This document shows, in pieces, positions 1 through 64,000 of a stretch of DNA of 64,000 nucleotides. The translations under genes were made by a program, and so were the position numbers. The DNA comes from Candidatus Enterousia sp. (lineage in GTDB: Bacteria; Pseudomonadota; Alphaproteobacteria; Rs-D84). The notes under the pieces are model-generated. The model made no database searches. It saw only the letters and a program-made list of their open reading frames with translations, and had not been told where the DNA came from. The stretch is taken from the NCBI GenBank assembly GCA_045648945.1, contig JAZROX010000052.1, forward strand, positions 8,417 to 72,416. Direction: 5' to 3'. Every line of letters starts with the position of its first letter. Within the stretch, counting starts at the first letter, position 1.

Positions 1-41
1 GACAAAATATATATATTAAAAGGAAGCGGTATGCGGCGGGA

Positions 42-1256
42 TTGCTTTGGCAACCGTTGGTTGCGGGCTTTACACCGCGTGCGTATGCGTATAAATTGGC
101 GCGTGGAATTGACCACCGATTGAATCGATATATTTCGTACAATGGTATGGTTGGTTTGGGTGCACGCGTAAATGGCCAGCGTTCAGGTATGCCGTCGATT
201 GCCGCCGAAATAGTCGAGGCTTTGCCCGGTTATGCGTCGATGCTCTGTGCGTTCCAGGTTGATGGTAAATTTGTTTTGGTTGCCGTTAGAAACGGTGTGA
301 TAATTTATGATTTGTTCTTTGAATCGGAAGAAAAGGCGCGTGAAAAATTTGCAGAATTGTTCGAAATTCCGGATTGGAATGCATTGTTTGCGCCGGCGTC
401 TTGGGGAATGCCACGGACCGTAGAACGTGATTTAACAGATTTAATTTCTGGGGCTTCGCATGGGGTTTTGCATTCGATAAGTCATTTTGGTGCGGGCGTT
501 GTGTCTTTGTTTCTGTTTGCATTGTTTGGATTTTTGTTTTTATATATTTTCCGTGAACCGATAAACGAGATGTTTTCACCAAAGCCCCAGGTCGCGCGTC
601 AAAACCCGGAATTGGTCGCAGAATATAAACGCCAAATAGAAGAGAAAAATAAAGAGTTAGATAAAGAATTTAATATGCGTCAACCGGCGCCGGTTGAACC
701 GTTGATTATGCCGTTTGAATCTTTACCGGATGTGGCCGAACGTGCAGATTTATGCTATCGTGCAATTGGTTTTTTAATGCAACAGGTTCCGGGTTGGAAT
801 CAGACATCGGCCGAATGTGGTGAAACACATGTGTTTGCTACGTTTAAGCGGTCTTTTGGTACATTGGATGATTTTTATGCCGTTGCCGCAGATATAATGC
901 CCGGTGTGTTTGTTCAGGAAATAAGTGATGACCAGATTTTGGTGCGTGCAAAATTGCCGGAACGCGTTACAAGGCCTTCACAAGATGTGCGTGATGCGGA
1001 CAGTGTGGTGCGTGATTTAACAAGTCGGTTCCAGGCAATAAATATGGATGCAAATATATCGGTTGTTGTTGATGCGGTTGCAAATGACACACAATCGACA
1101 GAGATATACGTGGTCGAAGTTGCGGCGGAATCCAAGATGGTTCCATCACAATTTATGTTGATATTTGACGACTTTGGCGGCGTGTATATGACCAAGGCGG
1201 CCTGGAATGTGGCCAGAAAAATGTGGAACTATGAGGTGATAATCTATGCAAAATAA
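42..1256 (+). CDS. PilO-like type IVb pilus accessory protein (5' end uncertain)
   Basis: 404-codon ORF with one central hydrophobic segment (VVSLFLFALFGFLFLYIF). It is the first gene of a run that matches the pilO-pilP-ATPase-platform order of IncI1/R64 thin-pilus operons. The frame stays open back to nt 3, so the true start may lie upstream of the window. Confidence 0.45.
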   Translation: MLWQPLVAGFTPRAYAYKLARGIDHRLNRYISYNGMVGLGARVNGQRSGMPSIAAEIVEALPGYASMLCAFQVDGKFVLVAVRNGVIIYDLFFESEEKAREKFAELFEIPDWNALFAPASWGMPRTVERDLTDLISGASHGVLHSISHFGAGVVSLFLFALFGFLFLYIFREPINEMFSPKPQVARQNPELVAEYKRQIEEKNKELDKEFNMRQPAPVEPLIMPFESLPDVAERADLCYRAIGFLMQQVPGWNQTSAECGETHVFATFKRSFGTLDDFYAVAADIMPGVFVQEISDDQILVRAKLPERVTRPSQDVRDADSVVRDLTSRFQAINMDANISVVVDAVANDTQSTEIYVVEVAAESKMVPSQFMLIFDDFGGVYMTKAAWNVARKMWNYEVIIYAK

Positions 1257-1965
1257 AATAAAAATGTTATTTGTTTCGGTATGTGTTATGTTCGGTGTAA
1301 CGGCCGGGTATTGTGCAGATACCGTGTTTGAAAATGTTGTTGATGTTATTGAAGAAGTAAATTCAAAAGACGCAACTGACGCAACGGATGCAACGGAAAA
1401 TGAAGATTTTTCGGCCGAGGCAATCGAAGATTACCAGGTCGAAGGTTCTTTGTTTCAGCAAATTACAGATTTGGAACAAGAAAAGGTTTTGATGCAATTG
1501 GAAAAAGAACGCGCGCAATTAAACCTGGACTTGGATAGATTGGCGGCGGAAAAAATAAAATTGCATATGGAAATTGATACTTTGTCCGGTCGGGCCGAGC
1601 AGCAACAACAAGAATTCGAAACAGAACGTGCGCGGTTAGAGGCCGAAGCAAAACGTTTGGAATTGGAAAAAGAAAATATGACCAAGAAAAAGGATGATGA
1701 TAAAGCCCAACCACAAAAGAAACAAGAAACTGTAAAAGAAGCACCGAAAGATGTCGAGATAGAAAAGAACTATAAATTGCTGAACGTGTTTGGCGCCGGT
1801 GCGCAATTGCAGGCGACAGTCCAAGATTTGGCCAGTGGTCAAAACAAACGCATAAGTGTTGGAAAGCAATTGGATGGTTATACCGTTAAATCTATATCTT
1901 TGGATGAAGGTGTTGTGTTTATCAAAGATGGGGAAATCCAAACATTAAATGTCGGTAATAAATAA
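1246..1965 (+). CDS. PilP-like pilus biogenesis protein (signal peptide, coiled coil, C-terminal beta domain)
   Basis: Signal peptide (MLFVSVCVMFGVTAGYCAD), an E/K/Q/L-rich coiled-coil centre, and a C-terminal YKLLNVFG...GYTVKSISLDEGVVFIKDG module. Overlaps the upstream ORF by 11 nt. Confidence 0.45.
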   Translation: MQNKIKMLFVSVCVMFGVTAGYCADTVFENVVDVIEEVNSKDATDATDATENEDFSAEAIEDYQVEGSLFQQITDLEQEKVLMQLEKERAQLNLDLDRLAAEKIKLHMEIDTLSGRAEQQQQEFETERARLEAEAKRLELEKENMTKKKDDDKAQPQKKQETVKEAPKDVEIEKNYKLLNVFGAGAQLQATVQDLASGQNKRISVGKQLDGYTVKSISLDEGVVFIKDGEIQTLNVGNK

Positions 1966-1980
1966 TATTGGGCAACCCAA

Positions 1981-3618
1981 ATGAAAGCGGCAGAAAAAAA
2001 TATATTAGGAAAAGAAAGTGTTTCACAAAAACCGTCTGTGCCGGCGGGGTTGGAACATGCAGATAATAAAGAAATTATCGAGTATTTGTTCACAGAAAAT
2101 AACCATTTGTTGACCGCGCCGGGTGGTGAATTTGAATTGCCAAAAGAAACGCAAGGCCTGTTGGCGTATTTTTCGGGTGGATGTTTGATAATTTCGCGGA
2201 CACATCGGTATGATGGGCGGGTATTGGCGTTTATGGATTTGCTGCGCAAGAAAAATCGTCCGATGCGTATACCGTTTTATTCTGATTTAGGTTTGGTTTC
2301 GGCGATATATAAATATTATGAGAACACTTTGGGTGGTGGGTCACATTCACGTGTTGATTTTAACAATCAAATGCAAAAAGACTTTGTCGATATTATCGCC
2401 AAGGCCGCCGCGCAAAAGGTTTCGGATATTCATATCGATGTTGCAGACCAAACAACAATCTATTTCCGTATAGATGGCAGTATGCAACCGGTTTTGGAAT
2501 TTAATTCCGGGTGGGGTGAATCATTTGTGCGTGCCGCGTTTGCATCGGCCGATATTTCAAATGCGAACTATGCGCAAAATGAATATCAATCGGCACAAAA
2601 AGATGGTCGCACACCATTGCGCGGAACCAAAGATTTATATTTGCCCCAAGGGGTGCTTAGTATAAGAATGCAATTTAACCCGATTGCGTTTGGGTCGCGA
2701 TATGTGGTTATGCGTTTGCTGTATGATAATCCATCCGAGAGTATAACGACCGAGCAAGAATTTGGAAAATATGAACAAACTTTGTTGCGGCGGCTGCGTT
2801 CATATCCGACGGGTTTGGTTGTTGTCGCCGGTCCAACCAGTTCAGGTAAATCAACAACACTGGTTCGGAATATGGTGTTGATGTTGAAAGAGCACAATTA
2901 TGAAATCAACCTTATTACTGTGGAAGACCCGGTTGAACAAAAAATTTTTGGTGCACATCAAATTCCGGTCGTCAATACCGCCAGTGAAGAACAGCGCGAG
3001 GCAGAATATACCGAGGCTTTGGCCGCCGCGTTGCGCAGTGACCCCGATACATTGATGGTTGGTGAAATTCGAACATTGGCCGCGGCACAGTTGACGGTCA
3101 AAGGTGCATTGTCGGGTCATAATGTTTGGACAACGTTACATGCAAATTCTGCGATGGCCGCATTGGTGCGGTTGCTGGATATGGGTGTCGAGGCGTTCAA
3201 GTTAAAAGAAGAAACAATGATGCGGGGTTTGGTGTCTATGCGTTTGTTCAAGAGGCTTTGCCCGCATTGTCGTGAGAAATTAAAAAATCATCCGGAATAT
3301 CCGGAATATGCACGCGTGATGGATACGTTTGGGGAATTGGGATTGGACCAGGTTTATGTTCGTGGGTCGGGTTGCGATGCATGTAATGGAACGGGCACAT
3401 CGGGACGTATCAAGGCCGGCGAGATTATTATAACAAACAGTGAATTTTTAAACCTGGCATTATCTGGTAATACAGACGGCGCCGTAAAGTATTGGTTGGA
3501 AGAAATGGATGGTCGCACGTTAAAGGAATCCGCGTGTTCTTTGATGTTGCAGGGTATAATTGGGGTTGATGAATTAGAACGCTGGGTCGGGTTGTTGGAC
3601 AGACCGGGGGTTTACTAA
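1981..3618 (+). CDS. GspE/PilB-family secretion ATPase (pilus assembly ATPase)
   Basis: Walker A GPTSSGKST, SDPDTLMVGEIR (Asp box/Walker B region), His box GHNVWTTLHAN, and a tetracysteine cluster CPHC...CDACNG. Confidence 0.9.
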   Translation: MKAAEKNILGKESVSQKPSVPAGLEHADNKEIIEYLFTENNHLLTAPGGEFELPKETQGLLAYFSGGCLIISRTHRYDGRVLAFMDLLRKKNRPMRIPFYSDLGLVSAIYKYYENTLGGGSHSRVDFNNQMQKDFVDIIAKAAAQKVSDIHIDVADQTTIYFRIDGSMQPVLEFNSGWGESFVRAAFASADISNANYAQNEYQSAQKDGRTPLRGTKDLYLPQGVLSIRMQFNPIAFGSRYVVMRLLYDNPSESITTEQEFGKYEQTLLRRLRSYPTGLVVVAGPTSSGKSTTLVRNMVLMLKEHNYEINLITVEDPVEQKIFGAHQIPVVNTASEEQREAEYTEALAAALRSDPDTLMVGEIRTLAAAQLTVKGALSGHNVWTTLHANSAMAALVRLLDMGVEAFKLKEETMMRGLVSMRLFKRLCPHCREKLKNHPEYPEYARVMDTFGELGLDQVYVRGSGCDACNGTGTSGRIKAGEIIITNSEFLNLALSGNTDGAVKYWLEEMDGRTLKESACSLMLQGIIGVDELERWVGLLDRPGVY

Positions 3619-3619
3619 G

Positions 3620-4690
3620 ATGAACAGGTTGGAAATATTTTATGCCAAAATGGTTTGTCGTTTCAGTAATGACAAACGTATTTCTATTTGGCGTAAATTG
3701 GTATCACTGTTGAAAAATGATTTTACGTTGGTGAATGCGTTGAACCGGTTGCAGATGATAGAATCGCACGGGGGCGCAAAACCGAACGAGCCTTTTGCAA
3801 TATGTATGCGGGAATGGGAAAAAAACCTGGAACGTGGGATGAGTTTTTCCGAGGCCACACGTGGTTGGGTCCCGGCCGAAGAAACATTGCTGCTTACATC
3901 CGGGAATATGTCCAGTTTGATTGTTGCGTTGGAAAACGTTGGGCGGATAATTGTTGCGAATAAAAGAATAGGGGGCGCGGTATTCAGTGCGATTGCATAT
4001 CCGACATTATTGTTGGTTTTGGTGTTTGCGATTATAATTATGGTTGGTTTGTATTTGGTGCCGCCTTTGTCCCAGATTGCCGGCGATAATATGGTTTGGT
4101 CGGGTGCGGCGGCGTCATTGATTTGGCTATCGAATTTGGCCGGAAATTATTGGAAAGAGTTTTCAATTGCATTTGTTGTTTTTGGAATTTTTGTATGGTG
4201 GTCTTTGCCGCGCCTATCGGGGCGGGTGCGCGCATTCTTTGATAATTTGCCACCATGGAATATATATAAAATTCGTTTGTCGGTAAGTTGGATGATGTCA
4301 TTGTCCGCCATGGTGGCGGCCGGGGTCACGATTCCCGATGCAATGCGAATGTTGGCGGATAATTCTAATCGGTATTTGCGGCGTATTTTGGAAGAAACTT
4401 TGCATTATATCGCGAATGGTGACAACCTTGGGGTGGCGTTACAGAACACGGGTATGGATTTTCCAAATAATGAATTGATTGGCGATTTGACAATTTATGC
4501 CGATATGAACGATTTTGATGAAAATTTGACCCAGATTTCAAATGACTATTTGGAAAATTCGGTCAAGAAAATAGAATCTTTGGCGGAAACATTAAACACG
4601 GTTGGTATAATTTTAATATCGGCGGTTATTGCATGGATTGTTATGGGAACCTTCCAGATGCAGGACCAGATAACGGCGTTTTTAAGTTAG
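3620..4690 (+). CDS. GspF/PilC-family inner-membrane platform protein
   Basis: 356 aa, starting 2 nt after the ATPase stop. Hydrophobic segments alternate with helical cytoplasmic repeats, as in GspF/PilC/R64 PilR. Confidence 0.8.
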   Translation: MNRLEIFYAKMVCRFSNDKRISIWRKLVSLLKNDFTLVNALNRLQMIESHGGAKPNEPFAICMREWEKNLERGMSFSEATRGWVPAEETLLLTSGNMSSLIVALENVGRIIVANKRIGGAVFSAIAYPTLLLVLVFAIIIMVGLYLVPPLSQIAGDNMVWSGAAASLIWLSNLAGNYWKEFSIAFVVFGIFVWWSLPRLSGRVRAFFDNLPPWNIYKIRLSVSWMMSLSAMVAAGVTIPDAMRMLADNSNRYLRRILEETLHYIANGDNLGVALQNTGMDFPNNELIGDLTIYADMNDFDENLTQISNDYLENSVKKIESLAETLNTVGIILISAVIAWIVMGTFQMQDQITAFLS

Positions 4691-4772
4691 TGGTTTATTT
4701 ATATTTATGTAAAATCGAAGTGGGATTTCTTGGTTGAAAAAAGTGAAATTTTGATTATCATAAACCACAGAA

Positions 4773-5813
4773 ATGGCAAGACTAAAACAGTATTTTAGTG
4801 AATATAAAAAACAAAGCGAACCAGATAAACGTGCCCGTGCGGAAAACTGGGGGGTGGCCATTGGGTTGCAACAGGTTGATAATTTAACCCCATCTAGATA
4901 TTTAATTGGTATCGCAAGAGATAACATAGAAGGCAAAATATCGGTCTATGATGCAGAACGTGAAATAAATCGTTATTATCATGAAAATGTTGCATCCACC
5001 AAGCAAGAACAAGATGAGCAAGAAGCGGACAAAGTATCTGTGCGTATTGCCAAATTGCTAAGTGAAAAGACATTCAAGTTCAGTCCCGCCGAATATAAAT
5101 CGATTCATGGGGCTTTGTTTAAAGGAATATTGGATAAAAAAATAGCAGGTAAGTTTCGCACATATAATATAACCAAGAAAGAAGAAATCTTGAACAATGA
5201 CACCGTTATTTATGGTCGGGCGGCCAGTATTGCCGAAACGTTGGAATATGATTTTGCACAAGAGAAAAAGTTCGATTATAAAAATTTAACAAAACGTCAA
5301 CGCATAGAACATATTGAAAAGTTTATGTCTGGGATATGGCAAATTCACCCGTTTGGTGAGGGTAACACTCGCGCTACGGTTGTGTTTGTTATCAAATATC
5401 TGGAAACAATGGGGATGCATACAAATAATGATATGTTTGAAAAATACGCGAAATATTTCAGGAATGCGCTGGTTCGTGCCAATTATCAAAACCTGGAAAA
5501 GAATATTCCGTATACAATGGAATACTTGAACAAGTTTTTTGGTAATTTATTGTTGGGTGAAAAAAATCGCCTTGATAATCGTGAAATGCAGATAAAGAAA
5601 ACTGAATCAAAAACTACCCAGAAAACTACCCAGAAAACCGCCCAGAAAATTTTGGGTGTGTTGGCGAAAAATCCAAACGCAACACGTGCCGATTTGGCGG
5701 TGGCAACAGGCCTTAGTACGGACGGTGTAAAATGGAATTTGAATAAACTGAAACGGTCCGAAAAAATACGCCGCATCGGCCCGGATCGTGGCGGTCATTG
5801 GGAAGTGTTATAA
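4773..5813 (+). CDS. Fic/DOC-family protein with C-terminal winged-helix-like tail
   Basis: Fic core variant HPFGEGNTRATV (canonical HxFx[DE]GNGRxxR). In-frame 3 x 12-nt repeat at nt 5613-5648 encoding TTQK-TTQK-TAQK. C-terminal GLSTDGVKWNLNKLKRSEKIRRIG. Confidence 0.8.
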   Translation: MARLKQYFSEYKKQSEPDKRARAENWGVAIGLQQVDNLTPSRYLIGIARDNIEGKISVYDAEREINRYYHENVASTKQEQDEQEADKVSVRIAKLLSEKTFKFSPAEYKSIHGALFKGILDKKIAGKFRTYNITKKEEILNNDTVIYGRAASIAETLEYDFAQEKKFDYKNLTKRQRIEHIEKFMSGIWQIHPFGEGNTRATVVFVIKYLETMGMHTNNDMFEKYAKYFRNALVRANYQNLEKNIPYTMEYLNKFFGNLLLGEKNRLDNREMQIKKTESKTTQKTTQKTAQKILGVLAKNPNATRADLAVATGLSTDGVKWNLNKLKRSEKIRRIGPDRGGHWEVL

Positions 5814-5869
5814 TTTTAAAATAAAATCTGGTCAGATGGCTTGGTTTTTACCGGTGTTAGTTTTTTTGT

Positions 5870-5898
5870 TTGATTTTTAGTTGAATTTGTTGTATATT
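5870..5898 (+). promoter_or_regulatory. sigma70-type promoter of repeat module A
   Basis: TTGATT (5870-5875), 17-nt spacer, TATATT (5893-5898). The hexamers and spacing are identical in copy B (11521-11549). Confidence 0.55.
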
Positions 5899-5904
5899 TC
5901 TAGT

Positions 5905-6090
5905 GTCGACAGGTGTTCTGTTGATGGATGTTAAAGAAATCCGAATTACACTGGTGTCCGTGGGGACAAAAAACACCTCCAACGCAGGGTTGGAGGGAGA
6001 CGAATATGTTGAATAAGTCTCACCTATTTCTAGTGTAATAGTTCTTTAACCTCCAACCGTTATGATTTTTGTCAGACGGTTTTTATTTTT
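5905..6090 (+). ncRNA. Candidate structured 5' leader / cis-regulatory RNA, copy A (five hairpins plus intrinsic terminator)
   Basis: Hairpins:
- P1: 5926-5942.
- P2: 5956-5967.
- P3: 5976-5996 (CCTCCAAC/GGTTGGAGG).
- P4: 5997-6021.
- P5: 6024-6041.
A competing CCTCCAACC lies at 6050-6058. The terminator is AACCGT..ACGGTT plus a T-run at 6055-6090. The stems are supported by compensatory differences from copy B. Confidence 0.55.
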
Positions 6091-6106
6091 AACAAAGGAA
6101 AGAAAA

Positions 6107-6250
6107 ATGAATAATAAACCAGAAAAAGAAGAATTATTGATAGGGGCGGTTTTGGATTTTTATAGAAAGAATCCGGGTTACAGAATGTCCCAGAAAGAAT
6201 TTATGGGTTTGATATGCGCCCTGTGTCAACAGGTGATGAGTGATATTTAG
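6107..6250 (+). CDS. 47-aa conserved small protein, copy A (unknown function)
   Basis: ATG 6107 preceded by AAAGGAAAG. Differs from copy B (11755-11898) at 5 of 144 nt, four synonymous and one Ile/Val. The longer track ORF (6062) would start inside the terminator hairpin. Confidence 0.6.
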   Translation: MNNKPEKEELLIGAVLDFYRKNPGYRMSQKEFMGLICALCQQVMSDI

Positions 6251-6355
6251 TGGTTAGTGTTTAGTGTTAGTGGATAGTAGAATCTGGCATAATTTCATAA
6301 TTACGAAATAATTCCAGACACCACTAGCCACTAACCACTTACACTAACCACTCTA
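6248..6355. repeat. Palindromic intergenic element built from TAGTGGT-type heptamer arrays
   Basis: The plus-sense array TAGTGGTTAGTGTTTAGTGTTAGTGGATAGTAG starts on the stop codon of the small ORF. Its inverted counterpart (6318-6355) starts on the stop codon of the convergent gene. The centre carries a TCTGGnATAA...TTCCAGA box. Confidence 0.85.
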
Positions 6356-6925
6356 TACCATAAACGGCAGGTTTTCCAATGTGCCTTCGGCGACACGCAG
6401 GTTCACGTCAATCATCATGAATACGCAATCGGGACTGGCCGTGGCCAAATCCGGATGAAAAATGTGATTGGACAGCAAGTGGCTGGTATTCACCGATATC
6501 TTGGTAATCAAATGGTCGTCGTCCAACAGGGTATAAATCGGCCCGGCGTCACGCGGAACGTTTTGGCCAATTTCATGTTCGTTTTGCGGGCAACGCAGAC
6601 CATCGAATAATGTTTTAATCCGATTGTCGATATCCGAACGCGGAACACCGATAATTTCTGGGTGCAGCATTTGGATGTCCAATTCTGCAATCAATTTCAA
6701 TTTTGGGGTAATAATTGGGTTCCAATCTATGCCGCCAATGTGCCGGGTTATAACCGGGCTTTTGGCCGGGTTTGGTGCCATATACTGGGTCAATTTATCC
6801 CACGGTTGATGTTCGACCAATTTCTTTAATTGTGGGTGAAATTGCATGCGGATGTCCGAAATATGCTGGGCCCGTTTCTTGGGATTTATTAAAATTTCAC
6901 CAAAATACAATAACTTGAATTTCAT
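6353..6925 (-). CDS. RusA-like endodeoxyribonuclease-fold protein (enlarged, 190 aa)
   Basis: SDIDNRIKTLFDGL followed by LLDDDHLI lines up with E. coli RusA RDLDNLQKAAFDAL ... WLDDAQV (catalytic D70, D72, K76, D91). Roughly 70 extra residues are inserted relative to the 120-aa RusA. Confidence 0.45.
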   Translation of the reverse strand: MKFKLLYFGEILINPKKRAQHISDIRMQFHPQLKKLVEHQPWDKLTQYMAPNPAKSPVITRHIGGIDWNPIITPKLKLIAELDIQMLHPEIIGVPRSDIDNRIKTLFDGLRCPQNEHEIGQNVPRDAGPIYTLLDDDHLITKISVNTSHLLSNHIFHPDLATASPDCVFMMIDVNLRVAEGTLENLPFMV

Positions 6926-6956
6926 ATCTTTTTTCCTTTATTTTTTGCCTTTTTCT

Positions 6957-6985
6957 TTGACAATTATACCATAATTTGCTATGTT
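6957..6985 (+). promoter_or_regulatory. Putative gyrB promoter
   Basis: TTGACA (6957-6962), 17 nt, TATGTT (6980-6985). GAAAGGA Shine-Dalgarno at 7001-7007 and ATG at 7015. Confidence 0.45.
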
Positions 6986-6990
6986 TTTGA

Positions 6991-9414
<2,424 letters not shown>

Positions 9415-9427
9415 TGAAGGAATCGTG

Positions 9428-10099
9428 ATGTCTGAATTTGAAGTGGCAAGGGCGAAAGTATTGGCAAAATCGCGTGTAACTGTGCATGCGGTTGATGAAG
9501 ATAATGATGTTGTTGATAATACGCAATTGCCGCGTATGCCAGGTGGAAGTAAAGTTATTATTGAACACAGAATTTATGAAGAATTAAAATATTTGGAACA
9601 GTTGACCGGTGCAAAAAAAGCAGAGTGTTCTTTTTTGTTATTTGGTTATTCCAAAGGACAAACAGTTGTTTTTAATGATATTATCTCTGCGGCGCCAAGT
9701 GGAAGTTCTGTGGTAGCTTCATTTAATAAACGGCAAGCAGAAAAACTTACTGATTTTTGTAAAAATGCAAGGCGTGATGAAAATAAAATTGTCGCGCATG
9801 GGCATACTCACCCGCATTTGTCATATGACCAAAGTGGTTGGTATTTAAATTTTTCTTATGGTGATATAATGGGGTATATAAATATGCGTGAACAAAGTCT
9901 TGTAAAAGATCGTGTGGATTTGTGTGGGTGTTTGTTGACTGGTGGTAATTTTAATTTTGTTTTTTGTGACGGCAAAGATGTTTATCGGTTTGATAAGGTT
10001 TTTGTTCAAGATAAAAACGGTAATATAGTGAAACAGTTGCCGTGTTTTGGACACGATGTCACAAATATACCATATGTGCAGAATAATGGACGGAAATAA
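9428..10099 (+). CDS. JAB/MPN-like (JAMM-type) metalloprotease-domain protein
   Basis: Candidate JAMM elements: Glu (AECSFLLFG), HGHTHPH, and SYGD. ATG 9428 is preceded by GAAGGA and lies 14 nt after the gyrB stop. Confidence 0.5.
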   Translation: MSEFEVARAKVLAKSRVTVHAVDEDNDVVDNTQLPRMPGGSKVIIEHRIYEELKYLEQLTGAKKAECSFLLFGYSKGQTVVFNDIISAAPSGSSVVASFNKRQAEKLTDFCKNARRDENKIVAHGHTHPHLSYDQSGWYLNFSYGDIMGYINMREQSLVKDRVDLCGCLLTGGNFNFVFCDGKDVYRFDKVFVQDKNGNIVKQLPCFGHDVTNIPYVQNNGRK

Positions 10100-10735
10100 A
10101 TGTTTGACGCCAAATGGTTCTTTGATTTGGAAAAGAAAATACGCGAAATGGGCGCCGATAGCGACGCCCAATCTTTTGATGAAATTCGTGATAATTTGGC
10201 ACATCCGCGCACGTTTTCGCCCGATGAATTTGCAACTATGTGTGCATATGTGATTCTGGCCGGGGGATTTTCACAAAAAACCGCAAAGCGTATTCATAAA
10301 AATATTATGGATTATATTTATAAAAATGGTGCGGATTTTGATGCGATTTTCCAAATGTTTCATAATAAAAATAAAGTATCCGCGATTTGTAAAATTTGGG
10401 AAGGGCGGGTCGCCCTGTGCCACGATTTTTATAATTGTGTGACGGATGAATCCCGTTTGGTATACCTGGCGCGGTTGCCACATATTGGTAAAATTACCGC
10501 GAATCATTTGGCGCGAAATTTGGGTGTTGATGTGGTGAAATATGATGTTTGGATACGACGGCTTGGTGCCCTATACGCCGGAATCCGCCATACAGACGAA
10601 TTGACACCGGAATTGCGGGCGGCGTGTGATGATATGTTTTCATATTTGGTGCGTGAAACCGGTTTGCCACGCGGATATATTGATGTGGTGTTATGGAAAG
10701 CGTGTCAGTTAAAAATAATAAGTGTTAATGGCTAG
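10100..10735 (+). CDS. HhH-GPD superfamily DNA glycosylase-like protein
   Basis: LPHIGKITANHLARNLGVDVVKYDVWIRR aligns with EndoIII [30 protein letters not shown] (helix-hairpin-helix plus catalytic Asp). The ATG abuts the stop of the JAB gene (TAAATG). Confidence 0.55.
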   Translation: MFDAKWFFDLEKKIREMGADSDAQSFDEIRDNLAHPRTFSPDEFATMCAYVILAGGFSQKTAKRIHKNIMDYIYKNGADFDAIFQMFHNKNKVSAICKIWEGRVALCHDFYNCVTDESRLVYLARLPHIGKITANHLARNLGVDVVKYDVWIRRLGALYAGIRHTDELTPELRAACDDMFSYLVRETGLPRGYIDVVLWKACQLKIISVNG

Positions 10736-10813
10736 TGTTTTCTGGAATAACTATACAATGATAAAATTATTCCAGAGTTTACTAACCACTTACACTATCC
10801 ACTAACCACTTAA
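10733..10813. repeat. Palindromic heptamer-family element (short left arm, long right arm)
   Basis: Begins on the TAG stop at 10733. Perfect 10-bp hairpin TCTGGAATAA (10741-10750) / TTATTCCAGA (10767-10776). The right arm is ACTAACCACTTACACTATCCACTAACCACTTA. Confidence 0.8.
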
Positions 10814-10831
10814 GTGAACGGAGTGAACGAT

Positions 10832-11497
10832 ATGGATGTGAAAATTGAAGAATCTTGGAAACGCGTGTTGGCGGATGAATTTGATAAAGATTATTTTATC
10901 AAACTGACCGATTTTGTGCGCGGGGAATATATGGCGGGCAAAAAAATTTATCCAGCGGCCAAGAATATTTTTAATGCGTTCAACCTGTGTCCTTTTGATT
11001 CTGTGCGTGTTGTGATTATTGGACAAGACCCGTATCATGAACCAGGCCAGGCGATGGGCCTCTGTTTTTCTGTGCCGGATGGTGTAACACCGCCGCCGTC
11101 GCTGGTTAATATCTATAAAGAAATTGAATCGGACCTGGGGCGGCCTAGTCCAACGCACGGTGATTTGACATCTTGGGCCGGGCAGGGTGTATTGTTGTTA
11201 AATTCAACCTTGACCGTTGCGGCACATTTGGCGGCATCGCACGCGGGGCGTGGATGGGAACAATTTACCGATGCGGTGATTCGGCAACTGGCCATGCGAC
11301 GCAATGGGTTGGTTTATATACTCTGGGGGGCGTACGCGCAAAGAAAGGCGGAAATTGTGGACGCGTCAAAAAATCTGATTTTAAAAAGTGTTCATCCATC
11401 GCCACTGTCTGCGCATAGGGGTTTTTTTGGAAACCATCATTTTAGTCGGGCTAATGAATACATTGTTGCGCATGGTGGAAAGCCGATAGATTGGTGA
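10832..11497 (+). CDS. ung: Uracil-DNA glycosylase, family 1
   Basis: GQDPYH and HPSPLS motifs. ATG 10832 with GGAG 9 nt upstream; the track start 10814 is a GTG inside the repeat element. Confidence 0.93.
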   Translation: MDVKIEESWKRVLADEFDKDYFIKLTDFVRGEYMAGKKIYPAAKNIFNAFNLCPFDSVRVVIIGQDPYHEPGQAMGLCFSVPDGVTPPPSLVNIYKEIESDLGRPSPTHGDLTSWAGQGVLLLNSTLTVAAHLAASHAGRGWEQFTDAVIRQLAMRRNGLVYILWGAYAQRKAEIVDASKNLILKSVHPSPLSAHRGFFGNHHFSRANEYIVAHGGKPIDW

Positions 11498-11520
11498 TTG
11501 GTGGTTAGTGTTTTTTCTGT

Positions 11521-11549
11521 TTGATTTTAAATTGAATTTGTTGTATATT
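11521..11549 (+). promoter_or_regulatory. sigma70-type promoter of repeat module B
   Basis: TTGATT, 17 nt, TATATT, as in copy A. Confidence 0.55.
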
Positions 11550-11555
11550 TCTGGT

Positions 11556-11738
11556 GTCAACAGGTGTTCTGTTTGGTGGGGCTTAAAGACCTCTTTTATT
11601 TCGATGTCCGCGGGGACACAAAAAACCTCCAACCTTGGGTTGGAGGGAGCGAATATGTTGAATAAGCTCGGCTATTTTCGAAATAATAGTTCTTTAACCT
11701 CCAACCGTTATGATTTTTATCAAACGGTTTTTATTTTT
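11556..11738 (+). ncRNA. Candidate structured 5' leader / cis-regulatory RNA, copy B
   Basis: Same hairpin series as copy A:
- P1: GGGG/CCTC, 11578-11593.
- P2: 11606-11617.
- P3: 11626-11646.
- P4: GAGC/GCTC, 11647-11669.
- P5: 11672-11689.
The competing CCTCCAACC lies at 11698-11706 and the terminator at 11703-11738. Confidence 0.55.
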
Positions 11739-11754
11739 AATAAAGGAAAGAAAA

Positions 11755-11898
11755 ATGAATAATAAACCGGAAAAAGAAGAATTATTGATAGGGGCGGTTT
11801 TGGATTTTTATAGAAAGAATCCGGGTTACAGAATGTCCCAGAAAGAATTTATGGGTTTAATATGCGCCCTGTGTCAGCAGGTGATGAGCGATGTTTAG
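11755..11898 (+). CDS. 47-aa conserved small protein, copy B
   Basis: Same length, frame and Shine-Dalgarno sequence as copy A. The only amino-acid difference is the C-terminal Ile to Val. Confidence 0.6.
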   Translation: MNNKPEKEELLIGAVLDFYRKNPGYRMSQKEFMGLICALCQQVMSDV

Positions 11899-12022
11899 TG
11901 GGTAGTGGTTAGTGGGTTCTGGAATAAATTCGTAATTTTAAACTTTATTTTTTTTATCGAATCTACCCCACCGGCTATGCCGGTCCCCCCCTTCAGGGAA
12001 CCTGAAGGGGAATAACCACTTA
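11896..12022. repeat. Heptamer-family element between small ORF B and the convergent PagL-like gene
   Basis: TAGTGGGTAGTGGTTAGTGGGTTCTGGAATAA starts on the ORF stop. A 10-bp hairpin CCCCTTCAGG/CCTGAAGGGG lies at 11988-12010. The right end GGAATAACCACTTA ends on the stop of the minus-strand gene. Confidence 0.7.
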
Positions 12023-12586
12023 AAAATTATACGTCACGCCCATACCGTAAAATGCGTAAGAATAATTTTCGGGTGCGGTATTCCCGTTCGAAAAATGATG
12101 CATAAATATTTCCATACCCCATTTGTCATTGATGTGCCAACCGGCGATGACTTTGAACTGAAACAATAATTTTGCACCCAGGCGTTCGTTCTGTTGTGCC
12201 TGCATACCGACGCCGGCGCCGGCCGCGACATAAAAGTTCTTGTATTCCGAAAGGCGGACGTCGCCCGACAGTATAATCATAGGAATCGTATAGTCGCGCC
12301 AATGCCAACCGTATTTATTACCAAAACCAAATGTCTGATTAATGTTTAACGATTGGCGTGCCGGCAGGCCGAAAAAGGTCGTCGGTTGAGAATACTGTAA
12401 ACTAAACAGATTAAATGGGACGAATTGGGTCGGTGGCGGCAGGATGAAACCGCTGTTTATACCCTGGCCGACATTAAAGGCCAATTGATTTTTGTATGTG
12501 CCTGTAAAGGTATTTCGGCCATCCGCCGCAAACGCGGACGCGGCGGCGAAAACCAAAGCGAACAAAGCGGCGATAAATCTCCTCAT
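12020..12586 (-). CDS. PagL-like outer-membrane acyloxyacyl hydrolase (lipid A deacylase family)
   Basis: Signal peptide MRRFIAALFALVFAAASAFA, alternating beta-barrel pattern, HHFSNGN active-site-like motif, and terminal aromatic residues (TYNF). Confidence 0.6.
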   Translation of the reverse strand: MRRFIAALFALVFAAASAFAADGRNTFTGTYKNQLAFNVGQGINSGFILPPPTQFVPFNLFSLQYSQPTTFFGLPARQSLNINQTFGFGNKYGWHWRDYTIPMIILSGDVRLSEYKNFYVAAGAGVGMQAQQNERLGAKLLFQFKVIAGWHINDKWGMEIFMHHFSNGNTAPENYSYAFYGMGVTYNF

Positions 12587-12723
12587 TGAAATGATATTAT
12601 ACACTATTTTGGGCAACTATTCAAATTGTATTATTTTGGGTGGCAAAATTGTGTGGATTTGGCGGATAACATAAATTCTTGCATTTGGAAAAATGTTTGT
12701 TATAATCGGTTCGATTTTCATAT

Positions 12724-12798
12724 GGCGGCGTAGCTCAGTGGTAGAGCAGAGGAATCATAATCCTTTGGTCAGGGGTCCGAATCCCTTCGCCGCTACCA
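12724..12798 (+). tRNA. tRNA with CAT anticodon (Met; a lysidine-type Ile2 cannot be excluded)
   Basis: Cloverleaf by hand:
- Acceptor stem GGCGGCG/CGCCGCT.
- D arm GCTC..GAGC.
- Anticodon stem GAGGA/TCCTT with loop ATCATAA.
- T arm AGGGG-TCCGAAT-CCCTT.
- Encoded CCA. Confidence 0.9.
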
Positions 12799-12804
12799 AA
12801 ATTC

Positions 12805-12833
12805 AAACCGGGCGTGTCCCGGTTTTAATTTTG
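12805..12833 (+). terminator. Intrinsic terminator after tRNA-Met
   Basis: AAACCGGG-CGTGT-CCCGGTTT followed by TAATTTT. Confidence 0.7.
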
Positions 12834-12957
12834 GTATAGTCGCGAGTGGACGAGGACCCCCAGGTCCGACAAAAAAGCAGTTGAGAACAAGTGTTAACGC
12901 CGTTCGAAACGTCGCGATTTGGAAAGGGGCCCACGAATAAAATGAGTGGGAATATAC

Positions 12958-12976
12958 AATCCCTTCGCCGCTACCA
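12958..12976 (+). repeat. Exact 19-nt copy of the tRNA-Met 3' end (tRNA nt 12780-12798)
   Basis: AATCCCTTCGCCGCTACCA is identical to the tRNA sequence. The flanking bases differ. Confidence 0.95.
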
Positions 12977-13270
12977 TCCGTCTTCGCTTCGCTCCGTCGC
13001 GATTGGTGTAATCGGGCGGAGCGATGTGATTTTAAATCACGCGAAGCGGATGTCGCGACTAAGGAAACAAAGTGAATACAAATGGATAAAAATGCATAAA
13101 GTCTCGCATGGTTTCTACACAATGGATACACAGATGTCTACATGGCGAAAATTCCTATGTAAATTAGAGTTTTTTATGTGTTGCGGGCCAGTGTATGTAG
13201 CAACGCAAAGTTCTAGACAAATGATAATTTTATGGTATAACTTGAGCCATTGATATTAAAAAGGTTTATA

Positions 13271-13870
13271 ATGAGTCATATAACAAGTAAAGATTATATC
13301 GTTATCACACCAACAAAGGTCGCTGTTGGCGGACAAGAAACAGCAAAATTTCTTGGACAAGAGATCGATTTGGTTAAGGAATTGCCGGGTATGTTTGAAC
13401 ATATTCAAGACAAGACGTATAAAGAATGGGGTATTCAACCGATTGAGATGCACATAGTTACTTCAAAAACTAATGGAGGTCAGATGATGCTTGGTGAACC
13501 GTCCCCCAAACATGGTAAACATGCGTGGTCCAGGTTTGTTTTTGAACATGATATTAACTCTCGTTGGGTGTATCAGATTTCGCACGATTCTATATCCAGG
13601 AATGCGAGGTGGATGGCATACTATTGCGTTGAAGAAATGTTGCATGCTCCTGTTTTGCGGGAGGAACTTGTTCATTCTGCGGCGAAAAAGATTCTAAAAA
13701 ATCAAAAAGACCTGAAAGAATGCTTTTCTAATTTTAGCAATCATGCTTATTATGATCCTGAGTTTGTTCGGTTTATGGGATGGGAAAAGATTTCAAAAGA
13801 CCAGAATGCCGAAGCGTTGAAAAAACTATTAGCTTTGGGCTGTTATAATTATAGGTCAAAGAAAAGGTAA
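13271..13870 (+). CDS. Hypothetical protein (199 aa)
   Basis: ATG 13271 is preceded by AAAAAGG. The ORF is followed by a strong bidirectional terminator. No recognisable motif. Confidence 0.55.
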   Translation: MSHITSKDYIVITPTKVAVGGQETAKFLGQEIDLVKELPGMFEHIQDKTYKEWGIQPIEMHIVTSKTNGGQMMLGEPSPKHGKHAWSRFVFEHDINSRWVYQISHDSISRNARWMAYYCVEEMLHAPVLREELVHSAAKKILKNQKDLKECFSNFSNHAYYDPEFVRFMGWEKISKDQNAEALKKLLALGCYNYRSKKR

Positions 13871-13897
13871 AACCGGTCGAACGACCGGTTTTTTTAT
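13871..13897. terminator. Bidirectional intrinsic terminator between convergent genes
   Basis: AACCGGTC-GAAC-GACCGGTT with a 7-nt T-run on the plus strand and an A-run upstream. Confidence 0.75.
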
Positions 13898-14181
13898 GAT
13901 ACTGGACATAATTTGCAATCTACCTCAAACACATCTTTGTTATTTGGGTTATTACATTCTTCGCAAAGCGGAACAATATATATTTTAGAATCAAAAAAAT
14001 TGTCACATCTTTGCACATGCCCACCATGTTTTGCCAAGTTTAAGCAACCGCATCTAGCACAAAAAGTTGCTGTGTCGCCAGTCATTTTTTCCCAATATTT
14101 TAACCAACTGTAATCTTGGTAAGGATATGGGGGTGTTTCCCCGGCGGTGCCGGGTACATTTTTTACTTTGATGTTTGCCAT
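13894..14181 (-). CDS. Cys/His-rich small protein, putative zinc-binding (95 aa)
   Basis: CARCGC...HGGH...PLCEECNN...C..C pattern. Strong Shine-Dalgarno sequence (AAGGAG) 7 nt upstream of the ATG at 14181. Confidence 0.6.
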   Translation of the reverse strand: MANIKVKNVPGTAGETPPYPYQDYSWLKYWEKMTGDTATFCARCGCLNLAKHGGHVQRCDNFFDSKIYIVPLCEECNNPNNKDVFEVDCKLCPVS

Positions 14182-14588
14182 TTTTTACTCCTTGAGTTAT
14201 GGCATCGGGAAAAAATTTATTACAAATCTTATTTTTTTATGATAAACTCATAATTAAGTCGATATGTAATCGGTCTTTTCCGATTGTTTATTTTTCCACC
14301 GATTTTCATGGCCGTGAATTTCGGTGGGACTTCTTAAATCAATATGTGGAACATATCGATTTCTACCATTCAATATATAGTGTTTTGTATGTGTTAACAA
14401 CGTCTAAAATGTGTTAAAAATATCATTTTGTGCTTGCAATTTTGTAAAGCCTGATAACAGCACTTTGTAGCTACCGATTCGTTCCGGAAATCTGCGATTT
14501 TTTTGTGTAAAACACTTTGAAAGTCAGAATTTCCAAGTGATTTATGTTAAAGACGGTTGTTTTTGCCCGGAAAACCGATTCGTTCGGA

Positions 14589-15602
14589 CTATTTTTTTGT
14601 TAATTTTACAATCCTGTCAAAGTCACTTTCAATGTTTTGTGTCTTGTTAAATTCATCGTATATTGCTTCTGCATATTGTTTTGCGTCAAGCGCGCTGACG
14701 CTGCCCAAGCCATGCAATACTTTATAATCATTAAATGTAAGTAGTTTATCAACGGATTCTGCGAATTGTGCCATATTAAACGCTTTTTTGTCTTCGATTT
14801 GGTGTTCGATATAGTCAAAAAACATTGTCACTAGGCGTTCAAGGTCTTTTAATTCTTTTTCACTTAGATAATTCTTTGCGATAGATACATCTGTTTTTAA
14901 TATGCGACCATTCGGGGAATTTTTCCATGTGGTCAGTCCCATATGTGGTTTTTCTAAGTTAGCACGATCCTTGATAATTTCGGCAGCGGTGTGTCCATGT
15001 ATTGCATAGTGAAATTTGTTCTGTATATTCGCGTAAAAGTTGAAAGCGGTTTCAGAATTCGGGTCATAATCAATACTGCATTCGGCAAAAATATCAGTTA
15101 TTTGTTGATAAATACGGCGTTCTGACGCCCTGATAGACCGGACACGTTCCAATAATTCACGAAAATAATCAACCCCAAATGGTTTTCCTGCCATTTTTAA
15201 GCGTTCATCATCCAGCGCAAAGCCCTTTTGTATGTATTCGTGCAGGACCTTTGTTGCCCAAATGCGAAACTGGGTCGCCCGCTTTGAATTAACACGATAC
15301 CCAACAGATATTATCATATCGAGATTGTAATAAGGTAAATCTTCGTTTACTTCCCCTCTAAAACCACGATTTACGACGGTGGCAAATTTTGCCATAGTCG
15401 TGTTTTCCGGCAATTCCGAATCATTATAAATATTTTTTATGTGTTTAAGTATATTTGAATAATCAACATTAAACAATTCCGCTATAGCATGTGCCGTTAA
15501 CCACAAAGATTCACCATATATCAAACCGTTCAATTTGACCGTACCATAGTCGTCTTTATACAAAAATATTTCGCCATTTATTGGTTTTAATCCTATTGCC
15601 AT
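14589..15602 (-). CDS. RhuM-family protein
   Basis: YNLDMIISVGYRVNSKRATQFRIWATKVLHEYIQKGFALDDERLK, RIYQQITDIFAECSIDYDP and HGHTAAEI are characteristic RhuM-family blocks. ATG 15602 has an AAAGGA Shine-Dalgarno sequence. Confidence 0.8.
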   Translation of the reverse strand: MAIGLKPINGEIFLYKDDYGTVKLNGLIYGESLWLTAHAIAELFNVDYSNILKHIKNIYNDSELPENTTMAKFATVVNRGFRGEVNEDLPYYNLDMIISVGYRVNSKRATQFRIWATKVLHEYIQKGFALDDERLKMAGKPFGVDYFRELLERVRSIRASERRIYQQITDIFAECSIDYDPNSETAFNFYANIQNKFHYAIHGHTAAEIIKDRANLEKPHMGLTTWKNSPNGRILKTDVSIAKNYLSEKELKDLERLVTMFFDYIEHQIEDKKAFNMAQFAESVDKLLTFNDYKVLHGLGSVSALDAKQYAEAIYDEFNKTQNIESDFDRIVKLTKK

Positions 15603-15856
15603 ATACAATCCTTTGATAACAACAATATGGCACAAGTTTATGGATAATACAATAAAAATCCCTAGCTAGCTCAATTTATAAAATCTGCGGAATGGTTTTT
15701 TGTGGGAAGTGGGAAGTAAGAGGTTTTAGCTACAAACGCATATGGTTTTAGGATAAACTTGGTTCTACACATTCTCTACACAGAGAAAAATTTGATGGGT
15801 TAAAAAATCGCTGTAATCCGCAGGAATCTGCGTTATCTGGTTTTTATCTCAATCTT

Positions 15857-15882
15857 ATCATAATCCTTTGGTCAGGGGTCCG
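15857..15882 (+). repeat. Exact 26-nt copy of tRNA-Met anticodon loop to T-loop (tRNA nt 12754-12779)
   Basis: ATCATAATCCTTTGGTCAGGGGTCCG is identical to the tRNA sequence. It ends exactly where the 19-nt fragment at 12958 begins. Confidence 0.95.
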
Positions 15883-16099
15883 TAAATTTGTATGCGAGAA
15901 CAAGTGAAACGAATTTAGAGCAACTACAAATTTGCGCGCAGGTCAAAGACCGAGCGAATCCCGAGCCGCAGTGTTTACGCTGGATGAGCCCCCCCAGACC
16001 AGATATATAAAGGCAAAATAACCTGTTGTTTTTTTATGCGATTTGTGATATAATGTCGGCCAGAAAGACGGACGATATTTGTCGGTCTTTTTTTATTGT

Positions 16100-16125
16100 C
16101 CCCGCGGTTTGCGGGGGCTTTTTGT
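16100..16125 (+). terminator. Terminator-like hairpin immediately upstream of the tail-fibre-like gene
   Basis: CCCCGC-GGTTT-GCGGGG followed by CTTTTTGTT. Confidence 0.5.
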
Positions 16126-16144
16126 TATAACAAAAGGAGTTAAT

Positions 16145-16981
16145 ATGCAAAAAGTATCATACATGGGAGACGGTTCGACGACCGAATTTAACTTTAATTT
16201 CCCATATTTTGAAAACAGTAACATTGTTGTTACTAAAAACGGAGGTGCCGCCACAGGATATAGTGTTGTTGGCACGTCTGCGGGCGCGGATGCGGATATT
16301 CCGTATACCGGTGGCAAGGTTGTTTTTGAAACTGCGCCAACCGCGCTGGATTGTGTGACAATTGCACGCAGTTTGCCGTTGGCACGGATTGTGGATTACC
16401 AACCAACCGCAAAAATAGACCCGACCACATTAAACCAAGATATAAATTATGTTATGGAGGTTATCAAAGACCGTAAAGATGAACTGGATACACTTTGGGC
16501 GCAATATAGCGATATAGCAGATAAAGAATCTACAACGACTTTATTGGCGCGGATTTCTGAAATCCATAATGAAATTGTGGCGATGTCAGCACAGATTATC
16601 GCATTGGGCGATGTGTCACAAATCAGAAGTGATATAACCACACTGGGGATACAAAAGACAAATATTGATATGGATAATTTGTCTGGCACAGGAAAAACTA
16701 AAATTATAAATTTTGGTATGCCTGATTATAGTGCCGGTATTGGTGTTACTGCTTCTAATCCGATAACTGTACGAGGGCTGGCATATGGATCACTGGTTGG
16801 AAATGATGCAAATGCGGAAATGCATTTAACGCGTGGTGCAACCACGATAGCCGTTGTAAAAGCACACGGTTCGGGGGCAAATGGTGTTTGTGGATTCTTT
16901 CCCGTTGAAATTAACGATGTGATAACGTTAGTAAATCAAACTGCGTATGATGTAATCGTATACCCATATAAGGAGAACTAA
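16145..16981 (+). CDS. Phage tail-fibre-like protein
   Basis: The N-terminus YMGDGSTTEFNFNFPYFENSNIVVTKNG resembles the T7-type tail-fibre N-terminal signature (Y.GDG.TT.F...FPY). It is followed by a coiled-coil stretch and a Gly/Ala-rich C-terminal domain. AGGAG Shine-Dalgarno sequence before ATG 16145. Confidence 0.55.
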   Translation: MQKVSYMGDGSTTEFNFNFPYFENSNIVVTKNGGAATGYSVVGTSAGADADIPYTGGKVVFETAPTALDCVTIARSLPLARIVDYQPTAKIDPTTLNQDINYVMEVIKDRKDELDTLWAQYSDIADKESTTTLLARISEIHNEIVAMSAQIIALGDVSQIRSDITTLGIQKTNIDMDNLSGTGKTKIINFGMPDYSAGIGVTASNPITVRGLAYGSLVGNDANAEMHLTRGATTIAVVKAHGSGANGVCGFFPVEINDVITLVNQTAYDVIVYPYKEN

Positions 16982-16982
16982 T

Positions 16983-17288
16983 ATGAAAAAATATGCAAAA
17001 ATAGTTAATGAAATCACAAAAGAATGTGAAGTCGGTCTTGGAACAGATGAGGTGTTTTATAAAAATCTGGGCATGACATTGCAAGATGTAGAAAAATCTT
17101 ATGATGGCGGATGGTATTTGGTGGGTTTCGCACCACAAAAACCAGAACCAACATATCAAGAACAACGCGCCGCGGCGTATCCAAGTATAAAAGAACAAAT
17201 GGATATGATTTACTGGGACCAAGTTAATGGAACCCATATATGGCAAGACAAGATTGCCGAAATCAAAAAAACATATCCGAAATGTTAG
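16983..17288 (+). CDS. Hypothetical 101-aa protein coupled to the tail-fibre-like gene (possible chaperone/assembly factor)
   Basis: Starts 1 nt after the upstream stop (TAATATG). No motif recognised; the role is inferred from position only. Confidence 0.4.
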   Translation: MKKYAKIVNEITKECEVGLGTDEVFYKNLGMTLQDVEKSYDGGWYLVGFAPQKPEPTYQEQRAAAYPSIKEQMDMIYWDQVNGTHIWQDKIAEIKKTYPKC

Positions 17289-18406
17289 AGGCCCTCTATG
17301 ACCGATATTAAATGTTGATAAATTTTGTCTGATGAAAAGTGCTTTTGTGCCTGATTACTTAATTTTATGTAATCGATTTTATCATGCAATAATTTTTTCA
17401 TTTTTTTAACATCGTGTTCATCGTCACCAGATAATATATGTCCGACGATAACATTTTTATTCATTGGGGAGATATCTGTTGTGACGACCGGACAACCGCA
17501 AACTTGGGCTTCCAAAATGGGGAGGCCCAAACCTTCTTCCAATGATGGAAACAGCAAAAATTTTGCAGATTTATAAAGTTCGATTAAATCATCATTCGTT
17601 ATATCAATATAATGCACAACGGGTACTTTCAGTTCTTGGAAAAATTTATCGTATAATGCCGAGCCGCATCTGGGGCGCCCAAAAATGTGTACCGCATCAA
17701 TATCGTCCGCCAAAGCGTTTAGATACTTTGGTATGTTTGCCAGACCTTTGCGTGGATCAAAAGGTGCCGCCAACACGACAATATTTTTCTTTACAATATC
17801 GGTTTCGGGAATATTTAAAAACCCAGGTGGCAAAATTGCCGGCAAAGCCGAATGTTTTTTTGGTTTATAAAAGTCTATCATTTCTTGGTCTGTTTTTTCC
17901 GAGATTGACAAGAAATGCACGTTTTCACGTAATGCGTATTGATAACCCGTATTATGTGCAAATCCCCATGGAAATACACCAGCATTATCAAATGCGAATT
18001 TATTAGCAGTACAATCATAGCAAATCATGATTTTTTTAGGAATATCTATATCAATAGATTGTGCCATAACCCATGGATTTGTGATAATGGCGACATCGTA
18101 CAGGCCCTTTAGTGAATTGCCGATATATTGTCGGTATGGATTGGCCGCCACAGAATCAATTGGCACAGATTCAATACATTTATAATTTCTGGACGAATCT
18201 GTTTTTGTTTTTTGAACGTGCGATGTCAGAAAACCAGATTCTACAAAAACACGACGCCAAAGAGTTTGTGAACCATGATTTTCTGGGACAACAAAATCCA
18301 CGGATTCCCCGTGCTGTTCCAAAATTTTGGCACAAGAAACAAATAAATTACGCACACCAAAATGAACCGATAGCCAATCAGGCTGAACAACGAATGCTAT
18401 TTTCAT
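17285..18406 (-). CDS. Glycosyltransferase, GT4-like
   Basis: C-terminal FPSLEEGLGLPILEAQVCGCPVVTTD (E-x7-E region of GT-B/GT4 enzymes). Confidence 0.8.
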   Translation of the reverse strand: MKIAFVVQPDWLSVHFGVRNLFVSCAKILEQHGESVDFVVPENHGSQTLWRRVFVESGFLTSHVQKTKTDSSRNYKCIESVPIDSVAANPYRQYIGNSLKGLYDVAIITNPWVMAQSIDIDIPKKIMICYDCTANKFAFDNAGVFPWGFAHNTGYQYALRENVHFLSISEKTDQEMIDFYKPKKHSALPAILPPGFLNIPETDIVKKNIVVLAAPFDPRKGLANIPKYLNALADDIDAVHIFGRPRCGSALYDKFFQELKVPVVHYIDITNDDLIELYKSAKFLLFPSLEEGLGLPILEAQVCGCPVVTTDISPMNKNVIVGHILSGDDEHDVKKMKKLLHDKIDYIKLSNQAQKHFSSDKIYQHLISVIEGL

Positions 18407-19533
18407 TTAAATACCTTTAATACTTCTTGGCTGAAATTATTCCATGTATATTTTTCCAGCACTGGTTTTGCCTTCTTTAATAAATTCTTCTTTATTTTAT
18501 CATCGGTGGCCAATTGATGATATGTTTCTGTTAAAGCGTTTTCATCTTTTGGATCCAACAATATACCTGCATCACCGACAACTTCTGGTATAGAAGTACA
18601 ATTACTGGCGATAACCGGTGTTCCGCATGCCAAAGATTCCAATGGTGGCAAACCGAATCCTTCGTATGATGACATATAGGCCGAAGCAATCGCGCCGGCG
18701 TAAAGATATGGTAAATCTTCTTCGGCGGCAAAGCCCGTGAAAATAATTTTATCTTTATATTTTTCAAAATCTATTCCTTGGAACAAATCGCCCCAGCCGA
18801 CAGGCCCAGACAACACCAATGCGACATCGTCCATATTATATTTATCAATAAAATCGATAAAACATTTCACAATATGTCGGAAATTCTTTCTGGGGTTCAT
18901 GGAAGAAATAGAAAAGAAATATTTTTTATGAGGAATGTTATATTTTTCGCGTACTTGTTCTATCTTTTTTTTATCCAGGTGCATATTATAACGATTGTCA
19001 CAGCCCAATGGAACAACGCGAACATCGTGTACATTTGGTTTGTATTCCAGAAAATCTTTTTTAGTATAATCAGAAATACATAAAGTTGTCGTATTGTTTT
19101 TTATGCTATTCAACAATTTTTGATAACATTTTGTATCTTCTGGTCGTACCCATTCTGGAAATTTTACCTGAATCAAATCATAAATAATCAAAACTTTCTT
19201 GGCCCATATATTCATGCGAAATTCTTTGGGAATTTCAAAATATGGGGAAAAGCAATAGTCATATTTTTTGCGTATTGTACGACGCAATAAAGAAAGTGTT
19301 TTTCTTTGTTTTATTCTTACAAAATTATTTTGCATTCCCGGAAAATTTTGGGCCAAGTAATTTATACATGGTTCAACATTACCCTGGGACGCATATGGAT
19401 ATACGATTATATTATCATCGGATAATAATGTTTTAAGACTTTCTTCGCATACACGATATACGCCGGTTCTGGCACGTTCATCAACGAACCCATAACCCAG
19501 AACAGATATATCAAACAAAACTTTCTTTTTCAT
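18403..19533 (-). CDS. Glycosyltransferase, GT4 family
   Basis: [36 protein letters not shown]. Overlaps the downstream gene by 4 nt. Confidence 0.85.
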
Positions 19534-19543
19534 TTTTATCTCT

Positions 19544-20770
19544 TTAATGATATTTTATATGAATACGAACAAAAGGGAACTTTTTTTTGCCACCGATAAA
19601 AAAGGACCATTTTTTCTTGTGAACTTTATTTATGCTTAAACCGAACATTGTTTCAGAACGCGGGGCCACTTCTACCCTGTGGTGAATTTCTTTTCCATCA
19701 TATTGGTCAAACAAATCGAAAGATTTCGAACGTTCACCGCCATCCAGGACGGTTATTAATGTGGTCAAAAATCCAACACGTGGAATGATTGATTTTTCCA
19801 TAAATTCTTTGGTCACTTCTACATCTTCCATTTCGCCCCAAAACAGCAATGGGTTAAAACGAATTTTTTGTAAAGTTCTTGTTTTGAACACCATTGCCCC
19901 ACCATTTACATATTGGGTATTCAGTAAATGAGCATATTCGTGACAGTTGATAGGATGTGTCCATGTCAGAGCCGGTTCATAAAGTGCACAATAAAATGGA
20001 AATTCGTGTCCATCGGGACACGCCTGACGAATCGCCAAGAAATCCCAGTCATAGCCATATTTATCGAAATTTTCAAAGAAATTGTCTTCCAAATAATACC
20101 TATCGTGTGCAATCAACAGATTTGGATTTTTCGCCATATCGGCAATGGCATTTTTCTTTTTTGCAATTTCTGCGTATTCGTTATCACGGAATTGTGATAA
20201 ATCCAGATATTGAACTTTGTATTTATCATATTCCTTCTTTTTTGGTCCAGAAATAATAATTTCGTGTTTATTTTTGGGGTCGTGCCGGCGAATTGATTCT
20301 AAAAATTTAATAACAAGGTCGTCCTTTTTACCACCGGTTAACATCGCAAATGTCCACAGATTGCTTTGGTAATCTGCAAAATTTAACCGTTTGATTTTAA
20401 AGACAAAAATTGACCAGTCTGGTGATTCGTATTCCACGTCAATTTCCAAATTTGGATTACGCCCTAAAAAGTTTTTTAGCACCGGAAGTGATATATATTG
20501 AGTTCTGTGCATACGAATAATTAATGTCCCGTTTTCTTTTAATAAACGAATTGCTTCGTCCAATATGATTTTCCATGATAATACATGATAAGTTTGCAAT
20601 TCGCGTTCATATAACCAAACAACATCGTATTTTCCGTGGAAATTCGGGGACAGGCGAAAATTAGTACAACTTTCAATATCAACAATATCCATATTAAATG
20701 GGGGCATGCCACCAATCCATGCATGTTTACCTTTTTGTGCCGCCAGTTTTAATAAATATTCATTATTCAT
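19544..20770 (-). CDS. Two-domain protein: methyltransferase-like N-terminus plus GT-A-like glycosyltransferase domain (tentative)
   Basis: N-terminal YDVVWLYE...LKENGTLIIRMH. The C-terminal half has FAMLTGGKKDD...EIIISGP and an EDVE acidic motif. Weak motif support only. Confidence 0.4.
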   Translation of the reverse strand: MNNEYLLKLAAQKGKHAWIGGMPPFNMDIVDIESCTNFRLSPNFHGKYDVVWLYERELQTYHVLSWKIILDEAIRLLKENGTLIIRMHRTQYISLPVLKNFLGRNPNLEIDVEYESPDWSIFVFKIKRLNFADYQSNLWTFAMLTGGKKDDLVIKFLESIRRHDPKNKHEIIISGPKKKEYDKYKVQYLDLSQFRDNEYAEIAKKKNAIADMAKNPNLLIAHDRYYLEDNFFENFDKYGYDWDFLAIRQACPDGHEFPFYCALYEPALTWTHPINCHEYAHLLNTQYVNGGAMVFKTRTLQKIRFNPLLFWGEMEDVEVTKEFMEKSIIPRVGFLTTLITVLDGGERSKSFDLFDQYDGKEIHHRVEVAPRSETMFGLSINKVHKKKWSFFIGGKKKFPFVRIHIKYH

Positions 20771-20785
20771 TAACGTATCCTTTGT

Positions 20786-22387
20786 TTAATTATTTTCCAC
20801 ATATTTTTTGTCGTATTTTTCCCAATCTATATTTGTTTTTATAACAACGGCCGGATTGCCTGCTATCACTGCATGTTTTTGGGTTAATTTTTTGTTTGCA
20901 ACCAATGAATTCCTGCCGATTATACATCCATCTGGGATTGTAACGTTTTTTAATAGAACAGCACTCCAACCAACCCATACATGGTTTCCAATTTTCATGT
21001 CATAAACTTTGTTAATTGGTTTGTTTTTCTGCCCCAAATTATATATTGGATGTCCATCGGTGTTATAAAGTTGTATGTCCGAAGAAAACATACAATCATT
21101 ACCTATTACAAGAGATGCACCAGAATTAACAGTTGTATATGTAACAGCAGAAAAATTATTATGGTCGCCAATGATTACTTTACAATTATTGACACGATGA
21201 CGGTCATCACCACCCACATTTAATACAACATTACCATATATCCAATTTTCTTTGCCTATGCAGATTTTATTGTTTGAGCCATTGATTGTAACAAATAATT
21301 TATTGTCAGCATGAAAATGATTTGATCTGTCGATAATAATTATATTGTTTTCACCGTTTATATTGGTAATCAAACCATCGGGCTGAAAAGGAACACCGTT
21401 TTCATCGTAAATGCCGGCTTGTTCAGGCCATGTATAATTTATTTCTGGTTCTGATGCATGTGCGCCACGATAAAATTTATACTTTGCACGATAATAATCA
21501 TGTAATTTTCCAAATGTTATATGGCCCATAAAACGATAGTAATGCAGTTTGATTCCGGTAATTTGGGGTTGTGGGGCGGCGGGCACTTCGGTTGGTGTAT
21601 TATTTTGTGCCGCTTCAACATCAGATTTTTTTATCTCGTGCAATTCCTGCGAAAAAGGAACAACGGTTGTCGGAAATGTGTTTGATGGAAAATACCAATA
21701 ATCTTTGCCATCATAAATATTAAGATTTTTTAAATGATAATCTTGTTCAATTTGCTCTGGCGATATATCCGGTCGACAGAAATATATATTCATTTCATTA
21801 CACGCTTCGTCATTCGGTTTAATACGATATACCCTGAAACCGTTGTCGTGTAAAAAATTTAACGCATGATATAAATCGCATTCATCATTTTCATAGATGG
21901 ATTTGTCCGGCGTAGTTACAGCCTCTAACATACCGGCCTGAATTTTGGATAGATATTTACCCGCCGATTTTAGTGCGATTAAATCAAATCCTTGGGTGTC
22001 GATTTTGATAAATGCGATTTCGTCAAATTTTTCTTTGGATAGCACGTTTTTTAATGTGTCCGTTTTAACACGTATTTTTTCATCAAAGGATTGTAAATCA
22101 GTCCTTAAATGCCAATATGCGTCATTTTCAATATTGGCTTTGTTCATGTTTAATAATGAAGAAATACCCCAATCACCGGAATGAGAAACATTAAATTCAG
22201 CGGTGCCTTTCTTGGCCGTGATGGCGATATCAAACGGTTTGACGTTTTTAATGCCGGCGTCTTGCAGTATCTTGAATAAATGTGGTTCTGGTTCAAAAGC
22301 AAAAATAACGGTTTCGGGATTGCGCTTTGCAATTTCAAAAGCGAATTCGCCATGATTTGCACCGATGTCAATTATTATGTTTTTCAT
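20786..22387 (-). CDS. Fusion protein: FkbM-type methyltransferase plus hexapeptide-repeat (LbH) acyltransferase
   Basis: N-terminal IIDIGANHGEFAFEIA...FAFEPEP. C-terminal imperfect hexapeptide repeats (VIIGDHNNF..., LVIGNDCMF..., KIGNHVWVGWSAVLLKNVTIPDGCIIGRNSLV). Confidence 0.7.
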   Translation of the reverse strand: MKNIIIDIGANHGEFAFEIAKRNPETVIFAFEPEPHLFKILQDAGIKNVKPFDIAITAKKGTAEFNVSHSGDWGISSLLNMNKANIENDAYWHLRTDLQSFDEKIRVKTDTLKNVLSKEKFDEIAFIKIDTQGFDLIALKSAGKYLSKIQAGMLEAVTTPDKSIYENDECDLYHALNFLHDNGFRVYRIKPNDEACNEMNIYFCRPDISPEQIEQDYHLKNLNIYDGKDYWYFPSNTFPTTVVPFSQELHEIKKSDVEAAQNNTPTEVPAAPQPQITGIKLHYYRFMGHITFGKLHDYYRAKYKFYRGAHASEPEINYTWPEQAGIYDENGVPFQPDGLITNINGENNIIIIDRSNHFHADNKLFVTINGSNNKICIGKENWIYGNVVLNVGGDDRHRVNNCKVIIGDHNNFSAVTYTTVNSGASLVIGNDCMFSSDIQLYNTDGHPIYNLGQKNKPINKVYDMKIGNHVWVGWSAVLLKNVTIPDGCIIGRNSLVANKKLTQKHAVIAGNPAVVIKTNIDWEKYDKKYVENN

Positions 22388-22399
22388 GCGTACGTCTTT

Positions 22400-22744
22400 T
22401 TATCTTTGGTTTTGTTTCATTCTGCCCAGGTATTTATCGTTGTTTGCCCCCGGCATTTTTACAACCACATTTGTTGTGCCGTTTTCCAAACATTCAAAAT
22501 CGGTTGATTCACCCGGTTCCATAACAATAATGTCCCCAGCCACGTATTCTGTACCATTCATTTTTACGCGTCCAGATATAATACAGGTGTATTCTGTTGC
22601 AATTTTGTGATAATGCATTTCTTCAAAATCACCCTTGTTATATGTTTTGACCGCGACTTCGGCAACATTTGTCTTAAATAAAGACGGTTCAAAATTTCCA
22701 ATAAACCACCCTTTGGTCATTTCTGATAATTTTGCGGTTTTCAT
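22400..22744 (-). CDS. Cupin-domain protein (114 aa)
   Basis: HYHKIATEYTCIISGRVKMNG...GDIIVMEPGE matches the two-motif cupin pattern. Confidence 0.65.
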   Translation of the reverse strand: MKTAKLSEMTKGWFIGNFEPSLFKTNVAEVAVKTYNKGDFEEMHYHKIATEYTCIISGRVKMNGTEYVAGDIIVMEPGESTDFECLENGTTNVVVKMPGANNDKYLGRMKQNQR

Positions 22745-22745
22745 T

Positions 22746-23480
22746 TTATTTTGCTCTTTGTTGTTCTTTTAATTCCATTATATATTGTGCCAAATGTTGT
22801 TCGTTCTTTAACGGGTGAAACGCATCGTTTGAAATTTTGTGCATAACAACATTTTTTTGGCGCAAAATCATTTCGTTCAAAGTTTGGGAAATATAAAAAT
22901 TTCCTTTTATTAGATTATCTTTACGAATCACATCCATTGCGCATTCTGTAAAATCAAATCCGTGCCGAAAGTAATAAAAACTGACCAATGCGTTTTTAGA
23001 GATTGGCATTTTTTCTTCGGCCTGGACGACCGCACCGGAAGCGTCTGTTTTTGCAAATGAATAACGTGGGTGCACAGACGTAAAAGAAACAATCCCTGCA
23101 TCAGCAGACTTTTTACGAAAACCTTGGACAATTTTCTTGGCAGAATCAGATACAAAATCATCAACAGCCATCAAAATTAATTCGTCGTCATTTGCAATAT
23201 GTTTATATCCCAATAAAGCGGTACAAATCGCGCCACGTGTTTGATTTGAGATTTTAACTATTTCTGCATTTGGAACAATCTGTTCAATCACAGAATCAAC
23301 ACGAAATTGTTTGATATCAGATTCTTTGACACAAAATATATACTTTGCTGGGTTTAAGTCACGACAATATTCAATCTGTTGTTCCAGAATCAGTTTTTCA
23401 TTTATTTCTGTTAAATAAAAAGGATAATCTTCATTGTTTTTTTCTATGTGCGAAGATCCCATTAAAAACATAATATTCAT
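22746..23480 (-). CDS. Nucleotidyltransferase-fold (GT-A-like) protein lacking the GxGxR signature
   Basis: Paralogous to 24730-25488: NQTRGAICTALL vs ITEGQVCTALL, and FAKTDASGAVVQAEEK vs YAKTDENGLVTETAEK. However, the N-terminus is FLMGSSH instead of LPMAGRGSRF. ATG 23480 abuts the upstream stop. Confidence 0.55.
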   Translation of the reverse strand: MNIMFLMGSSHIEKNNEDYPFYLTEINEKLILEQQIEYCRDLNPAKYIFCVKESDIKQFRVDSVIEQIVPNAEIVKISNQTRGAICTALLGYKHIANDDELILMAVDDFVSDSAKKIVQGFRKKSADAGIVSFTSVHPRYSFAKTDASGAVVQAEEKMPISKNALVSFYYFRHGFDFTECAMDVIRKDNLIKGNFYISQTLNEMILRQKNVVMHKISNDAFHPLKNEQHLAQYIMELKEQQRAK

Positions 23481-23481
23481 A

Positions 23482-24117
23482 TTATTTACCCCCACGTTCA
23501 ATTTCACGAATGCGCCCCATGACATTATCCCATGTCACATCATCAACGGTTTTAACCGCCAATAAATGCCCCCCAGATGCGTTTGCGGCCTTGATACCAT
23601 TTTCATTATCTTCAACAATCAGACATTCGGATGGTTTTAAATTCAACTTTTTCATTGCAGTTAAATATATTTCCGGATCAGGTTTGGCATTTTTAACATC
23701 TTGGTTAGAAATAATAAAATTCAAATATTTATCCAATTTTGCATAACTCATCATCATTTCTATGGTCATACGTATGGAATTTGAACAGCACGCCACCGCA
23801 TAACCATTTGCGCGCAATTTAGATAAACAATATTCATGATTAAATCTTGGGCGGCATTGGTTCTGAATGATGCCGACAGTATATTGCTGTTTCATTTCAT
23901 TAATAAATTCATGTAACTCGACAGGCAAACCTTTTTCAAGGGTCAATTTTTTTAATTTAACCTTGGTTGGTAATCCGTCATAACTGGATAAATGTTCGGA
24001 CCGCGTAATTTCGTATCCAAACAATCCCAGTGCTTTATTCAATGCCTCATAGTGCCAATCTTTGGCTTCAATCAACACGCCGTCCATATCGAATAAAACA
24101 GCCTTAATTTTTGTCAT
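23482..24117 (-). CDS. HAD-superfamily phosphatase
   Basis: Motif I AVLFDMDGVLIE, plus a C-terminal VEDNENGIKAA (motif IV-like). Confidence 0.8.
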   Translation of the reverse strand: MTKIKAVLFDMDGVLIEAKDWHYEALNKALGLFGYEITRSEHLSSYDGLPTKVKLKKLTLEKGLPVELHEFINEMKQQYTVGIIQNQCRPRFNHEYCLSKLRANGYAVACCSNSIRMTIEMMMSYAKLDKYLNFIISNQDVKNAKPDPEIYLTAMKKLNLKPSECLIVEDNENGIKAANASGGHLLAVKTVDDVTWDNVMGRIREIERGGK

Positions 24118-24733
24118 AAAAATACTCCTTTGCTGAAATTGGCTTATCTGTGCACAGCATCAGATTGTCAGAATTAAATGATTTGGATTTTTTTATTTGT
24201 TCCCATTGATATCCCGTATCGCGTTTATGTAAATCAGATGATACAATACAAACATGCCCTGAATCTGCGACGATTTCGTCTAAACGCGCTGCGTCATACC
24301 AATCTGAATTAAACGCATCCAGCCACACGCCGCCACATTTATCCAGCAAAATTGGCGTTTTTATCAAATCACTTTGACCCGTATAAACATTTAATCCATT
24401 TGCAATTTGCACAACCATATCTGGAATGGACATATCAAACGTAAAATAATTCGTATGATTATATTTATCCAGCAATTCTTTGATTGCGGTTGCCTGGCCA
24501 TCTGCTTTGATGTTTAATGCCAATGGCAAATTGCGGCCGTCCATTATCTTTAGAACGTCTTCGAATGTTATCTCGTCGCCGTGTGGCATATCATGAGATA
24601 TAACAATTTTACCACAAATGTCGCGCAAATCTGTTTCTGTGCCAAAACCAGAATTAAAACTGCGAACAAAAGCGTCGCGTTTGTTACGTTCATCTTTTTT
24701 TTGCCAAAAACCACGATGCGACAAAATTATCAT
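24104..24733 (-). CDS. Glycerophosphodiester-phosphodiesterase-like protein
   Basis: N-terminal IILSHRGF...ERNKRDAF...GFGTETDLRD resembles the GDPD HR...EN...E.D signature. Confidence 0.55.
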   Translation of the reverse strand: MIILSHRGFWQKKDERNKRDAFVRSFNSGFGTETDLRDICGKIVISHDMPHGDEITFEDVLKIMDGRNLPLALNIKADGQATAIKELLDKYNHTNYFTFDMSIPDMVVQIANGLNVYTGQSDLIKTPILLDKCGGVWLDAFNSDWYDAARLDEIVADSGHVCIVSSDLHKRDTGYQWEQIKKSKSFNSDNLMLCTDKPISAKEYFYDKN

Positions 24734-25488
24734 TTTTGTTTGCCTTTTAAAAATTGGGACACAGGGTGCTTTAAGAAAAATTCCAAATCTGACGGGATGC
24801 CCAATCCATACATGCCGTCATATTCACGACCGATTGGATAAATGCCAATTTTTTTACCGGCGCGAATTAAATAATTATATGCAGGGCAGGTATAAAATTC
24901 GCCGTTTACACGAACATTATCCGCAATCATTTTCTCGGCGGCCCAAACCAAATCAGAACCATGCTTGAAATTAAATATGCCAACAGTTGCGTCTGGTGAA
25001 ATAACTTTTTTTTCTGCGGTTTCTGTGACCAAACCATTTTCATCTGTTTTGGCATAAGACCATTTTGGGTCGTTTGATTTCATTGTCATAATCATACCGT
25101 CTAAATCACGCGAATTCATCGCATCAAGGTATTCGTTAATATCAAAATCGATAAATTGGTCGGAATTCGCATTCATCAATGGTTCGTCATTGTTAAAAAA
25201 CTTTTTCGCCAACAACGCGGTGCAAACCTGACCTTCGGTAATACCATTAATCCCGATAACCTCTACATTTTTAGCATAGGACTTTAATTTCGGAATTAAA
25301 TCATACTGCTCTATGTGTGCCTGTTGGCAAACGTAAATAAACCTGTGTTCGCATTTTGGGGTTAAATTATCGGTCACAACCTTTATCATTGGAACGCCAT
25401 GCACCGGAATCAAGGGTTTTGGGATTGTGTATCCCGCATCGGCAAAGCGGCTGCCACGACCGGCCATTGGCAAAACGATGTTTAACAT
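24730..25488 (-). CDS. Sugar-phosphate nucleotidyltransferase
   Basis: N-terminal LPMAGRGSRF...PKPLIPV signature of NTP-transferase enzymes. Confidence 0.8.
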   Translation of the reverse strand: MLNIVLPMAGRGSRFADAGYTIPKPLIPVHGVPMIKVVTDNLTPKCEHRFIYVCQQAHIEQYDLIPKLKSYAKNVEVIGINGITEGQVCTALLAKKFFNNDEPLMNANSDQFIDFDINEYLDAMNSRDLDGMIMTMKSNDPKWSYAKTDENGLVTETAEKKVISPDATVGIFNFKHGSDLVWAAEKMIADNVRVNGEFYTCPAYNYLIRAGKKIGIYPIGREYDGMYGLGIPSDLEFFLKHPVSQFLKGKQK

Positions 25489-25489
25489 A

Positions 25490-26422
25490 TTAACGCTCCT
25501 TGGTTTTCATATAATTAATCATATCTGCAATAGTTTGTTGTAATGTGTATTGTGGTTTCCACCCCAGTTCTGTTTTTAATTTAGAATTATCACCAACCAC
25601 CGATGGTATTTCGTTTGCGCGAACACGTGACGGGTCAACAACTATATTCGGTTTTATTCCCAACGTGTTTGATGTAGTATCAATAATGTCGCGTAATTTT
25701 ACACCATGACCACTGCATACATTATAAACACTGCGATTCGGGGCGTTTTTGATTATTTTATAATATGCGTCAACAACGTCACGAACATCCGTGAAATCGC
25801 GCACTACATCGATATTGCCAACCATCATTTTGTTTTCAATTTTGCCACCCGCAATGTTCACCAGTTGTTCAACAAAAGACGGTATCACAAATCTTGTGTT
25901 TTGGCGGGGACCAATATGATTGAATGAACGTGTCATTACTATATCCATACCAAAATTATCTACATATAATTTCGACATGTATTCTTGGGACAGGCGCGCA
26001 ACCGAATACGGACTTTTGGGATGCAGCACAAAACTTTCATTCATTGGTGTATCGTAAATTCCGTATTCTTCGGACGACCCCACAGACAAAATTCGTGTCT
26101 TTAAATTATTTGTACGGACACCATCTGCCAAATTCAAGAATGCCGACATATTGTTTACAAAACAATTCGCCGGTTCGGCCCAACTTTGCGCAACCGAAGA
26201 TATGGCCGCCAAATGTACAATATGGTCAGGTTTAACATTTTGGATGAAATCGTTCACCTTGGTGGCGTCCATCAAGTTTAATGCTTTATATTCAATGTTC
26301 ATATCACAATTTGGTGCAATATCAACACCATAAATCTTTGCGTCTGGTTCATGTTTGTCAAGGTATTCAACAAAATAACGCCCCACAAACCCCATTACAC
26401 CAGTTATCAGATATTTGCTCAT
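25490..26422 (-). CDS. Extended-SDR NAD-dependent epimerase/reductase (candidate GDP-4-keto-6-deoxymannose reductase)
   Basis: Rossmann motif ITGVMGFVGRY and GSSEEYG. The catalytic position reads PYSVAR instead of Y-x-x-x-K. Lies directly downstream of gmd. Confidence 0.7.
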   Translation of the reverse strand: MSKYLITGVMGFVGRYFVEYLDKHEPDAKIYGVDIAPNCDMNIEYKALNLMDATKVNDFIQNVKPDHIVHLAAISSVAQSWAEPANCFVNNMSAFLNLADGVRTNNLKTRILSVGSSEEYGIYDTPMNESFVLHPKSPYSVARLSQEYMSKLYVDNFGMDIVMTRSFNHIGPRQNTRFVIPSFVEQLVNIAGGKIENKMMVGNIDVVRDFTDVRDVVDAYYKIIKNAPNRSVYNVCSGHGVKLRDIIDTTSNTLGIKPNIVVDPSRVRANEIPSVVGDNSKLKTELGWKPQYTLQQTIADMINYMKTKER

Positions 26423-26458
26423 TTGTTTTACCCTTAGAATTACATTATATTGATGTGG

Positions 26459-27508
26459 TTAAAATTGCTGTAACTTTTTTTCTTTTGCGGCCAATTTTAA
26501 ATCTTCGGCGACCATTTCGCGTGCCAAAGATTGCCAATCGTATGTCGGTTTCCATCCAAGTTCCGTACGTGCCTTGGTTGAATCGCCCAATAATAAATCA
26601 ACTTCGGCCGGGCGGAAGAATTGCGGATCAACCGCGACAACGGTTTTGCCGGTTGCACGGTCAACAGCCTTTTCATTTATGCCGGTCCCAGACCATTCCA
26701 AATCGAACCCGGCCGCCGTAAAGGCAACTTTGACAAAATCGCGGATGGATGTTGTGACGCCGGTCGCCAAAACATAATCCGATGGCTTTTCGGCCTGGAG
26801 AATGCGCCACATGCCTTCGACATAATCACGTGCATGACCCCAATCGCGTTTAGAATCCATATTGCCCAGATATAAACAATCTTGCAGTCCTTCTTTGATA
26901 CGTGCCGCCGCCAATGTAATTTTGCGGGTCACAAAGTTGTCGCCGCGGCGCGGACTTTCATGATTAAACAAAACACCGTTGCACGCAAACATGTTATAGG
27001 ATTCACGATAGTTCACGGTAATCCAATAACCATATAATTTCGCAACACCATACGGGCTGCGTGGATAAAATGGTGTTTTTTCAGATTGAATTGGTTCTTG
27101 GATTAAACCGAACAATTCGGATGTCGATGCCTGGTAAAAGCGTGTTTTTTGTGCCAAACCATTTGTATGAATTGCTTCTAGTAATCTTAATACGCCGATT
27201 GCGTCAGATTCCGCAGTGAATTCTGGACAGTCCCAAGAAATTTTAACGTGACTTTGTGCCGCCAGGTTATAAACCTCGTCCGGTTGTATTTCGCGAATTA
27301 AATTATTTAAACTGGTTGAATCTGTCATGTCGCTGTAATGCAGATGAAGTTTATTAATAATATGATCGATTCTTTGTGTGTTTGGAACAGATGCGCGACG
27401 AATAATGCCATGAACTTCGTAACCTTTGTCCAACAATAATTCGGCCAAATATGATCCGTCTTGTCCGGTGATACCTGTGATTAGTGCAATTTTCATTTTT
27501 TGCTCCAT
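26459..27508 (-). CDS. gmd: GDP-mannose 4,6-dehydratase
   Basis: [36 protein letters not shown] and [12 protein letters not shown]. The start may be the second ATG at 27496. Confidence 0.92.
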
Positions 27509-27519
27509 TTTTTATTTTT

Positions 27520-27957
27520 TTAGTTATCTTTGTTCCAGTTCGCCAAAATCCAAGACGAAGAATTTGCCTTGGTTTCCCCGCCAATACCAAAAACAACATC
27601 AACATTGCACTCTTGGGCGGTTGGGATTTCTGGGATATTATTTTTTGTTCTGTCGCCACCGTTTGCAAAGACCAAGTGGGCGTCCGGGTATTTATGACGA
27701 GCCTTTTTTATTCCGTCACATGCGGTATTATCAGAATCATCGAATTCTATAACATCTATGACACCTTTGATGTTTTCCAATATGGTGCGGCGAGTGTTCA
27801 TAGAATAAAAATTTTTACCTTTCTTGCGACATAACCATGCGTCGGAGTTCGCCAAGACAATTACGCCATCAGAGGCCACTGCGGATGCACGTATCATTTC
27901 AATATGACCTTCGTGAATAGGGTCAAATCCACCGGATACAATGTAATAAGTTTTCAT
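27520..27957 (-). CDS. Cytidylyl/adenylyltransferase-like nucleotidyltransferase (HxGH family)
   Basis: GGFDPIHEGH motif near the N-terminus. 145 aa. Confidence 0.7.
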   Translation of the reverse strand: MKTYYIVSGGFDPIHEGHIEMIRASAVASDGVIVLANSDAWLCRKKGKNFYSMNTRRTILENIKGVIDVIEFDDSDNTACDGIKKARHKYPDAHLVFANGGDRTKNNIPEIPTAQECNVDVVFGIGGETKANSSSWILANWNKDN

Positions 27958-29222
27958 ACGTCAAACCCCTTGTTAAATTCGTCGATGATTATTTGTATCG
28001 TTTTGTCCCAAGAAAATAACTTTGAACGTGCAAGTCCACGTGTTGCCATGGATTTGCGATATTTTTCATCAAAGTAATATTTTTCGTATGCCGCGATATG
28101 TTGTTTGTTGTTATCCCAATCTATGGTTATACCGGCATCACCAACAACCTCTGGCAAAGAAGAATTATTTGATGTAATAACCGGACATCCACATTTCATT
28201 GCCTCTAGTGGTGGCAACCCAAAACCTTCGTATTGTGAAGTGTAAACAAACCACTGGGCCCCAGAATACAACGCCGCCAAATCCGCATCATCAACGTATC
28301 CGGCACGAATGATTTTATTGCGATATTTCCCCAGGTCTTGAATTTCGCCTTCAAGTTTTTCAATAAATTTATTCCAATGCCCGCCACCAAGAACAAAAAC
28401 CATATCGTCAATTTTGTTTTTTTTGATAAATTCTATGAATGTTTTGATTGCACGAATTAAATTCTTGCGTGGTTCCAATGTGCAAAGTGAAAATATGTAT
28501 TTTTTATTGGTTGGAATATTATACTTTTCAAGAATTTTTCTTATCTTGCTTTTGTCTTGCTCTTGATAAAAATTGTCACCCGCCGCCAAAGGTGTCACAA
28601 TAATATCATCTGGGTGCACGTTTAACAGTCTAACAAAGTCGTTTTTTGTGGATTGAGATATTGCAAAATATTTGCATTTCGGTTTCGATTTTATGTATTT
28701 AATTAATGTGTCATACCAAAAATTCTTTTTACACCGGAGTGCGTCATAGTAATTCGGTAACAGTATTGGAATCGCATCATATAAAACAACGTATTTCTTG
28801 GTGGCCTTGATTTTATTCGATGGAATGTATATCGGAGATATCACAATATCAAAATTTTGTGTTTTGTGTAATCGGCCAATCATATGAATCGGTTTTCGGA
28901 CAAATATGTTTAGTAATAATTTTGTGATATTACATCTTTTCGCCCGCAATTTCGTATCCAAAATCGATAGCTTGTTTAATAAAACTGCATATTTATTTCC
29001 AAAATAAATTTTTATATCTTTGCCAAAATTCTTTTCCACGAAAGCAATAAAATCTTTGCTGCACACATTGTTGCAAAATAAAGAAATATCAAATTGTTGC
29101 GATTTTACAAGGTTTGTTAATATGTTATATGCGGCAAAGTATATACCAGAACGCCCGGCGGAAAAATTGGAAATGTTATCCGAAATAACAGATGCGTCGA
29201 ATAATAAGGTTTTCTTACTCAT
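27954..29222 (-). CDS. Glycosyltransferase, GT4 family
   Basis: [36 protein letters not shown]. First gene of the minus-strand glycan operon. Confidence 0.85.
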
Positions 29223-29429
29223 AATGGGCGCCTATTGTAAAAACTCCATAATTTTGTTAACATTTAACAGCCGCTTTTGTTTAATGTATCGGCATTATAA
29301 AATAAAAAATCATAAGTTTCAATAAATTAAACCTGTTTTTTATATGGTGGCCAAAATGAAAAAATAAAGCATTTTATCGTTAAATTTGTATGGTTGTAAT
29401 TTGAAATTTTTGGGTTATAATCAAAAAAC

Positions 29430-30191
29430 ATGTATAAAAATCAAGATATTTTAAATTCTTTCTATGCGGCGGCTGATGCGAAGCACAGACGTTACAATAC
29501 GATGTATATAAATTCGATTGATGGCAATCGTATTATCGGTGTGCGGACGCCGAAATTGCGTGCGATGGCCTGTGATATGGTGGAAAATGGCACGTGGCGT
29601 GATTTTGTTGCCGATTTGCCGCACCATTTTTTTGAGGAAAATCAAGTGCATGCGTTTATTATTTCGGAAATTAAAGATTTTGATTTCGTGATCGATGCGG
29701 TTGATAGATTTTTGCCGTATGTTGATAATTGGGCCACATCCGACCAGATGTCACCAAAGATATTTTCAAAAAATACCAAAAAATTGTTGCCGTATATACA
29801 AAAATGGATTAAGTCGGATAATGTTTATGCGGTGCGTTTCGCAATAATTTGCCTTATGCGGTATTATTTGACCGACAGGTTTGATGAAAAATATGTTCGT
29901 ATGGTTGCGGACATTAAATCCAAAGAATACTATATAAACATGGCACGTGCGTGGTATTTTGCCACCGCCGCCGCGAAGCAATTTGATACGGTTTTGCCGT
30001 ATTTCGCACAATTGGATCTTTGGACGCGTACGCGCGCGATTGAAAAATCATTTCAATCCTATCGCGTGGACGAAGAAAATAAGTTAAAATTGAAAGAATT
30101 TAGGCAAAGGATAAAAGATGAACAACGTATTAGATGCAATAAAAAATCGTCGATCCGTTTACGGAATAAACAAGAATTTACCGATTTTTAA
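29430..30191 (+). CDS. DNA alkylation repair protein (AlkD-like HEAT-repeat family)
   Basis: The pattern GVRTPKLRAMA...W..F...LPHHFFEENQVHAF...YVDNWATSD is typical of the DNA_alkylation family. Confidence 0.65.
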   Translation: MYKNQDILNSFYAAADAKHRRYNTMYINSIDGNRIIGVRTPKLRAMACDMVENGTWRDFVADLPHHFFEENQVHAFIISEIKDFDFVIDAVDRFLPYVDNWATSDQMSPKIFSKNTKKLLPYIQKWIKSDNVYAVRFAIICLMRYYLTDRFDEKYVRMVADIKSKEYYINMARAWYFATAAAKQFDTVLPYFAQLDLWTRTRAIEKSFQSYRVDEENKLKLKEFRQRIKDEQRIRCNKKSSIRLRNKQEFTDF

Positions 30192-30705
30192 AGATAAAAT
30201 TGTGGATTTGGTGCGTGAATGTGTGCGGTATGTGCCGGACGCATTTAATATGCAAAGTCAACGGGTTGTTGTTTTGATGGATGGGCGGCACGAAAAATTT
30301 TGGGATGCGGTTTATGATGAATTGGTTCGGGCGACCGGTAATGAATTGCCACGTGAACGTATTGATTCTTTTGCAAAAGGTGCGGGAACGATTCTTTATT
30401 TTTATGATTCTGCGGTTGTCGAAGAAATGCGGCGACAATATCCACTGTATGCGGCAAATTTTCATGATTGGGTTATGCAATCGAATGGAATGTTGCAATT
30501 TGCGATATGGACTGCACTGGAAACATATGGGGTTGGGGCGAACCTGCAACACTATAATCCGGTCATAGATAAAATGGTGCGTGAAATGTTTAATTTGCCG
30601 GATGCGTGGACATTGGTTGCGCAAATGCCATTTGGCGGAATCGAAAAAACGCCGGCACCAAAGAGTTTTGAAGATATCAATCTGCGTGTAAAAATTGAAA
30701 AATAG
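30118..30705 (+). CDS. Nitroreductase-family protein
   Basis: N-terminal LDAIKNRRSVY signature. 195 aa. Overlaps the upstream ORF by 74 nt. Confidence 0.8.
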   Translation: MNNVLDAIKNRRSVYGINKNLPIFKDKIVDLVRECVRYVPDAFNMQSQRVVVLMDGRHEKFWDAVYDELVRATGNELPRERIDSFAKGAGTILYFYDSAVVEEMRRQYPLYAANFHDWVMQSNGMLQFAIWTALETYGVGANLQHYNPVIDKMVREMFNLPDAWTLVAQMPFGGIEKTPAPKSFEDINLRVKIEK

Positions 30706-30817
30706 ACCAAAAGACCACTTCCCGGTGTTCCACACCGTACTCCTCCACAGAAGGAGAACTATTTTTGCTTGATTTTTATAACTGGCTGGGTATAATCATT
30801 TGGCAAATTATCCATTG

Positions 30818-30891
30818 GCCCTAATAGTCTAGTGGTAAAACACGTCCTTGGTAAGGACGAGTCGCAAGTCCGATTCTTGCTTAGGGCACCA
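30818..30891 (+). tRNA. tRNA-Thr (GGT)
   Basis: Acceptor stem GCCCTAA/TTAGGGC, anticodon stem CGTCC/GGACG with loop TTGGTAA, T arm GCAAG-TCCGATT-CTTGC, and encoded CCA. Confidence 0.9.
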
Positions 30892-31068
30892 CAGATGCAT
30901 CATCTGGTTTGCGTTTGTTCGTTTTTGTTTCAGGTCGTGTATGTTTTTATACACTCCCATCACAAAAACTTTACAATACGCACCATCTAATACATTTGTG
31001 GCACCATGCGGGCACTGCGTTGTTTGGTTTGCGGTTGTTCGTTTGTTGGTTTATGAAGAGGTTTTATT

Positions 31069-31608
31069 ATGATAAAGACTTTCCCGTCTGAAGTAATTGG
31101 TCAGAATATTAAATTGGTGAAATTGTCGCCCGTGTTGGAAAATGCAAAAATCGTTTTTGATATAATTGTTGCAAATCGTGACGAATTCAGACCTTGGTTG
31201 GAATGGACGGATTCTGTACAAAAACCGGAAGACGAACTTCCCGTTTTAGAAGGGGATAAAGATTCTGCGGAATGGTTTATTCAATGGAATAAAAAAATTG
31301 TTGGTCGGATTGGGTTTGTGAATTTATCAAAAAATAATAATTTTGGCGAGGTCGGGTATTTTTTGGATAAAAGGGCCGGCGGACGCGGTATAATGACGGA
31401 TGCGTTTGTTTTACTTGAAAAAAATGCGTTCGAAAATTGGGGTTTCAATAGAATAGAAATAAAAATAGATTCGGATAACGTTAAATCTTTGGGTGTGGCA
31501 AGACGTATGGGGTATACCAAAGAGGCATTATTGCGTCAGGACCATTTTATAAATGGGGTATATCGTGATACGGTTTTATTTTCTAAATTGAAATCGGAAT
31601 ACAAATAA
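31069..31608 (+). CDS. GNAT-family N-acetyltransferase (RimJ/RimL-like)
   Basis: KRAGGRGIMTDAF (acetyl-CoA-binding R/Q-x-x-G-x-G/A motif). 179 aa. Confidence 0.7.
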   Translation: MIKTFPSEVIGQNIKLVKLSPVLENAKIVFDIIVANRDEFRPWLEWTDSVQKPEDELPVLEGDKDSAEWFIQWNKKIVGRIGFVNLSKNNNFGEVGYFLDKRAGGRGIMTDAFVLLEKNAFENWGFNRIEIKIDSDNVKSLGVARRMGYTKEALLRQDHFINGVYRDTVLFSKLKSEYK

Positions 31609-31850
31609 TAGCACAGAAATTTCGTATTTTATTACTTGCAATCTGGATATTTTAGAAATAAAATTCAATAGAATTTTTTTGGATTTGGCGATGATGTGAC
31701 TAACAACCACGGAGCCGGATTCAAAAATAAAAAAGTGATAAATTCGGGTGGCACCGCGCATAGTGTTTTTATGCGCCCCGAAAAGAAAATTGTTTAACCG
31801 TGGGTGCCAAAATTCATTGATTTTGTCGCCCAAAAACAAAAGGCGAAAAA

Positions 31851-33620
31851 ATGTTATCACTTAAATCAAAATACAGAACGCATACTTGTGGGGAATTGAC
31901 CGCGAAAAATGTGGGCGAAACCGTCACATTGTCGGGTTGGGTTCATCGTAAACGCGATCATGGGTCATTGTTGTTTATTGACTTGCGCGATAATTATGGA
32001 ATTACCCAGGTTGTTTTGGACGGCGGAAATGACGATTTGGAACGCGTGCGGCCGGAATCTGTGTTGCAGATAACCGGAAAGGTTGTCGCGCGTGATGCGT
32101 CACAAATAAATGAAAAAATCCCAACCGGGGAAATCGAGATTCAGGTTGAATCTTGGAATGTTTTGACATCGGCCGATGTTTTGCCTTTCCAGGTTTTTGG
32201 TGATGACGATACAAGTGAAGAATTGCGTTATAAATATCGTTTCTTGGATTTACGGCGCGAAAAATTGCACCACAATATTTTGATGCGTAACAAAATGGTA
32301 AAATGGTTGCGCGATAAAATGTGGGATTTGGGTTTTTCGGAATTTCAAACACCGTTGCTGACGGCTGATTCGCCCGAAGGTGCACGTTGTTTCCTTGTTC
32401 CTTCGCGTTTGAATCATGGTAAATTCTATGCGTTGCCCCAGGCACCCCAGATGTTTAAACAATTGTTACAGGTGTCGGGTTTTGACCGTTATTTCCAAAT
32501 TGCGCCTTGTTTCCGCGATGAAGATTTGCGTTCGGACAGATTGTTGGAATTTTATCAATTGGATGTTGAAATGTCCTTTGTTGATTTACCAGACATTCAA
32601 AAGGTTGGCGAGGTTGTAATTCCAGAATTAATCAAGACTTTTGCACCGGATGCCAATGTTTATCCGGAAATTCCGCATATTTCGTTTGATGATGCAATGT
32701 TGAAATATGGGTCCGATAAACCGGATTTGCGTAACCCGATTTTGATTTCTGATGTGACGGATATTTTCCGCGGGTCGGATTTTGGAATCTTTGCAAATGC
32801 GGTTGAAAATGGCGCCGTTGTTCGCGCGATTCCGGCACCAAAAAGTTCGGATAAACCGCGGTCTTGGTTTGATAAACTTACCGAATATGCAACCAAAGAA
32901 TTGGGGCTTGGTGGATTGGCCTATATTGTTTTTGCCGATGAACCAAAAGGTCCGGTCGCGAAAAAATTGGATGCGGACCGCATTGCCAAGTTGCATGAAA
33001 TCGCCGGTGACAATTCATCGTTGTTCTTTGTATGCGATATGGAAGAGCCAGCGTCCAAAGCCGCGGGTAAATTGCGTAATAAACTTGGGGCGGATTTGGG
33101 ATTGATTAACCCACGTGATTTTGCGATTTGCTGGGTTGATAATTTTCCGTTCTTTGAACCCGATGAAGAACGGGGCGGGGCACCAAAGTTCACGCATAAC
33201 CCGTTTTCATACCCACTTGCGACATTGGAAGAATTGTCTACGCGTGACCCATTCACGATTAAGGCGGCACAGTTCGATATGGTTATAAATGGTATTGAAA
33301 TGTGCAGTGGGGGACTTCGTAACTATAATCCAGATGTGATGAAAAAATGCTTTGATATTGCCGGATATCCGGAAGAAAAAGTTGAACAAAACTTCTCGGC
33401 GTTATATACAGCATTTAAATATGGCGCGCCACCACACGGTGGGTTCGGGTTTGGTATTGACCGTTTGATTTCCGAAATATTGGGAACTGGTGAAAGTTTG
33501 CGCGAAACGGTTGCGTTCCCGGCAAACCAACGTGGGCAAGATTTGCTTATGGGATCACCGAACGAGGTTACCGAACAACAACTGCGCGATGTGCACATCC
33601 AAGTTCGGAAGAAGAACTAG
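31851..33620 (+). CDS. aspS: Aspartate--tRNA ligase, bacterial type
   Basis: Class II motif 2 CFRDEDLRSDRLLEFYQLDVEMSF and motif 3 GGFGFGIDRL. 589 aa, with a GAD-type insertion. Confidence 0.95.
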   Translation: MLSLKSKYRTHTCGELTAKNVGETVTLSGWVHRKRDHGSLLFIDLRDNYGITQVVLDGGNDDLERVRPESVLQITGKVVARDASQINEKIPTGEIEIQVESWNVLTSADVLPFQVFGDDDTSEELRYKYRFLDLRREKLHHNILMRNKMVKWLRDKMWDLGFSEFQTPLLTADSPEGARCFLVPSRLNHGKFYALPQAPQMFKQLLQVSGFDRYFQIAPCFRDEDLRSDRLLEFYQLDVEMSFVDLPDIQKVGEVVIPELIKTFAPDANVYPEIPHISFDDAMLKYGSDKPDLRNPILISDVTDIFRGSDFGIFANAVENGAVVRAIPAPKSSDKPRSWFDKLTEYATKELGLGGLAYIVFADEPKGPVAKKLDADRIAKLHEIAGDNSSLFFVCDMEEPASKAAGKLRNKLGADLGLINPRDFAICWVDNFPFFEPDEERGGAPKFTHNPFSYPLATLEELSTRDPFTIKAAQFDMVINGIEMCSGGLRNYNPDVMKKCFDIAGYPEEKVEQNFSALYTAFKYGAPPHGGFGFGIDRLISEILGTGESLRETVAFPANQRGQDLLMGSPNEVTEQQLRDVHIQVRKKN

Positions 33621-33662
33621 TGGGTAGTGGTTAGTGTTAGTGGCTAGTGATAGTGGTTAGTG
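33618..33662 (+). repeat. Longest TAGTGGT-type heptamer array (7 units), starting on the aspS stop codon
   Basis: TAGTGGG TAGTGGT TAGTGT TAGTGGC TAGTGA TAGTGGT TAGTG. TAG occurs at offsets 0, 7, 14, 20, 27, 33 and 40, which covers all three frames. Confidence 0.9.
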
Positions 33663-33682
33663 TCGCCCGCGGCTGCGGGCGA
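33663..33682 (+). terminator. GC-rich hairpin after the heptamer array (weak T-run)
   Basis: TCGCCCGC-GGCT-GCGGGCGA followed by TATCTGTT. Confidence 0.4.
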
Positions 33683-33741
33683 TATCTGTTGAATGTTTGT
33701 TTGGTTTGTGATATAATTTTGATGATAAAAAGGAGATAAAA

Positions 33742-34158
33742 ATGGTTGATAAAAAGGCCGTTTATGATACGGGAACCCAAAAAGTTGTTACGTATGCGGA
33801 TGCAATTCAGATGTTTAATGATTTAAATGATGTGTTGGCTGCAGATGGTTTTTATCGATTCCAAGAAAAGTTAAGTGATATGGATGGGATTGGGGTTCCT
33901 GGTTTTTTGTACAAGGGTTATGCTGTGGGTCAGGGGTTGCGCAAAGTTTTAGATAATTTAGGAATAAAATATACCACACATATAAAAAGTGGAACGGGGA
34001 TAAATGAAGAATCCGAGATTTTAACAGCACCTGAATCTGTTGAGAGAATGTTAGATATTTATAAAAAAATCGGGGTCATGCAGGCGCGTCAACATATTGA
34101 AATAAATCATAAACTTGAAAAACGCCCGGATTTTATGTATCAATCTATTCTCAGATAG
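33742..34158 (+). CDS. Hypothetical protein (138 aa)
   Basis: AGGAG Shine-Dalgarno sequence 8 nt upstream of the ATG. No motif recognised. Confidence 0.5.
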   Translation: MVDKKAVYDTGTQKVVTYADAIQMFNDLNDVLAADGFYRFQEKLSDMDGIGVPGFLYKGYAVGQGLRKVLDNLGIKYTTHIKSGTGINEESEILTAPESVERMLDIYKKIGVMQARQHIEINHKLEKRPDFMYQSILR

Positions 34159-34167
34159 TTTTGTTGT

Positions 34168-36645
34168 CTAGAATTTATCGTGGGTTCGTATAAAACTGCG
34201 CATAAAGGCCGGGTCGAAATATCGCATCAATTCAGATATTGAATATCCGCGGCGACCATTTGGTGCAACCGCCAAAGATATGGTTACCGCGTCGGGTGCG
34301 ACCGCCCGCATGGTTATATCAAATTTTGCGGTCATTGCGTTATCGGAAATATCCAATGCCCCGGTTCCATCGGCATGACGAACGGAAAATGTTAATGGAC
34401 GTGTTGTTGTAAAGTTTCCGTTTTTATATTCACCGATAATACGCATATTTTTTAATCGTGTTGTGCCAGATTCCAATGCGGTTATAATACGATCTTCGAC
34501 ATTCAATCGGGTAAGGTTTTCTGAATCCATATAAAATCGATCAAGACCAAGACCGGTAATGTATCCGCCATCAAATGTTAAATCCACGTCCCCAGTCATG
34601 TTGTATTCAATATCGTGTGCAATATGGCCATGTGTGTTAAGGTTTATTTCCGCGGTTATTGATGTGTCCATTATGTTTAACGGGAATTCTTTTGGTAATA
34701 ATTTTCCATCTATTACAAATTTATTTAATTGGATGAAAATATCGTATGTGGAACGCTCTTTGATTATTGTGGCCAACATATTGCCACGTGCATTATCCGT
34801 GATAGAAAATGTCTGGGTCCCAGATTTTAATGAATATACGAAATTTTTGTATGAATTTTGCCCATATACCAATGTGTCCGCAGTAAGGTATATGTTTTGT
34901 GAAAATTCAAATGGTAATAATATCGGCGAATTTGTTAGAAATGATAATTCTTCGTACCTTTCAAAGAAATCAGGTGTTAAAAATACATCTATATCCAATT
35001 TATCGGTGTGCAATGTTAATGAACGTTTGTCGCCCGTACCGGTAAATGTATGCCCGGCGATTTTAAGTGTTAAATCGGATATATCACCCTTTTTATTATA
35101 AAACCCGGTCATAGTGTATTCGTGGGGTTGTATCATGCGCAGGTCCAGATTTGGAAACCAACGTTTAATGTCTTGGCCGGTTATGTAAAAGAAATTATTA
35201 TTAAGTGTCAAAGACCAATCGTTGGTGTTCGGGGTGAATGAAAAACTTTCGCCAACCCATACCATATTACCCGGTGCATCCAGCATAAATTTTGGCAATA
35301 ATTTCATGTGCGGATTTAACCAAGCCAATGTTTTTCCGTAAATATAATCGTATTTTATTGTGGAATCATTTGGTGATATCGTGAATACGCCACCCATGTT
35401 TGCGAATTTAAACCGGATGATGGCGTTGCGTGCGCCGATTCGTTTTACATAAGATTCTAATTCTTTCAAATCAAGTTTGCGGTTCGATGTGATGTTGGCC
35501 TCTATCTTCTTGTCTTTGTATTTTAATGTACCGGATATATCGCCGTAAACAAAGTCTTGGCATTCAAAATTATCGTCCGTTCCAGTGAACATACATTCTG
35601 TTTTTTTGTTATCAACTATGGTGCGAATCATAATTTCATGTGCGCCATGTTCATCGATTGTGCCACCACTGAAAGATGTGTCGTCTGCGATAATTTTGTT
35701 GATTTGTATATATTCTTCGGTTCCCAGGGCGTCAATCATAACATGTTCAAACCTGCGGTTGTTGAAAATCAGGTCGCCGTAAAAATCTACGTGTAATGTT
35801 GTGTCTTTGGTAAAATCAGACGGGTGTGATAAAAACGAAAAGTCAAAAGATGTGTTATCAGATGTAAAATTGATTGTCCGCCATCCGTTGGATTCCAATG
35901 TGACATCGCCACGCAGGTTGTTTGCAACAATATCTGTGAATTTAAAACCGTATCCGCCGTCCCAATAAAAGTTTGCCGTTAAATGAACATTATGTGTTAT
36001 TTTGGGTTCGGCGAATTCAAACCAAGAATTTATTTTATTGGTGTTGATTTCTAATACGCCGGCCGCGCCACCAGATGGGAAATATTCACCAGTTATATTT
36101 AATTTAAGGTTTTTGTTTTTTACCGTAAAATCATTGCCTTGGAAACTTATGTCGTATTTATGTTCGCTGGTTCTGACCAGGCCATTAAAAGTGCCGTTGC
36201 GGAAAAGTCCACGAATAATGCGATAATCTTTTCCCATAAAGTGTAAAACCGCATTGTTCACCGCCATGGCATATTTAAACTGTAACATTGAAAGCGTGTT
36301 CAGGTTGATGTCGGGCCCGTATACGGTTATAACGCTGTCCAATTTTGTGTTTGCCAAGTCAAATAATCCAGAAAAAGGTACGTTTACCGCCAATGTCTTG
36401 GTTCGACCATTTGGGGTTATTACATCGTGCGCAATAAGGTGGGTCGTTCCCAAAAAACCAAAATTCACATCACCTGCGATGGTAAGGTTTACGCCCGTTT
36501 GTGCAAAAATCGCGGCTTCCAGGTGGGGGCGTAATTTATTCAAATTGATAAAATTCGGCGCAACCAAAAGGGCGATGGCAAGAATACCAATCGTGACCAT
36601 AATACCCCAAAATGTCCTGCGCTGATGTTTTGGTTTGATAATCAT
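34168..36645 (-). CDS. AsmA-family outer-membrane biogenesis protein
   Basis: N-terminal membrane anchor followed by APNFINLNKLRPHLEAAIFAQTGVNLTIAGDVNF, typical of the AsmA N-terminus. The remaining 825 aa are long and beta-rich. Confidence 0.6.
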   Translation of the reverse strand: MIIKPKHQRRTFWGIMVTIGILAIALLVAPNFINLNKLRPHLEAAIFAQTGVNLTIAGDVNFGFLGTTHLIAHDVITPNGRTKTLAVNVPFSGLFDLANTKLDSVITVYGPDINLNTLSMLQFKYAMAVNNAVLHFMGKDYRIIRGLFRNGTFNGLVRTSEHKYDISFQGNDFTVKNKNLKLNITGEYFPSGGAAGVLEINTNKINSWFEFAEPKITHNVHLTANFYWDGGYGFKFTDIVANNLRGDVTLESNGWRTINFTSDNTSFDFSFLSHPSDFTKDTTLHVDFYGDLIFNNRRFEHVMIDALGTEEYIQINKIIADDTSFSGGTIDEHGAHEIMIRTIVDNKKTECMFTGTDDNFECQDFVYGDISGTLKYKDKKIEANITSNRKLDLKELESYVKRIGARNAIIRFKFANMGGVFTISPNDSTIKYDYIYGKTLAWLNPHMKLLPKFMLDAPGNMVWVGESFSFTPNTNDWSLTLNNNFFYITGQDIKRWFPNLDLRMIQPHEYTMTGFYNKKGDISDLTLKIAGHTFTGTGDKRSLTLHTDKLDIDVFLTPDFFERYEELSFLTNSPILLPFEFSQNIYLTADTLVYGQNSYKNFVYSLKSGTQTFSITDNARGNMLATIIKERSTYDIFIQLNKFVIDGKLLPKEFPLNIMDTSITAEINLNTHGHIAHDIEYNMTGDVDLTFDGGYITGLGLDRFYMDSENLTRLNVEDRIITALESGTTRLKNMRIIGEYKNGNFTTTRPLTFSVRHADGTGALDISDNAMTAKFDITMRAVAPDAVTISLAVAPNGRRGYSISELMRYFDPAFMRSFIRTHDKF

Positions 36646-36697
36646 AGTTTATTTATCCCCCCTTGTTTTTGTATTATAATGAATTATACTGGTAAAT

Positions 36698-38686
36698 GTG
36701 AATAAAAAAATTTTTAATCTTGAAAGTAATTACAAACCAATGGGTGACCAACCGGCCGCCATTTCTGATTTGGTGCGCGGAATTGCCGATGGTCGCCGGT
36801 CCCAGGTGTTGTTGGGGGTGACGGGGTCTGGGAAAACCTTCACAATGGCGAATGTTATTGCCGAAATTGGTCGGCCGGCATTGATTATGGCGCCAAATAA
36901 AATCTTGGCGGCGCAGTTGTATACGGAAATGAAGTCTTTTTTTCCGCATAATCATGTGGAATATTTTGTGTCTTACTATGATTATTATCAACCCGAGGCG
37001 TATGTTCCAACAACCGATACATATATCGATAAAGACGCGTCTATTAATGAACAATTGGACCGGATGCGTCACAGTGCAACGCGTGCGATGTTGGAAGAAC
37101 GCGATGTTATTGTTGTGTCGTCTGTGTCGTCTATATACGGGTTGGGTACGCCGGAACAATATTCGGAAATGAAGTTGGTTTTGCACGTGGGGGATATGAT
37201 GGGCGTGCATGATATTGTGCGCGAATTGGTGAATATTCAATATAAACGAAATGATGTCGTGCCATCGCGCGGTGATTTTCGCGTACGTGGGGATACGTTG
37301 GATATTTTCCCGTCACACAGTCAAGACCGTGGGTGGAAGGTTTCTTTTTGGGGGGATGAAATCGAAGAAATATGGGAATTTGATACATTGACGGGGGCCA
37401 AGTTGTTTAAACTGGACCGGGTTGCGGTTTATCCAAATACGCATTATGCGACGCCCATGCCATCCATTGCCCAGGCGATTGGGCAAATTCGGTCCGATTT
37501 GAATGAACGGTTGGCGTACTTTCATGAAAATATGAAGTATGTCGAAGAACAACGTTTGCGTGAACGCGTAAATATGGATATTGAAATGATGGAATCAACC
37601 GGAACGTGTCGCGGAATTGAAAACTATTCGCGGTATTTGTCGGGGCGCGCCCCGGGTGAACCGCCACCGACTTTGTTTGAATATCTGCCGAAAGATGCGA
37701 TTTTATTTATTGATGAAAGTCATGTGACTGTGCCACAAATTGGTGCGATGTCGCGTGGGGACAGGGCGCGTAAAGAAACATTGGCCCAGTATGGATTCCG
37801 GTTGCCTTCGTGTGTGGATAATCGACCACTTACATTTGATGAATGGGATTCGATGCGGCCCCAGACGATTTTTGTATCGGCAACACCGGCGGAATGGGAA
37901 TTATCGCAATCCGGTGGAATTGTCGCCGAACAGGTTATTCGCCCAACGGGACTTTTGGACCCGGAATGTATAGTTCGACCAATTACAAACCAAGTTGATG
38001 ATTTGTTGGGTGAATTAAAATCTATTTCTGGACGTGCGCTGGTCACGACACTGACCAAAAAAATGGCCGAACAGTTGACGGACTATTTGGTTGAAAATGG
38101 GGTGCGTGCGCGATACCTGCACAGTGATATTGAAACATTGGAACGTATAGAATTGTTGCGGGATTTGCGGGTTGGAAAATTTGACGTGTTGGTTGGAATA
38201 AATTTGTTGCGCGAAGGTTTGGATGTCCCGGAATGTGAATTGGTTGCAATTATGGACGCCGATAAAGAAGGGTTCTTGCGGTCTGCGCGGTCGTTGATTC
38301 AAACCATAGGGCGCGCGGCACGAAATGCAAATGGGCGCGTCATACTGTATGCAGATGTGATAACAGATTCGATGAATGCGGCGCTTTCCGAGACGGCACG
38401 TCGTCGTGAAAAACAAATGGCGTATAATGCGGAACACGGTATTACACCAAAAACCGTGTCCAAGGCAATATTTGACGAAGTGACCGAAAAACAAGAAAAG
38501 GTTGATAAAAAACGTAGATTCTTGTATACCAAGGATGGTGTGACAGATGCCGAAACATTACGTCGTGAAATAAAAACGTTGAATCAAAAAATGCGGCGTG
38601 CGGCGGAAAACTTGGATTTTGAGGTGGCAGCGGAAATTCGTGACACAATTCGAAAAATGGAAGATGACCTGTTGGTGTTGGAGTAA
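36698..38686 (+). CDS. uvrB: Excinuclease ABC subunit B
   Basis: GVTGSGKTFT Walker A, helicase motifs (DESH, LVTTLTKKMAE, QTIGRAARN), and a C-terminal UVR domain. GTG start. Confidence 0.97.
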   Translation: MNKKIFNLESNYKPMGDQPAAISDLVRGIADGRRSQVLLGVTGSGKTFTMANVIAEIGRPALIMAPNKILAAQLYTEMKSFFPHNHVEYFVSYYDYYQPEAYVPTTDTYIDKDASINEQLDRMRHSATRAMLEERDVIVVSSVSSIYGLGTPEQYSEMKLVLHVGDMMGVHDIVRELVNIQYKRNDVVPSRGDFRVRGDTLDIFPSHSQDRGWKVSFWGDEIEEIWEFDTLTGAKLFKLDRVAVYPNTHYATPMPSIAQAIGQIRSDLNERLAYFHENMKYVEEQRLRERVNMDIEMMESTGTCRGIENYSRYLSGRAPGEPPPTLFEYLPKDAILFIDESHVTVPQIGAMSRGDRARKETLAQYGFRLPSCVDNRPLTFDEWDSMRPQTIFVSATPAEWELSQSGGIVAEQVIRPTGLLDPECIVRPITNQVDDLLGELKSISGRALVTTLTKKMAEQLTDYLVENGVRARYLHSDIETLERIELLRDLRVGKFDVLVGINLLREGLDVPECELVAIMDADKEGFLRSARSLIQTIGRAARNANGRVILYADVITDSMNAALSETARRREKQMAYNAEHGITPKTVSKAIFDEVTEKQEKVDKKRRFLYTKDGVTDAETLRREIKTLNQKMRRAAENLDFEVAAEIRDTIRKMEDDLLVLE

Positions 38687-38689
38687 GAT

Positions 38690-39100
38690 ATGAAAACATT
38701 TATAACAAAAAATATTGATGAAACACGTGCGTTTGCGCGTGATTTTGCGCGCACTTTGCATGCGCCGGTGACCGTTGCATTACATGGTGATTTGGGCGTC
38801 GGAAAAAGTGAGATTGCGCGGACAATAATTCAAACACTGTGTGGGGGGGATACCGTGGTACCAAGTCCGACATTTACATTGGTCCAAACATATATTGCGG
38901 GCGATACAAAGATTTCGCATTTCGATTTATACAGAATTTCAGACGCGGCGGAATTGGTTGAAATTGGGTTGGATTATGCAATTCAAAACGATATCACACT
39001 GATTGAATGGCCGGATATTGCCGCGAATATGTTGCCGGAAAATACGATTCATGTTGATATTTCTGAATATGAATCGGGCCGTAAAATTATTGTGCGTTAG
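38690..39100 (+). CDS. tsaE: tRNA threonylcarbamoyladenosine biosynthesis ATPase TsaE
   Basis: LHGDLGVGKSEIAR P-loop, SPTFTLV and HFDLYR blocks. 136 aa. Confidence 0.85.
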   Translation: MKTFITKNIDETRAFARDFARTLHAPVTVALHGDLGVGKSEIARTIIQTLCGGDTVVPSPTFTLVQTYIAGDTKISHFDLYRISDAAELVEIGLDYAIQNDITLIEWPDIAANMLPENTIHVDISEYESGRKIIVR

Positions 39101-40874
39101 TTTTATCGGGTGGTAACAGTGATAAAACCGCCAATGGAAAATCTGGGGATGATGCAAGATATGAACCACTGACCAATGCGTCGGCACCGGCGTCCCAACA
39201 CCCGCGCGCCGTTTCGGCATTTATGCCACCGTCCACGGATATGGTGAATTTAAGTCCATATTTTTTTCGTGTTGCGTTTAATACCATAATTTTTTGCAGT
39301 GCGTTACGGTCAAATTCTTGACCGGCGGCACCGGGCACCACCCCCATAACCATTACTTCATCCAATTCGCGAATAATTGTTTTTAATAAAGATACAGGCG
39401 TTTCGGGATTTAACGCGATGCCGACGCGACGTTTTGAATTGCGAACAAATTGGACCGCCGCACGCAGCCCCGCCGTATTTGGTGAAACAATGACCGTATC
39501 TGCGCCGGCGTTTACCGCGCTGCGCGCCCATTCGGCGGGTGCATCGGTCATAAGGTGAACATGCAAGTGTCCACCCCAGGATGCACGAATTTGGCGTAAT
39601 TCGTCGATTCCGCCCGCGATTTGATTAACGTATAATCCGTCCATAATATCAACATGTATGGCCAAAATTCCGGACGTTTTAAACATGGTGTATGTTTCGG
39701 GACGCGTCATATCAAAGCACATAGTACTTGGTAAAATCGGTATTTGGCGTTGACGGGTTTTCTTTTTTCGATTGAATATTTTTAATATTTTATCGATACG
39801 ATTTTGTACCCTTTGTGCGCGTTCAATGTATGCGCGACGACGTGGTAATTCGGCCCGCCATATATATTCGCCCAATGCGCGTACCGCACAATCAGAATCT
39901 TTTTTAACAAATGGTATATCAAATGCATGACCAATCAAATCGTCGATTCCGTTTATGCATGCGCCACCACCGGTCACTATAATTTGTGTAGGGGAATATT
40001 TATTTATATATTCGGCAACATCGGTTTTTATGCCGTTTATTAAATCTTTATAGAATGGCGCAACAATTTCGTTCACGTCGGCACATGAAAACGCGTATGC
40101 AGAATCGGCCGGACTGAATCGTGCCATTTCGTTTGATTTAAGATTTGCAGATTTACGTTTAATGCGTTCGGCTTCGGCAAAAGGTATGGCAAGGCGCGTT
40201 GATATTTCATCCGTCAAATCATTTCCGGCAATGGCGCGCCCATCATAATAAACGGGGCCGCGGTCGGTCCATATTGATGTCGTTGTATGTTCCGCCCCAA
40301 AATCGATGAACATAATAGTTTCTTTTGGATTACGAAACACGGCGTTTTCCAAGAAATGTGGCGTATAGAACGCGTTTGATTGCATGTGTGCACGACGCAA
40401 CAATGTCTGAATTTTTTGCATATATTCTTTATCAAAAAACAGCGCAGAAAATGCCGATATCAATTGACGGTCATTATGTCCAATTGGTGATAACATGTTG
40501 CGTATTTTTGGTGTGTCATAACGCAGCGGGATGATATGCATTGGGTAAAAACCGTCGGGTGCATCAATTTCGGCAATTTGCGATTTTACGTCGGCCGCGG
40601 TTATTTTGTGGTCGCCGGACCATGTTGTGTTTTTTGCGCACATTTTGAAGTAAGATGGTCCAAAATTTCCCGTTATATATGCCGAACCAAAATGTGTTCC
40701 AATTTGGCGTTCCAATTCATCTATGACAGATTTTAGGGCGAATACAGTATCAAAATCGTCCACAGAATAATATGCACATTTGTCTATTTCGGCGTTGCGG
40801 ATTCGGTATGCCAGTCCCCGAACACCGCAAGACCCGATATCCAGACACAGAAAAGATGAATCCAGCATATTCAT
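39087..40874 (-). CDS. ftsA: FtsA (actin-like cell-division ATPase) fused in frame to a complete ribulose-phosphate 3-epimerase domain
   Basis: - N-terminal 375 aa: LCLDIGSCGVRG, FIDFGAEHTT, IVTGGGACINGIDDL, and an amphipathic tail IDKILKIFNRKKK.
- C-terminal 220 aa: ILPSTMCFDM...IHVDIMDG, HVHLM and SVDGG, matching Rpe metal ligands.
- No stop codon between the two parts. Confidence 0.8.
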   Translation of the reverse strand: MNMLDSSFLCLDIGSCGVRGLAYRIRNAEIDKCAYYSVDDFDTVFALKSVIDELERQIGTHFGSAYITGNFGPSYFKMCAKNTTWSGDHKITAADVKSQIAEIDAPDGFYPMHIIPLRYDTPKIRNMLSPIGHNDRQLISAFSALFFDKEYMQKIQTLLRRAHMQSNAFYTPHFLENAVFRNPKETIMFIDFGAEHTTTSIWTDRGPVYYDGRAIAGNDLTDEISTRLAIPFAEAERIKRKSANLKSNEMARFSPADSAYAFSCADVNEIVAPFYKDLINGIKTDVAEYINKYSPTQIIVTGGGACINGIDDLIGHAFDIPFVKKDSDCAVRALGEYIWRAELPRRRAYIERAQRVQNRIDKILKIFNRKKKTRQRQIPILPSTMCFDMTRPETYTMFKTSGILAIHVDIMDGLYVNQIAGGIDELRQIRASWGGHLHVHLMTDAPAEWARSAVNAGADTVIVSPNTAGLRAAVQFVRNSKRRVGIALNPETPVSLLKTIIRELDEVMVMGVVPGAAGQEFDRNALQKIMVLNATRKKYGLKFTISVDGGINAETARGCWDAGADALVSGSYLASSPDFPLAVLSLLPPDKTNAQ

Positions 40875-41555
40875 TTATTTGACCAAAATCCTTGCGTTGT
40901 CGCGCATATCAATTGTTTTTATGTTTTTAGATAGCAGGTTGTGTTTTTTATCCAATACGACCAAAGAAGCAATTGCCGCGGTTGGGTCTTCTTCGGGTAA
41001 CATAACCATAATTCCGCCGGTTGTCATAATATTCCATCGCCGATCGTCAATCCATTCCATATAATCCAATTCGCCAATAAGATTTGTTGCGGCCTTGGTA
41101 ATATCGGATATGTCATTTGGCAACGGGCCACGGAACATAACAACGCCGTCTTTTTTTTCTTCGGACGGACTGTTGACGACCGTGCCATCCGCAGACAACG
41201 GATAATAATACGTTCCGTCCGTCCAACCGGCGACCGCGCGATACAGGTGTAATTTCACAGCCAGGTTTCCATTTGGCATGCGTCGCACGGCCGATTCGCG
41301 GACACCCGGCGTGTTTAATAATCTTTCGTTTATTAATTCAAGGTTCACAGAATACGCGTGTGTTCCGGGTGATACCCCGGTGGCGGCAACCATCGGGGTT
41401 AAATCTTTGCCGTCCAGGTCCGCCGATACAGATATATTGCGAACCGTCGATGTTGGGCCGTAACCCATAAATGTCATAATTATACGTGTTGCAAAGTATA
41501 TCGCCAATAAAATGGCGGCAACAAAATAGAGCCAAAACCACAGGTTGCGTTTCAT
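40875..41555 (-). CDS. ftsQ: Cell division protein FtsQ (POTRA domain)
   Basis: Single N-terminal TM segment, then POTRA-like VRNISVS...INERLLNTPGVRESAVRRMPNGNLAVKL. Its stop abuts the ftsA start. Confidence 0.8.
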   Translation of the reverse strand: MKRNLWFWLYFVAAILLAIYFATRIIMTFMGYGPTSTVRNISVSADLDGKDLTPMVAATGVSPGTHAYSVNLELINERLLNTPGVRESAVRRMPNGNLAVKLHLYRAVAGWTDGTYYYPLSADGTVVNSPSEEKKDGVVMFRGPLPNDISDITKAATNLIGELDYMEWIDDRRWNIMTTGGIMVMLPEEDPTAAIASLVVLDKKHNLLSKNIKTIDMRDNARILVK

Positions 41556-41609
41556 GTCGCATATTATAGCATACTTTATATTAAATGTAAAAGCAGGGGT
41601 GCAAAAAAA

Positions 41610-41999
41610 TTACATCGCGCGCAGTAAGTACCCACGGCGGAACATACATTTTCGATATGAACCCACAGATTTTGATGTTGTATTGCGCGGCACAGACAGC
41701 AATGCGCGTTGCCCAACGTCTTTGTATTCATTTGATTGGAATGTCACCCAAAGACCGTCCCAATCGGGCATACGGGTGCTCTGGGTTGGGGAAAGCAGTT
41801 TTGCCAGGCGTGAACGTGGCATGTATGATGGTTGTGTTATGCCCAGGCATGCCTTGTGGTCGCGAACAAATTGTTCGGTTGTGACCGATTCGTTTTCCCA
41901 ATTTAAAATTGTGGCGTCATCAATACTGCCCCCGTTGGGGGAAGTGCACGCGGCAACACCAAATAAACCAACAAATAAAAATATTTTTAACATTCTCAT
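41610..41999 (-). CDS. Lipoprotein, unknown function (129 aa)
   Basis: Lipobox LFGVAAC at the end of the signal peptide. Confidence 0.6.
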   Translation of the reverse strand: MRMLKIFLFVGLFGVAACTSPNGGSIDDATILNWENESVTTEQFVRDHKACLGITQPSYMPRSRLAKLLSPTQSTRMPDWDGLWVTFQSNEYKDVGQRALLSVPRNTTSKSVGSYRKCMFRRGYLLRAM

Positions 42000-42073
42000 A
42001 TTTCATATTATAATTTAATTGCGTTTTGGTGGCAATAGTTTTTATAATGTAAAAAAATGTATCGGGGGAAAGG

Positions 42074-42397
42074 ATGGCGATAAGTGTTCAAAATTTTATT
42101 AAGTTGGCAAATTTCTATAACCAATTGGCCAAGACTATGTCCGCAATATGCGTGAACAAGGGTGGAATACCAATTGAAAACTATGTCGGTCGTTTTTTTG
42201 CGGCGGATGTGTTAGAATTTGTTGTAGAATATGGTGAACGTTTGGTAAAATCATCCAAGAACGTGTCGCCGGATGTTGTGAATGTGTTGGAACGGTTTCG
42301 TGCCCAGTTTGAACATGTGCGCGGTTTGACCACACCTTCACAAAAACCGATATATGAAATGACGTTGGAAGAATTTGAAAAAGTGATGAACATTTAA
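42074..42397 (+). CDS. Hypothetical protein (107 aa)
   Basis: GGGGGAAAGG Shine-Dalgarno-like sequence before the ATG. No motif recognised. Confidence 0.45.
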   Translation: MAISVQNFIKLANFYNQLAKTMSAICVNKGGIPIENYVGRFFAADVLEFVVEYGERLVKSSKNVSPDVVNVLERFRAQFEHVRGLTTPSQKPIYEMTLEEFEKVMNI

Positions 42398-42411
42398 CCC
42401 GGGGTAACAAA

Positions 42412-43737
42412 ATGAAAAAAGTTATAAATTTTGCTTTGATGGGCGTGTGTGTTTTGTTGGGGGCGTGTATGCGCGATGATTCGCGTGACGAGAAGGTTTA
42501 TTATGACACGGTCCAGGTTGTTGATAATTTGGTCATAGATGATAATTCTGTGCCGATTTTCCCAAAAAAGGCGGCGTTGACCACCGATACGGCGCGCCGG
42601 TTTTCGGTTGAATTGCCGCGGCGTTGCACGGTGAATTGGGATAATCAATCGGTTGTGTCGGTTGTGCCAGATGAAAAAATTGAAATGGTGCGATTGGACC
42701 GCGGGGACCCGTTGCCAGAATTACAGGTTTCGGATTATGAGTTTAGAAAACAGACCGTTGCAAATGCTTTGAATAAGTTATTAGAAGGTGTAGATATCGC
42801 CGTGGTAGAGGTTGAGCCGGGTTATGAAAAGGTGTCTGGGTCGGTGGCGTCGGGTAATTTGTCCGATACTGTTGATTTAATTGCACGGTTGGGGCGTATG
42901 TATTATTCGTATGATGCCGCAGGGGGTGAGATAAAACTTTCAAATCGGGCCAAATGGCTGATAAAAATGCCGGCCGAGCAAGATATCATTATGGCATTGT
43001 TGGACGCGATGCATGGTGCAGATGTGCGTAATCTGATTGTGGATTGGGCCGACAAGACATTGGTGTTCGAAGGTAATTATCAAACCGAGCGAGAGGTTTC
43101 ACATATAATTGCGGATATTGCGTCGAAAAAATATGTTTTGGCATGGGATATGGATGTGTACCGTGTTTATCCGCGAACCGACAATCCGATTGTGTGGATG
43201 AATATGTTACCGGCATTTGGGGAAAAGAATATAAAAATGTCTGTGCCGGGTGTTGTTGGGCGCGCATTGGTTGTTGGACCAGAGGTGAATACAAAAACAT
43301 TGCAAGAATTCCTATCGGCCCAGGCGAACGTTGTCTTGGTGTCCCAGGGACATTTTGTTGTCCCGGATGGTTGGCAATCGCGATTTGATATTGGCCAATG
43401 CAGCAAGGAAGAACGTTTAGAGACAGATTTGATTGTTGGTGCGTCGGCCAAATATGGTGACTTTGCCGGGCGCAAGAAAATAGATGCGAAAATCGTATTA
43501 CGGACAAGTCGCGGTGAACTTTCGTCATTCACGATACCGTCCAGTATCGGCGATAACTATGTTATAATTGGTATTCCGACGCATTCGTTTGTGACGACGC
43601 CGGAAACGCTAATAAGTCCATTCGCGGAATTGGTTGTGTTTATGTCGCCACGGATTGTTTCGATTGTAAATCCGGCGGATATTCCGGACGAACCGCAATT
43701 GGTCGGTGATGCGTTACGGAATTTCTTGCGCAACTGA
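42412..43737 (+). CDS. Secretin-like outer-membrane lipoprotein (tentative)
   Basis: Lipobox LLGAC. The C-terminal third resembles a secretin domain (ANVVLVSQGHFVVPDGWQSRFDIGQ ... GDNYVIIGIP ... ELVVFMSPRIV, compare the secretin end ELLIFITPRIV). At 441 aa it is short for a secretin. Confidence 0.4.
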   Translation: MKKVINFALMGVCVLLGACMRDDSRDEKVYYDTVQVVDNLVIDDNSVPIFPKKAALTTDTARRFSVELPRRCTVNWDNQSVVSVVPDEKIEMVRLDRGDPLPELQVSDYEFRKQTVANALNKLLEGVDIAVVEVEPGYEKVSGSVASGNLSDTVDLIARLGRMYYSYDAAGGEIKLSNRAKWLIKMPAEQDIIMALLDAMHGADVRNLIVDWADKTLVFEGNYQTEREVSHIIADIASKKYVLAWDMDVYRVYPRTDNPIVWMNMLPAFGEKNIKMSVPGVVGRALVVGPEVNTKTLQEFLSAQANVVLVSQGHFVVPDGWQSRFDIGQCSKEERLETDLIVGASAKYGDFAGRKKIDAKIVLRTSRGELSSFTIPSSIGDNYVIIGIPTHSFVTTPETLISPFAELVVFMSPRIVSIVNPADIPDEPQLVGDALRNFLRN

Positions 43738-43759
43738 AATTGAATGATAGAATGGGTGT

Positions 43760-45016
43760 ATGATGTTTAGTAAACTGGAAAGAAAAATTGCATTTAGGTA
43801 CCTGGGCGCGCGGCGGCGCGGGTTTGGTTCTGTGGTGTCATGGGTGTCCTTGATTGGTATAATGCTGGGTGTGGCAACACTGATTGTTGTTATGTCGGTG
43901 ATGGGCGGTTTTCATGATACGTTACTGGCGCGGATTGTGGGGATGAACGGGCATGTCGTTGTTTATCACCAAGACGGTGCAATTGCGGATTATGACTTTC
44001 TGATTGAACAGATGAAATCCAGTAAAACCGTTGCGCGGACGGTGTCTTCCATTGTGCCAATTGCCGAAGACCAGGTTATGGTGACGCATAATGGTAATAA
44101 TACTGGTGCGATGGTGCGCGGAATAAGGATGTCTGATTTGGCGGCCAAGACGGCGGCCGGGACACGTATGTACGGTAAATCTTTGTCTGAGATTCGTGAC
44201 GGAGAATTGGTTGCGGGTGCATCATTGACCCGAAATTTGAATGTGCATATGGGTGAAAATGTGTCTTTGGTTTCGGCGAATGGCGCGACACCAACCGCGT
44301 TTGGAACAATGCCGCGGATTATGTCTTACCCGGTGATGACATCGTTCTTTATGGGAATGTATGAATATGATTCGGGATACATATTTATGCCATTGGAAAC
44401 GGCCCAGAAATATCTGAACCTGGGTGATGCGGTGACGCATATTGATTTGTTCCTTAAAAATCCAGAAGATACGACCGATGTTGTGAATGCGTTGATTGCG
44501 GAATTGCCCGATGGTTATGTAGTGCGCGATTGGCGTGATTTGAATCGTGGGTTTGTTGGTGCGCTCCAGGTGGAAACGAATGTTATGTTTCTTATCCTTA
44601 TGCTGATTGTAATTGTGGCGGCGTTTAATATTGTTTCGTCATTGGTTATGTTGGTCAAAGATAAATCAAAAGATATCGCTGTTCTGCGGACGTTCGGTGT
44701 GTCGCGGCGTTCTATGATGAAGATATTCGTTTTGTCGGGAACCAGTATCGGTGTTATCGGGGCGACATTTGGAACGATATTGGGGGTTATTGTTGCAATC
44801 TATATTGAACCGATTCGCAAATTTTTCCAATGGGCAACGGGGCGCGATTTGTTTCCGGCGGAATTGTATTATTTGTCTGAATTGCCGTCACGCCTGGAAT
44901 TTACAACGGTTGTGGGAATCGCGATTTTGGCGATTGCATTGGCATTTTTGGCAACAATTTATCCGGCATGGAAGGCCGCAAACACCGACCCGGTAGAGGT
45001 GTTAAGAAACGAATAA
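43760..45016 (+). CDS. Lipoprotein-release ABC permease, LolC/LolE family
   Basis: N-terminal AFRYLGARRR...FGSVVSW plus TM1, a large periplasmic domain, and a C-terminal FtsX-type 3-TM bundle (ILMLIVIVAAFNIVSSLVMLVKDKSKDIAVLRTFG). Confidence 0.88.
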   Translation: MMFSKLERKIAFRYLGARRRGFGSVVSWVSLIGIMLGVATLIVVMSVMGGFHDTLLARIVGMNGHVVVYHQDGAIADYDFLIEQMKSSKTVARTVSSIVPIAEDQVMVTHNGNNTGAMVRGIRMSDLAAKTAAGTRMYGKSLSEIRDGELVAGASLTRNLNVHMGENVSLVSANGATPTAFGTMPRIMSYPVMTSFFMGMYEYDSGYIFMPLETAQKYLNLGDAVTHIDLFLKNPEDTTDVVNALIAELPDGYVVRDWRDLNRGFVGALQVETNVMFLILMLIVIVAAFNIVSSLVMLVKDKSKDIAVLRTFGVSRRSMMKIFVLSGTSIGVIGATFGTILGVIVAIYIEPIRKFFQWATGRDLFPAELYYLSELPSRLEFTTVVGIAILAIALAFLATIYPAWKAANTDPVEVLRNE

Positions 45017-45031
45017 GAAAGGGATTATGTA

Positions 45032-45742
45032 ATGGCGTCGATATTAAATTCTTTGTCGCGGGCGAAAAGTGGTGATGTGGTCCTTTCGGTGCGTGATATT
45101 AAAAAGACCTTTGTCGAAGGTGGGCAACCGTTGCATATCTTGGTCGGTGGCGGGTTTGATTTGCATCGTGGGGAAATTATCGCATTGGTTGGGCCGTCGG
45201 GTTCGGGTAAATCTACACTGCTACAATGTGTTGGGTTGTTGGATAAACCCAGCGGGGGCAGTATCTTGGTCGGTGGAACCCCGGTGCATACAATGAATGA
45301 TGAAATGCGCACCTTGGTACGGCGGCGTAAAATGGGTTTTGTGTACCAGCGGCATAATTTACTGGCCGATTTTACAGCGCTGGAAAATGTTATGTTGCCA
45401 ATGTTGGCGAACGGAATGGGTGAAGACGCGGCGCGGACGCGGGCAATGAAGTTATTGAAATCTGCGAATGTCGCGCATCGTGCATCGCATTTGCCGGGAC
45501 AAATGTCGGGTGGTGAACAACAACGAACGGCCGTCGCACGTGCATTGGCGAATAATCCGGATATATTGTTAGCGGATGAACCAACGGGCAGTTTGGATCC
45601 GAATCACGCAATCGCGGTTTTTGAATTATTGTTGGATTTGGTGCGGAAAAATAAAATGGCAATGTTATTTGTGACGCATGATATGTCTTTGGCGAATCGT
45701 GCCGATAGACAAATTACTATAAAAAATGGTATAGTTAAATAA
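45032..45742 (+). CDS. lolD: Lipoprotein-release ABC ATPase LolD
   Basis: Walker A GPSGSGKST, signature MSGGEQQR, Walker B ILLADEPTG. Lies adjacent to the LolC/E permease. Confidence 0.9.
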   Translation: MASILNSLSRAKSGDVVLSVRDIKKTFVEGGQPLHILVGGGFDLHRGEIIALVGPSGSGKSTLLQCVGLLDKPSGGSILVGGTPVHTMNDEMRTLVRRRKMGFVYQRHNLLADFTALENVMLPMLANGMGEDAARTRAMKLLKSANVAHRASHLPGQMSGGEQQRTAVARALANNPDILLADEPTGSLDPNHAIAVFELLLDLVRKNKMAMLFVTHDMSLANRADRQITIKNGIVK

Positions 45743-45767
45743 AGAAACAAAAAAAGAGAGGAGAGAA

Positions 45768-46505
45768 ATGAGAAATAATAAAACTGAAAATCGTTATGGT
45801 TATTCACGTCGCCAAAGAATTTTGGCCTGGTTGGCTTTGATTGGAATATTTATATGTGGTATGATGGCGGGTGCATTTATTTGGCAAACAAAATCGACGC
45901 ATACGGCGGATTCCGGCGTACAGACAGAAGTGGATGTGTGTAAAATGCGGGAAAATGCGTTGCTGGCAAACTTACGTACAGACATAGACGATTCTGCAGA
46001 ATGGGCGGCCAATGACCATAAACATAATGCAGATATTTATGATAAATTGATTAGATGGGGGTGTGGCGATAAATCTGATAAGTACCAGGAATTAAGAGAT
46101 GCCGAATTTGCTGCGTTCGATGTTTTACGCAAGATTAAGGATGAAAATATTGATAACAGTCCGTGTGGGGTTATTGAAAGAACATTACTATCTACTATTC
46201 ATGATTGCTATGATTCACCAAATTGCCATTTAGATAATGCAGAAATATATTCCAAAATTGCGGAAGATGGTTGCCCGGCAAATCAACAGAAATATGCGCA
46301 AAAGGCGTTGGATGAATTGCAGATTTCTGAGGGTGTACGTATAAATGAAACCGATGTAAATCGTGGTGAAATTCGTTCTACGGTAAATACATATAAAAAA
46401 CTGCAAATGCAGAACGAGGCAAAAAAGTATATCAAGAAAGTTGAAAAATTGGTCAATCCGGGAATCGATTTTATTATGGAATTGCAACGCGTTATCGAAG
46501 AATAA
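45768..46505 (+). CDS. Membrane-anchored hypothetical protein (245 aa)
   Basis: Single N-terminal TM segment (ILAWLALIGIFICGMMAGAFIW). No motif recognised. Confidence 0.5.
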   Translation: MRNNKTENRYGYSRRQRILAWLALIGIFICGMMAGAFIWQTKSTHTADSGVQTEVDVCKMRENALLANLRTDIDDSAEWAANDHKHNADIYDKLIRWGCGDKSDKYQELRDAEFAAFDVLRKIKDENIDNSPCGVIERTLLSTIHDCYDSPNCHLDNAEIYSKIAEDGCPANQQKYAQKALDELQISEGVRINETDVNRGEIRSTVNTYKKLQMQNEAKKYIKKVEKLVNPGIDFIMELQRVIEE

Positions 46506-46520
46506 AGCACGGGGGCGATA

Positions 46521-47135
46521 ATGAATATAAAAATAATTGGTTTTTTGGCGGCCGTGATAGGCGCGCCGGCGTTCGCCGAAGACGTCGTGGAAGATATTGT
46601 TTATGATGATGTCGAATTTGTGGATGTGGGTGCCATGATCGAGGTTCCTGCCCCGCGTGCGGTCGTTGAACGACTTTCGTGTGACGAAATAAATGAACGT
46701 GTGGCGGAACTGCGCGAAGATGTAAAATCTTATCCGGATTTAGAGGCGGATTTAGAATATATGGTTGCGCGTCAACGTGCGCAATGTGCAACGCGCGCAA
46801 ATCGGCGTCCCGTGCATAACTATCAAAATGTAAATCCGGCCGTGGTGTTGGAAGAAACGGAAATAGCGGAAGAAGAGGTCGCAGAAGAGCAGGTCGAATC
46901 GGATGCATCCATTGCGGTCGAGGTCGCGCCAGTTGTGGAAAAAACACCAGAAGAATTGGCGGCCGAATTGGTGGTGATAGAAGAAAATCGTGCCAAGGGA
47001 CTTTGTGACGACGGTAACAAACCAAATAGGTTTGGTTGCTGCGCCGGTGAAAAGTTCAAAGAGGTTTCGCAAATGCAATTTGCATGCTGTCCAAAAGAAG
47101 GCGATGGCGAATGCGTTGAACCGCGCCGGAAATAA
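46521..47135 (+). CDS. Secreted acidic protein with Cys-rich C-terminus (204 aa)
   Basis: Signal peptide MNIKIIGFLAAVIGAPAFA, an E/V-rich centre, and C-terminal CDDG...CCAGEKF...ACCPKEGDGEC. Confidence 0.5.
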   Translation: MNIKIIGFLAAVIGAPAFAEDVVEDIVYDDVEFVDVGAMIEVPAPRAVVERLSCDEINERVAELREDVKSYPDLEADLEYMVARQRAQCATRANRRPVHNYQNVNPAVVLEETEIAEEEVAEEQVESDASIAVEVAPVVEKTPEELAAELVVIEENRAKGLCDDGNKPNRFGCCAGEKFKEVSQMQFACCPKEGDGECVEPRRK

Positions 47136-47153
47136 TCTGTATAATGGTTGGTG

Positions 47154-47699
47154 TTATTTGCGTTTGGGTTTATAAATTGGGTGTTTTTGTTTGATATATT
47201 CGCCCAGGATTTGTTCGCCGGTTTCAGATTCTATATTTCCGTATACGGTGATTTTTCGGCGTTTGAATTCTTTTAACCAATCGGGTTTGAAACCTTCATC
47301 GAATCCGGTTATGGCCTCTACACGATTAGATGGTACACCGTAATAAACCGCGCCAATGCCGGACCACATAATGCCACCCAAACACATCATACATGGTTCT
47401 GCGGTTACGTATAATGACAGGTTGCGTCCCGATAAATCGTGTGTTTTGAAAAATTTTTCGGCCGTATGGATCGCGTTCATTTCTGCGTGATTGTGGCTGC
47501 ATCCGGCCTTGACCACGGTATTTGCAGATTTCGCCACCAAATGGCCGCGTCCGTCATAAATCGCCGCCAAGAATGGACCGTGCCCGCGTGCGATGTAACC
47601 GGGCAATTCGGCGTATAGTTCGGAAATAATGCGTCGTGCCCGCGCCAATTTACGCGCGTTGATTTTTTCATTTGCGATGATGGTTGTTTGTGATTTCAT
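47154..47699 (-). CDS. CDA-fold nucleoside/nucleobase deaminase (guanine/tRNA-adenosine deaminase-like)
   Basis: Zinc motifs HAEMNAI and PCMMCLGGI. Confidence 0.8.
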   Translation of the reverse strand: MKSQTTIIANEKINARKLARARRIISELYAELPGYIARGHGPFLAAIYDGRGHLVAKSANTVVKAGCSHNHAEMNAIHTAEKFFKTHDLSGRNLSLYVTAEPCMMCLGGIMWSGIGAVYYGVPSNRVEAITGFDEGFKPDWLKEFKRRKITVYGNIESETGEQILGEYIKQKHPIYKPKRK

Positions 47700-47706
47700 T
47701 TATGTT

Positions 47707-48204
47707 CTACCTGCGTATTTGTGTGTTTTGTGGTTGTTCCGGTGGTAAAGGTTTTACAATATTATTCAGGCTTAATTCAGGAACATCTCGCATCAAATTT
47801 TGCATGCCGTTGGCAACATGCTTGGCCGCGGTATCCATATTTTCTGTCAACCATTTGCGATTACCGTTTGAAAATTCTTGAATTATTTGGTCTTTTACAT
47901 ATTTATTGTATGCAGCCAAGAACATTTTTTTAAGGCGTTCTGTGTCCGTTACGTATCGATTGTCAAAGACCAGTGACATACCAAAAAATGACCCGGGTCG
48001 CCCGTTGATATCACAAAAACTGTGTCCCGGTTTTTTATTTACCAAGAAAGAGTAAAAAACTTTGTTCTTGCGGCGGGTGATATTAAGAACCATTTCATTT
48101 TTGTTCATGCCATCATAGAAAAGCCCCAGGAAATTCTCCGTATCGGCATCGCATGCTGAATTTTGAAAACCAAGTGGGACACCAAATAAGTAAAGTTCTG
48201 CCAT
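47707..48204 (-). CDS. Hypothetical protein (165 aa), co-transcribed with the deaminase
   Basis: Only 7 nt separate it from the deaminase start. No motif recognised. Confidence 0.5.
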   Translation of the reverse strand: MAELYLFGVPLGFQNSACDADTENFLGLFYDGMNKNEMVLNITRRKNKVFYSFLVNKKPGHSFCDINGRPGSFFGMSLVFDNRYVTDTERLKKMFLAAYNKYVKDQIIQEFSNGNRKWLTENMDTAAKHVANGMQNLMRDVPELSLNNIVKPLPPEQPQNTQIRR

Positions 48205-48272
48205 AGTCTATATCCTTTTTCCATATTGTATCATATTTATGTGGCGGGGGGTAGAGTTTTCTGTGCCGGAAT

Positions 48273-48447
48273 GCGCACGGGTGCCTCGATACACAATAAC
48301 AAAAATCAAAAAAATCTCCGCGGGTCGATTTTTTAAGATTTTTCTAATTGTGTATTCTCGTATTGGTGCTGCGCCCGACGGGCTCGCACCGATCCGTGCG
48401 CAGACCAAAAATTAAACCGGCAGAGCCGGTTGAATTTTTGGTTGGGG
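48273..48447. repeat. Copy 1 of the tRNA-Gln-downstream module (long hairpin, terminator hairpin, and 10 nt of the tRNA 3' end)
   Basis: - 48273-48364 matches 50414-50504, with internal inverted repeat CTCGATACACAATAACAAAAATC / GATTTTTCTAATTGTGTATTCTCG.
- 48404-48447 matches 50629-50672 with 3 mismatches. Confidence 0.85.
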
Positions 48448-48462
48448 TGTGTGGGCGAAACG
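48440..48462 (+). repeat. Left 23-nt inverted repeat of the two-gene cassette
   Basis: GGTTGGGGTGTGTGGGCGAAACG. Its reverse complement recurs at 49855-49877 with 2 mismatches. Confidence 0.85.
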
Positions 48463-48531
48463 CAGGTTGAATTATAGTTGCAAAAAATAATACAGCGGAA
48501 TATAATCACAGTGTTATAAAAAGGATGGAAT

Positions 48532-49140
48532 ATGAAAAAATTTTTTGCTTTGTTATGTTTTGTTTTATCTGGTTGTGTTTCAGTTGATATGAATAAAGTC
48601 ATGACTGTAAATGAAACAGATACAGAAAAATTGCCAACATTAGAAACTGTGTATATTGATGCTACATCAAAAGTACCACAATATTGGGAAGCTGGAGCCA
48701 AAGTCGTACAAAGTGGCTCTAATAGGGCAACGTTATTTTATCAACAAATCGAAAAAAATCTGACAGACCCATATGGTGATATGCATGGTTATATAGAATT
48801 GCGCGATAATACATTTTTAAATGGTCCAGACCCTGTTAAAGTTGGAGATGCTTGGGGTGCGATGTCTATAGTAACCCTTGGTGTTTTTAATTTGGTTGGT
48901 ATGCCGGCGTATCATTTTAAACCATATAGTGAAATTAATGTTCGTGTATTAGATAAAACAGGGAAACTTATAAAACGCTACCAAGCTAGTTTTGAAGATT
49001 CTGAATATGCAGCATTATATTGGGGGTATTCGTTAGGTGCTGGGGATGAATTATTGTTAAGAACATATAGAAAAGCGCTTGATGATGTTATAGAACAAAT
49101 GCAAAACGATAAAGAATTTTTATTAAAGAAATTAAAATAA
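48532..49140 (+). CDS. Lipoprotein, unknown function (202 aa)
   Basis: Lipobox VLSGC, GGA-rich Shine-Dalgarno sequence (AAAGGATGG), and very AT-rich coding sequence. Confidence 0.6.
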   Translation: MKKFFALLCFVLSGCVSVDMNKVMTVNETDTEKLPTLETVYIDATSKVPQYWEAGAKVVQSGSNRATLFYQQIEKNLTDPYGDMHGYIELRDNTFLNGPDPVKVGDAWGAMSIVTLGVFNLVGMPAYHFKPYSEINVRVLDKTGKLIKRYQASFEDSEYAALYWGYSLGAGDELLLRTYRKALDDVIEQMQNDKEFLLKKLK

Positions 49141-49165
49141 TAAGTTTGATATTCTTATAATCGTG

Positions 49166-49846
49166 ATGGATGATATATTGTATAATTTTGATAGAGAATA
49201 TGGCAATATAGTGGAGTATAATGCTAGAGATGTATCTTGGGTTCATATAGAAAAATTGAATATATTTTATACTGCTATAAATGCCAGTCTAAAAAGTTTG
49301 AAGAAAGAATTAAATCGCTTGCCGATATTGAAATCTCCTTTGGAATATAGAACAGATTTGTTTAATGAGGTTCTAAATGAAATGAGACAGACAGCAATAG
49401 TTGGCATATTTCATTTATGGTTACATAATTTACAAGAATTTTTGGCTATCGGTGGTGATTTTAATAATAACAAAAAAATAAAACTCATCAGTAGTCCAAC
49501 TGAAACTATTTTAAACTTGTTTAATGAAGATAAAATCTTGCAATCATTGGTTCCTGTATTAGAAAAATACGGATATTTGGTAAATACGATAAAACATGGA
49601 ATAGGTTCTTCTTATAAAAAGTTGCAACATTTATATCCAGAATTTTTTGTAGAACCTGGGGAATACAAAGAAGAGCTTATTTTAGATGGTGAAAGTTATG
49701 ATTCTACAATAGCTATGCCACCCTATGTTTTACAAAATCATATAGATGAATTTTACAAAACCGCAAAAAAATTCTGGCAAAATATTCCGGAAAAACTAGT
49801 TATAGATTTCACAGAAAAAATACCAAAGCGAGTTATAAAAGCATAA
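49166..49846 (+). CDS. Hypothetical cytoplasmic protein (226 aa)
   Basis: ORF fills the cassette up to the right inverted repeat. No motif recognised. A GTG at 49163 is an alternative start. Confidence 0.55.
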   Translation: MDDILYNFDREYGNIVEYNARDVSWVHIEKLNIFYTAINASLKSLKKELNRLPILKSPLEYRTDLFNEVLNEMRQTAIVGIFHLWLHNLQEFLAIGGDFNNNKKIKLISSPTETILNLFNEDKILQSLVPVLEKYGYLVNTIKHGIGSSYKKLQHLYPEFFVEPGEYKEELILDGESYDSTIAMPPYVLQNHIDEFYKTAKKFWQNIPEKLVIDFTEKIPKRVIKA

Positions 49847-49854
49847 ATTTTATT

Positions 49855-49877
49855 CGTTTCGCCCGCACACCACAACC
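49855..49877 (-). repeat. Right 23-nt inverted repeat of the two-gene cassette
   Basis: The plus strand reads CGTTTCGCCCGCACACCACAACC, which is the reverse complement of the left repeat (21/23 identical). Confidence 0.85.
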
Positions 49878-50118
49878 ACATTGAATATAAATACTAAATA
49901 TAGCGGTTTTAGGTTGGTTTTCTTTCGTTTTTATTAGTTCGAAAGTTTTTGAATGTCTTGATTTTTATAAATTGTATCCGTATACTCCAATTGTGCTTGT
50001 CAGAGAGTTGGTTCTTTGCTTGAAACACATTATTTTAGTCAGGACAACAGATGGCGACAATAATGTTGTTATCGAGTACATGGTGAACTTTAATTCACCT
50101 GAATAAAAAGGACTCAAA

Positions 50119-50229
50119 ATGAGTACAATAAAAAGGGCTAGAAGCGCTGTCAATGGTAGATTCGTACCAATGAAAGTGGCTCAAAAGCAGCCAAAAACTC
50201 ATGTTGTTGAAACTATAAAGCGGAAGTAA
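50119..50229 (+). CDS. 36-aa basic small protein (MSTIKRARSAVNGRFVPMKVAQKQPKTHVVETIKRK)
   Basis: AAAAAGGA Shine-Dalgarno sequence 8 nt upstream. The R.A..GRFV....A...P.T.V.ET motif resembles a widespread small-protein family (from memory only). Too short to appear in the ORF track. Confidence 0.4.
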   Translation: MSTIKRARSAVNGRFVPMKVAQKQPKTHVVETIKRK

Positions 50230-50413
50230 ACAACATAATTCTCTCTGACAGGTGCATTATACCATAAATTATGACAAAAATATACAGTTATTTTTAATAG
50301 TTCGAAAGTGTTAGTAAGAACGCTGTTTCCCTAAATTAAACTTTCGAACTCGCCAAAGCCTTATGTTTCAAACAAAAAATGCCCCGAAGGACATTTTGTT
50401 AACTTTGGTTGGG

Positions 50414-50672
50414 GCGCACGTGTGCCTCGATACGCAATAATAAAAATCAAAAAAATCTTGTTCCTGCGATTTTTGTGATTTTTCTAATTGTGTATTCTCG
50501 TATTCGCTCGCACGGCACTGTGGTGCCGGCTGCGCGCAACCCGTAACGATTTGGCTGTGCTTTGCTTGCCAAATCTACTTGGTTTCGAACCGGCAACTTT
50601 GTTGCGGATTACGAACCTTGGCCACAGAACCAAAAATTAAACCGGCAAAGCCGGTTAAATTCTTGGTTGGGG
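50414..50672. repeat. Copy 2 of the tRNA-Gln-downstream module (native copy, contiguous with the tRNA)
   Basis: Preceded by TTGGTTGGGGCGC (50405-50417), a 13-nt copy of the tRNA-Gln 3' end (50663-50675). Confidence 0.85.
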
Positions 50673-50737
50673 CGCTCGGATTCGAACCAAGATAAAGAGA
50701 ACCAAAATCTCTTGTCCTACCATTAGACGACACCCCA
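50664..50737 (-). tRNA. tRNA-Gln (TTG)
   Basis: The minus strand reads TGGGGTG...CGCCCCAACCA. It has the U1-A72 pair typical of tRNA-Gln, anticodon stem AGAGA/TCTCT with loop TTTTGGT, T arm CTTGG-TTCGAAT-CCGAG, and encoded CCA. Confidence 0.9.
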
Positions 50738-50879
50738 AAAGTGCTTGTATTATATATGTTTTTATGGCTTTTTCAATAATAAAATATTTTTTTGCATTTT
50801 GGACTTGAATTTATAATTATTAAAAATTATAATGATTGTCGGTTTTAACGTATAGGAATCTATAACAAAGGGGGCGGAT

Positions 50880-51329
50880 ATGGTCCGTAAAGAGTTAGTG
50901 AGTCTGTTGGAAAAGAATATTTTGCTGTTCGCGAAACTGTCCGAACGCATCAATCGTGATATGGTCAATTTTGGCGAATATTCCCGCCAGCAGGCGCAGT
51001 TTCTGATTCGTCTGTATCTGGGTGGGCGCGTGCGGTTAAAGGATTTGGCGGCACGGGAATTCTTGCCGGCGCCGAATTTATGTGCCGCGTTCCGTAAAAT
51101 GGAACGTGATGGGTTGGTTTTACGCACCGTGGACGAAGATGATCGGCGTAATACATGGTATTCGGTGACGGACCGCGGGGCGGCCTTGGCGAATCGGTTT
51201 ATTGATATGTTTCACCAGGCGATTTCGACCATATTTAAAGATATTGATAAAGATGACGAGGAAGAATTAATCAAATCTTTCAAAACCATGAATGGTATTC
51301 TGATGAAAATGGAGTCGAAAAATGCGTAA
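50880..51329 (+). CDS. MarR-family transcriptional regulator
   Basis: Winged-helix block RLKDLAAREFLPAPNLCAAFRKMERDGLVLRTVDEDDRRNTWYSVTDRG. Overlaps the TolC-like gene by 8 nt. Confidence 0.85.
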   Translation: MVRKELVSLLEKNILLFAKLSERINRDMVNFGEYSRQQAQFLIRLYLGGRVRLKDLAAREFLPAPNLCAAFRKMERDGLVLRTVDEDDRRNTWYSVTDRGAALANRFIDMFHQAISTIFKDIDKDDEEELIKSFKTMNGILMKMESKNA

Positions 51330-52641
51330 ATTTTTTATGGGTTTAATCGCGCTATACGCCGGATTTTTCTGTGTAGGGGCAAATGCGATGGATTTGTCTT
51401 TGAATGATGCAATCCAGAAAATCGTTGCCGAATCGCATGATTTAAAAAAGGCGGATGCAAACCTGAAAAAGGCCCAGGCTTCTTTGGATGCCGCAAATGC
51501 GGCGCGTTGGTTTAATGTAGAAGGGTCGGCGACATATATGAATTTGGTTAATGTGGAAAAACCGTTCGATTCATATAACCTGAAATTGCCACCGGAAATT
51601 GGTGGGCTGATTCCGCAACTGGCCGGAATAGATAGCCTAGATATTCCAGATAACATATTTATGGCCGAGGTCACAGTTACACAACCAATTTATACTTTTG
51701 GTAAAATTGGTAATGCGGTGGATAGTGTGCGTAACGCAATCAAGGCCAGTGAATACAGTAAAGAAATGGTCATGCGAGAGGTCAAATATGCCGCCGCAGA
51801 TATGTATTGGACCGCAAAAATGACCGAAGAAATTGTCAAAATTTCCAAGAAAGATTTAGATGATGCCCGGTCTGCAAAGCGGAATATTGCCGTGGCGGGG
51901 CGTGCGAATAGGGCGAATTTGGTTAAAATAGAATCTGATATTGCGACCAAAGAAATCGGTTTGTCCGATGCGGAATTTAACCGTGATACGGCGCATCGTA
52001 TGTTGAAAATATTGGCCGGAATCGATATAGACGAACCGTTGAACCTGACCGATGAATTCCCGGATAAATTTGATGATATACCGGATAAAAAATTGACCAA
52101 TACGCCGGAATGGATGGTGTTGGACCAACAGGTAAAAATGTATGAATCCAAGGCCGCATCGCAACGCGCAAACGGGTATCCGACATTGGCGGCGGTTGGT
52201 TCTTATACTTATTCGACAATGGGTAATAGTGTTAAACACCTGTTCGATAAAGATGGCGCCCAATCGGCGTATTGGGGGTTGGCGTTAAAGGTGCCAATTT
52301 TTAGTGGTGGGGTTAATCGTGCAAACGCAACGGTTGATGTAATGAATGCCGAGGCCGCCCGGCAAGATTTGGAAAAGTCTAAAAAGATTACGGCGGAAAA
52401 ATATGCAAATGCGATAAAGCAATATAATCATTTGCGTGATAACCTGGCCGGATTAGAGAATGCACGTGATTTGGCGGCACGGGCGTACGGGTTTTCGCGT
52501 GATCGCTTTGCCGCCGGACAAACGTCGGCGGTCGAATTGGCGGATGTCTCGGCAAGTCTGCATCAATTAGATATGGCGTTGTTAAATGCAAAATATAAGA
52601 TTCTGATGTCTGCCGAATCGGTGAAAAAATTGGGAGAATAA
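51322..52641 (+). CDS. TolC-family outer-membrane efflux protein
   Basis: Signal peptide, then LSLNDAIQKIVAESHDLKKADANLKKAQASLDAANA. A two-fold internal repeat of coiled-coil/beta segments. 439 aa. Confidence 0.85.
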   Translation: MRKFFMGLIALYAGFFCVGANAMDLSLNDAIQKIVAESHDLKKADANLKKAQASLDAANAARWFNVEGSATYMNLVNVEKPFDSYNLKLPPEIGGLIPQLAGIDSLDIPDNIFMAEVTVTQPIYTFGKIGNAVDSVRNAIKASEYSKEMVMREVKYAAADMYWTAKMTEEIVKISKKDLDDARSAKRNIAVAGRANRANLVKIESDIATKEIGLSDAEFNRDTAHRMLKILAGIDIDEPLNLTDEFPDKFDDIPDKKLTNTPEWMVLDQQVKMYESKAASQRANGYPTLAAVGSYTYSTMGNSVKHLFDKDGAQSAYWGLALKVPIFSGGVNRANATVDVMNAEAARQDLEKSKKITAEKYANAIKQYNHLRDNLAGLENARDLAARAYGFSRDRFAAGQTSAVELADVSASLHQLDMALLNAKYKILMSAESVKKLGE

Positions 52642-52643
52642 TT

Positions 52644-53240
52644 ATGAAAATATTGGGACGAGAATTTGACGATAAAAAATTAAAGAAAAATCTGTATACG
52701 GCGGTTTTGGTCGTATTGGCCGGTTGGTTCGTGTATCGTTTTGTTATGGTTGCAATCGAATCAAGAATGGTCGTTTTTAATCCGGTTCGTGACGCAAATA
52801 AAAATGGAACACTGGTTGAAACATTGGTGGCGAAAAAGCAAGATGGGACCATAAATTTTCCAATAGTCATAAAAAATAATCGCGCGTATGTATCGGGTAT
52901 AATGCGTGCGAAACTGCGTCCCGGCCAGAATATTTCCGAAGGCGGAAGGGTTGCGAATGTATCAAGTTCTTTGGATTTTGATTCGGGTATGTATATTGTT
53001 CAAACGCGCGACGCAAATGATGGTGTAAATAATGTTCAGATTCAGTGCAGCGGGTTTTACATTCCGGTCTATGCGGTGCGTGACGGTGTTGTTATGGTTG
53101 AAAAATCGGGGGTTGCGGTGTCGCAAAATGTGAATGTGACCGCACAAGATTCAGATATCGCATGTATTTCGGGTGGAATAAACGATGGTGATATCGTGAT
53201 TTTGTCCAAGGTTTCAAATAATCAAAAAGTTAGTAAATAA
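52644..53240 (+). CDS. Unusually short (198 aa) RND periplasmic adaptor-like protein
   Basis: N-terminal TM anchor. C-terminal GVVMVEKSGVAVSQNVNVTAQDSDIACISGGINDGDIVILS resembles the adaptor beta-barrel/MP region. It occupies the adaptor position between the TolC and RND genes, and no coiled-coil hairpin is evident. Confidence 0.55.
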   Translation: MKILGREFDDKKLKKNLYTAVLVVLAGWFVYRFVMVAIESRMVVFNPVRDANKNGTLVETLVAKKQDGTINFPIVIKNNRAYVSGIMRAKLRPGQNISEGGRVANVSSSLDFDSGMYIVQTRDANDGVNNVQIQCSGFYIPVYAVRDGVVMVEKSGVAVSQNVNVTAQDSDIACISGGINDGDIVILSKVSNNQKVSK

Positions 53241-53255
53241 TTCGGGGGATTCGAT

Positions 53256-56200
53256 ATGTTAAAGTTCTTTATTAAACGGCCGGTTACAACAGTTATGTTT
53301 GTTTTGCTGTGGGTGGTGTTGGGGTTGGTCGCATTTCCAAAGATGAATATTGAACGCACGCCGGCGTTAGACTTTCCGATGGTGACCGCAACGTTTATAT
53401 ACCCCGGTGCCGCGCCCGCAGAAATAGAATCCCAGGTTATTAAAAAGGCCGAAGACGCCATGTCCCATGTCCCAGAAGTTAAAAAAATTACATCCCAGGC
53501 GTTTGAAAACGGTGGATATGTTATGGCGGAATTTAACCTGGGCGTAAATGTTAATGATAAAGCCAGCGAAGTTAAATCCAAGATTGACGCATTGGCGTCA
53601 GAATTTCCGTCTGAATTGAAACAGCCGGTTATTGAAAAATTAAATCCATTGCAAACTTCGGTTGTAGATATCGCTATATCGGGCGCATCTTTGCGTGAAT
53701 TAAAGGAATATGCAGATAATACATTGGCGAACAAGATAACCGGGGTCAAAGGTGTGGCCAGTGTTTCTGTGTTCGGTGGTAAAAATCGTGCGATACGTGT
53801 GGCGTTAAATCCAGAATCTATGGCGGCACGTGGTATCACAATTATGGATATTGTGTCCGCGTTCGGGGCCAGTAATTTGAATGTCCCGGGTGGCAAGATA
53901 GAGGCAGGAACAGATTCATCCAGTGTGCGTTTTATTGGTGAATTCGAATCGGTGGACGCCATTAAAAATCTGCATATAACAACCGCCGAGGGTCAAAAGT
54001 TCAAGCTTTCTGATGTAGCAAATGTAACCGATTCTGCGCGCGATATTGAAAACGGTGCGCGGTTTAACGGCGCAGACGTTGTTATTGCGTCTGTGGTCAA
54101 GGCCACCGATGGAAATGCAATCAAGATTTCGCGCGCGTTGAACAAAGAATTGCCAAAATTTAATGCGGATTTGAATGCGCGGTTTCCGGGTGCGAAAATG
54201 GAGATAATTTCGGATTCTTCGATTGTGGTTTCAAATGAAACATCCGGAACCATAAACGGCATCATTTTAGGTGTGTTTTTAACCGTATTGGTTTTGTTGG
54301 CGTTTACACATAATTGGCGTTCAACCATTATTGCGGGTGTCGTGATACCGGCGTCTTTGATTGCGGGATTGTTCTTTGTGAATGCCAGTGGTTTTACAAT
54401 TAACGCGATGACATTGTTGGCGTATTCTTCGGCGTTGGGGACGCTGGTGTCGAATGCGATTATTTTGATTGAATCGGCTTTGCAGGAAATGCGCAAAGGT
54501 AAAAATGCAGAAGATGCCGCATTGGATGGAACCAAAAAGGTCGCGGTTTCCGTGTTTGCGGGTGTCGGAACAAATGTTGTGGTGTTTTTGCCTTTGGCAT
54601 TTATGGGTGGAATTGCCGGTAAATTTATGTCGCAATTTGGTATGACGGTTGTGTATTTAACGGTTCTGTCTTTGATGTTTTCATTTACTTTGGCGCCAAT
54701 GATGATTGCCCAGATTTTGCGTTTGCCACGGGTTCAACGTGTGAGACAAAAGGTCAAAGACAAAAAATCTGCTATGGAAAAATGGTTCGCGTATCAATAT
54801 AAACATTCGGGTCGTGTGATTTTAATGGCGGTTGGTGTGTTGTTTGCGTCCGCGTTATTGATGCAATTCACCGGGAACGAGTTTAGCCCGTCCACCGATG
54901 CAAACGAAATAAATATTACCGCACGTGCACCGATGGGGGCAACATATGAAAAATCAGAAATGATTGCCGGGAAAATAGAAAAAACTTTGGCGGAATTTGA
55001 CGAGGTTAAATCGACGTCTGTAAAAATCGGTGAACGTGGTTTGCAAAATATCGCGGTTAAAATTAAATTGGTCGATAAGGCAGAACGTCGGCATTCTGAT
55101 AAAGAAATCGCACGCCGCATGTTGCCAGAGTTAAATAAAATTCCCGATGCAGAGATCCAAATTCGTGCAGGCGAGGGCGTATCCAGTTCTATTTCGTCCG
55201 ATATCGTTTTGAATATTTATGGCGAAGATGATGCGAAACGTCAAGAATATGCGACACGCGCGTTGTCCGCGATAAACAATATTCCCGAAGTCCAAACGGC
55301 GGTATTTGCGCAACAGGTCCCAGGTGATGAAATTAAATTTATCCCCGATGCCGATAAGATGGATTTTTGGGGTGTGCGAAATTCTTATGCCGGGGGAACG
55401 CTGCGTGCGGCATTGTATGGAAACGATACGTACAAGTATAAAGAAAACGGCGAAGAATATCCGATTGTTTTGGAATTTGCGCGACCGTTTAAAAATGCAG
55501 CATTGTTCGATAATGTATTGCTGAATTCGCCCAAGGGAATGGTGGCGTTGGGTGAATTGGGTGAAATAAAACATGAACAGGCGACGCCAGAAATTCGCCG
55601 TTTGGATAAAAATCGTGTGACAGAAATCGATATAAATATTGGCAAGTCAACCAGTGGTCCCGTGCAATCCAAAATTGTCAAAGAATTGAATAAAATAGAA
55701 TGGGATATGGGTTACGGGTACAGCTTTGGCGGTATGGCGGAAATCCAAGATGAAACAACCGGAGAAATTGGGACGGCGTTTATGTTGGCGACGATTTTGA
55801 CATTTATGTTGTTGGCGGCGATTTTGAATTCTTTGATTCACCCGTTCACGATTGCGACATCTATTATTACCAGTTTTGCCGGCGTGTTTATATTGTTGTT
55901 CCTGTCGGGCGCATCAACCAACGTTGGCGCAATGATGGCCTTTGTTATGTTGGTTGGTTTGGTGGTTAATAATAACATTTTGGTTTTGGAACCAACAATA
56001 AGACGTGTGAATAATGGTGAAAACTTGAAAGTCGCATTGTGGTCGGAACTGAATGCGAAACGCGATATGGTGTTGATGACGTCTATTGCGGTTATGGCGG
56101 GTATGTTGCCGCAACTGTGGAGTGCCGATGGTATGAAACGCGCAATGGCGGCGGTTATGATTGGGGGAATGTTAGCATCGTTGATATGGACGTTTACGTT

Positions 56201-56261
56201 GACGCCGGCGTTGTTCTTTGCGATGGAAAGAATTCGTCAGAAATTAAAAAGGAAAAAATAA
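53256..56261 (+). CDS. RND efflux transporter permease (AcrB/AcrD/AcrF family)
   Basis: 1001 aa. N-terminal FFIKRPVTTVMFVLLWVVLG. 12-TM organisation with two large periplasmic loops. Confidence 0.95.
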   Translation: MLKFFIKRPVTTVMFVLLWVVLGLVAFPKMNIERTPALDFPMVTATFIYPGAAPAEIESQVIKKAEDAMSHVPEVKKITSQAFENGGYVMAEFNLGVNVNDKASEVKSKIDALASEFPSELKQPVIEKLNPLQTSVVDIAISGASLRELKEYADNTLANKITGVKGVASVSVFGGKNRAIRVALNPESMAARGITIMDIVSAFGASNLNVPGGKIEAGTDSSSVRFIGEFESVDAIKNLHITTAEGQKFKLSDVANVTDSARDIENGARFNGADVVIASVVKATDGNAIKISRALNKELPKFNADLNARFPGAKMEIISDSSIVVSNETSGTINGIILGVFLTVLVLLAFTHNWRSTIIAGVVIPASLIAGLFFVNASGFTINAMTLLAYSSALGTLVSNAIILIESALQEMRKGKNAEDAALDGTKKVAVSVFAGVGTNVVVFLPLAFMGGIAGKFMSQFGMTVVYLTVLSLMFSFTLAPMMIAQILRLPRVQRVRQKVKDKKSAMEKWFAYQYKHSGRVILMAVGVLFASALLMQFTGNEFSPSTDANEINITARAPMGATYEKSEMIAGKIEKTLAEFDEVKSTSVKIGERGLQNIAVKIKLVDKAERRHSDKEIARRMLPELNKIPDAEIQIRAGEGVSSSISSDIVLNIYGEDDAKRQEYATRALSAINNIPEVQTAVFAQQVPGDEIKFIPDADKMDFWGVRNSYAGGTLRAALYGNDTYKYKENGEEYPIVLEFARPFKNAALFDNVLLNSPKGMVALGELGEIKHEQATPEIRRLDKNRVTEIDINIGKSTSGPVQSKIVKELNKIEWDMGYGYSFGGMAEIQDETTGEIGTAFMLATILTFMLLAAILNSLIHPFTIATSIITSFAGVFILLFLSGASTNVGAMMAFVMLVGLVVNNNILVLEPTIRRVNNGENLKVALWSELNAKRDMVLMTSIAVMAGMLPQLWSADGMKRAMAAVMIGGMLASLIWTFTLTPALFFAMERIRQKLKRKK

Positions 56262-56262
56262 T

Positions 56263-56721
56263 ATGGCGGGCGAGATTAGATTTTGCACCCCGGATGGCCC
56301 ATATTGGTTTTTAAGTCCGTTGGCGCCGTTTCCGATAAAAATGTCTGTGGACGGTAAAGATTTTGTTTTTCCCACGGTCGAGCATTATTACCAGGCGATG
56401 AAGTTTTATGCAAATGATGCACGGTTTAATGTTATTTTGAATCTGGCAAATCCAGATGATGCGCGATTGATTACAAAAACACCGGAATATAAAATCAATC
56501 GTCGTGCGGATTTTGATAAAAATAAATTTAATATTATGGAATTGGGACTGCAGGCAAAGTTTGCCCAAAATCCGTGTGCCGCCGAATTATTAAAATCCAC
56601 AGGTGATGCGATTTTGATAAAGTCTTGCCCGGTGTGTTATAAATGTGGTTTCGGGGCGGGGGCCGGTTTTAACCGTATGGGAAAGGTTTTGATGAAAATT
56701 CGTGCGGAAATTCAAAAGTGA
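56263..56721 (+). CDS. NADAR-family (YbiA/DUF1768-like) protein
   Basis: FLSPLAPFPIKM..GKDFVFPTVEHYYQAMKF matches the NADAR signature. Starts 1 nt after the RND gene stop. Confidence 0.7.
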   Translation: MAGEIRFCTPDGPYWFLSPLAPFPIKMSVDGKDFVFPTVEHYYQAMKFYANDARFNVILNLANPDDARLITKTPEYKINRRADFDKNKFNIMELGLQAKFAQNPCAAELLKSTGDAILIKSCPVCYKCGFGAGAGFNRMGKVLMKIRAEIQK

Positions 56722-56806
56722 TAACGTTTAGGGCGCGGGCCCCGTTTTTGTTTGCTTATATTTTTTTATGTGATTATAATTTTCCCAGAAAATAAAAAGG
56801 ATAAAA

Positions 56807-57403
56807 ATGTTAAATCGCGTGGATGTTGTTTTATTCGATTTTGATGGAACTTTATCGTGGCCCGATTCGAATTTTGCGTTTGCGTTATATTGTTTGCGGC
56901 GTTCGGTTCGGCCGTGGTTGTTTACACCTTTGTTTGGCGTTTGTTCAATTGTACGATTGTTTTGTCCGCGCAGTGTTTGGTGGCGACAAAATATGCGACG
57001 CTTTATAACGCCCGATATGTTGCGGCGCTTTGTGCCGGGGTTTGTTCGCACGCATAAAAAAAATCGTTTTGGTTGGGCGGCGGAACGCGTGGCGGCGGAA
57101 CGCGCGGCGGGAAATAAAGTATTATTGGTTAGTGCAACCGCAAATTACTTAATCGAACCATTGGTGGATGATATGTGTTTTGACGCGGTTATTTGCTCCA
57201 AAATGGAATCAATACGCCCATGGAAATATAAATTTTTTTGCTGGGGCGATAATAAAGTGACGGCGGTAAATAAATGGGCGCGCGAAAACGGGTATAAACT
57301 GCGTATTGTTCGTGCGTATTCGGACAGTAAATCTGATAAGCCTATGATGAAAATGGCCGATGAACGGATTTGGATAAATCCAAAAACACAAATGCCGTGT
57401 TAG
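56807..57403 (+). CDS. HAD-IB family hydrolase
   Basis: Motif I VVLFDFDGTL, motif II LLVSAT, and C-terminal YSDSKSDKPMM. Confidence 0.7.
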   Translation: MLNRVDVVLFDFDGTLSWPDSNFAFALYCLRRSVRPWLFTPLFGVCSIVRLFCPRSVWWRQNMRRFITPDMLRRFVPGFVRTHKKNRFGWAAERVAAERAAGNKVLLVSATANYLIEPLVDDMCFDAVICSKMESIRPWKYKFFCWGDNKVTAVNKWARENGYKLRIVRAYSDSKSDKPMMKMADERIWINPKTQMPC

Positions 57404-57418
57404 GGTTTGTAAAAGTTA

Positions 57419-57445
57419 CCTATACGCCAGAATCCGGCGTATAGG
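57419..57445. terminator. Bidirectional terminator between the HAD gene and rmuC
   Basis: CCTATACGCC-AGAATCC-GGCGTATAGG followed by CGGATTTTT. Confidence 0.7.
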
Positions 57446-57469
57446 CGGATTTTTACTAAACGTTATTTA

Positions 57470-58348
57470 CTAATTTTCGAAATCCAGTTCTTTTAATTTT
57501 TCTGCACGCGGGGTGATTTTGTTCACGGATGTTTGTAATTGTTCTATATCTGATTGGGTTTGGGCAAAATGTTTACGTACATTATCCGCCCGTTCGGCCA
57601 GGCGCCCCAGATCGGCCAATAACATATCCAATTCCCGTTTGATTTGTCCCGCAACACGTTTGATTTTTATGTCTGATAGGACCGCACGAATCGTATTCAA
57701 TGTCGCCCACATGGTTGATGGCGAAACAATAAACACTTTTTTGCGGGCGGCATATTCAATTGCGCCCGGAAATTCGCGATGCAATGTTTCGAATATGGAT
57801 TCCGATGCGATAAACATCATTGCGCTTTCGGCCGTAACGCCGGGAATAATGTATTTTTCCGCAATCGCGTCTATGTGCTTGCGGACGTCCAATTCAAACT
57901 GTTTCCGATACATTTCGGGATTGTCACCATCGGTCATGCGGGAATAAGATTCCAATGGGAATTTACTGTCGATAATCATGTCGCCCGGCGGATACGGCAG
58001 GCGGATTATGCAATCGGGCCGGACGCCGGTGTCCATAACACATTGGAACGCGTATGTTTCCGGCGGCATAATGTCGGAAACCAAATCTTCCAATTGCCGT
58101 TCACCGAATGTGCCGCGTGCCTGTTTGTTACCCATAAGGATGTTTTTGAAATTTGCTATATCGGAACTGATGCTTTTTAATTCATTTGCGTTTTGTGCCA
58201 ACACGCCAAGGCGTTCCGCCAACCGTTCGCGCAGGCGGGTGTTGTCTTCGCGCAGGGCGGACATATCAATCCCGGTCGGTCGCATCAATAACGCGCCCAA
58301 CATTATAATGATGATTGCGCACATGCCAATTAAAATATAAGTTGTCAT
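57470..58348 (-). CDS. rmuC: DNA recombination protein RmuC (short form, 292 aa)
   Basis: N-terminal TM segment, coiled coil, then RGTFGERQLEDLV...PDCIIRLP...IIDSKFPLESY...FIASESIF blocks. ATG 58348 has an AAGGAAA Shine-Dalgarno sequence. The longer track ORF would overlap def. Confidence 0.8.
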   Translation of the reverse strand: MTTYILIGMCAIIIIMLGALLMRPTGIDMSALREDNTRLRERLAERLGVLAQNANELKSISSDIANFKNILMGNKQARGTFGERQLEDLVSDIMPPETYAFQCVMDTGVRPDCIIRLPYPPGDMIIDSKFPLESYSRMTDGDNPEMYRKQFELDVRKHIDAIAEKYIIPGVTAESAMMFIASESIFETLHREFPGAIEYAARKKVFIVSPSTMWATLNTIRAVLSDIKIKRVAGQIKRELDMLLADLGRLAERADNVRKHFAQTQSDIEQLQTSVNKITPRAEKLKELDFEN

Positions 58349-58391
58349 TTGGATTTCCTTTGCTATCATTTTATTATAAAAGGATTTATAT

Positions 58392-58892
58392 ATGTTGCAA
58401 ATGAAACTTTGTGGTGATTTGGTTTTGCGGGAAAAATGTGACCCAGTGGATGATATTACCCCAGAGATTTTAAATATCATGGACGAAATGGTCAAAATGA
58501 TGCGGGAACAAAGTGGGGTCGGCCTGGCCGCGCCCCAGGTTGGTGTTACAAAACGGTTCTTGGTTATGATGGAACCCGATTCGAATAAAGTTTTCAAAAT
58601 GATAAATCCAAAAATTACATCGTATAGTGAAGAGGTCGTCGTGATGGAGGAGGGCTGTTTGTCTGTGTTGGGGCCGGATGGTTTGCCGGTCTATGCAAAT
58701 GTTACGCGTCCGGCCACCGTCGCGGTCGAATGGATGGATATAAATGGCAAAAATTGTGCCGCGGAAATGTCGGGGATAATGGCCCGCATTGTTCAGCACG
58801 AAACGGACCACTTGGATGGGATTTTGTTTATTGACCGTTTGCCGTCGGCAAAACGAGAGATGGTTATGCGCAAGGTAAGGCGTCGCAAATGA
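58392..58892 (+). CDS. def: Peptide deformylase
   Basis: GVGLAAPQVG, EEGCLSV and QHETDHLDG motifs. Confidence 0.93.
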   Translation: MLQMKLCGDLVLREKCDPVDDITPEILNIMDEMVKMMREQSGVGLAAPQVGVTKRFLVMMEPDSNKVFKMINPKITSYSEEVVVMEEGCLSVLGPDGLPVYANVTRPATVAVEWMDINGKNCAAEMSGIMARIVQHETDHLDGILFIDRLPSAKREMVMRKVRRRK

Positions 58893-59692
58893 AAGTAGTT
58901 TTAATGGGAACACCGAATTTTGTTGTGCCAATATTTGATGCTGTGGCCACACGACATGAAGTGTTGGCGGTATTCACGCGTGCGCCAAAGCCCGTCGGGC
59001 GGAAACACGTTGTTACAAAATCGCCGGTACATGTATGGGCGGAATCACGAGGGTTGCCGGTGTATCATAAACCGTCTGAATACAACTTTGCACCCGATAT
59101 GGTGTTTGTTGCGGCGTATGGGGCGATTTTGCGCGACAATGTTTTGAATTCTGCGCCATGTGTAAATTTGCACCCCAGTTTGTTGCCAAAATATCGTGGG
59201 CCGTCACCGATTATAACCGCAATAAAAAATGGTGATGTGGAAAGCGGTGTTTGTTTGATGCAGATGACGTCTGAATTGGATGCGGGTGATATTTTAATAT
59301 GCCGGAAATTTGATATTGATATTGATGACACAACCGATTCGGTCGAAGATAAAGTATCCAAGATTGGTTCGGAAATGATATTGGAATATATGGATGCGCC
59401 CGAAAAATTTCCACCCAAAAAACAAAGTGGAAAAATCGTCTATACGGCGAAAACCGGCGTATACGATGAAATAATTGATTGGAAAAAATCACCAATAGAG
59501 ATTCATAATTTGGTGCGCGCACTTGGTGCGGGGCGGACAAAAATAAATGGAATTGATGTTAAGATATTAAAGACGAAAATGAACGGCGACAAATTAGAAA
59601 TTGTTACAATTCAACCTGCGGGAAAAAAGCCCATGGATTGGAAAAGTTTTGTAAACGGCCTGCATGAGGCAGCAATAAGATACGGAGAATAA
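58889..59692 (+). CDS. fmt: Methionyl-tRNA formyltransferase (short, 267 aa)
   Basis: The N-terminus MGTPNF and the HPSLLPKYRG motif. Overlaps def by 4 nt. Confidence 0.9.
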   Translation: MKVVLMGTPNFVVPIFDAVATRHEVLAVFTRAPKPVGRKHVVTKSPVHVWAESRGLPVYHKPSEYNFAPDMVFVAAYGAILRDNVLNSAPCVNLHPSLLPKYRGPSPIITAIKNGDVESGVCLMQMTSELDAGDILICRKFDIDIDDTTDSVEDKVSKIGSEMILEYMDAPEKFPPKKQSGKIVYTAKTGVYDEIIDWKKSPIEIHNLVRALGAGRTKINGIDVKILKTKMNGDKLEIVTIQPAGKKPMDWKSFVNGLHEAAIRYGE

Positions 59693-59693
59693 G

Positions 59694-59909
59694 ATGAAAA
59701 GCGAATACAAACAAGATGAGTATAGGAAAATGTGTTTTTATTGCAAACGTTTCTTTTGCGCCGGGTATCATTATCCACACAGTCGATTGGTTTGTTCAGG
59801 CGTTTTGCCACAATGGGATTTTTTATGGTTTTTAATGCGTGAAGTCAAAGCCACAGATACTTGTAAAAAATTCGTATTGCATAACGCGTTTAAACACATG
59901 GTAAGATAA
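59694..59909 (+). CDS. Possible Cys-rich small protein (71 aa)
   Basis: Fills the fmt-truA gap exactly (starts 1 nt after the fmt stop and ends 3 nt before the truA ATG). No motif recognised. Confidence 0.3.
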   Translation: MKSEYKQDEYRKMCFYCKRFFCAGYHYPHSRLVCSGVLPQWDFLWFLMREVKATDTCKKFVLHNAFKHMVR

Positions 59910-59912
59910 AAA

Positions 59913-60656
59913 ATGATACGGTATAAAGTTATTCTTGAATACAATGGAACAAATTTGATTGGGTGGCAGGAAAATACCCAAGGCCCTTCTGTGCAATCTT
60001 TGTTGCATGACGCAATCGAGAAGTTTTGTGGCGTGCGGCCGGACATTGTTGGTGCAGGGCGGACCGATGCCGGCGTGCACGCGATCGCGATGTGTGCACA
60101 TTTTGATTTGGATGGCGACGCGGATTCGAACACCGTTATGCGGGCGGTAAATTTCTATTTAAATGATGCGCCTGTGTCAGTATTGGATTGTGAAATTGTT
60201 CCCGATGATTTCAATGCGCGCTTTTCATGTGTTGCGCGGCATTATAAATATGTGGTTCTAAATCGTCCTGCGCCACCGGTGTTGGATAAAAATCGTGTTT
60301 GGTGGGTGCCACGGAAATTGAATATTAAAAAAATGCGTGATGCGGCAAAATTGTTGGTTGGCAAACATGATTTTACATCTTTCCGGGCAAGCCAGTGCCA
60401 GGCGAAAAGTCCGATAAAAACCCTGGATTCTTGCCGTATAGAGAAAAAAGATGAATATATAGTTTTTGATTTTTCGGCGCGTTCATTTTTGCATCACCAG
60501 GTTCGAAATATGGTTGGGACATTGGTGGAAATTGGCCAGGGGAAACCATATGATATTGATGAGGTTTTTGCGGCACGTGACCGCAGCGCGGCGGGCGCAA
60601 CCGCGCCGGCATCCGGGCTTTATTTTATTCGTGCGGATTATGCCACCGACGATTAG
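59913..60656 (+). CDS. truA: tRNA pseudouridine(38-40) synthase TruA
   Basis: YNGTNLIGWQ and GAGRTDAGVHA catalytic motif. Confidence 0.93.
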   Translation: MIRYKVILEYNGTNLIGWQENTQGPSVQSLLHDAIEKFCGVRPDIVGAGRTDAGVHAIAMCAHFDLDGDADSNTVMRAVNFYLNDAPVSVLDCEIVPDDFNARFSCVARHYKYVVLNRPAPPVLDKNRVWWVPRKLNIKKMRDAAKLLVGKHDFTSFRASQCQAKSPIKTLDSCRIEKKDEYIVFDFSARSFLHHQVRNMVGTLVEIGQGKPYDIDEVFAARDRSAAGATAPASGLYFIRADYATDD

Positions 60657-62556
60657 ATGGTATATAATCTATATGACCAGATTTATAAACAACCGCACCA
60701 CCGTGAATTATTTTTCCCGTGCATTTCTTGGAATCTATATCAAAATATGATGCGACATATTTGACGTCTGGGGCGGCGCAGATAGATGTAATGTTTTTTG
60801 ATAATGGGACAAAGTTTTGAATATAAATAATTTTCCAATGTGGACCAAAAATTGTGTATACGCCGGATTCTTTGGGCAGGCGTTCATTTTCTGTGTCGGT
60901 CTTTTCGTTATTAAATTTCTTCCAATTATCAAATGCAAAGTAATTTCCACTATCGTGTGTTTTGTTGAATTTTAATTTTCCATCCAAAACCGCACCAATC
61001 AATTTATGGTCGTATGATATGTAAAATATGGGACGTGGTGAGACCATCCAAATTGTGATTCCAATAGCAGAAAATATCAAACACGCGGCAATATTTATGT
61101 GCCGGGTGATAATTGTTTTCATACTGTCCAAGTTGCGTATAAATATTAAACATGCCAGACCAATGGTTATAAAAACTACACATATGTTTGGTGGAACACC
61201 AAAATTTAAGTTTCCAAATGGCAGATTCGCGATATATTCTGCAATGGAAAATAATTTATTGTAAATGTTGTGCGCGAATATTAAAGGGCTGGGCACGCCG
61301 AATATTGCGCATATTGTTCCAATTATCACGCATGGCATAAGTATGAACGAAAACAGGGGCAGAAATATCAAATTTCCAATCAGACCATAGATTGGGAATT
61401 CTCCGAAATGCAACAGAACAAATGGCGCAGTGAAAATGGTCGCAACCAGTGTAGTAAGCCCGGCGCAATAAATATATTTAATGATTTTGTTGTGGGGCAG
61501 GTTGGGGCGGATACATGTCCATAACCAAAGTATGCCAAATATAGCCGCAAAAGATAACTGAAAACCAGGGCGCATCACGTTATATGGGTTAATAAGGGTA
61601 AGTATAATAAAGGCAAATGCCACCATACGCAGCGACATTACAGACCGGCCAATAATAATTGCCAACATAACCAATGTGGTCATTATAAATGCACGCAGTG
61701 TTGCAACACCACCACCGGATAAAAACGCATATCCGACCAATCCCACCCACGAACATATTGTTGCCGGAATGCGGGCGGGAACGCGTCGGACCAATTTTGG
61801 TATGCAACGGAATATAGTATAGAATATTATGAATAACCATCCCGCAATTAATGTCATGTGATAACCACTAATGGACCAAAGATGTGCCACGCCGTTTGTT
61901 GTCCATACGTTGCGTTGTGTGGCGTTCAATGCGTTTTTGTATCCAAGTAAAAGCGCATCGGTTAGAAAAGAATTTGTTTTGTTTTTAATATATGTTCGTG
62001 GGCCGTATACGTCGGTTTCCGCCGTATAGAGAGTTTTTACATCTTTTATATATCCAATTGAGGTGAGGTTGTTAAAATATGCGTGTCGTGCAAAATCAAA
62101 ACCATTTGGTGTATCCGCAGGCTTTGGTTTAAATAATCCACCGTTGCCGGAAATCACATCGCCCGGTTTTGTTTCGATTTGTTCCCGGGTTGATACGCGG
62201 ATGTTTCCGAAGTCTTTTGTTCCAAGATGGATGCGTGTTTTATCGTTTACATATTCAATATCTGTGACTTTGCCGGTTATTTCAATACCGTGTGTGTCGT
62301 GCGATAACTGGGGTGTGCCTTTTATATGTGTATAAATTCCGGCGTAACCAAATCCCATAAACAGACACATAAATAACGCAACGAATGGAATTTTACGCAA
62401 CAATATAATGCCGCCCGCGCCAACAATAAATAAACAAATCAGTGCAATTATGTTGGGTTCAAAACCAAACGAAAAATACGCCGCCATACCCAATGCCAGA
62501 AAAATAGGCGACCATAAAAATATATTTAATTTTTGTGCTTTGAACCAATCATGCAT
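60625..62556 (-). CDS. comEC: ComEC/Rec2-family membrane protein (no metallo-beta-lactamase HxHxDH motif seen)
   Basis: Polytopic membrane core with GVAHLWSISGYHM (competence-domain signature). 643 aa. Its 3' end overlaps the truA 3' end by 32 nt. Confidence 0.75.
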   Translation of the reverse strand: MHDWFKAQKLNIFLWSPIFLALGMAAYFSFGFEPNIIALICLFIVGAGGIILLRKIPFVALFMCLFMGFGYAGIYTHIKGTPQLSHDTHGIEITGKVTDIEYVNDKTRIHLGTKDFGNIRVSTREQIETKPGDVISGNGGLFKPKPADTPNGFDFARHAYFNNLTSIGYIKDVKTLYTAETDVYGPRTYIKNKTNSFLTDALLLGYKNALNATQRNVWTTNGVAHLWSISGYHMTLIAGWLFIIFYTIFRCIPKLVRRVPARIPATICSWVGLVGYAFLSGGGVATLRAFIMTTLVMLAIIIGRSVMSLRMVAFAFIILTLINPYNVMRPGFQLSFAAIFGILWLWTCIRPNLPHNKIIKYIYCAGLTTLVATIFTAPFVLLHFGEFPIYGLIGNLIFLPLFSFILMPCVIIGTICAIFGVPSPLIFAHNIYNKLFSIAEYIANLPFGNLNFGVPPNICVVFITIGLACLIFIRNLDSMKTIITRHINIAACLIFSAIGITIWMVSPRPIFYISYDHKLIGAVLDGKLKFNKTHDSGNYFAFDNWKKFNNEKTDTENERLPKESGVYTIFGPHWKIIYIQNFVPLSKNITSICAAPDVKYVASYFDIDSKKCTGKIIHGGAVVYKSGHIDYIPSNRRWHNPHE

Positions 62557-62564
62557 AATAAAAC

Positions 62565-62879
62565 TTAGCCACCAAATATAAAGTTCGGGTTCGTGGTCAG
62601 CGCGATAATCGTGTCAATATCGTCGTTTTCAGACGAATGTTGCCGAATCGTCTTGCCGCATTTTTCGCATTTGTGGGTTATAATAAAACCGTCACCATCC
62701 GGTTCGGCCGAAATTGGCGCCATCATGCCACCACAGTCGGACGCCCGGTCGCCCGGATTTTTATCAACATGTCGCGACCACAGACATTGTGGACAATGGT
62801 TTGTGTAACCGTTACCAAAAACCATCGCGCCACAGTGGGCGCATTCAAAATCTTCGATGGTTTTTGTAAACTTTTTCAT
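62565..62879 (-). CDS. RNHCP-domain zinc-ribbon protein
   Basis: CAHCG...YTNHCPQCLWSRHVD...DCGG...KCEKCG. Confidence 0.7.
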   Translation of the reverse strand: MKKFTKTIEDFECAHCGAMVFGNGYTNHCPQCLWSRHVDKNPGDRASDCGGMMAPISAEPDGDGFIITHKCEKCGKTIRQHSSENDDIDTIIALTTNPNFIFGG

Positions 62880-63127
62880 TACAGGCCAAGTGCATTACGG
62901 TACATTTTGGTCAATTCGTCGGTTTCGTCCAATTCATCCGGGTCCATTTTGCGCAGGCGTATCATTTGGCGAATATATTTCGGATCGAATCCGGCGGATT
63001 TAGCTTCGCTGAATATTTCCTTGATGTCTGCGGCGATTGCGGCAGAATCTTCATTTAATTTTTCAATACGTTCGATGATACCCAACAATTGTTGATTATC
63101 AAGTGCCCCATGGTTTGCGTTTTTCAT
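62879..63127 (-). CDS. gapR: GapR/DUF2312-family nucleoid-associated protein
   Basis: The block LLGIIERIEKLNEDSAAIAADIKEIFSEAKSAGFDPKYIRQMIRLRK parallels Caulobacter GapR ([47 protein letters not shown]). Confidence 0.8.
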   Translation of the reverse strand: MKNANHGALDNQQLLGIIERIEKLNEDSAAIAADIKEIFSEAKSAGFDPKYIRQMIRLRKMDPDELDETDELTKMYRNALGL

Positions 63128-63210
63128 AGATGTTTTCCCCTTGTCTAAATACGTGTTTTATGATATACAATAAAACATAAAAATCAACAAAAACCCGAGA
63201 GATTGTAAAA

Positions 63211-64000
63211 ATGACCAGATTTACCAAGATTACCGCCTCGATTGGCCCAAGTTCGGAAAGCGAAAGGGTGTTACGTCAAATGATTTTGGGTGGGGTGAAT
63301 GTGTTTCGTATAAATTTTAGTCACGATACCGGTGATATTCAGGGTAAAAAAATCGATTCTATACGGCGGATTTCGGCCAATTTGAATGTGCCGGTTGGAA
63401 TAATGGTTGATTTACAGGGACCAAAACATCGTATAGGTAATTTCGCAACCGAAGAAAAATATACAATTTCACCGGGGCAAAAATTTACATTCGATTCAGA
63501 CCCAAGCCTTGGAAATTCTTGGCGGGTGAATATGCCGGATGCCGATGTGTTGGCGTCTTTGAATGTTGGTGACAGGATATTGTTGAATGATGGAAAAATA
63601 GAAATGCAGGTTACGGCGTGTGTGCCCGGGCGGGTGGAAACCCAGGTTGTTCGCGGAACGGAAATTTGGTCGCGCCGCGGGTTTAATGTGCCAGATACAG
63701 AGGTTAAAACATCTGTTTTGACCGAAAAGGATAGGGCGGATTTAGAATATGCGTTGACCAAGAATCCGGATTGGGTGGCCGTGTCTTTTGTTCAGCGTCC
63801 CGAAGACATTGCCGAAGTGCGTGATTTTATTACGGCCCGAACGTCGGCCCCAATTAAAATTATGGCGAAAATAGAAAGACGCAATGCCGTCGACAGAATC
63901 ACAGAAATTGCATCAATCGCCGATGGGGTTATGATTGCGCGTGGCGATTTGGCGGTCGAATTACCCTTTGAGCAGGTGCCGGCAATTTCGCGGCAAATTA
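63211..64000 (+). CDS. pyk: Pyruvate kinase (5' part; continues beyond the window)
   Basis: KITASIGPSS, VFRINFSH and MVDLQGPKHRIG. No stop codon before nt 64000. Confidence 0.9.
   Translation, partial: MTRFTKITASIGPSSESERVLRQMILGGVNVFRINFSHDTGDIQGKKIDSIRRISANLNVPVGIMVDLQGPKHRIGNFATEEKYTISPGQKFTFDSDPSLGNSWRVNMPDADVLASLNVGDRILLNDGKIEMQVTACVPGRVETQVVRGTEIWSRRGFNVPDTEVKTSVLTEKDRADLEYALTKNPDWVAVSFVQRPEDIAEVRDFITARTSAPIKIMAKIERRNAVDRITEIASIADGVMIARGDLAVELPFEQVPAISRQI

Follow-up and report, generated by a model that had tools for sequence, protein, structure and literature searches.

Positions 5870-6250 of the window (the whole 64,000-nt stretch of DNA that we analysed) probably hold one copy of a self-contained expression module with its own promoter, a leader RNA of ~185-200 nt, an intrinsic terminator and a gene, in which the leader serves as a transcription attenuator. 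The leader belongs to a real attenuator-type family, and whether its effector is a ligand, a protein or an RNA is unresolved. We identified more than 240 instances of the family, both in Candidatus Enterousia-like Alphaproteobacteria MAGs and in metagenomes from gut and rumen, and single genomes carry several copies. A variant also occurs in termite-gut contigs. The family is apparently undescribed: a literature search (Enterousia riboswitches, the invariant sequences and human-microbiome candidate structured RNAs, including 200 of the 408 supplementary files of PMC8040213) retrieved no description of this RNA from the portion of these sources that it covered.

Human, ruminant and other animal guts commonly harbour Candidatus Enterousia-like Alphaproteobacteria. 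These bacteria are uncultured, and the leader offers a handle on the clade. To our knowledge, nothing is known of how its members regulate their genes. Because the leader occurs in multiple copies before small regulators and secreted or surface proteins, it provides a direct route to a candidate regulon, which may govern interactions with the host. The leader is also a well-supported test case for RNA biology, being an orphan structured RNA whose two alternative folds each carry a comparative signature and whose switching strand has two identical competitors.

Two chromosomal copies of the module and their gene context

The region at 5870-6250 (copy A) combines a promoter-like site, a structured leader, a hairpin with a T-run and a real 47-codon gene (Table 1). 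All of the elements that an earlier note on this DNA had listed are present in the sequence, at or no more than 1-2 nt from the positions it gave. The promoter that the note called near-consensus (TTGATT-17-TATATT) is among them, although this wording was a little generous for a site that matches 9/12 consensus positions. We additionally identified three elements that had not been listed, namely P0 (5905-5925) and the helices 5930-5938:6042-6050 and 5946-5954:6030-6038. Copy B is 88% identical to copy A over 407 nt, and its promoter carries the same two hexamers (11521-11549). Both copies are chromosomal; one lies after a T2SSF-type gene plus Fic and the other after a UDG gene. TAGTG-rich palindromic repeats are found on either side of both window copies, and at locus L001 a 30-nt direct repeat brackets the module.

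Table 1. Positions of the module elements in the window
Feature	Positions	Strand	Details
Promoter, copy A	5870-5898	+	TTGATT 5870-5875, 17-nt spacer, TATATT 5893-5898; sigma-70-type; 9/12 consensus positions
P0, 5'-terminal hairpin	5905-5925	+	GUCGACAG / GUGUU / CUGUUGAU
P1 hairpin	5926-5942	+	GGAU 5926-5929 : AUCC 5939-5942; loop 5930-5938 = strand L1
Strand X, UUACACUGG	5946-5954	+	partner X' 6030-6038 within P5 loop
P2 hairpin	5955-5968	+	UGUCC-GUGG-GGACA; GUCC 5956-5959 : GGAC 5964-5967
P3 hairpin	5976-5996	+	arm c2 CCUCCAAC 5976-5983 : GUUGGAGG 5989-5996; arm g2 GGUUGGAGG 5988-5996
P4 hairpin	5997-6021	+	GAGAC 5997-6001 : GUCUC 6017-6021; 15-nt loop GAAUAUGUUGAAUAA
P5 hairpin	6024-6041	+	CUAUU 6024-6028 : AAUAG 6037-6041; loop = strand X'
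Strand Y, UUCUUUAAC	6042-6050	+	partner P1 loop (5930-5938), long-range helix L1:Y
c3, second CCUCCAACC	6050-6058	+	antiterminator 3' strand, partner g2 5988-5996
Intrinsic terminator	6055-6090	+	hairpin 6055-6081 (AACCGU.. 6055-6061 : ACGGUU 6076-6081), then TTTTTATTTTT to 6090
Shine-Dalgarno and 47-codon ORF	6095-6250	+	AAGGA 6095-6099; ATG 6107; stop ends 6250
Module copy B	11521-11898	+	promoter 11521-11549; leader core 11577-11706; ORF 11755-11898

The 47-aa protein has 48 clusters of relatives (43-87 aa), all of which are annotated as hypothetical proteins from Alphaproteobacteria MAGs. The two window ORFs differ by four synonymous changes and one conservative change. An AlphaFold model of the protein is a two-helix hairpin (mean pLDDT 84), and a PDB sequence search with it returned noise only.

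The earlier suggestion that the RNA controls a small-protein gene holds insofar as a structured leader is located in cis, but its tie to the 47-codon ORF does not, as many gene types follow the leader. Across the family, the leader sits at a fixed short distance 5' of small HTH regulators, secreted proteins and the 47-aa protein family, and the downstream ORF starts 100-120 nt past g2 in 126/167 cases. This spacing, together with the 16 nt between the T-run and the ATG in copy A, leaves little room for a separate promoter. All seven tested loci, in four genomic contexts, have the leader 5' of the gene for the 47-aa protein family. On the upstream side, a -10 box recurs across the family (it reads TATAAT in 73 members) and in 91/162 members stops 26-27 nt short of P1; promoter sites scoring at least 9/12 were present in 115 of these 162 as compared with 20 in shuffles. 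A sub-type represented by L120, L151 and L154 precedes a Bro-N protein. Searches of plasmid and phage collections with the leader gave no match, and only four matches came from viral contigs.

Structure and covariation of the leader

When folded against shuffled sequences, the leader gave z = -5.9 for copy A and z = -4.1 for copy B. A covariance model found exactly two copies in the window, at 5925-6058 (101.8 bits) and 11577-11706 (122.3 bits), with the next match at 16 bits. Searching relatives with such a model had been proposed as a check, and it recovered 114 copies in 100 other sources. Family-wide, 87.9% of cells were paired as opposed to 65.9% in shuffles, and the covariation score was 0.494 against 0.150 in shuffles (0/500 reached 0.494), with slid controls at 0.06-0.12. 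The differences between copies A and B lie in helices and are compensated. MAFFT followed by RNAalifold on 100 raw sequences recovered the structure only partly because variable helices misalign, so the covariance model was needed.

Covariation in more than 100 relatives backs all five hairpins of the leader fold described earlier (P1-P5, with P5 checked separately). The purely serial arrangement did not stand, as two long-range helices had to be added, one of which competes with P5. P0 is part of the minimum free energy (MFE) fold of copy A and carries a compensated C-G to U-A change in L002; its position in relatives is occupied by a hairpin of varying sequence. P1 was paired in 86.5% of cells with double changes at 4/4 pairs, and in members whose 5' arm is not GGGG the local partner was paired in 84% of cells versus 64-75% for either distal CCUCC. 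P2 (94.9% paired; 5/5 pairs covary) is missing from a short sub-type of the family.

P3, formed by c2 and g2, was paired in 87.5-90% of cells, and rare changes are compensated jointly in c2, g2 and c3. Its outermost pair is usually mismatched (A.G, n = 38; U.G, n = 33; 71/111 members), a built-in mismatch that could act as a toehold. The P4 stem covaries (one pair is GC in 48, UA in 35 and CG in 22), and copy B has a compensated one-pair deletion in it. The P4 loop, GAAUAUNUUGAAUAA (6002-6016, 15 nt), is invariant; it was included in the pattern with which the family was retrieved, and the covariance model recovers the loop in members found without that pattern. A search of the window for partners of this loop gave 0 mismatches only at the two elements themselves and 23 other matches with 2-3 mismatches. 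The loop also includes a palindrome, AATATATT.

A P5 stem of at least 4 bp is present in 161/163 members (CUAU:AUAG in 77, CAAU:AUUG in 33, ACUG:CAGU in 8, and others). Strand X' fills the P5 loop with 0-nt linkers, and because it occupies the whole loop, P5 and X:X' are probably alternatives that belong to different folds; both covary, yet they share nucleotides. The X:X' helix is in the MFE fold of copy A and becomes UUAUUUCGA:UCGAAAUAA in copy B, where 6/9 pairs differ, each change being compensated on both sides. Family-wide it was 95.3% paired, with 9/9 pairs covarying. The second long-range helix, L1:Y, was 97.4% paired with covariation at 6/6 pairs (one pair is CG in 46, AU in 39, GC in 14 and UA in 6), and RNAalifold also found it on the unfitted MAFFT alignment. 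Comparative analysis, which draws on sequence alone, shows both sets of pairings to be under selection. That the folds exclude one another is a steric argument and not a measurement, and pseudoknotted helix combinations were not evaluated.

A putative switch between termination and read-through

Each of two CCUCCAAC(C) copies is a possible partner for strand g2, and both pairings are backed by three-way compensatory changes, which bears out the earlier idea of a three-element switch in which GGUUGGAGG pairs upstream or downstream. The g2:c3 antiterminator is the best-kept helix (99.3% of cells paired; double changes in 6/9 pairs), with 19 double-change cells as compared with 0.9 in shuffles. 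The model behind the alignment left c3 unpaired, and the antiterminator was thus assessed on an alignment not fitted to g2:c3. The intrinsic terminator that had been predicted is contained in the MFE folds; a pattern scanner did not list it because its loop exceeds the scanner's 8-nt limit. A terminator (hairpin plus U-run) is present in 167/201 members (83%), and its 5' arm begins at c3 position 6-7 in 158 of these 167. The overlap of the second CCUCCAACC with the 5' arm, originally noticed in copy A, is by this comparison of relatives a feature of the whole family.

We propose that in a closed fold g2 would pair with the upstream c2 (5976-5983) to form P3 as an anti-antiterminator, and that this state would be locked by the two long-range helices (P1 loop with Y, and X with the P5 loop). 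Strand c3 (6050-6058) would then be free, its AACC tail could complete the terminator hairpin, and transcription would end at ~6090 to leave a short RNA. In the open fold, g2 would instead pair with c3 over 9 bp without a mismatch, and this helix would close a three-way junction that also contains P4 and P5. The terminator would thereby lose its 5' arm, and RNA polymerase would be expected to continue into the 47-codon gene.

The default state of this model is inferred from nested-structure energies to be termination. The median preference for the terminator fold is ~10 kcal/mol (15-19 kcal/mol for the window copies), so the antiterminator would need help or kinetics. It counts against the attenuator that P3 is formed before c3 and that, without a helper, the switch might never open. 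We infer that an unidentified factor shifts the balance between the folds and that it most likely contacts the leader at the invariant P4 loop and at nucleotides of the junction. Provided that the switch is real, a small ligand or second messenger is our tentative first candidate for this factor. A protein comes next and an RNA, from the leader itself or in trans, after that, while a constitutive leaky terminator with no effector appears improbable.

The arrangement resembles three-tier attenuators of other systems, such as PyrR-controlled pyr leaders and OFF-type riboswitches (e.g. SAM-I), in that an upstream helix (here P3, with the long-range helices in support) sequesters the antiterminator 5' strand and some nucleotides are common to the antiterminator and the terminator's 5' arm. 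Unlike these, the leader has no sequence or structural similarity to them and no Rfam match, it precedes non-metabolic genes, its two competitors for g2 are identical 8-9-mers and its effector is unknown. The T-box leader model (RF00230) did not match the element, and the downstream genes are not amino-acid-related.

A narrower version of the attenuator explanation is that the leader is a true riboswitch for a small molecule or second messenger, with a multi-helix aptamer in which the ligand stabilises one fold and thereby sets termination. We regard this as possible but unlikely. Two generic properties of riboswitches are met, namely a covarying structured domain in the 5' UTR and an expression platform whose alternative pairing overlaps that domain, here at its 3' strand. 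The fold is complex, it covaries strongly, and some of its unpaired nucleotides are invariant (the P4 loop, an A-rich linker and the junctions); members without a terminator could reflect platform diversity, and several copies per genome lie 5' of surface or secreted proteins and regulators. However, there are no ligand-binding data, none of the 167 downstream ORFs is a metabolic or transport gene, and no ligand is suggested by the regulated genes (small HTH proteins, secreted proteins and the two-helix 47-aa protein). Invariance is highest in the switching helices and not in obvious pocket residues, and every tandem unit has its own promoter, unlike in tandem riboswitches. c-di-GMP-I (GEMM-I) riboswitches likewise occur in many copies per genome before surface, secreted and regulatory genes and use terminator expression platforms. 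The leader family is like them in the flavour of its regulon only, with no structural or sequence resemblance and no Rfam match.

Likeness to sRNA-Xcc1 and trans-acting explanations

The Rfam scan that had been called for, run at gathering and permissive thresholds on the window, L011 and 26 other loci, brought no family to threshold, in keeping with the earlier failure to recognise a known riboswitch class. Only sRNA-Xcc1 (RF02221) recurs below threshold, in L011 (32.5 bits), L154 (36.0), L151 (31.3) and L120 (31.3), and no tested member met its gathering cut-off of 53 bits. These matches are consistent in strand and position. Neither the window copies nor eight further members matched sRNA-Xcc1 at E <= 10, and at least 20 non-window members in all were without a match. 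The full-length RF02221 model (1-87) aligns to the segment from g2 to c3, with P4 and P5 as its two hairpins.

Like the open fold, with its g2:c3/P4/P5 three-way junction (~87 nt), sRNA-Xcc1 has a 9-bp G+C-rich closing helix around two hairpins and a junction strand. Both are multi-copy and form tandem arrays, and both lie directly 5' of small or mobile-element-type genes, which for sRNA-Xcc1 are symE, ORF6N and Bro-N/antirepressor genes and for the leader family include the Bro-N protein in L120. In contrast, the leader family has an extra ~65-nt 5' domain (P0, P1, X, P2 and c2), differs in its invariant loop and carries an intrinsic terminator that overlaps it, and its hosts are gut Alphaproteobacteria whereas those of sRNA-Xcc1 are beta- or gamma-proteobacteria. 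sRNA-Xcc1 is found in Xanthomonas campestris, in integron cassettes and in a Xylella P4-like island. A search through SymE homologues for a true sRNA-Xcc1 yielded SymE proteins of enterobacteria only, and the regulator known for these is SymR.

Given the weak sRNA-Xcc1 likeness of some relatives, the leader class may not be wholly without kin. If the link holds, an sRNA reported from Xanthomonas and Xylella virulence work would have to be re-read as part of a cis-acting attenuator. A more far-reaching reading, which we consider rather unlikely, is that the leader is a new riboswitch/attenuator class and that it and sRNA-Xcc1 together found a superfamily. The cellular signal to which it responds would be, for example, a second messenger or a dedicated factor recognising the invariant GAAUAUNUUGAAUAA loop. 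In uncultured, host-associated Alphaproteobacteria it would thereby gate, in a co-ordinated way, a regulon of small DNA-binding and surface proteins, with the fast-evolving X:X' and L1:Y helices as copy-specific address codes. Were this true, Xcc1, described as a trans-acting sRNA in plant pathogens, would be a read-out of the same kind of cis attenuator.

Less likely again is that the element is primarily an sRNA gene, whose product (either the terminated transcript of ~185 nt or an Xcc1-like three-way junction of ~90 nt that results from processing) acts in trans while the ORF receives leak-through only. A possible route would be the exposed anti-Shine-Dalgarno-like CCUCCAACC. The element has its own strong promoter and an efficient-looking terminator, the terminator fold is thermodynamically preferred, and the sequences of g2, c2 and c3 do not vary between copies or species, which would fit a further role between molecules. 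The tandem units at L133 and L135 have their own promoters and terminators with no ORF between; they look like stand-alone sRNA genes, and this counts against the attenuator. The repeated sub-threshold matches also point to sRNA-Xcc1, an RNA that was observed as an 88-nt species on Northern blots (PMC2996969). However, the ORF has the same orientation and mostly lies within ~15-30 nt of the U-run, a gap too short for another promoter, and the pairing of leader and gene is kept in four contexts. Selection on the antiterminator would be purposeless in a pure sRNA, unless the helix is the sRNA's own closing stem.

The attenuator could also be of an RNA-RNA immunity type, as in phage P4, in which an RNA that contains g2, acting in cis or released from other copies, base-pairs with c2 and c3 of nascent transcripts and the variable X:X' and L1:Y helices are copy-specific address codes; we consider this improbable. 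The immunity region of satellite phage P4 is laid out as seqA, the CI RNA with seqB, and seqC. As in phage P4 CI and P1 C4, a central segment of the leader is complementary to two identical flanking segments (the order is c2-g2-c3), and the outcome would be premature termination. X:X' diverges far faster than synonymous sites (6/9 pairs between copies A and B versus 5/144 nt in the ORF), and relatives are associated with Bro-N antirepressor-like genes. Copies of sRNA-Xcc1 are likewise linked to a P4-type island, antirepressors and symE, and in Xylella they adjoin C4/isrK-type RNAs and antirepressor genes. However, the C4/CI antisense RNA model (RF01695) matched neither the window nor the tested relatives, the window has no phage context, and viral contigs supplied few matches. 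A mechanism acting in cis alone needs no more than the intrinsic terminator that overlaps c3, any structured RNA shows covarying intramolecular helices, and gene conversion of the ORF could account for the difference in rate.

We give almost no weight to a classical ribosome-mediated attenuator, in which translation of a leader peptide over c2 chooses between P3 and the antiterminator. A GGAGG in g2 lies 8 nt before an AUG at 6005 that opens a 10-codon mini-ORF, and the P4 loop can be read as Glu-Tyr-Val/Ile-Glu-stop. However, the compensated stem deletion of copy B destroys the frame of the mini-ORF, the consensus loop has AUA and not AUG, and ORFs that would cross c2 have no Shine-Dalgarno. 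We rejected the leader-peptide attenuator because frames differ between A and B and the length of the P4 stem varies, with no frame conserved through the region.

That the element is a repeat at the DNA level (REP/MITE-like or a recombination site) and not a functional RNA is likewise disfavoured, in spite of the multiple copies, the flanking palindromic and direct repeats and the palindrome in the P4 loop, because covariation keeps Watson-Crick and G-U pairs on one strand only, including exchanges of G-U with A-U or G-C, and the element keeps one orientation with respect to its promoter, its terminator and the gene behind it.

For countertranscript attenuation of the pT181/pIP501 type, we found no sigma-70-like site on the minus strand between 5600 and 6500, and by eye no conserved -35 element. 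On that strand, P3 followed by a U-run resembles a terminator (5996->5966).

Architecture of the leader module in its two copies

Inspection of positions 5400-6700 located every element of module copy A that the earlier note had named, from promoter to 47-codon ORF, and minimum-energy folding added further helices (Table).

Table. Features of module copy A, with helix support in A4, a covariance-model-derived alignment of 112 distinct sequences
Feature	Window position	Description	A4 cells paired	A4 double changes
Promoter	5870-5898	TTGATT, 17-nt spacer, TATATT; 9/12 consensus positions		
P0, 5'-terminal hairpin	5905-5925	Minimum-energy fold; absent from earlier note		
P1 hairpin	5926-5942		86.5%	Every pair
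L1:Y long-range helix	5930-5938 (P1 loop) with 6042-6050	Minimum-energy fold; absent from earlier note	97.4%	Every pair
X:X' long-range helix	5946-5954 with 6030-6038	Minimum-energy fold; absent from earlier note	95.3%	Every pair
P2 hairpin	5956-5967		94.9%	Every pair
P3 hairpin	5976-5996			
P4 hairpin	5997-6021	15-nt loop	90.0%	Every pair
P5 hairpin	6024-6041			
c3	6050-6058	Second CCUCCAACC		
Terminator	6055-6090	Hairpin and T-run		
Shine-Dalgarno	6095-6099			
ORF	6107-6250	47 codons		

Copy B (11521-11898) is 88% identical to copy A over 407 nt, and a scan of the window with R1, a covariance model of the leader, returned two copies exactly. Both leaders fold far more stably than their shuffled counterparts, with z-scores of -5.9 (copy A) and -4.1 (copy B). 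Between the copies, 5 of 144 nt of the ORF have changed (four synonymous changes and one Ile/Val exchange), whereas six of the nine X:X' pairs differ, each with compensation, and one base pair of P4 is gone on both strands. These changes in X:X' and P4 argue for RNA structure under selection.

Conservation and covariation across the leader family

We searched for relatives with the pattern TTGGAGG-N3-10-GAATATNTTGAATAA, taken from the two best-conserved stretches, and obtained more than 117 matching stretches in species-representative genomes and more than 120 in metagenomes, both lower bounds. Among the matches listed, those in species representatives were nearly all from MAGs named Candidatus Enterousia, uncultured Alphaproteobacteria or 'Rickettsiales'. 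The MAGs came from the guts of humans, ruminants and other hosts, and it was common for one assembly to contain several stretches. Several family MAG loci share 75-84% DNA identity with the window. R1 found 114 copies in 100 sources, some of them missed by the pattern. Because the P4 loop belonged to the search pattern, its invariance is partly by construction, but the loop or near variants of it were still present in members found only via the model or the protein.

In A4, 87.9% of cells are paired versus 65.9% after shuffling, and the covariation score is 0.494 versus 0.150 in shuffles (0 of 500 reached the observed score) and 0.06-0.12 in slid controls. A4 is biased towards helices in the model, but P1, which lies outside the model, covaries nonetheless. 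The L1:Y helix, in which all four pair types are frequent, was also recovered by RNAalifold on an unfitted MAFFT alignment. Since P5 is poorly aligned in A4, anchor-based scoring was used instead; 161 of 163 members have a stem of 4 bp or more, and the exchanges in it include CUAU:AUAG, CAAU:AUUG, ACUG:CAGU and CUAC:GUAG. The X' strand fills the entire P5 loop (5' linker of 0 nt in most members, 1-nt overlap with the 3' arm), from which we infer that P5 and X:X' cannot coexist. By this argument, which is steric and not a measurement, the leader RNA would have two folds, each with its own comparative signature.

The earlier note had proposed a three-element switch in which a central strand (g2, 5988-5996) pairs either with an upstream partner (c2, 5976-5983) to form P3 or with c3 to form an antiterminator. 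This arrangement is borne out family-wide by g2:c3 covariation, by co-changes of c2 and c3, and by the position of the terminator arm inside c3. Both g2 (GGUUGGAGG, 185 of 201 members) and c3 (CCUCCAACC, 177 of 201) are near-invariant; the upstream c2 sequence is NCUCCAAC(C). The best-kept helix is g2:c3, with 99.3% of cells paired in an alignment from a model that lacked it and double changes in 6 of 9 pairs (19 cells versus 0.9 expected). P3 is paired in 87.5% of cells, its outermost pair being mostly A.G or U.G, and where g2 varies, c2 and c3 both co-vary with it. A hairpin and U-run follow c3 in 167 of 201 members, and in 158 of those 167 the 5' arm of the terminator starts at c3 position 6-7.

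Nested energy models place the antiterminator fold above the terminator fold by a median of 10 kcal/mol (15-19 in the window). From this gap and the earlier transcription of P3, we infer that termination is the default. Read-through would then need a factor or a kinetic route, and c3 could use the basal mismatch of P3 as a toehold. The best-supported reading is three-tier attenuation in cis (anti-antiterminator, antiterminator, terminator) under the control of an unidentified effector.

Two loci (L133, 177-980; L135, 265-984) carry four leader units in tandem; every unit has a promoter and a terminator, and no ORF intervenes. Some units have degenerate P4 loops, and in L133 only the final unit has a gene behind it, whose product is distantly related to the 47-aa protein.

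Affinities of the leader RNA and competing readings

No Rfam family matched the leader RNA at threshold in the window or in 27 other loci; the only above-threshold matches in the window were three tRNA genes (12724-12795, 30818-30888 and 50667-50737). The only recurrent signal was sRNA-Xcc1 (RF02221, cut-off 53 bits), which scored 32.5 bits in L011, 36.0 in L154 and 31.3 in each of L151 and L120, always on the correct strand and always over the g2-to-c3 span. In the alignment to that model, the closing helix corresponds to g2:c3, and P4 and P5 are the counterparts of the two hairpins. In APSE phages, sRNA-Xcc1 lies upstream of an ORF6N gene. In Xanthomonas, Northern blotting detected it as an 88-nt RNA (PMC2996969); integron cassettes carry it ahead of symE (bioRxiv 10.1101/2025.06.18.660453), and in Xylella it is arrayed in tandem amid Bro-N/antirepressor genes, adjoining a P4-type primase (PMC12189769). 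A Bro-N protein is encoded downstream of the three best-scoring sRNA-Xcc1-like members besides L011, and the leader family likewise includes ORF-less tandem arrays (L133, L135). On the basis of these Bro-N genes and arrays, we regard a distant relationship as likely. However, membership is not met: the window copies gave no detection at all, and the leader family differs in its extra 5' domain, its invariant loop and its overlapping terminator. Literature searches found no published description of the leader RNA. The Bro-N-associated sub-type has, in place of P2, a terminator-like hairpin plus U7 that contains a TATAAT (L154 1860-1905, locus minus strand). This element might serve as a terminator or promoter internal to the leader.

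The tandem ORF-less units and the resemblance to sRNA-Xcc1 leave room for a stand-alone sRNA. RNA-RNA immunity of the P4 type is another possibility, with which the c2-g2-c3 order, the invariance of these strands across copies and the fast compensated divergence of X:X' would agree.

Sigma-70-like promoters scoring at least 9/12 precede 115 of 162 members versus 20 in shuffles, and their distance is fixed: for 91 of 162 members, the end of the -10 box and P1 are 26-27 nt apart. In 126 of 167 cases, an ORF equipped with a Shine-Dalgarno sequence begins 100-120 nt downstream of g2. The downstream genes encode two small HTH or HTH-like families (48 and 20 cases, the first matching HTH_31), secreted, often Cys-rich proteins (27 cases and many singletons), the 47-aa family and a Bro-N protein, with no metabolic genes among these groups. 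A strict small-molecule riboswitch is possible, but the gene set suggests no ligand.

Leader-peptide attenuation is disfavored. At 5992-6038, a GGAGG 8 nt ahead of an AUG (6005) opens a 10-codon mini-ORF that ends in the 3' arm of P5; it is probably untranslated because copy B does not keep the frame and AUA stands in the loop of the consensus. A DNA-repeat reading is likewise disfavored.

The 47-aa protein and the surroundings of the module

Close relatives of the 47-aa product are few. A profile search gathered 48 clusters, all hypothetical proteins of Alphaproteobacteria MAGs, in which no Pfam domain was found; AlphaFold models a two-helix hairpin (mean pLDDT 84). In all seven loci fetched via relatives of the protein, the leader precedes the ORF by about 50 nt, in four contexts (after a T2SSF gene, UDG, a DUF4143 ATPase or L33). 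The small gene is genuine, but it is not what matters most here.

Both window locations, after a T2SSF-type gene and after UDG, were found again in relatives. In the window, the T2SSF-type gene and module A are separated by a gene (4773-5813) for a Fic/DOC protein that has a winged-helix domain at its C terminus. Because the module immediately follows the T2SSF gene in L001, L002, L249 and L250, with no Fic between, this gene looks like a recent, genome-specific insertion. A 190-aa ORF without a Pfam match (6353-6925, minus strand) is convergent with module A, and L249 and L250 carry a 190-aa gene at the same position. P0021, a 55-aa relative of the small protein that is identical in L248 and L249, has UDG ahead of its gene in one assembly and the T2SSF gene in other assemblies. 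The window's two copies show the same pattern, which suggests that the two loci evolve in concert.

About twenty termite-gut metagenome contigs (L125, L144-L146, L148, L159, L163, L164, L169, L172, L173, L203, L206, L214, L222-L224, L228) carry the P3/P4/c3 core with the invariant loop inside a repeat of more than 300 nt. These contigs have very low coding density and almost no long ORFs; the repeat lacks a U-run terminator and matches no Rfam family. It may reflect either a homologous sequence in a eukaryotic genome or a chance match that was amplified.

On the minus strand (5996->5966), P3 and the complement of the A-rich linker resemble an intrinsic terminator (CCTCCAACCCTGCGTTGGAGG plus TGTTTTTTGT); no minus-strand promoter was found near this site. 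REP-like TAGTG(G/T)-rich imperfect palindromes bracket both modules and recur elsewhere in the window (6241-6360, 10719-10813, 11491-11513, 11897-11945, 33618-33663). In L001, a near-identical direct repeat of about 30 nt, TAGTGGTTAGTGTTTTTTCTGTTTGATTT, which includes the -35 box, occurs on both sides of the module (1190-1250 and 1610-1645) and hints at duplication or deletion by recombination.

Follow-up and report, generated by a model that had tools for sequence, protein, structure and literature searches.

The PyrR-dependent pyr attenuators of Bacillus subtilis are among the described systems closest to the leader RNA considered in this study, which precedes a small gene at two places in a 64,000-nucleotide stretch of Candidatus Enterousia DNA (hereafter the window). 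The two appear to have in common a three-layer logic of anti-antiterminator, antiterminator and terminator, in which an upstream element (here strand d, with strands a, b and c) would sequester the 5' strand of the antiterminator and so let the terminator form, and both occur in repeated copies within one system. Unlike pyr, the leader lacks the PyrR binding-loop consensus, pyrimidine genes and any Rfam hit, and its anti-antiterminator would comprise the whole 5' half, mirroring the 3' domain, and its default state without a factor would be OFF.

The c-di-GMP-I (GEMM-I) riboswitch is found in many copies per genome, before genes for pili, surface proteins and regulators. The leader resembles it in being a conserved, covarying RNA with its own terminator/antiterminator platform, in its several to many copies per genome, and in the secreted or surface proteins and regulators encoded downstream. 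It contains, as a riboswitch should, a conserved structured sensor domain with covariation, but it matches no Rfam riboswitch model, GEMM-I included, in either sequence or structure, and in contrast to a simple aptamer with attached platform, both of its folds are extensive and covarying, which is unusual.

With the trp and his attenuators the leader shares alternative pairing of the form 1:2, 2:3, 3:4 and a terminator with a U tract, but not a conserved leader peptide. The CcsR or 'cuckoo' RNAs are, like it, alphaproteobacterial, multicopy, sometimes in tandem, linked to small-protein genes and endowed with CCUCC-type motifs. There, however, the motif lies in hairpin loops and the RNA downstream of a DUF1127 gene, whereas here the motif lies in helices and the RNA upstream of the gene, and the comparison yields no Rfam match. 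In ANTAR-type, protein-dependent antitermination, a pair of consecutive hairpins carries conserved hexaloops, with A as the first and G as the fourth nucleotide, and the downstream hairpin overlaps the terminator; this class was set aside, the loops of the leader being of 15 nt (hairpin P4) or of 6-12 nt and variable in sequence (hairpin P5). T-box leaders (RF00230) were likewise set aside, as there is no Rfam hit and the partners of the variable segments b and c lie in cis.

Two Copies of the Unit

A repeat finder and pairwise alignment both identify positions 11499-11920 (copy B) as a repetition of 5850-6262 (copy A), the two spaced by about 5.65 kb, in keeping with an earlier note on this DNA that described copy B as a second copy of promoter, leader and ORF. 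Copy B stands, also as noted then, between a gene of the UDG family (ung) and one of the PagL family. Each copy consists of a promoter (TTGATT-17-TATATT), a leader of about 190 nt, an intrinsic terminator, a ribosome-binding site and an ORF of 47 codons. Identity is 93% across the 248 nt of the 3' leader and ORF and 87-92% across the promoter and 5' leader. Because the flanks differ and substitutions are many, the duplication is not an artefact of assembly.

In copy A (plus strand, as is copy B), promoter and leader occupy 5870-6090 (promoter 5870-5898, leader about 5905-6090), as judged by fold, covariance model and promoter hit, where P3 spans 5976-5996, strand d2 6050-6058 and the terminator, U tract included, 6055-6090; the ORF follows at 6107-6250. 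The covariance model finds exactly two leader copies in the 64 kb, with scores of 119.8 and 118.2 bits, and no third: the next score, 21.5 bits, belongs to the antisense strand of copy B. No model of Rfam 15 overlaps either copy at gathering thresholds, and a search of positions 5700-12100 at E <= 10 gives hits at chance level alone, of at most 18.7 bits.

Elements of the Leader

The elements are, from 5' to 3', P0, a, b, a', c, P2, d, d', P4, e, c', e', b', d2 and the terminator, and the positions that follow are those of copy B. A scan places a sigma-70-type promoter (TTGATT-17 nt-TATATT) at 11521-11549; the site is the same in copy A, the -35 and -10 boxes align across the leader family, and transcription would start near 11556. 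There begins P0 (11556-11576), a 5'-terminal hairpin seen in the fold, whose stem covaries in 112 leaders (helices 1-2). The hairpin PA (11578-11593), supported by fold and covariation, is composed of a (GGGG), loop b (CUUAAAGA) and a' (CCUC), and its parts have alternative partners, strand a pairing with the CCUC of d2 and b with b' (alignment columns 46-51/199-204). Strand c (UAUUUCGA; 11597-11604) has as its partner in the extended fold c' (11678-11685), on the evidence of the fold and of a test across the family; copy A has AUUACACUGG and CUAGUGUAAU as its c and c'.

The P2 hairpin, UGUCC-GCGG-GGACA (11605-11618; fold and covariation helix 6), is missing from one subclass of the family. 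P3 (11626-11646; fold and covariation) joins d (CCUCCAACC), the proposed anti-antiterminator strand, to d' (GGUUGGAGG) through the loop UUG. It is followed by P4 (11647-11669; fold and covariation helix 8), a GAGC/GCUC stem with a 15-nt loop, GAAUAUGUUGAAUAA, conserved across the family at its ends (GAAUA...AAUAA) and variable in the middle, and by P5 (11672-11689), made of e (CUAUU), loop c' (UUCGAAAU) and e' (AAUAG), with a stem that covaries across the family. The last two strands before the terminator, both supported by covariation, are b' (UUCUUUAA; 11690-11697), the partner of loop b, and d2 (CCUCCAACC; 11698-11706), which pairs either with d' as antiterminator or, through its CCUC part, with a.

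The AACC of d2 is also the foot of the intrinsic terminator (11703-11738), AACCGUU-A-UGAU-UUUU-AUCA-AACGGUU and then UUUAUUUUU, with the U tract at 11730-11738. As in attenuators generally, the predicted hairpin and U tract lie directly upstream of the ORF, and they do so in both copies. A simple consensus scan flags the terminator in neither copy, since its stem is bulged, and the call rests on RNAfold. On the minus strand, P3 together with the A-run is read as a terminator by the scan in both copies.

Leader Changes between the Copies

Alignment bears out much of the comparison made in the earlier note: the loop of P2 is GUGG in copy A and GCGG in copy B, the loops of P3 differ, and there are paired changes in the stems around UUAAAGA (GGAU/AUCC in A, GGGG/CCUC in B) and around the invariant 15-nt loop (GAGAC/GUCUC in A, GAGC/GCUC in B), while CCUCCAAC, GGUUGGAGG and CCUCCAACC are the same in both copies. 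Two points required correction. The terminator, called invariant, differs at two positions (UUUUUGUCAGACGG vs UUUUUAUCAAACGG), at both of which pairing is kept (G-U vs A-U), and the change in the P5 loop (UCUAGUGU vs UUCGAAAU), taken to be free, is accompanied by compensating changes (ACACUGG vs UUUCGA) at a distance of 80 nt on the 5' side. The sequence of helix c:c' is in fact entirely different in the two copies, with full complementarity in each. The fold proposed at that time was sound as regards the switch but incomplete, as the UUAAAGA loop and the P5 loop are strands of the long-range helices b:b' and c:c'.

Two Competing Folds

Covariation supports two mutually exclusive folds of the leader, an extended hairpin on the one hand and local hairpins with an antiterminator on the other. 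The local hairpins face competition from the extended hairpin and its long-range helices b:b' and c:c', and the antiterminator GGUUGGAGG:CCUCCAACC (d':d2) is a selected alternative helix that overlaps the terminator, as is found in attenuators. The minimum free energy folds of the two leader copies have z-scores of -4.3 and -5.4. The covariation score of the extended fold is 0.337, as compared to 0.135 in shuffled alignments (none of 500 reaching the observed value) and 0.06-0.11 in slid controls, and the energy of the c:c' duplex across the family is -7.0 kcal/mol for cognate and -1.8 kcal/mol for non-cognate strands (p = 1.6e-28). In the family alignment the d':d2 helix reaches 99% pairing, and at five of its nine pairs both sides have changed, even though the alignment's model did not include this helix; one example of concerted change in d, d' and d2 is GGCAGGAGG / CCUCCUGCC / CCUUCUGC. 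The covariation of both folds supports the earlier claim that the leader is under structural selection and contains a terminator/antiterminator switch.

PA and P5 presumably cannot coexist with b:b' and c:c', because their loops are fully consumed by those helices; coexistence as a pseudoknot, which would leave 0-1 nt of linker, was rejected on steric grounds. By computation, the extended, terminator-bearing fold exceeds the antiterminator fold in stability by about 10 kcal/mol, which predicts OFF as the default state, and the antiterminator fold, being far less stable, may form rarely.

Extent and Context of the Leader Family

The hosts of the leader belong to the order Rs-D84 (Candidatus Enterousia), bacteria of gut and rumen that have not been cultured, have genomes of some 0.7-1.6 Mb and are considered partner-dependent (PMC12306168). 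A pattern scan of genomes, followed by the covariance model, was used to define the family. The scan gave at least 118 loci, with at least six copies in one genome, and the model gave 146 matches (E <= 0.01; 112 + 34) among the fetched loci of gut and rumen Alphaproteobacteria. Since the search pattern fixed both d' and the P4 loop, the near invariance of these elements is partly a matter of ascertainment; of the 112 matches that the model gave in the first set of loci, only 12 lack the exact pattern. Two pattern hits outside the Alphaproteobacteria, in Flammeovirgaceae and Omnitrophota, were not recovered by the model and were rejected as chance.

The earlier note treated the leader as part of a private module. 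It is instead widespread, standing alone ahead of more than 100 unrelated genes, which encode small HTH proteins, signal-peptide proteins and an ABC exporter, among others. So heterogeneous a set gives no metabolic clue of the usual riboswitch kind. Of the evaluable leaders, 96 of 112 (86%) have a ribosome-binding site with a start codon on the same strand, no more than 70 nt past d2, the median distance to the start codon being 49 nt (106 leaders). Leaders in eight further related loci also had no overlapping Rfam hit, and I found no description of the leader in the literature consulted on Enterousia/Rs-D84 or in the portion covered (200 of 408 supplementary files) of a catalogue of structured RNAs from the human microbiome. 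It is apparently an undescribed, large, lineage-specific RNA family of gut Alphaproteobacteria with reduced genomes.

A Proposed Switch

I consider it probable, at roughly 0.6, that the leader is a cis-acting terminator/antiterminator attenuator, riboswitch-like in nature, that drives a gene for a small two-helix protein, and that copy B is a paralogous duplicate. An anti-antiterminator would form an added layer on top of the switch. In the OFF state, a:d2 (CCUC part), b:b', c:c' and d:d' would make one extended hairpin with P2 and P4 as side branches, in which the AACC of d2 would stay unpaired and able to nucleate the terminator, so that transcription would end ahead of the ORF. The OFF pairings are evident in covariation and thermodynamically favoured. 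In the ON state, strands a/b and c' would be locked inside the local hairpins PA and P5, and d' and d2 would combine in a perfect 9-bp antiterminator, forming with P4 and P5 a three-way junction and depriving the terminator of its foot, so that RNA polymerase would enter the ORF. These pairings too are evident in covariation and presumably occur in vivo. The balance might be tipped toward ON by a small ligand or RNA-binding protein that recognizes the conserved d'-P4-P5-d2 domain or, alternatively, by a kinetic signal.

To my knowledge, almost nothing is known of regulation in Rs-D84 or Candidatus Enterousia. That one conserved leader precedes genes for signal-peptide proteins as well as for small HTH regulators would suggest that a shared signal controls the surface presentation of these cells. 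I suggest, more tentatively than the reading of the locus itself, that the leader could found a class of regulatory RNA of its own, not described so far, as a bistable 'mirror-hairpin' attenuator. It would sense a ligand or protein and govern a genome-wide regulon of surface, secreted and small DNA-binding proteins in Rs-D84. If so, it would be a master switch for surface and interaction genes in these partner-dependent gut bacteria. As a natural case of a switch whose two conformations both show in covariation, the leader is unusually clear, and it lends itself well to the search for a ligand or protein and to use as a compact control part that is OFF by default.

The stretch from promoter to terminator might instead be a stand-alone small RNA of about 190 nt that acts in trans, its CCUCC motifs, resembling anti-Shine-Dalgarno sequences, targeting mRNAs and the ORF being incidental read-through. 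Such an RNA would have its own promoter, an efficient default terminator fold and several copies per genome, features that the leader also has, and would account for tandem leaders without intervening ORFs (three copies in each of two loci, L098 and L065, and five in L115) and for the second promoter that comes after a full leader copy in L111 and L112. Against this, the 86% of copies with a translation start close behind leave no room for a further promoter, the CCUCC motifs sit in helices rather than in loops, and no trans partner complementary to the conserved P4 loop exists in the window. The covarying d':d2 helix, moreover, overlaps the foot of the terminator, which would be useless to a constitutive small RNA. 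I regard this alternative as unlikely, though worth keeping in mind.

Heptamer Arrays and Mobility

Heptamers border the unit on both sides. Upstream of copy B, the units GATTGGT GATTGGT GGTTAGTG (11489-11510, plus strand) overlap the stop codon of the UDG-family gene, and downstream the array TAGTGGG TAGTGGT TAGTGGG (11896-11917, plus strand) starts at the stop codon of the ORF. Copy A is followed by a palindromic element (6247-6352, no strand assigned) composed of a TTAGTGG array, a central hairpin and a CCACTAA array. The earlier note had both copies begin with one and the same unit; this is exact for copy B (GGTTAGTG), but copy A has GGTGTTAGT instead. Arrays are also present at 10721-10810 and 33618-33662, where there is no unit. 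Heptamer arrays are an element of intergenic regions in general rather than a peculiarity of the unit.

It was also suggested that the whole unit, some 420 bp, may be mobile or duplicative, and a cassette recently spread by recombination between flanking arrays would owe its conservation to recency rather than function. The idea gains weak support from the location of the unit, which differs among related genomes: after T2SSF in three loci (L001, L002, L125), after ung in copy B of the window, and elsewhere in L072. Furthermore, the unit has a full palindromic heptamer element on both flanks in L072, and its first 24 nt recur after the ORF in L001. The arrays that occur without a unit speak against it, however, as do the leaders that precede unrelated genes by themselves, and around the two copies I saw neither a transposase nor an integrase, and neither terminal inverted repeats nor duplicated target sites. 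The substitutions, compensatory where RNA helices are concerned and synonymous within the ORF, argue for selection, not recency, and spread of a cassette is a distinctly improbable explanation of the conservation.

Coding Potential

Attenuation of the trp type, in which a short upstream ORF would be translated and the position of the ribosome would select among 1:2, 2:3 and 3:4, has in its favour that d, d', d2 and the terminator have exactly this topology and that the leader in the window contains GGAGG followed 9 nt later by an AUG in the P4 loop. Neither start nor frame is conserved, however: most members of the family have AUA, ACA, AAA, AUU or AUC in place of the AUG, indels have given even copies A and B different frames and stops, and most members lack an ORF that overlaps strand d. 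As variation in c' also tracks base pairing and not codons, leader-peptide attenuation was rejected as very improbable.

The 47-aa ORF (MNNKPEKEELLIGAVLDFYRKNPGYRMSQKEFMGLICALCQQVMSDV) lies at 11755-11898 on the plus strand of copy B, behind a ribosome-binding site (AAAGGAAAG) at 11741-11749. By count, it differs from the ORF of copy A, as previously reported, by four synonymous changes and one non-synonymous change, and the products differ at the last residue alone, Ile in A and Val in B. The dN/dS ratio is 0.03-0.05 with respect to a diverged homologue (L002) and, where dS could be calculated, 0.11-0.26 with respect to the homologue in L072, and all homologues found are intact. These comparisons support the earlier view that the ORF is translated and that purifying selection acts on it.

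The peptide is hydrophilic, with two predicted amphipathic helices and no transmembrane segment, and appears to be a genuine cytoplasmic protein of two helices. Searches of Pfam and of PDB folds (E below 5) gave no match. A locus akin to type I toxin-antitoxin systems, with a small toxic peptide, a structured 5' UTR and an antisense RNA, might be imagined from the small ORF, the long structured leader, the duplication and the terminator read on the minus strand, but the peptide is not hydrophobic and has no Pfam match, the same leader precedes unrelated genes, and one member of the protein family has no leader at all, so that this notion can be dismissed almost entirely.

In a search of 1.84 billion representatives, relatives of the protein form five small-protein clusters. 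On the best reading, the ancestral site of the gene is directly downstream of a pair of genes for a type IV pilus-like ATPase and platform protein, and copy B is a derived paralogous duplicate of promoter, attenuator leader and small protein gene. The 47-aa product would then be an orphan among small proteins, conserved and associated with the genes of a type IV pilus-like cluster.

A Duplicated Unit Encoding a 47-Residue Protein

The segment at 11499-11920 (copy B) repeats the one at 5850-6262 (copy A), as had been claimed from inspection: a repeat finder applied to the window returned collinear blocks about 5.65 kb apart, of 248 nt (93% identity, 3' leader and ORF), 62 nt (92%, promoter) and 45 nt (87%), and pairwise alignment of the copies joins the three into a single unit. 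Both copies have the promoter-like sequence TTGATT-17-TATATT. The ORFs (6107-6250 in copy A, 11755-11898 in copy B) encode 47 residues each, differing only in the last, Ile in copy A and Val in copy B, and Nei-Gojobori counting gives the same four synonymous differences and one non-synonymous difference that the earlier note had listed. Copy B is flanked by the gene for a UDG-family glycosylase (ung; 10814-11497) and by a PagL-family gene on the minus strand (12020-12616). An assembly duplicate is excluded, since the flanks differ and the copies are separated by many substitutions. The duplication is real, and the finding is more significant than reading the sequence alone had shown: the window appears to contain a duplicated small-protein gene controlled, in cis and at the level of transcription, by a bistable attenuator leader belonging to a large family. 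Past the PagL-like gene, about 0.8 kb from copy B on its downstream side, is a tRNA gene (12724-12795; anticodon loop ..UCAUAA.., CAU).

The ORF is under purifying selection, in agreement with the first reading, with dN/dS of 0.03-0.05 against the diverged copy in locus L002 (one of the numbered related loci, mostly from gut and rumen Alphaproteobacteria, used for comparison) and 0.11-0.26 against a 57-aa homologue in L072, in those comparisons where dS was calculable. The protein is rare. Only three 90%-identity clusters were found in 5.8 billion proteins, two of them on short metagenomic contigs that also bear the leader, and when 1.84 billion representatives were searched exhaustively with a profile, no more than five clusters came up, 42-58 aa long and sharing one core, (E)ELLIxAILDFYxKxxGYxMSQxEFxGLIxxLxQQxM. 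AlphaFold models the protein as two helices (residues 7-21 and 29-45; mean pLDDT 80.5), for which no fold match was found among solved structures, and Pfam has no match for it.

A Large Family of Leaders

The conserved core of the leader was turned into a DNA pattern (GTTGGAGG, 3-8 nt, GAATANNTTGAATAA), which occurs in at least 118 stretches of a collection of species-representative genomes, with four further matches in viral contigs. Among the genome matches listed, almost all come from metagenome-assembled gut or rumen Alphaproteobacteria labeled Candidatus Enterousia, "Rickettsiales bacterium" or unclassified. One Enterousia assembly (JAZQCF01) has at least six leader loci, and the window is syntenic with several leader loci at 75-83% nucleotide identity. 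By this synteny the source of the window is an Enterousia-like bacterium within Rs-D84. A covariance model of the leader (R1), built on 112 leaders, gave 112 matches in the first 100 loci, 12 of them lacking the exact search pattern, and 34 in the remaining loci. In the window it found exactly two copies, at 119.8 and 118.2 bits; both window leaders are members of the family. The notion that the leader is a private module of the 47-aa gene is rejected by the size of the family that pattern and model recover. Rfam 15 gave no matching family for the window or for eight related loci, and the searchable literature gave no description of the leader. These leaders apparently constitute a large and undescribed family of bistable attenuators in Alphaproteobacteria of the order Rs-D84, whose genomes are reduced (PMC12306168). 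Loci L121-L124 are IMG/VR contigs classed as viral, with four leaders: that of L124 is a divergent copy (43 bits), and those of L121 and L123 precede genes for a 316-aa signal-peptide protein family that also follows leaders at chromosomal loci.

One architecture is common to all matches. From 5' to 3', it opens with -35 and -10 boxes and hairpin P0, followed by strand a (GGGG), strand b as a loop, and a' (CCYC); a variable strand c, 3' of a'; an optional hairpin, P2; strand d (CUCCAAC) and then d' (GGUUGGAGG); hairpin P4, with loop GAAUAUAUUGAAUAA; e (CUAU), c' and e' (AUAG); b' and then d2 (CCUCCAACC); and finally a terminator, a ribosome-binding site and a start codon.

Two Folds, Probably Mutually Exclusive

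RNAfold gives the same multibranched fold for both copies, with z-scores of -4.3 and -5.4 relative to shuffled sequences, and not a row of independent hairpins. Hairpins P2, P3 (d:d') and P4 of the first reading are confirmed, and two of its compensatory changes also hold: GGAU/AUCC exchanged for GGGG/CCUC, and the P4 indel on both sides of the stem. What had been called a conserved loop, UUAAAGA, is instead strand b, pairing with UCUUUAA (b') about 110 nt downstream. Likewise, the difference assigned to the loop of hairpin P5 lies in c', which pairs with c, the segment just 3' of the first hairpin. For the helix c:c', copy A has AUUACACUGG/CUAGUGUAAU and copy B has UAUUUCGA/UCGAAAUA, wholly unlike sequences with full complementarity in each, and this exchange is the strongest compensatory signal within the window. 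Nor is the terminator invariant: two G/A differences separate the copies, with pairing kept in both (G-U versus A-U).

The same long-range pairings were examined in 112 leaders aligned with MAFFT. In the extended nested fold (P0, a:d2, b:b', c:c', P2, P3 and P4) 81.6% of cells are paired, as compared to 66.9% in shuffles. Its covariation score is 0.337, which none of 500 shuffles attained, as compared to 0.135 in shuffles; slid controls scored 0.06-0.11. The b:b' pairs interchange freely among C-G, A-U, G-C and U-A. The lengths of c and c' vary, and their helix was therefore assessed without alignment: duplex energy averages -7.0 kcal/mol for cognate strands and -1.8 for non-cognate (Mann-Whitney p = 1.6e-28), and the cognate partner ranks in the best 10% for 94% of leaders.

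The local stems PA (a-b-a') and P5 (e-c'-e') are also conserved across leaders, the former as GGGG/CCUC, GGAU/AUCC or CGAGA/UCUCG, the latter as CUAU/AUAG, CAAU/AUUG, CUGU/ACAG, CUAC/GUAG, GCAU/GUGC or GAUA/UAUC. The loop of PA is b and that of P5 is c', each with 0-1 nt to spare, so the long-range helices and the local hairpins should be unable to coexist. Given that both sets of pairings are conserved, there would be two alternative folds, both kept by selection. On the minus strand, P3 (11626-11646 and 5976-5996) followed by the complement of the conserved A-run scores as an intrinsic terminator (CCTCCAACC..GGTTGGAGG + TTTTTTGTGT), which could stop antisense transcription entering the leader.

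Antiterminator and Default State

Strands d' and d2 are nearly invariant in the leaders selected by pattern and for that reason carry little information there. Copies found by the model alone break the invariance through concerted changes: d' GGCAGGAGG (twice) occurs with d2 CCUCCUGCC and d CCUUCUGC, d' GGUUGGAGU (three times) with d2 ACUCCAACC, GGUUGGAGA with UCUCCAACC, GAUUGGAG with CUCCAAUC, and UGUUGGAGG with ...CCAACA. On the model-derived alignment, from a model that does not include this helix, d':d2 is 99% paired, with double-sided changes at 5 of 9 pairs. Covariation supports both folds and the antiterminator. The complementarity of d2 to d' is perfect over 9 nt in every case; that of d is weaker, over 7-8 nt. 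The foot of the terminator stem consists of the final four bases of d2 (AACC), so d':d2 pairing excludes the terminator, giving the classical 1:2, 2:3, 3:4 arrangement. The whole 5' half (a, b, c, d) would then serve as an anti-antiterminator that mirrors the 3' domain.

Computed energies favor the OFF state. The terminator folds of the two window copies come to -69.3 and -61.4 kcal/mol and the best folds with the antiterminator enforced to -50.0 and -49.5. When the 112 leaders are truncated at d2, the extended fold is favored by a median of 10.8 kcal/mol, and the antiterminator appears in the minimum-energy fold of only three. Enforcing it yields PA, P2, P4 and P5, exactly the local-hairpin state. 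By these energies the unit is predicted to be OFF by default, and read-through would require something that favors the d'-P4-P5-d2 three-way junction or slows formation of the extended hairpin. The switch would act in cis on transcription, and an effector presumably exists. The P4 loop is conserved at its ends (GAAUA...AAUAA), and its middle tolerates substitutions and even inserted hairpins, a pattern that suits a putative recognition site; the candidate factor there may be a ligand, a protein or the kinetics of transcription. Two leaders (L049 180-353 and L010 7133-7296) have an additional hairpin in mid-loop and retain the ends; the "loop" acts as an internal loop or a junction motif would.

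Genes Downstream of the Leaders

A ribosome-binding site and start codon lie no more than 70 nt 3' of d2 in 96 of 112 evaluable leaders (median 49 nt). The downstream products are mutually unrelated, and about half are small proteins of less than 100 aa. The biggest groups of these are XRE-type helix-turn-helix proteins (similarity groups of 29 and 10 members), and among 99 scanned downstream products HTH_31 matched 23, HTH_19 16 and HTH_3 14. Another 34 products are longer, with signal-peptide-like N-termini, many of them cysteine-rich; among the remainder are an ABC exporter, a trypsin-like protease and a Bro-N protein. The 47-aa family makes up one small group, with five members.

Some leaders stand in tandem, uninterrupted by ORFs, and every one has its own terminator: three in L098 (5590-6155, followed by a 78-aa HTH-like gene), five in L115 (2282-4153) and three in L065 (2362-3025). 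They could be stacked attenuators or independent small RNAs. There are also half leaders (L111 6203-6368; L112 344-511; L042 2806-3120) that start at d' right after the promoter and lack the 5' anti-antiterminator half, for which the attenuator model would predict constitutive read-through.

Genomic Site, Heptamer Arrays and Mobility

In L001, L002, L125 and L127, the small-protein gene lies directly 3' of a T2SSE/T2SSF pair. The window's counterparts of this pair encode a GspE/PilB-like ATPase (1981-3618) and a GspF/PilC/ComGB-like platform protein (3620-4690), with a PilP-like gene (1246-1965) ahead of them. In L127, a convergent homologue of window 6353-6925 follows the small-protein gene. 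From these neighbors I conclude that copy A occupies the ancestral site and that the copy between ung and the PagL-like gene, copy B, is a derived duplicate. The L072 Enterousia genome lacks a unit in the interval from ung to the PagL homologue, and has one at a different site. A Fic/DOC gene with a winged helix (4773-5813) separates the T2SSF gene from copy A; it is missing from this position in the same four loci and is therefore probably an insertion. The L127 gene (2897-3129), after T2SSF, has a plain promoter of its own and no leader, so the leader is not obligatory; L127/L128 represent the most divergent family member, of 42 aa. The region 42-4690 as a whole is a type IV pilus-like cluster, which includes a 404-aa ORF with no family match.

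Five parts of the window (6247-6352, 10721-10810, 11489-11510, 11896-11917 and 33618-33662) have arrays of the heptamer TAGTGGN, with no unit near the second and the last. The arrays start at the stop codon of the gene before them and, because of their period of 7, present stop codons in all three frames of both strands; several form large palindromes with a hairpin at the center. They are general to the genome and resemble a genome-wide insulator or terminator of intergenic regions.

The suggestion that the unit is mobile holds insofar as the unit sits at differing sites, but there is no sign of a dedicated mobile element for it, and arrays occur without it. The unit appears to have moved or been exchanged among intergenic slots, as indicated by three observations. 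In L072, a full palindromic heptamer element stands on each side of the unit (660-775 and 1186-1300); the syntenic site in the window (33680-34160) has an array and then sequence unrelated to the unit; and in L001 (1615-1650) the first 24 nt of the unit (GGTTAGTGTTTTTTCTGTTTGATT, with the -35 box) recur after the ORF, joined to another -10 box before the next gene, whose product begins MAKVLITGANGQLG. The last looks like a recombination scar, and recombination between heptamer arrays perhaps moved the unit. Window 33680-34160 also contains a GC-rich hairpin, a promoter-like TTGAAT...GATATAAT and a candidate start-codon context (ATGGTTGATAAAAAG...).

What the first reader, a model, noticed from the sequence alone, without database searches (positions are those of the whole stretch)
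33618..33682. TAGTGGT-type heptamer arrays sit exactly on stop codons and supply stops in all three frames
A G/T-rich repeat with 6-7 nt periodicity (TAGTGGT/TAGTGTT/TAGTGGC...) occurs at the 3' end of several genes, always in mRNA sense.

Genes whose own stop codon is the first TAG, TAA or TGA of the array:
- aspS (33618).
- Small ORF A (6248).
- The RusA-like gene (6355, minus strand).
- The HhH-GPD gene (10733).
- Small ORF B (11896).
- The PagL-like gene (TAAGTGGTTA, 12022, minus strand).
- ung (TGATTGGTGGTTAGTG, 11495).

The aspS and ORF-A arrays share the same TAG spacing (offsets 0, 7, 14, 20, 27), so they are homologous copies rather than random low complexity. Because of the 7/6-nt period, TAG recurs in all three frames. 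Possible roles are a 3'-UTR RNA element (protein-binding or stability), a transcription/translation stop module, or a selfish element that targets stop codons, comparable in spirit to REP or Rickettsia palindromic elements. I do not recognise this sequence family.
Basis: seen in the sequence. Interest (0 to 1): 0.65.

Follow-up and report, generated by a model that had tools for sequence, protein, structure and literature searches.

The report
Stop-codon-hugging palindromic repeats with heptamer arms
The TAGTGGT arrays are real and are the outer arms of a REP-like family of hairpin-forming intergenic repeats in an uncultured rumen alphaproteobacterium; they butt against gene ends and often supply the TAG stop, which is a new sequence variant of a known kind of bacterial repeat, not a new kind of system.

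Summary

The arrays are the two arms of long imperfect palindromes: (TAGTGGT/TAGTGT)n, then a 36-nt core palindrome TCTGGAATAA..TTATTCCAGA, then (ACCACTA)n. The aspS array is a lone arm followed by a GC hairpin.

- **Family:** the same mosaic family occurs in related rumen Alphaproteobacteria contigs.
- **Variation:** it shows presence/absence and 7- or 13-nt unit-number polymorphism.
- **Position:** where a gene 3' end is the nearest neighbour, 28 of 32 stops lie within about 26 nt of the first unit, and 10 of 32 are its first TAG.
- **Sense rule:** "always mRNA sense" follows from one rule, G-rich arm first. The other arm sits antisense in 5' leaders, as upstream of ung.
- **Spread:** TAGTGGT-type arrays with the same polarity occur in many phyla (18:1).

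Known parallels are GTAG-tagged REPs, whose ends donate TAG stops, and heptameric intergenic repeats (Xanthomonas GGGAATC, cyanobacterial STRR), which follow the same placement rules.

My best reading is a non-autonomous REP/BIME-like repeat with slippage-prone arms, tolerated at gene ends because it re-terminates every frame. Its function as an RNA hairpin is inferred. I rate it a new variant of a known kind, of moderate interest.

The parts
4686..4696 (+). One-unit remnant (TTAGTGGTT). Its TAG at 4688-4690 is the stop of the T2SSF gene 3620..4690.
   Evidence: In relative L125 the same stop opens a complete palindromic element. In the window the Fic gene 4773..5813 occupies that site.
6248..6282 (+). 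G-arm of palindromic element 1: TAGTGGT TAGTGTT TAGTGT TAGTGGA TAGTAGAA. The first TAG is the stop of small ORF A.
   Evidence: (I2).
6283..6318 (.). 36-nt core palindrome of element 1 (TCTGGCATAA..TAATTCCAGA).
   Evidence: The whole element 6241-6360 folds at -48.1 kcal/mol (z -9.3) on + and -60.1 (z -11.5) on -.
6319..6355 (-). C-arm of element 1, which is a G-arm on the minus strand. The TAG at 6355-6353 is the stop of the 190-aa ORF 6353..6925.
   Evidence: The element is conserved at this junction in L125, L127 and L128, with different unit numbers and loop.
10721..10740 (+). Degenerate G-arm of element 2. It encodes the last residues and the TAG stop (10733-10735) of the 211-aa ORF 10100..10735.
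   Evidence: (I5, D3).
10741..10776 (.). Core palindrome of element 2 (TCTGGAATAA..TTATTCCAGA).
   Evidence: z -4.6.
10777..10813 (-). C-arm of element 2.
   Evidence: The whole element is absent from L123, L125, L127, L130 and from metagenome alleles that skip 130-133 nt. A 13-nt extra double unit is present in a 99%-identical contig.
11489..11511 (+). Short array GATTGGT GATTGGT GGTTAGT G. It starts in the last ung codons, and the TGA stop at 11495-11497 lies inside it.
   Evidence: Relatives have gattggTAA followed by a plain terminator hairpin.
11896..11946 (+). G-arm (3 units; first TAG = stop of small ORF B) plus the left half of a core (TCTGGAATAAATTCGTAATT..). The right half and C-arm are lost.
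   Evidence: (D2, I3).
12012..12022 (-). Single unit TAAGTGGTTAT after the PagL stop (TAA 12022-12020), followed on the minus strand by a GC hairpin. This is a weak case.
   Evidence: One unit could be chance.
33618..33663 (+). Solitary G-arm of 7 units (spacing 7,7,6,7,6,7). The first TAG is the aspS stop, and TAG occurs in all three frames.
   Evidence: Orthologues carry 0 to about 4 degenerate units or a full palindromic element. A rumen contig has one unit fewer.
33660..33685 (+). GC-rich hairpin (TGTCGCCCGCGGCTGCGGGCGATA) directly after the aspS array. It is shared with relative L122 and is the likely native 3' stem-loop of aspS.
   Evidence: The terminator scan does not call it because no T-run follows.

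Best explanation
The arrays are the arms of a lineage-specific family of non-autonomous, mosaic palindromic intergenic repeats. The family works like REP/REPIN/BIME elements.

- **Anatomy:** a complete element reads, on either strand, (TAGTGGT/TAGTGT)n, then a conserved 36-nt core palindrome (TCTGGAATAA-loop-TTATTCCAGA), sometimes extra small hairpins, then (ACCACTA)n. Lone arrays such as the one after aspS are single arms.
- **Spread and change:** the family has spread to many intergenic sites in this group of rumen Alphaproteobacteria. The arms then change length by slipped-strand gain and loss of 7-nt or 13-nt units.
- **Why stops coincide:** read from the outside in, each arm begins with TAG and repeats it every 6-7 nt, so all three frames are closed within about 20 nt. 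An element that lands at the stop codon, or in the last few codons of a gene, costs at most a few C-terminal residues. The gene then ends on the first in-frame TAG of the arm.
- **Why the sense rule appears:** this tolerance, plus the fixed G-arm-first polarity, puts the arrays on stop codons in mRNA sense and puts the complementary arm in 5' leaders.
- **Likely RNA role:** when transcribed, the element should fold into a 35-45 bp imperfect hairpin beginning at the stop codon. That hairpin most likely acts as a 3' end-protecting or processing stem-loop between cistrons.

Shown here: the anatomy, the family, the polymorphism, the position and the polarity. Inferred: the mode of spread, and any effect on RNA.
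For: - **Real, non-random arrays:** 5 observed against 0.01 expected.
- **Palindromic anatomy and strong folds:** (I2, I5, D3); one search gives z -9.3 and -11.5.
- **Shared non-repetitive core and 7-7-6-7 unit pattern at unrelated loci:** T2SSF, small ORF/190-aa, aspS, ung and many others, in the window, in L125/L127/L128 and in 23 distinct metagenome copies.
- **Mosaic variants with extra hairpins:**
- **Lineage-specific abundance:** 0 arrays in L121-L124, about 21 kb each, against 4 in the 4.3 kb of L157.
- **Filled and empty alleles at the 211-aa ORF/ung junction:**
- **Remodelled gene ends:**
  - The 211-aa ORF has a new C-terminus and stop encoded by the arm.
  - The 190-aa gene has TAA plus a terminator in L123, but TAG plus the element in W and L125.
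- **Unit-number polymorphism:** 7 nt in the aspS array, 13 nt at 10728, and different counts in orthologues.
- **Position:** 66 arrays were scored. For 32 the nearest outer neighbour is a gene 3' end. In 28 of those the stop lies within -26..+9 nt of the first unit, and in 10 it is exactly the first TAG. 5' starts lie 18-367 nt away.
- **Polarity:** 18 G-first inverted pairs against 1 C-first in loci from many phyla (p about 1e-4). Arrays abutting stops are G-sense 48 against C-sense 12.
- **Precedent:** GTAG REP termini often provide the TAG stop of flanking ORFs, lie mostly downstream of ORFs, and pair into larger hairpins (PMC3733652). Heptameric GGGAATC repeats show the same placement, convergent pairs and length variation (PMC4692102).
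Against: - No transposase (RAYT, IS200/IS605 or IS630-like) was found or could be sought in a complete genome.
- No target-site duplication is visible at the one filled/empty comparison, where both flanks are remodelled.
- No covariation supports selection on the core stem: 88.3% of cells pair against 89.5% in shuffles.
- No RNA data exist for this organism, so transcription, 3' ends and processing are untested.
- The hairpins lack a U-tract and are not called by the terminator scan.
- A GTAG tag beside the core is common but not constant, and is partly imposed by my search pattern.
- The same heptamer with the same polarity in distant phyla is not explained by a lineage-specific selfish element.
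Confidence: 0.6

Rival explanations
1. Pure in-place microsatellites. Each array grew independently by polymerase slippage from a local seed, as a heptanucleotide long simple-sequence repeat, with no mobility and no function.
For: - Heptamers are the most abundant long SSR class in bacteria, and a slippage cause has been proposed (Mrazek 2007, as summarised in PMC4679880 and PMC4692102).
- The ung array starts with an exact duplication of the native codons GATTGGT.
- Unit numbers differ between near-identical strains.
- The same loci hold 99 other period-7 arrays of unrelated sequence.
Against: - The arrays share a non-repetitive 36-nt core, a TAGTAG junction and a 7-7-6-7 unit order at unrelated loci.
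- The two arms of one element mirror each other unit by unit.
- Whole elements are present or absent as blocks of 100-130 nt.
- Independent slippage does not predict 18:1 polarity.
Confidence: 0.15
2. A selected translation-stop module. The arrays are kept because they provide efficient back-up stops (UAG followed by U) in all three frames for read-through or frameshifted ribosomes.
For: - TAG occurs in all three frames within three units.
- Every unit has T at +4.
- The stop equals the first TAG in 10 of 32 cases.
- Arrays abutting stops are mostly in G-sense.
Against: - The complementary arm also carries stops (TAA) in all frames, so tolerance does not explain the polarity.
- 20 of 66 arrays face gene starts, and many follow a terminator rather than a stop.
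- Arrays of 5-17 units far exceed what three frames need.
- Close relatives lack them at the same genes.
- A published survey found no selection for additional 3' stops in bacteria (PMC6764699; abstract seen).
Confidence: 0.05
3. A host-beneficial cis-regulatory RNA or DNA element recognised in sequence by a protein. The repeat would be an array of binding sites for an RNA-binding or nucleoid protein, and the hairpin would be secondary.
For: - The same heptamer (xAGTGxx) and polarity occur in many phyla.
- Genes are often bracketed by ACCACTA upstream and TAGTGGT downstream.
- Protein-binding roles were proposed for TAACTGA repeats (PMC4679880).
Against: - No candidate protein is known.
- Unit sequence and number drift freely between close relatives.
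- There is no consistent gene class.
- No Rfam family matches.
Confidence: 0.15
4. Intrinsic bidirectional transcription terminators.
For: - Element 1 is the only structure between two convergent stop codons (6250 and 6353) and folds very stably on both strands.
- In L123 the orthologous gene end carries a canonical terminator, which the element replaces.
Against: - No U-tract follows either arm.
- The consensus scan calls no terminator at 6241-6360, 10721-10813 or 33660-33685.
- Element 2 sits 20 nt upstream of ung, inside what is an overlapping or 9-nt-spaced gene pair in relatives. A strong terminator there would silence ung.
- Many arrays lie downstream of a separate canonical terminator.
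Confidence: 0.1
5. Assembly, vector or binning artefact.
For: Depth spikes on the array in metagenome contigs, and some loci start or end in arrays.
Against: - The same elements lie at the same junctions in independent assemblies from NCBI, ENA, JGI and Logan.
- They are embedded in flanks with GC from 0.31 to 0.70, and occur in isolate genomes (Fischerella PCC 7521, Tolypothrix).
- The depth spike reflects many genomic copies with different flanks (loose ends).
Confidence: 0.01

Closest known systems
GTAG-tagged REP / REPIN / BIME elements (Di Nocera et al. 2013, PMC3733652; Bertels & Rainey 2011, PMC3116915)
   Same: - High-copy imperfect palindromes in intergenic DNA, mostly downstream of ORFs and between co-directional or convergent genes.
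- Inverted dimers that fold into larger hairpins.
- Mosaic combinations with other small hairpins.
- Lineage-specific abundance and presence/absence polymorphism.
[quoted passage not shown]
- A GTAG lies 2 nt from the core in many copies.
   Different: - The arms are tandem 7/6-nt microsatellites of variable length, not a fixed 20-40 bp stem.
- The GTAG tag is inconstant.
- No RAYT gene has been linked.
- Whole elements are 90-200 nt.
G-rich heptameric intergenic repeats: GGGAATC in Xanthomonas and GGGGA(C/T)T in Nostoc (Rehm et al. 2015, PMC4692102)
   Same: - Period 7, about 90% intergenic, and much closer to the upstream ORF (mean 28 nt) than to the downstream one.
[quoted passage not shown]
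- 70-75 convergent inverted pairs per genome.
- Length differs between close species at the same gene pairs.
- Function unknown.
   Different: - The unit sequence is different.
- TAGTGGT has no G3 tracts, so the G-quadruplex rationale does not apply.
- Here a conserved non-repetitive core joins the two arms.
- The stop codon is part of the repeat.
Cyanobacterial STRR heptamers and TAACTGA repeats of Beggiatoaceae, Cyanobacteria and Bacteroidetes (MacGregor 2015, PMC4679880)
   Same: - Tandem heptanucleotides in non-coding DNA.
- Sporadic phylogenetic distribution that hints at horizontal spread.
- The unit contains stop codons.
- Function is unexplained.
   Different: - TAACTGA repeats lie mainly just upstream of start codons and are almost never inverted (one indirect repeat among 170 sets).
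- The units are different.
- No palindromic core.
MITEs that overlap gene ends (Neisseria Correia/NEMIS, Rickettsia RPE)
   Same: - Small non-autonomous inverted-repeat elements.
- Transcribed with neighbouring genes.
- Can alter gene termini.
   Different: - No target-site duplication seen.
- No cognate transposase known.
- The ends are microsatellite arrays.
- RPEs insert in frame inside genes rather than at stops.

Membership tests
Heptanucleotide long simple-sequence repeats (LSSR) | Head-to-tail tandem units of 7 nt, longer than chance allows | tested here: met
   TRF period 7, up to 6.7 copies. 5 arrays against 0.01 in shuffles. Many arrays are better described as 13-mers (7+6).
Heptanucleotide long simple-sequence repeats (LSSR) | Unit-number variation between close relatives (slippage) | tested here: met
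   7-nt deletion in the aspS array. 13-nt insertion at 10728 in a 99%-identical contig. Orthologous arrays have different unit counts.
Heptanucleotide long simple-sequence repeats (LSSR) | Placement rules reported for GGGAATC repeats: intergenic, G-strand sense after ORFs, convergent inverted pairs | tested here: met
   18:1; 48 against 12. Compared with PMC4692102, sections 10 and 16.
Heptanucleotide long simple-sequence repeats (LSSR) | Unit identical to a described family (STRR1-3, GGGAATC, TAACTGA) | tested here: not met
   The unit is TAGTGGT/TAGTGT. No paper in the searchable library contains the array sequence in a bacterial context.
REP / REPIN / BIME | Short (20-40 bp) imperfect palindrome repeated at many intergenic sites | tested here: met
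   36-nt core in 23 distinct copies in related contigs and 2.5 copies in the window. Copy number per genome is unknown.
REP / REPIN / BIME | Unpaired GTAG (or CGTC) tag at one end of the palindrome | tested here: inconclusive
   GTAG lies 2 nt from the core in 4 of 6 copies that were not selected by the search pattern. It lies on the unselected side in about 4 of 13 copies.
REP / REPIN / BIME | A cognate RAYT (TnpA-REP, HUH tyrosine transposase) in the same genome | not testable with these tools
   Only 64 kb plus fragments of relatives are held. The 31 window proteins scanned (8 of them twice) gave no transposase domain. Absence from so little sequence says nothing.
REP / REPIN / BIME | Termini that abut ORFs and supply the TAG stop | tested here: met
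   10 of 32 stops are the first TAG and 28 of 32 lie within -26..+9 nt. Same property as stated in PMC3733652, section 15.
MITE | Terminal inverted repeats | tested here: met
   The arms are inverted copies, unit by unit.
MITE | Target-site duplication at filled against empty sites | tested here: not met
   At the 211-aa ORF/ung junction, W was compared with L123, L125, L127, L130 and the X4 allele. Both flanks are remodelled and there is no duplication. Only one site was examined.
MITE | Autonomous partner with the same ends | tested here: inconclusive
   Array pairs 0.3-3.5 kb apart enclose ordinary genes. The one special case encloses a four-helix-bundle (23S IVS-type) ORF. The enclosed ORFs were judged from their first 60 residues plus one phmmer query, not scanned against a domain library.
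Intrinsic terminator | GC-rich hairpin followed by a U-tract | tested here: not met
   No terminator-like call at any element. The arms are followed by coding or leader sequence.
Any Rfam RNA family | Score at or above the family gathering threshold | tested here: not met
   Only tRNAs in the window and in 10 related loci. The permissive scan gave only weak miRNA-hairpin look-alikes.

The most novel reading that the evidence does not exclude
TAGTGGT-type (xAGTGxx) heptamer arrays may form a pan-bacterial class of polar palindromic elements, always G-arm first.
- They would bracket genes with complementary (ACCACUA)n 5' and (UAGUGGU)n 3' arms.
- They would be made or read by a conserved machinery, for example an HUH/RAYT-like enzyme on single-stranded DNA, or RNase III on the long RNA stems.
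- If so, they would act as intercistronic processing or insulating modules. That would give the long-noted excess of heptameric repeats in bacteria a functional explanation.
Probability: 0.12. Interest if true: 0.8.

Novelty: new variant of a known kind. Interest (0 to 1): 0.45.

Why it matters
Why seven-base repeats are the commonest long simple repeats in bacterial genomes has been an open question since 2007, and no function has been shown for any family.

- **A tractable case:** the heptamer arrays here are the arms of a REP-like mosaic palindrome. The family has filled and empty alleles and unit-number variants in natural populations, a strict polarity, and a tight link to stop codons.
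- **A bridge between two literatures:** it connects work on REP/REPIN elements with work on heptameric simple repeats, and it yields testable predictions.
- **Annotation:** several gene ends in these genomes, both C-termini and stop codons, are supplied by repeat DNA. Assemblies also tend to break at these arrays.

Tried and rejected
- **Exact look-up of the window's aspS product:** not on record. Homologues were used instead.
- **RNA-seq runs holding the locus:** none, so transcription could not be tested.
- **Rfam:** the gathering and permissive thresholds gave nothing real.
- **Covariation in the core stem:** no better than shuffles. Many G-U pairs appear in the orientation shown, but the sample is partly ascertained by my pattern, so I draw no conclusion about which strand folds.
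- **Link between arrays and four-helix-bundle (23S IVS-type) genes:** seen once, in L008. Only 4 of the loci held (L001-L130 plus the window) have such a gene, so I rejected it as a general link.
- **A universal 'G-arm first' rule for all heptamer palindromes:** other heptamer families in the same loci are 10 G-first against 6 C-first. Polarity is family-specific.
- **Autonomous elements between distant array pairs:** these are ordinary genes flanked by two elements.
- **Ideas weighed from sequence alone and not pursued:**
  - Anti-Shine-Dalgarno pairing by the arrays: only 5 bp of pairing with one wobble.
  - Chi-like or DNA-uptake-sequence-like roles: nothing tests them here.
- **Crude first ORF heuristic:** replaced by an unbiased nearest-neighbour analysis.
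Full report

Yes.
- The sequence at 33618-33663 reads TAGTGGG TAGTGGT TAGTGT TAGTGGC TAGTGA TAGTGGT TAGTGT, starting on the aspS stop.
- Tandem Repeats Finder reports period-7 arrays at 6247-6278, 6320-6352, 10781-10810, 11489-11503, 11896-11917 and 33618-33662.
- Runs of at least three AGTG or CACT at 6-8 nt spacing occur five times in the 64-kb window. The mean in 200 dinucleotide-preserving shuffles is 0.01 and the maximum is 1. No other tetramer behaves this way.
- The aspS TAGs cover all three frames within three units.
- The aspS and ORF-A arrays share offsets 0, 7, 14, 20, 27.

**2.

- **The arrays are arms of long inverted repeats.**
  - 6241-6300 pairs with 6301-6360. That is 60 nt at 75% complementarity with no gap between the arms (I2).
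  - 10721-10755 pairs with 10762-10796.
  - The two elements are 71% identical over 90 nt.
- **Layout on either strand:** (TAGTGGT/TAGTGT)n, then TCTGGAATAA, an AT-rich loop, TTATTCCAGA, then (ACCACTA)n.
- **Folding:** element 1 folds at -48.1 kcal/mol (z -9.3) on the + strand and -60.1 (z -11.5) on the - strand. Element 2 folds at -25.3 (z -4.6).
- **Mirrored arms:** the arms copy each other unit by unit, with the 6-nt unit in the same place, so they are true inverted copies.
- **The exception to 'always mRNA sense':** the array at 10777-10813 reads ACCACTA on the + strand. It lies in the leader of ung, whose real start is the ATG at 10832, as shown by orthologues beginning MDVKIE.
- **Weak cases:** the 'HhH' and PagL cases are one or two degenerate units.
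- **A missed case:** the T2SSF stop at 4688 sits in a one-unit remnant.
- **Gene names:** Pfam supports neither 'RusA-like' nor 'HhH-GPD'.

**3. Source organism and relatives**

The aspS and ung products have hundreds of homologues at 80-95% identity. They come from gut and rumen metagenomes, and those with names are called 'MAG: Alphaproteobacteria bacterium'. The runs that hold the locus are bovine, goat and other gut metagenomes. Contigs of relatives were fetched as L121-L130.

**4. Comparison of orthologous sites**

- **aspS 3' end**
  - W has 7 units plus the hairpin TCGCCCGCGGCTGCGGGCGA.
  - L121 (95% aspS identity) has about 4 degenerate units plus a different hairpin.
  - L122 (92%) has about 3 degenerate units plus the same hairpin as W.
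  - L123 (88%) has none.
  - L125 has a complete palindromic element with the TCTGGAATAA core.
- **Small-ORF/190-aa convergent junction:** the element is present in W, L125, L127 and L128, with different unit counts, and the loop is deleted in L125. In L123 the 190-aa homologue ends in TAA followed by a canonical terminator.
- **T2SSF:** in L125 its TAG opens a full element. In W one unit remains and a Fic gene occupies the site.
- **211-aa ORF/ung junction**
  - Relatives have overlapping genes or a 9-nt gap and no element.
  - W carries about 130 extra nt.
  - The ORF's last residues and its TAG are encoded by the degenerate left arm.
  - ung gains a new Shine-Dalgarno sequence.
- **ung 3' end:** relatives read gattggTAA followed by a plain terminator. 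W reads GATTGGT GATTGGT GGTTAGT G, an exact duplication of the native last 7 nt that leads into an array. Another relative (L142) reads gaatggTAGTTAGTGTTAGTGG followed by a full element.

**5. Population data**

- A rumen contig about 96% identical over 33564-34000 has one unit (7 nt) fewer in the aspS array.
- Depth triples over the array, and many contigs there carry unrelated flanks. The array is therefore multi-copy in the community.
- At the ung junction, contigs in three runs skip 130-133 nt, which is the empty allele.
- A 99%-identical contig carries an extra TGGCTAGTGTTAG, a 13-nt (7+6) double unit.

**6. The family**

- **Search:** I scanned metagenome contigs for TTAGTAGNNTCTGGAAT-N(12-36)-ATTCCAGA. 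This pattern has 23 specified bases, so chance hits are negligible. It returned 27 loci.
- **Yield:** together with the window and relatives L125 and L127, these gave 23 distinct family copies, all in contigs of GC 0.37-0.48. Four more hits, in contigs of GC 0.31-0.35 without arrays, look like chance matches.
- **Mosaic variants:** some copies are simple (arm, core, arm). Others carry extra hairpins between the core and one arm, such as CCCCTCTAGAGAGGGG and a variable GC stem.
- **Density:** from 0 arrays in about 21 kb (L121-L124) to 4 in 4.3 kb (L157).
- **Position, by a nearest-neighbour analysis that did not presuppose proximity.** I scored 66 non-redundant arrays.
  - 32 have a gene 3' end as the nearest outer neighbour. 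In 28 of these the stop lies within -26..+9 nt of the first unit, and in 10 it is exactly the first TAG.
  - 20 face a gene start 18-367 nt away.
  - 14 have no long ORF within 400 nt. Many of these begin directly after a terminator's T-run.
- **Stop usage:** in the window it is TAA 39, TAG 13, TGA 9. Four of the 13 TAGs belong to arrays.
- **Core stem:** no covariation beyond shuffles.
- **Rfam:** no family matches.

**7. Beyond this lineage**

- **Scan:** the genome collection was scanned for AGTGGTTAGTG-N(1-3)-TAGTG.
- **Phyla:** the loci come from Planctomycetota, Acidobacteriota, Chloroflexota, Cyanobacteria (including isolates Fischerella PCC 7521 and Tolypothrix), Firmicutes, Fibrobacter, Bacteroidales, Verrucomicrobia relatives and others, with GC from 0.31 to 0.70.
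- **Are the hits real?** About 830 chance hits would be expected in 596 Gb. However, 85 of the 120 loci have more units than the pattern required, up to 17, and 40 have two or more arrays.
- **Polarity:** inverted pairs are G-first 18 times and C-first once (binomial p about 1e-4).
- **Sense at stops:** arrays with a long ORF's stop within -30..+10 nt are in G-sense 48 times and C-sense 12 times (p = 3e-6). At GC < 0.55 the counts are 20 and 4.
- **Other heptamers:** the same loci hold 99 other period-7 arrays of unrelated sequence. Their inverted pairs are G-first 10 and C-first 6, so polarity is a property of each family and not a universal law.
- **Gene bracketing:** genes are often flanked by ACCACTA upstream and TAGTGGT downstream. 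That is what two flanking G-first elements produce.

**8. What is known**

- Heptanucleotides are the commonest long simple repeats in bacteria, and slippage at the polymerase was proposed as the cause (Mrazek 2007, as summarised in PMC4679880 and PMC4692102).
- Xanthomonas GGGAATC and Nostoc GGGGA(C/T)T repeats (PMC4692102):
  - are about 90% intergenic;
  - lie on average 28 nt from the upstream ORF;
  - form 70-75 convergent inverted pairs per genome;
  - vary in length between close species;
  - have no known function.
- GTAG- and CGTC-tagged REPs lie mostly downstream of ORFs and pair into larger hairpins. [quoted passage not shown]
- No paper in the searchable library contains a TAGTGGT array in a bacterial context.

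**9. Interpretation**

- **Best supported reading:** a REP/BIME-like mosaic palindromic repeat whose arms are slippage-prone heptamer arrays.
The element always reads G-arm first. That puts TAGTGGT in sense after stops on both strands and ACCACTA in 5' leaders.
- **Why stops coincide with the first TAG.** The arm closes all three frames at once, so an element at or just inside a gene end is tolerated and the gene adopts the arm's TAG. The 211-aa ORF, T2SSF and the 190-aa gene show this.
- **How the family spreads is not shown.** No transposase is known, and there is no target-site duplication at the one filled/empty pair.
- **What the RNA does is inferred.** A 35-45 bp stem starting at the stop codon should act as a 3' protecting or processing structure. 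It is not a canonical terminator, because it has no U-tract, and element 2 lies inside an operon-like gene pair.
- **What remains unexplained:** why the same heptamer and polarity recur in distant phyla. That is the basis of the more novel reading I could not exclude.

**10. Verdict**

This is a new sequence variant of a known kind of element, of moderate interest.

Noticed in passing
window 5861-6106 and 11512-11754; L125 about 5200-5450; L123 about 1700-1930: A conserved leader of about 250 nt lies upstream of the small ORFs.
- It holds a hairpin CCTCCAAC-loop-GTTGGAGG.
- A second CCTCCAACCG could pair with that hairpin as an alternative.
- An AACCGT..ACGGTT stem plus T-run follows.
The layout is attenuator- or riboswitch-like. 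In L123 the same leader precedes a 392-aa signal-peptide protein instead. No Rfam match.
   Followed up: partly
window 6107-6250 and 11755-11898: There are two copies of a 47-aa ORF (MNNKPEKEELLIGAVLDFYRKNPGYRMSQKEFMGLICALCQQVMSDI).
- They lie inside a segmental duplication of about 450 nt (5838-6305 against 11478-11945, 85-93% identical).
- The copies differ by 4 synonymous changes and 1 conservative change.
- A 55-aa homologue is conserved in L125 and L127.
It is probably a real small protein. No Pfam family matches.
   Followed up: partly
window 4773-5813: A Fic/DOC plus winged-HTH gene is inserted between T2SSF and the small-ORF module, at the place where relative L125 has a palindromic element.
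   Followed up: partly
window about 12800-31600, next to tRNA-Met 12724-12798: An island of about 19 kb is absent from the gyrB-ung-PagL-aspS synteny of L123 and L125. It holds a RhuM-family gene, a T7-tail-fibre-like N-terminus, three GT4 glycosyltransferases, two GDP-mannose dehydratase/epimerase-family proteins, an FkbM methyltransferase, and HAD and nucleotidyl-transferase genes.
   Followed up: partly
L008 3191-3662 (Ruminococcus MAG): A G-first pair of TAGTGGT arrays encloses a 122-aa ORF that I recognise from memory as the four-helix-bundle / 23S rRNA intervening-sequence protein family; it was not scanned against a domain library. The gene would sit in the loop of a long stem, as in rRNA intervening sequences. 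This was seen only once among the loci.
   Followed up: partly
L001-L120 generally, e.g. L053 692-775, 3032-3116, 5615-5713; L050 3762-3933, 6125-6292: Genomes that carry TAGTGGT arrays are rich in other period-7 arrays of unrelated sequence, often as inverted pairs: 99 such arrays in about 0.85 Mb. Some genomes seem generally permissive for heptamer repeats.
   Followed up: partly
window 10814-10831: The mechanical ORF for ung starts at GTG 10814. Orthologues show the real start is ATG 10832, preceded by GGAG. The first 6 codons of the listed ORF are element and leader sequence.
   Followed up: yes
window 5976-5996 and 11626-11646, minus strand: The CCTCCAAC..GTTGGAGG hairpins are followed by a T-run on the minus strand and are called terminator-like there. 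They could end minus-strand transcripts that read through element 1 and run antisense to the small ORF.
   Followed up: no
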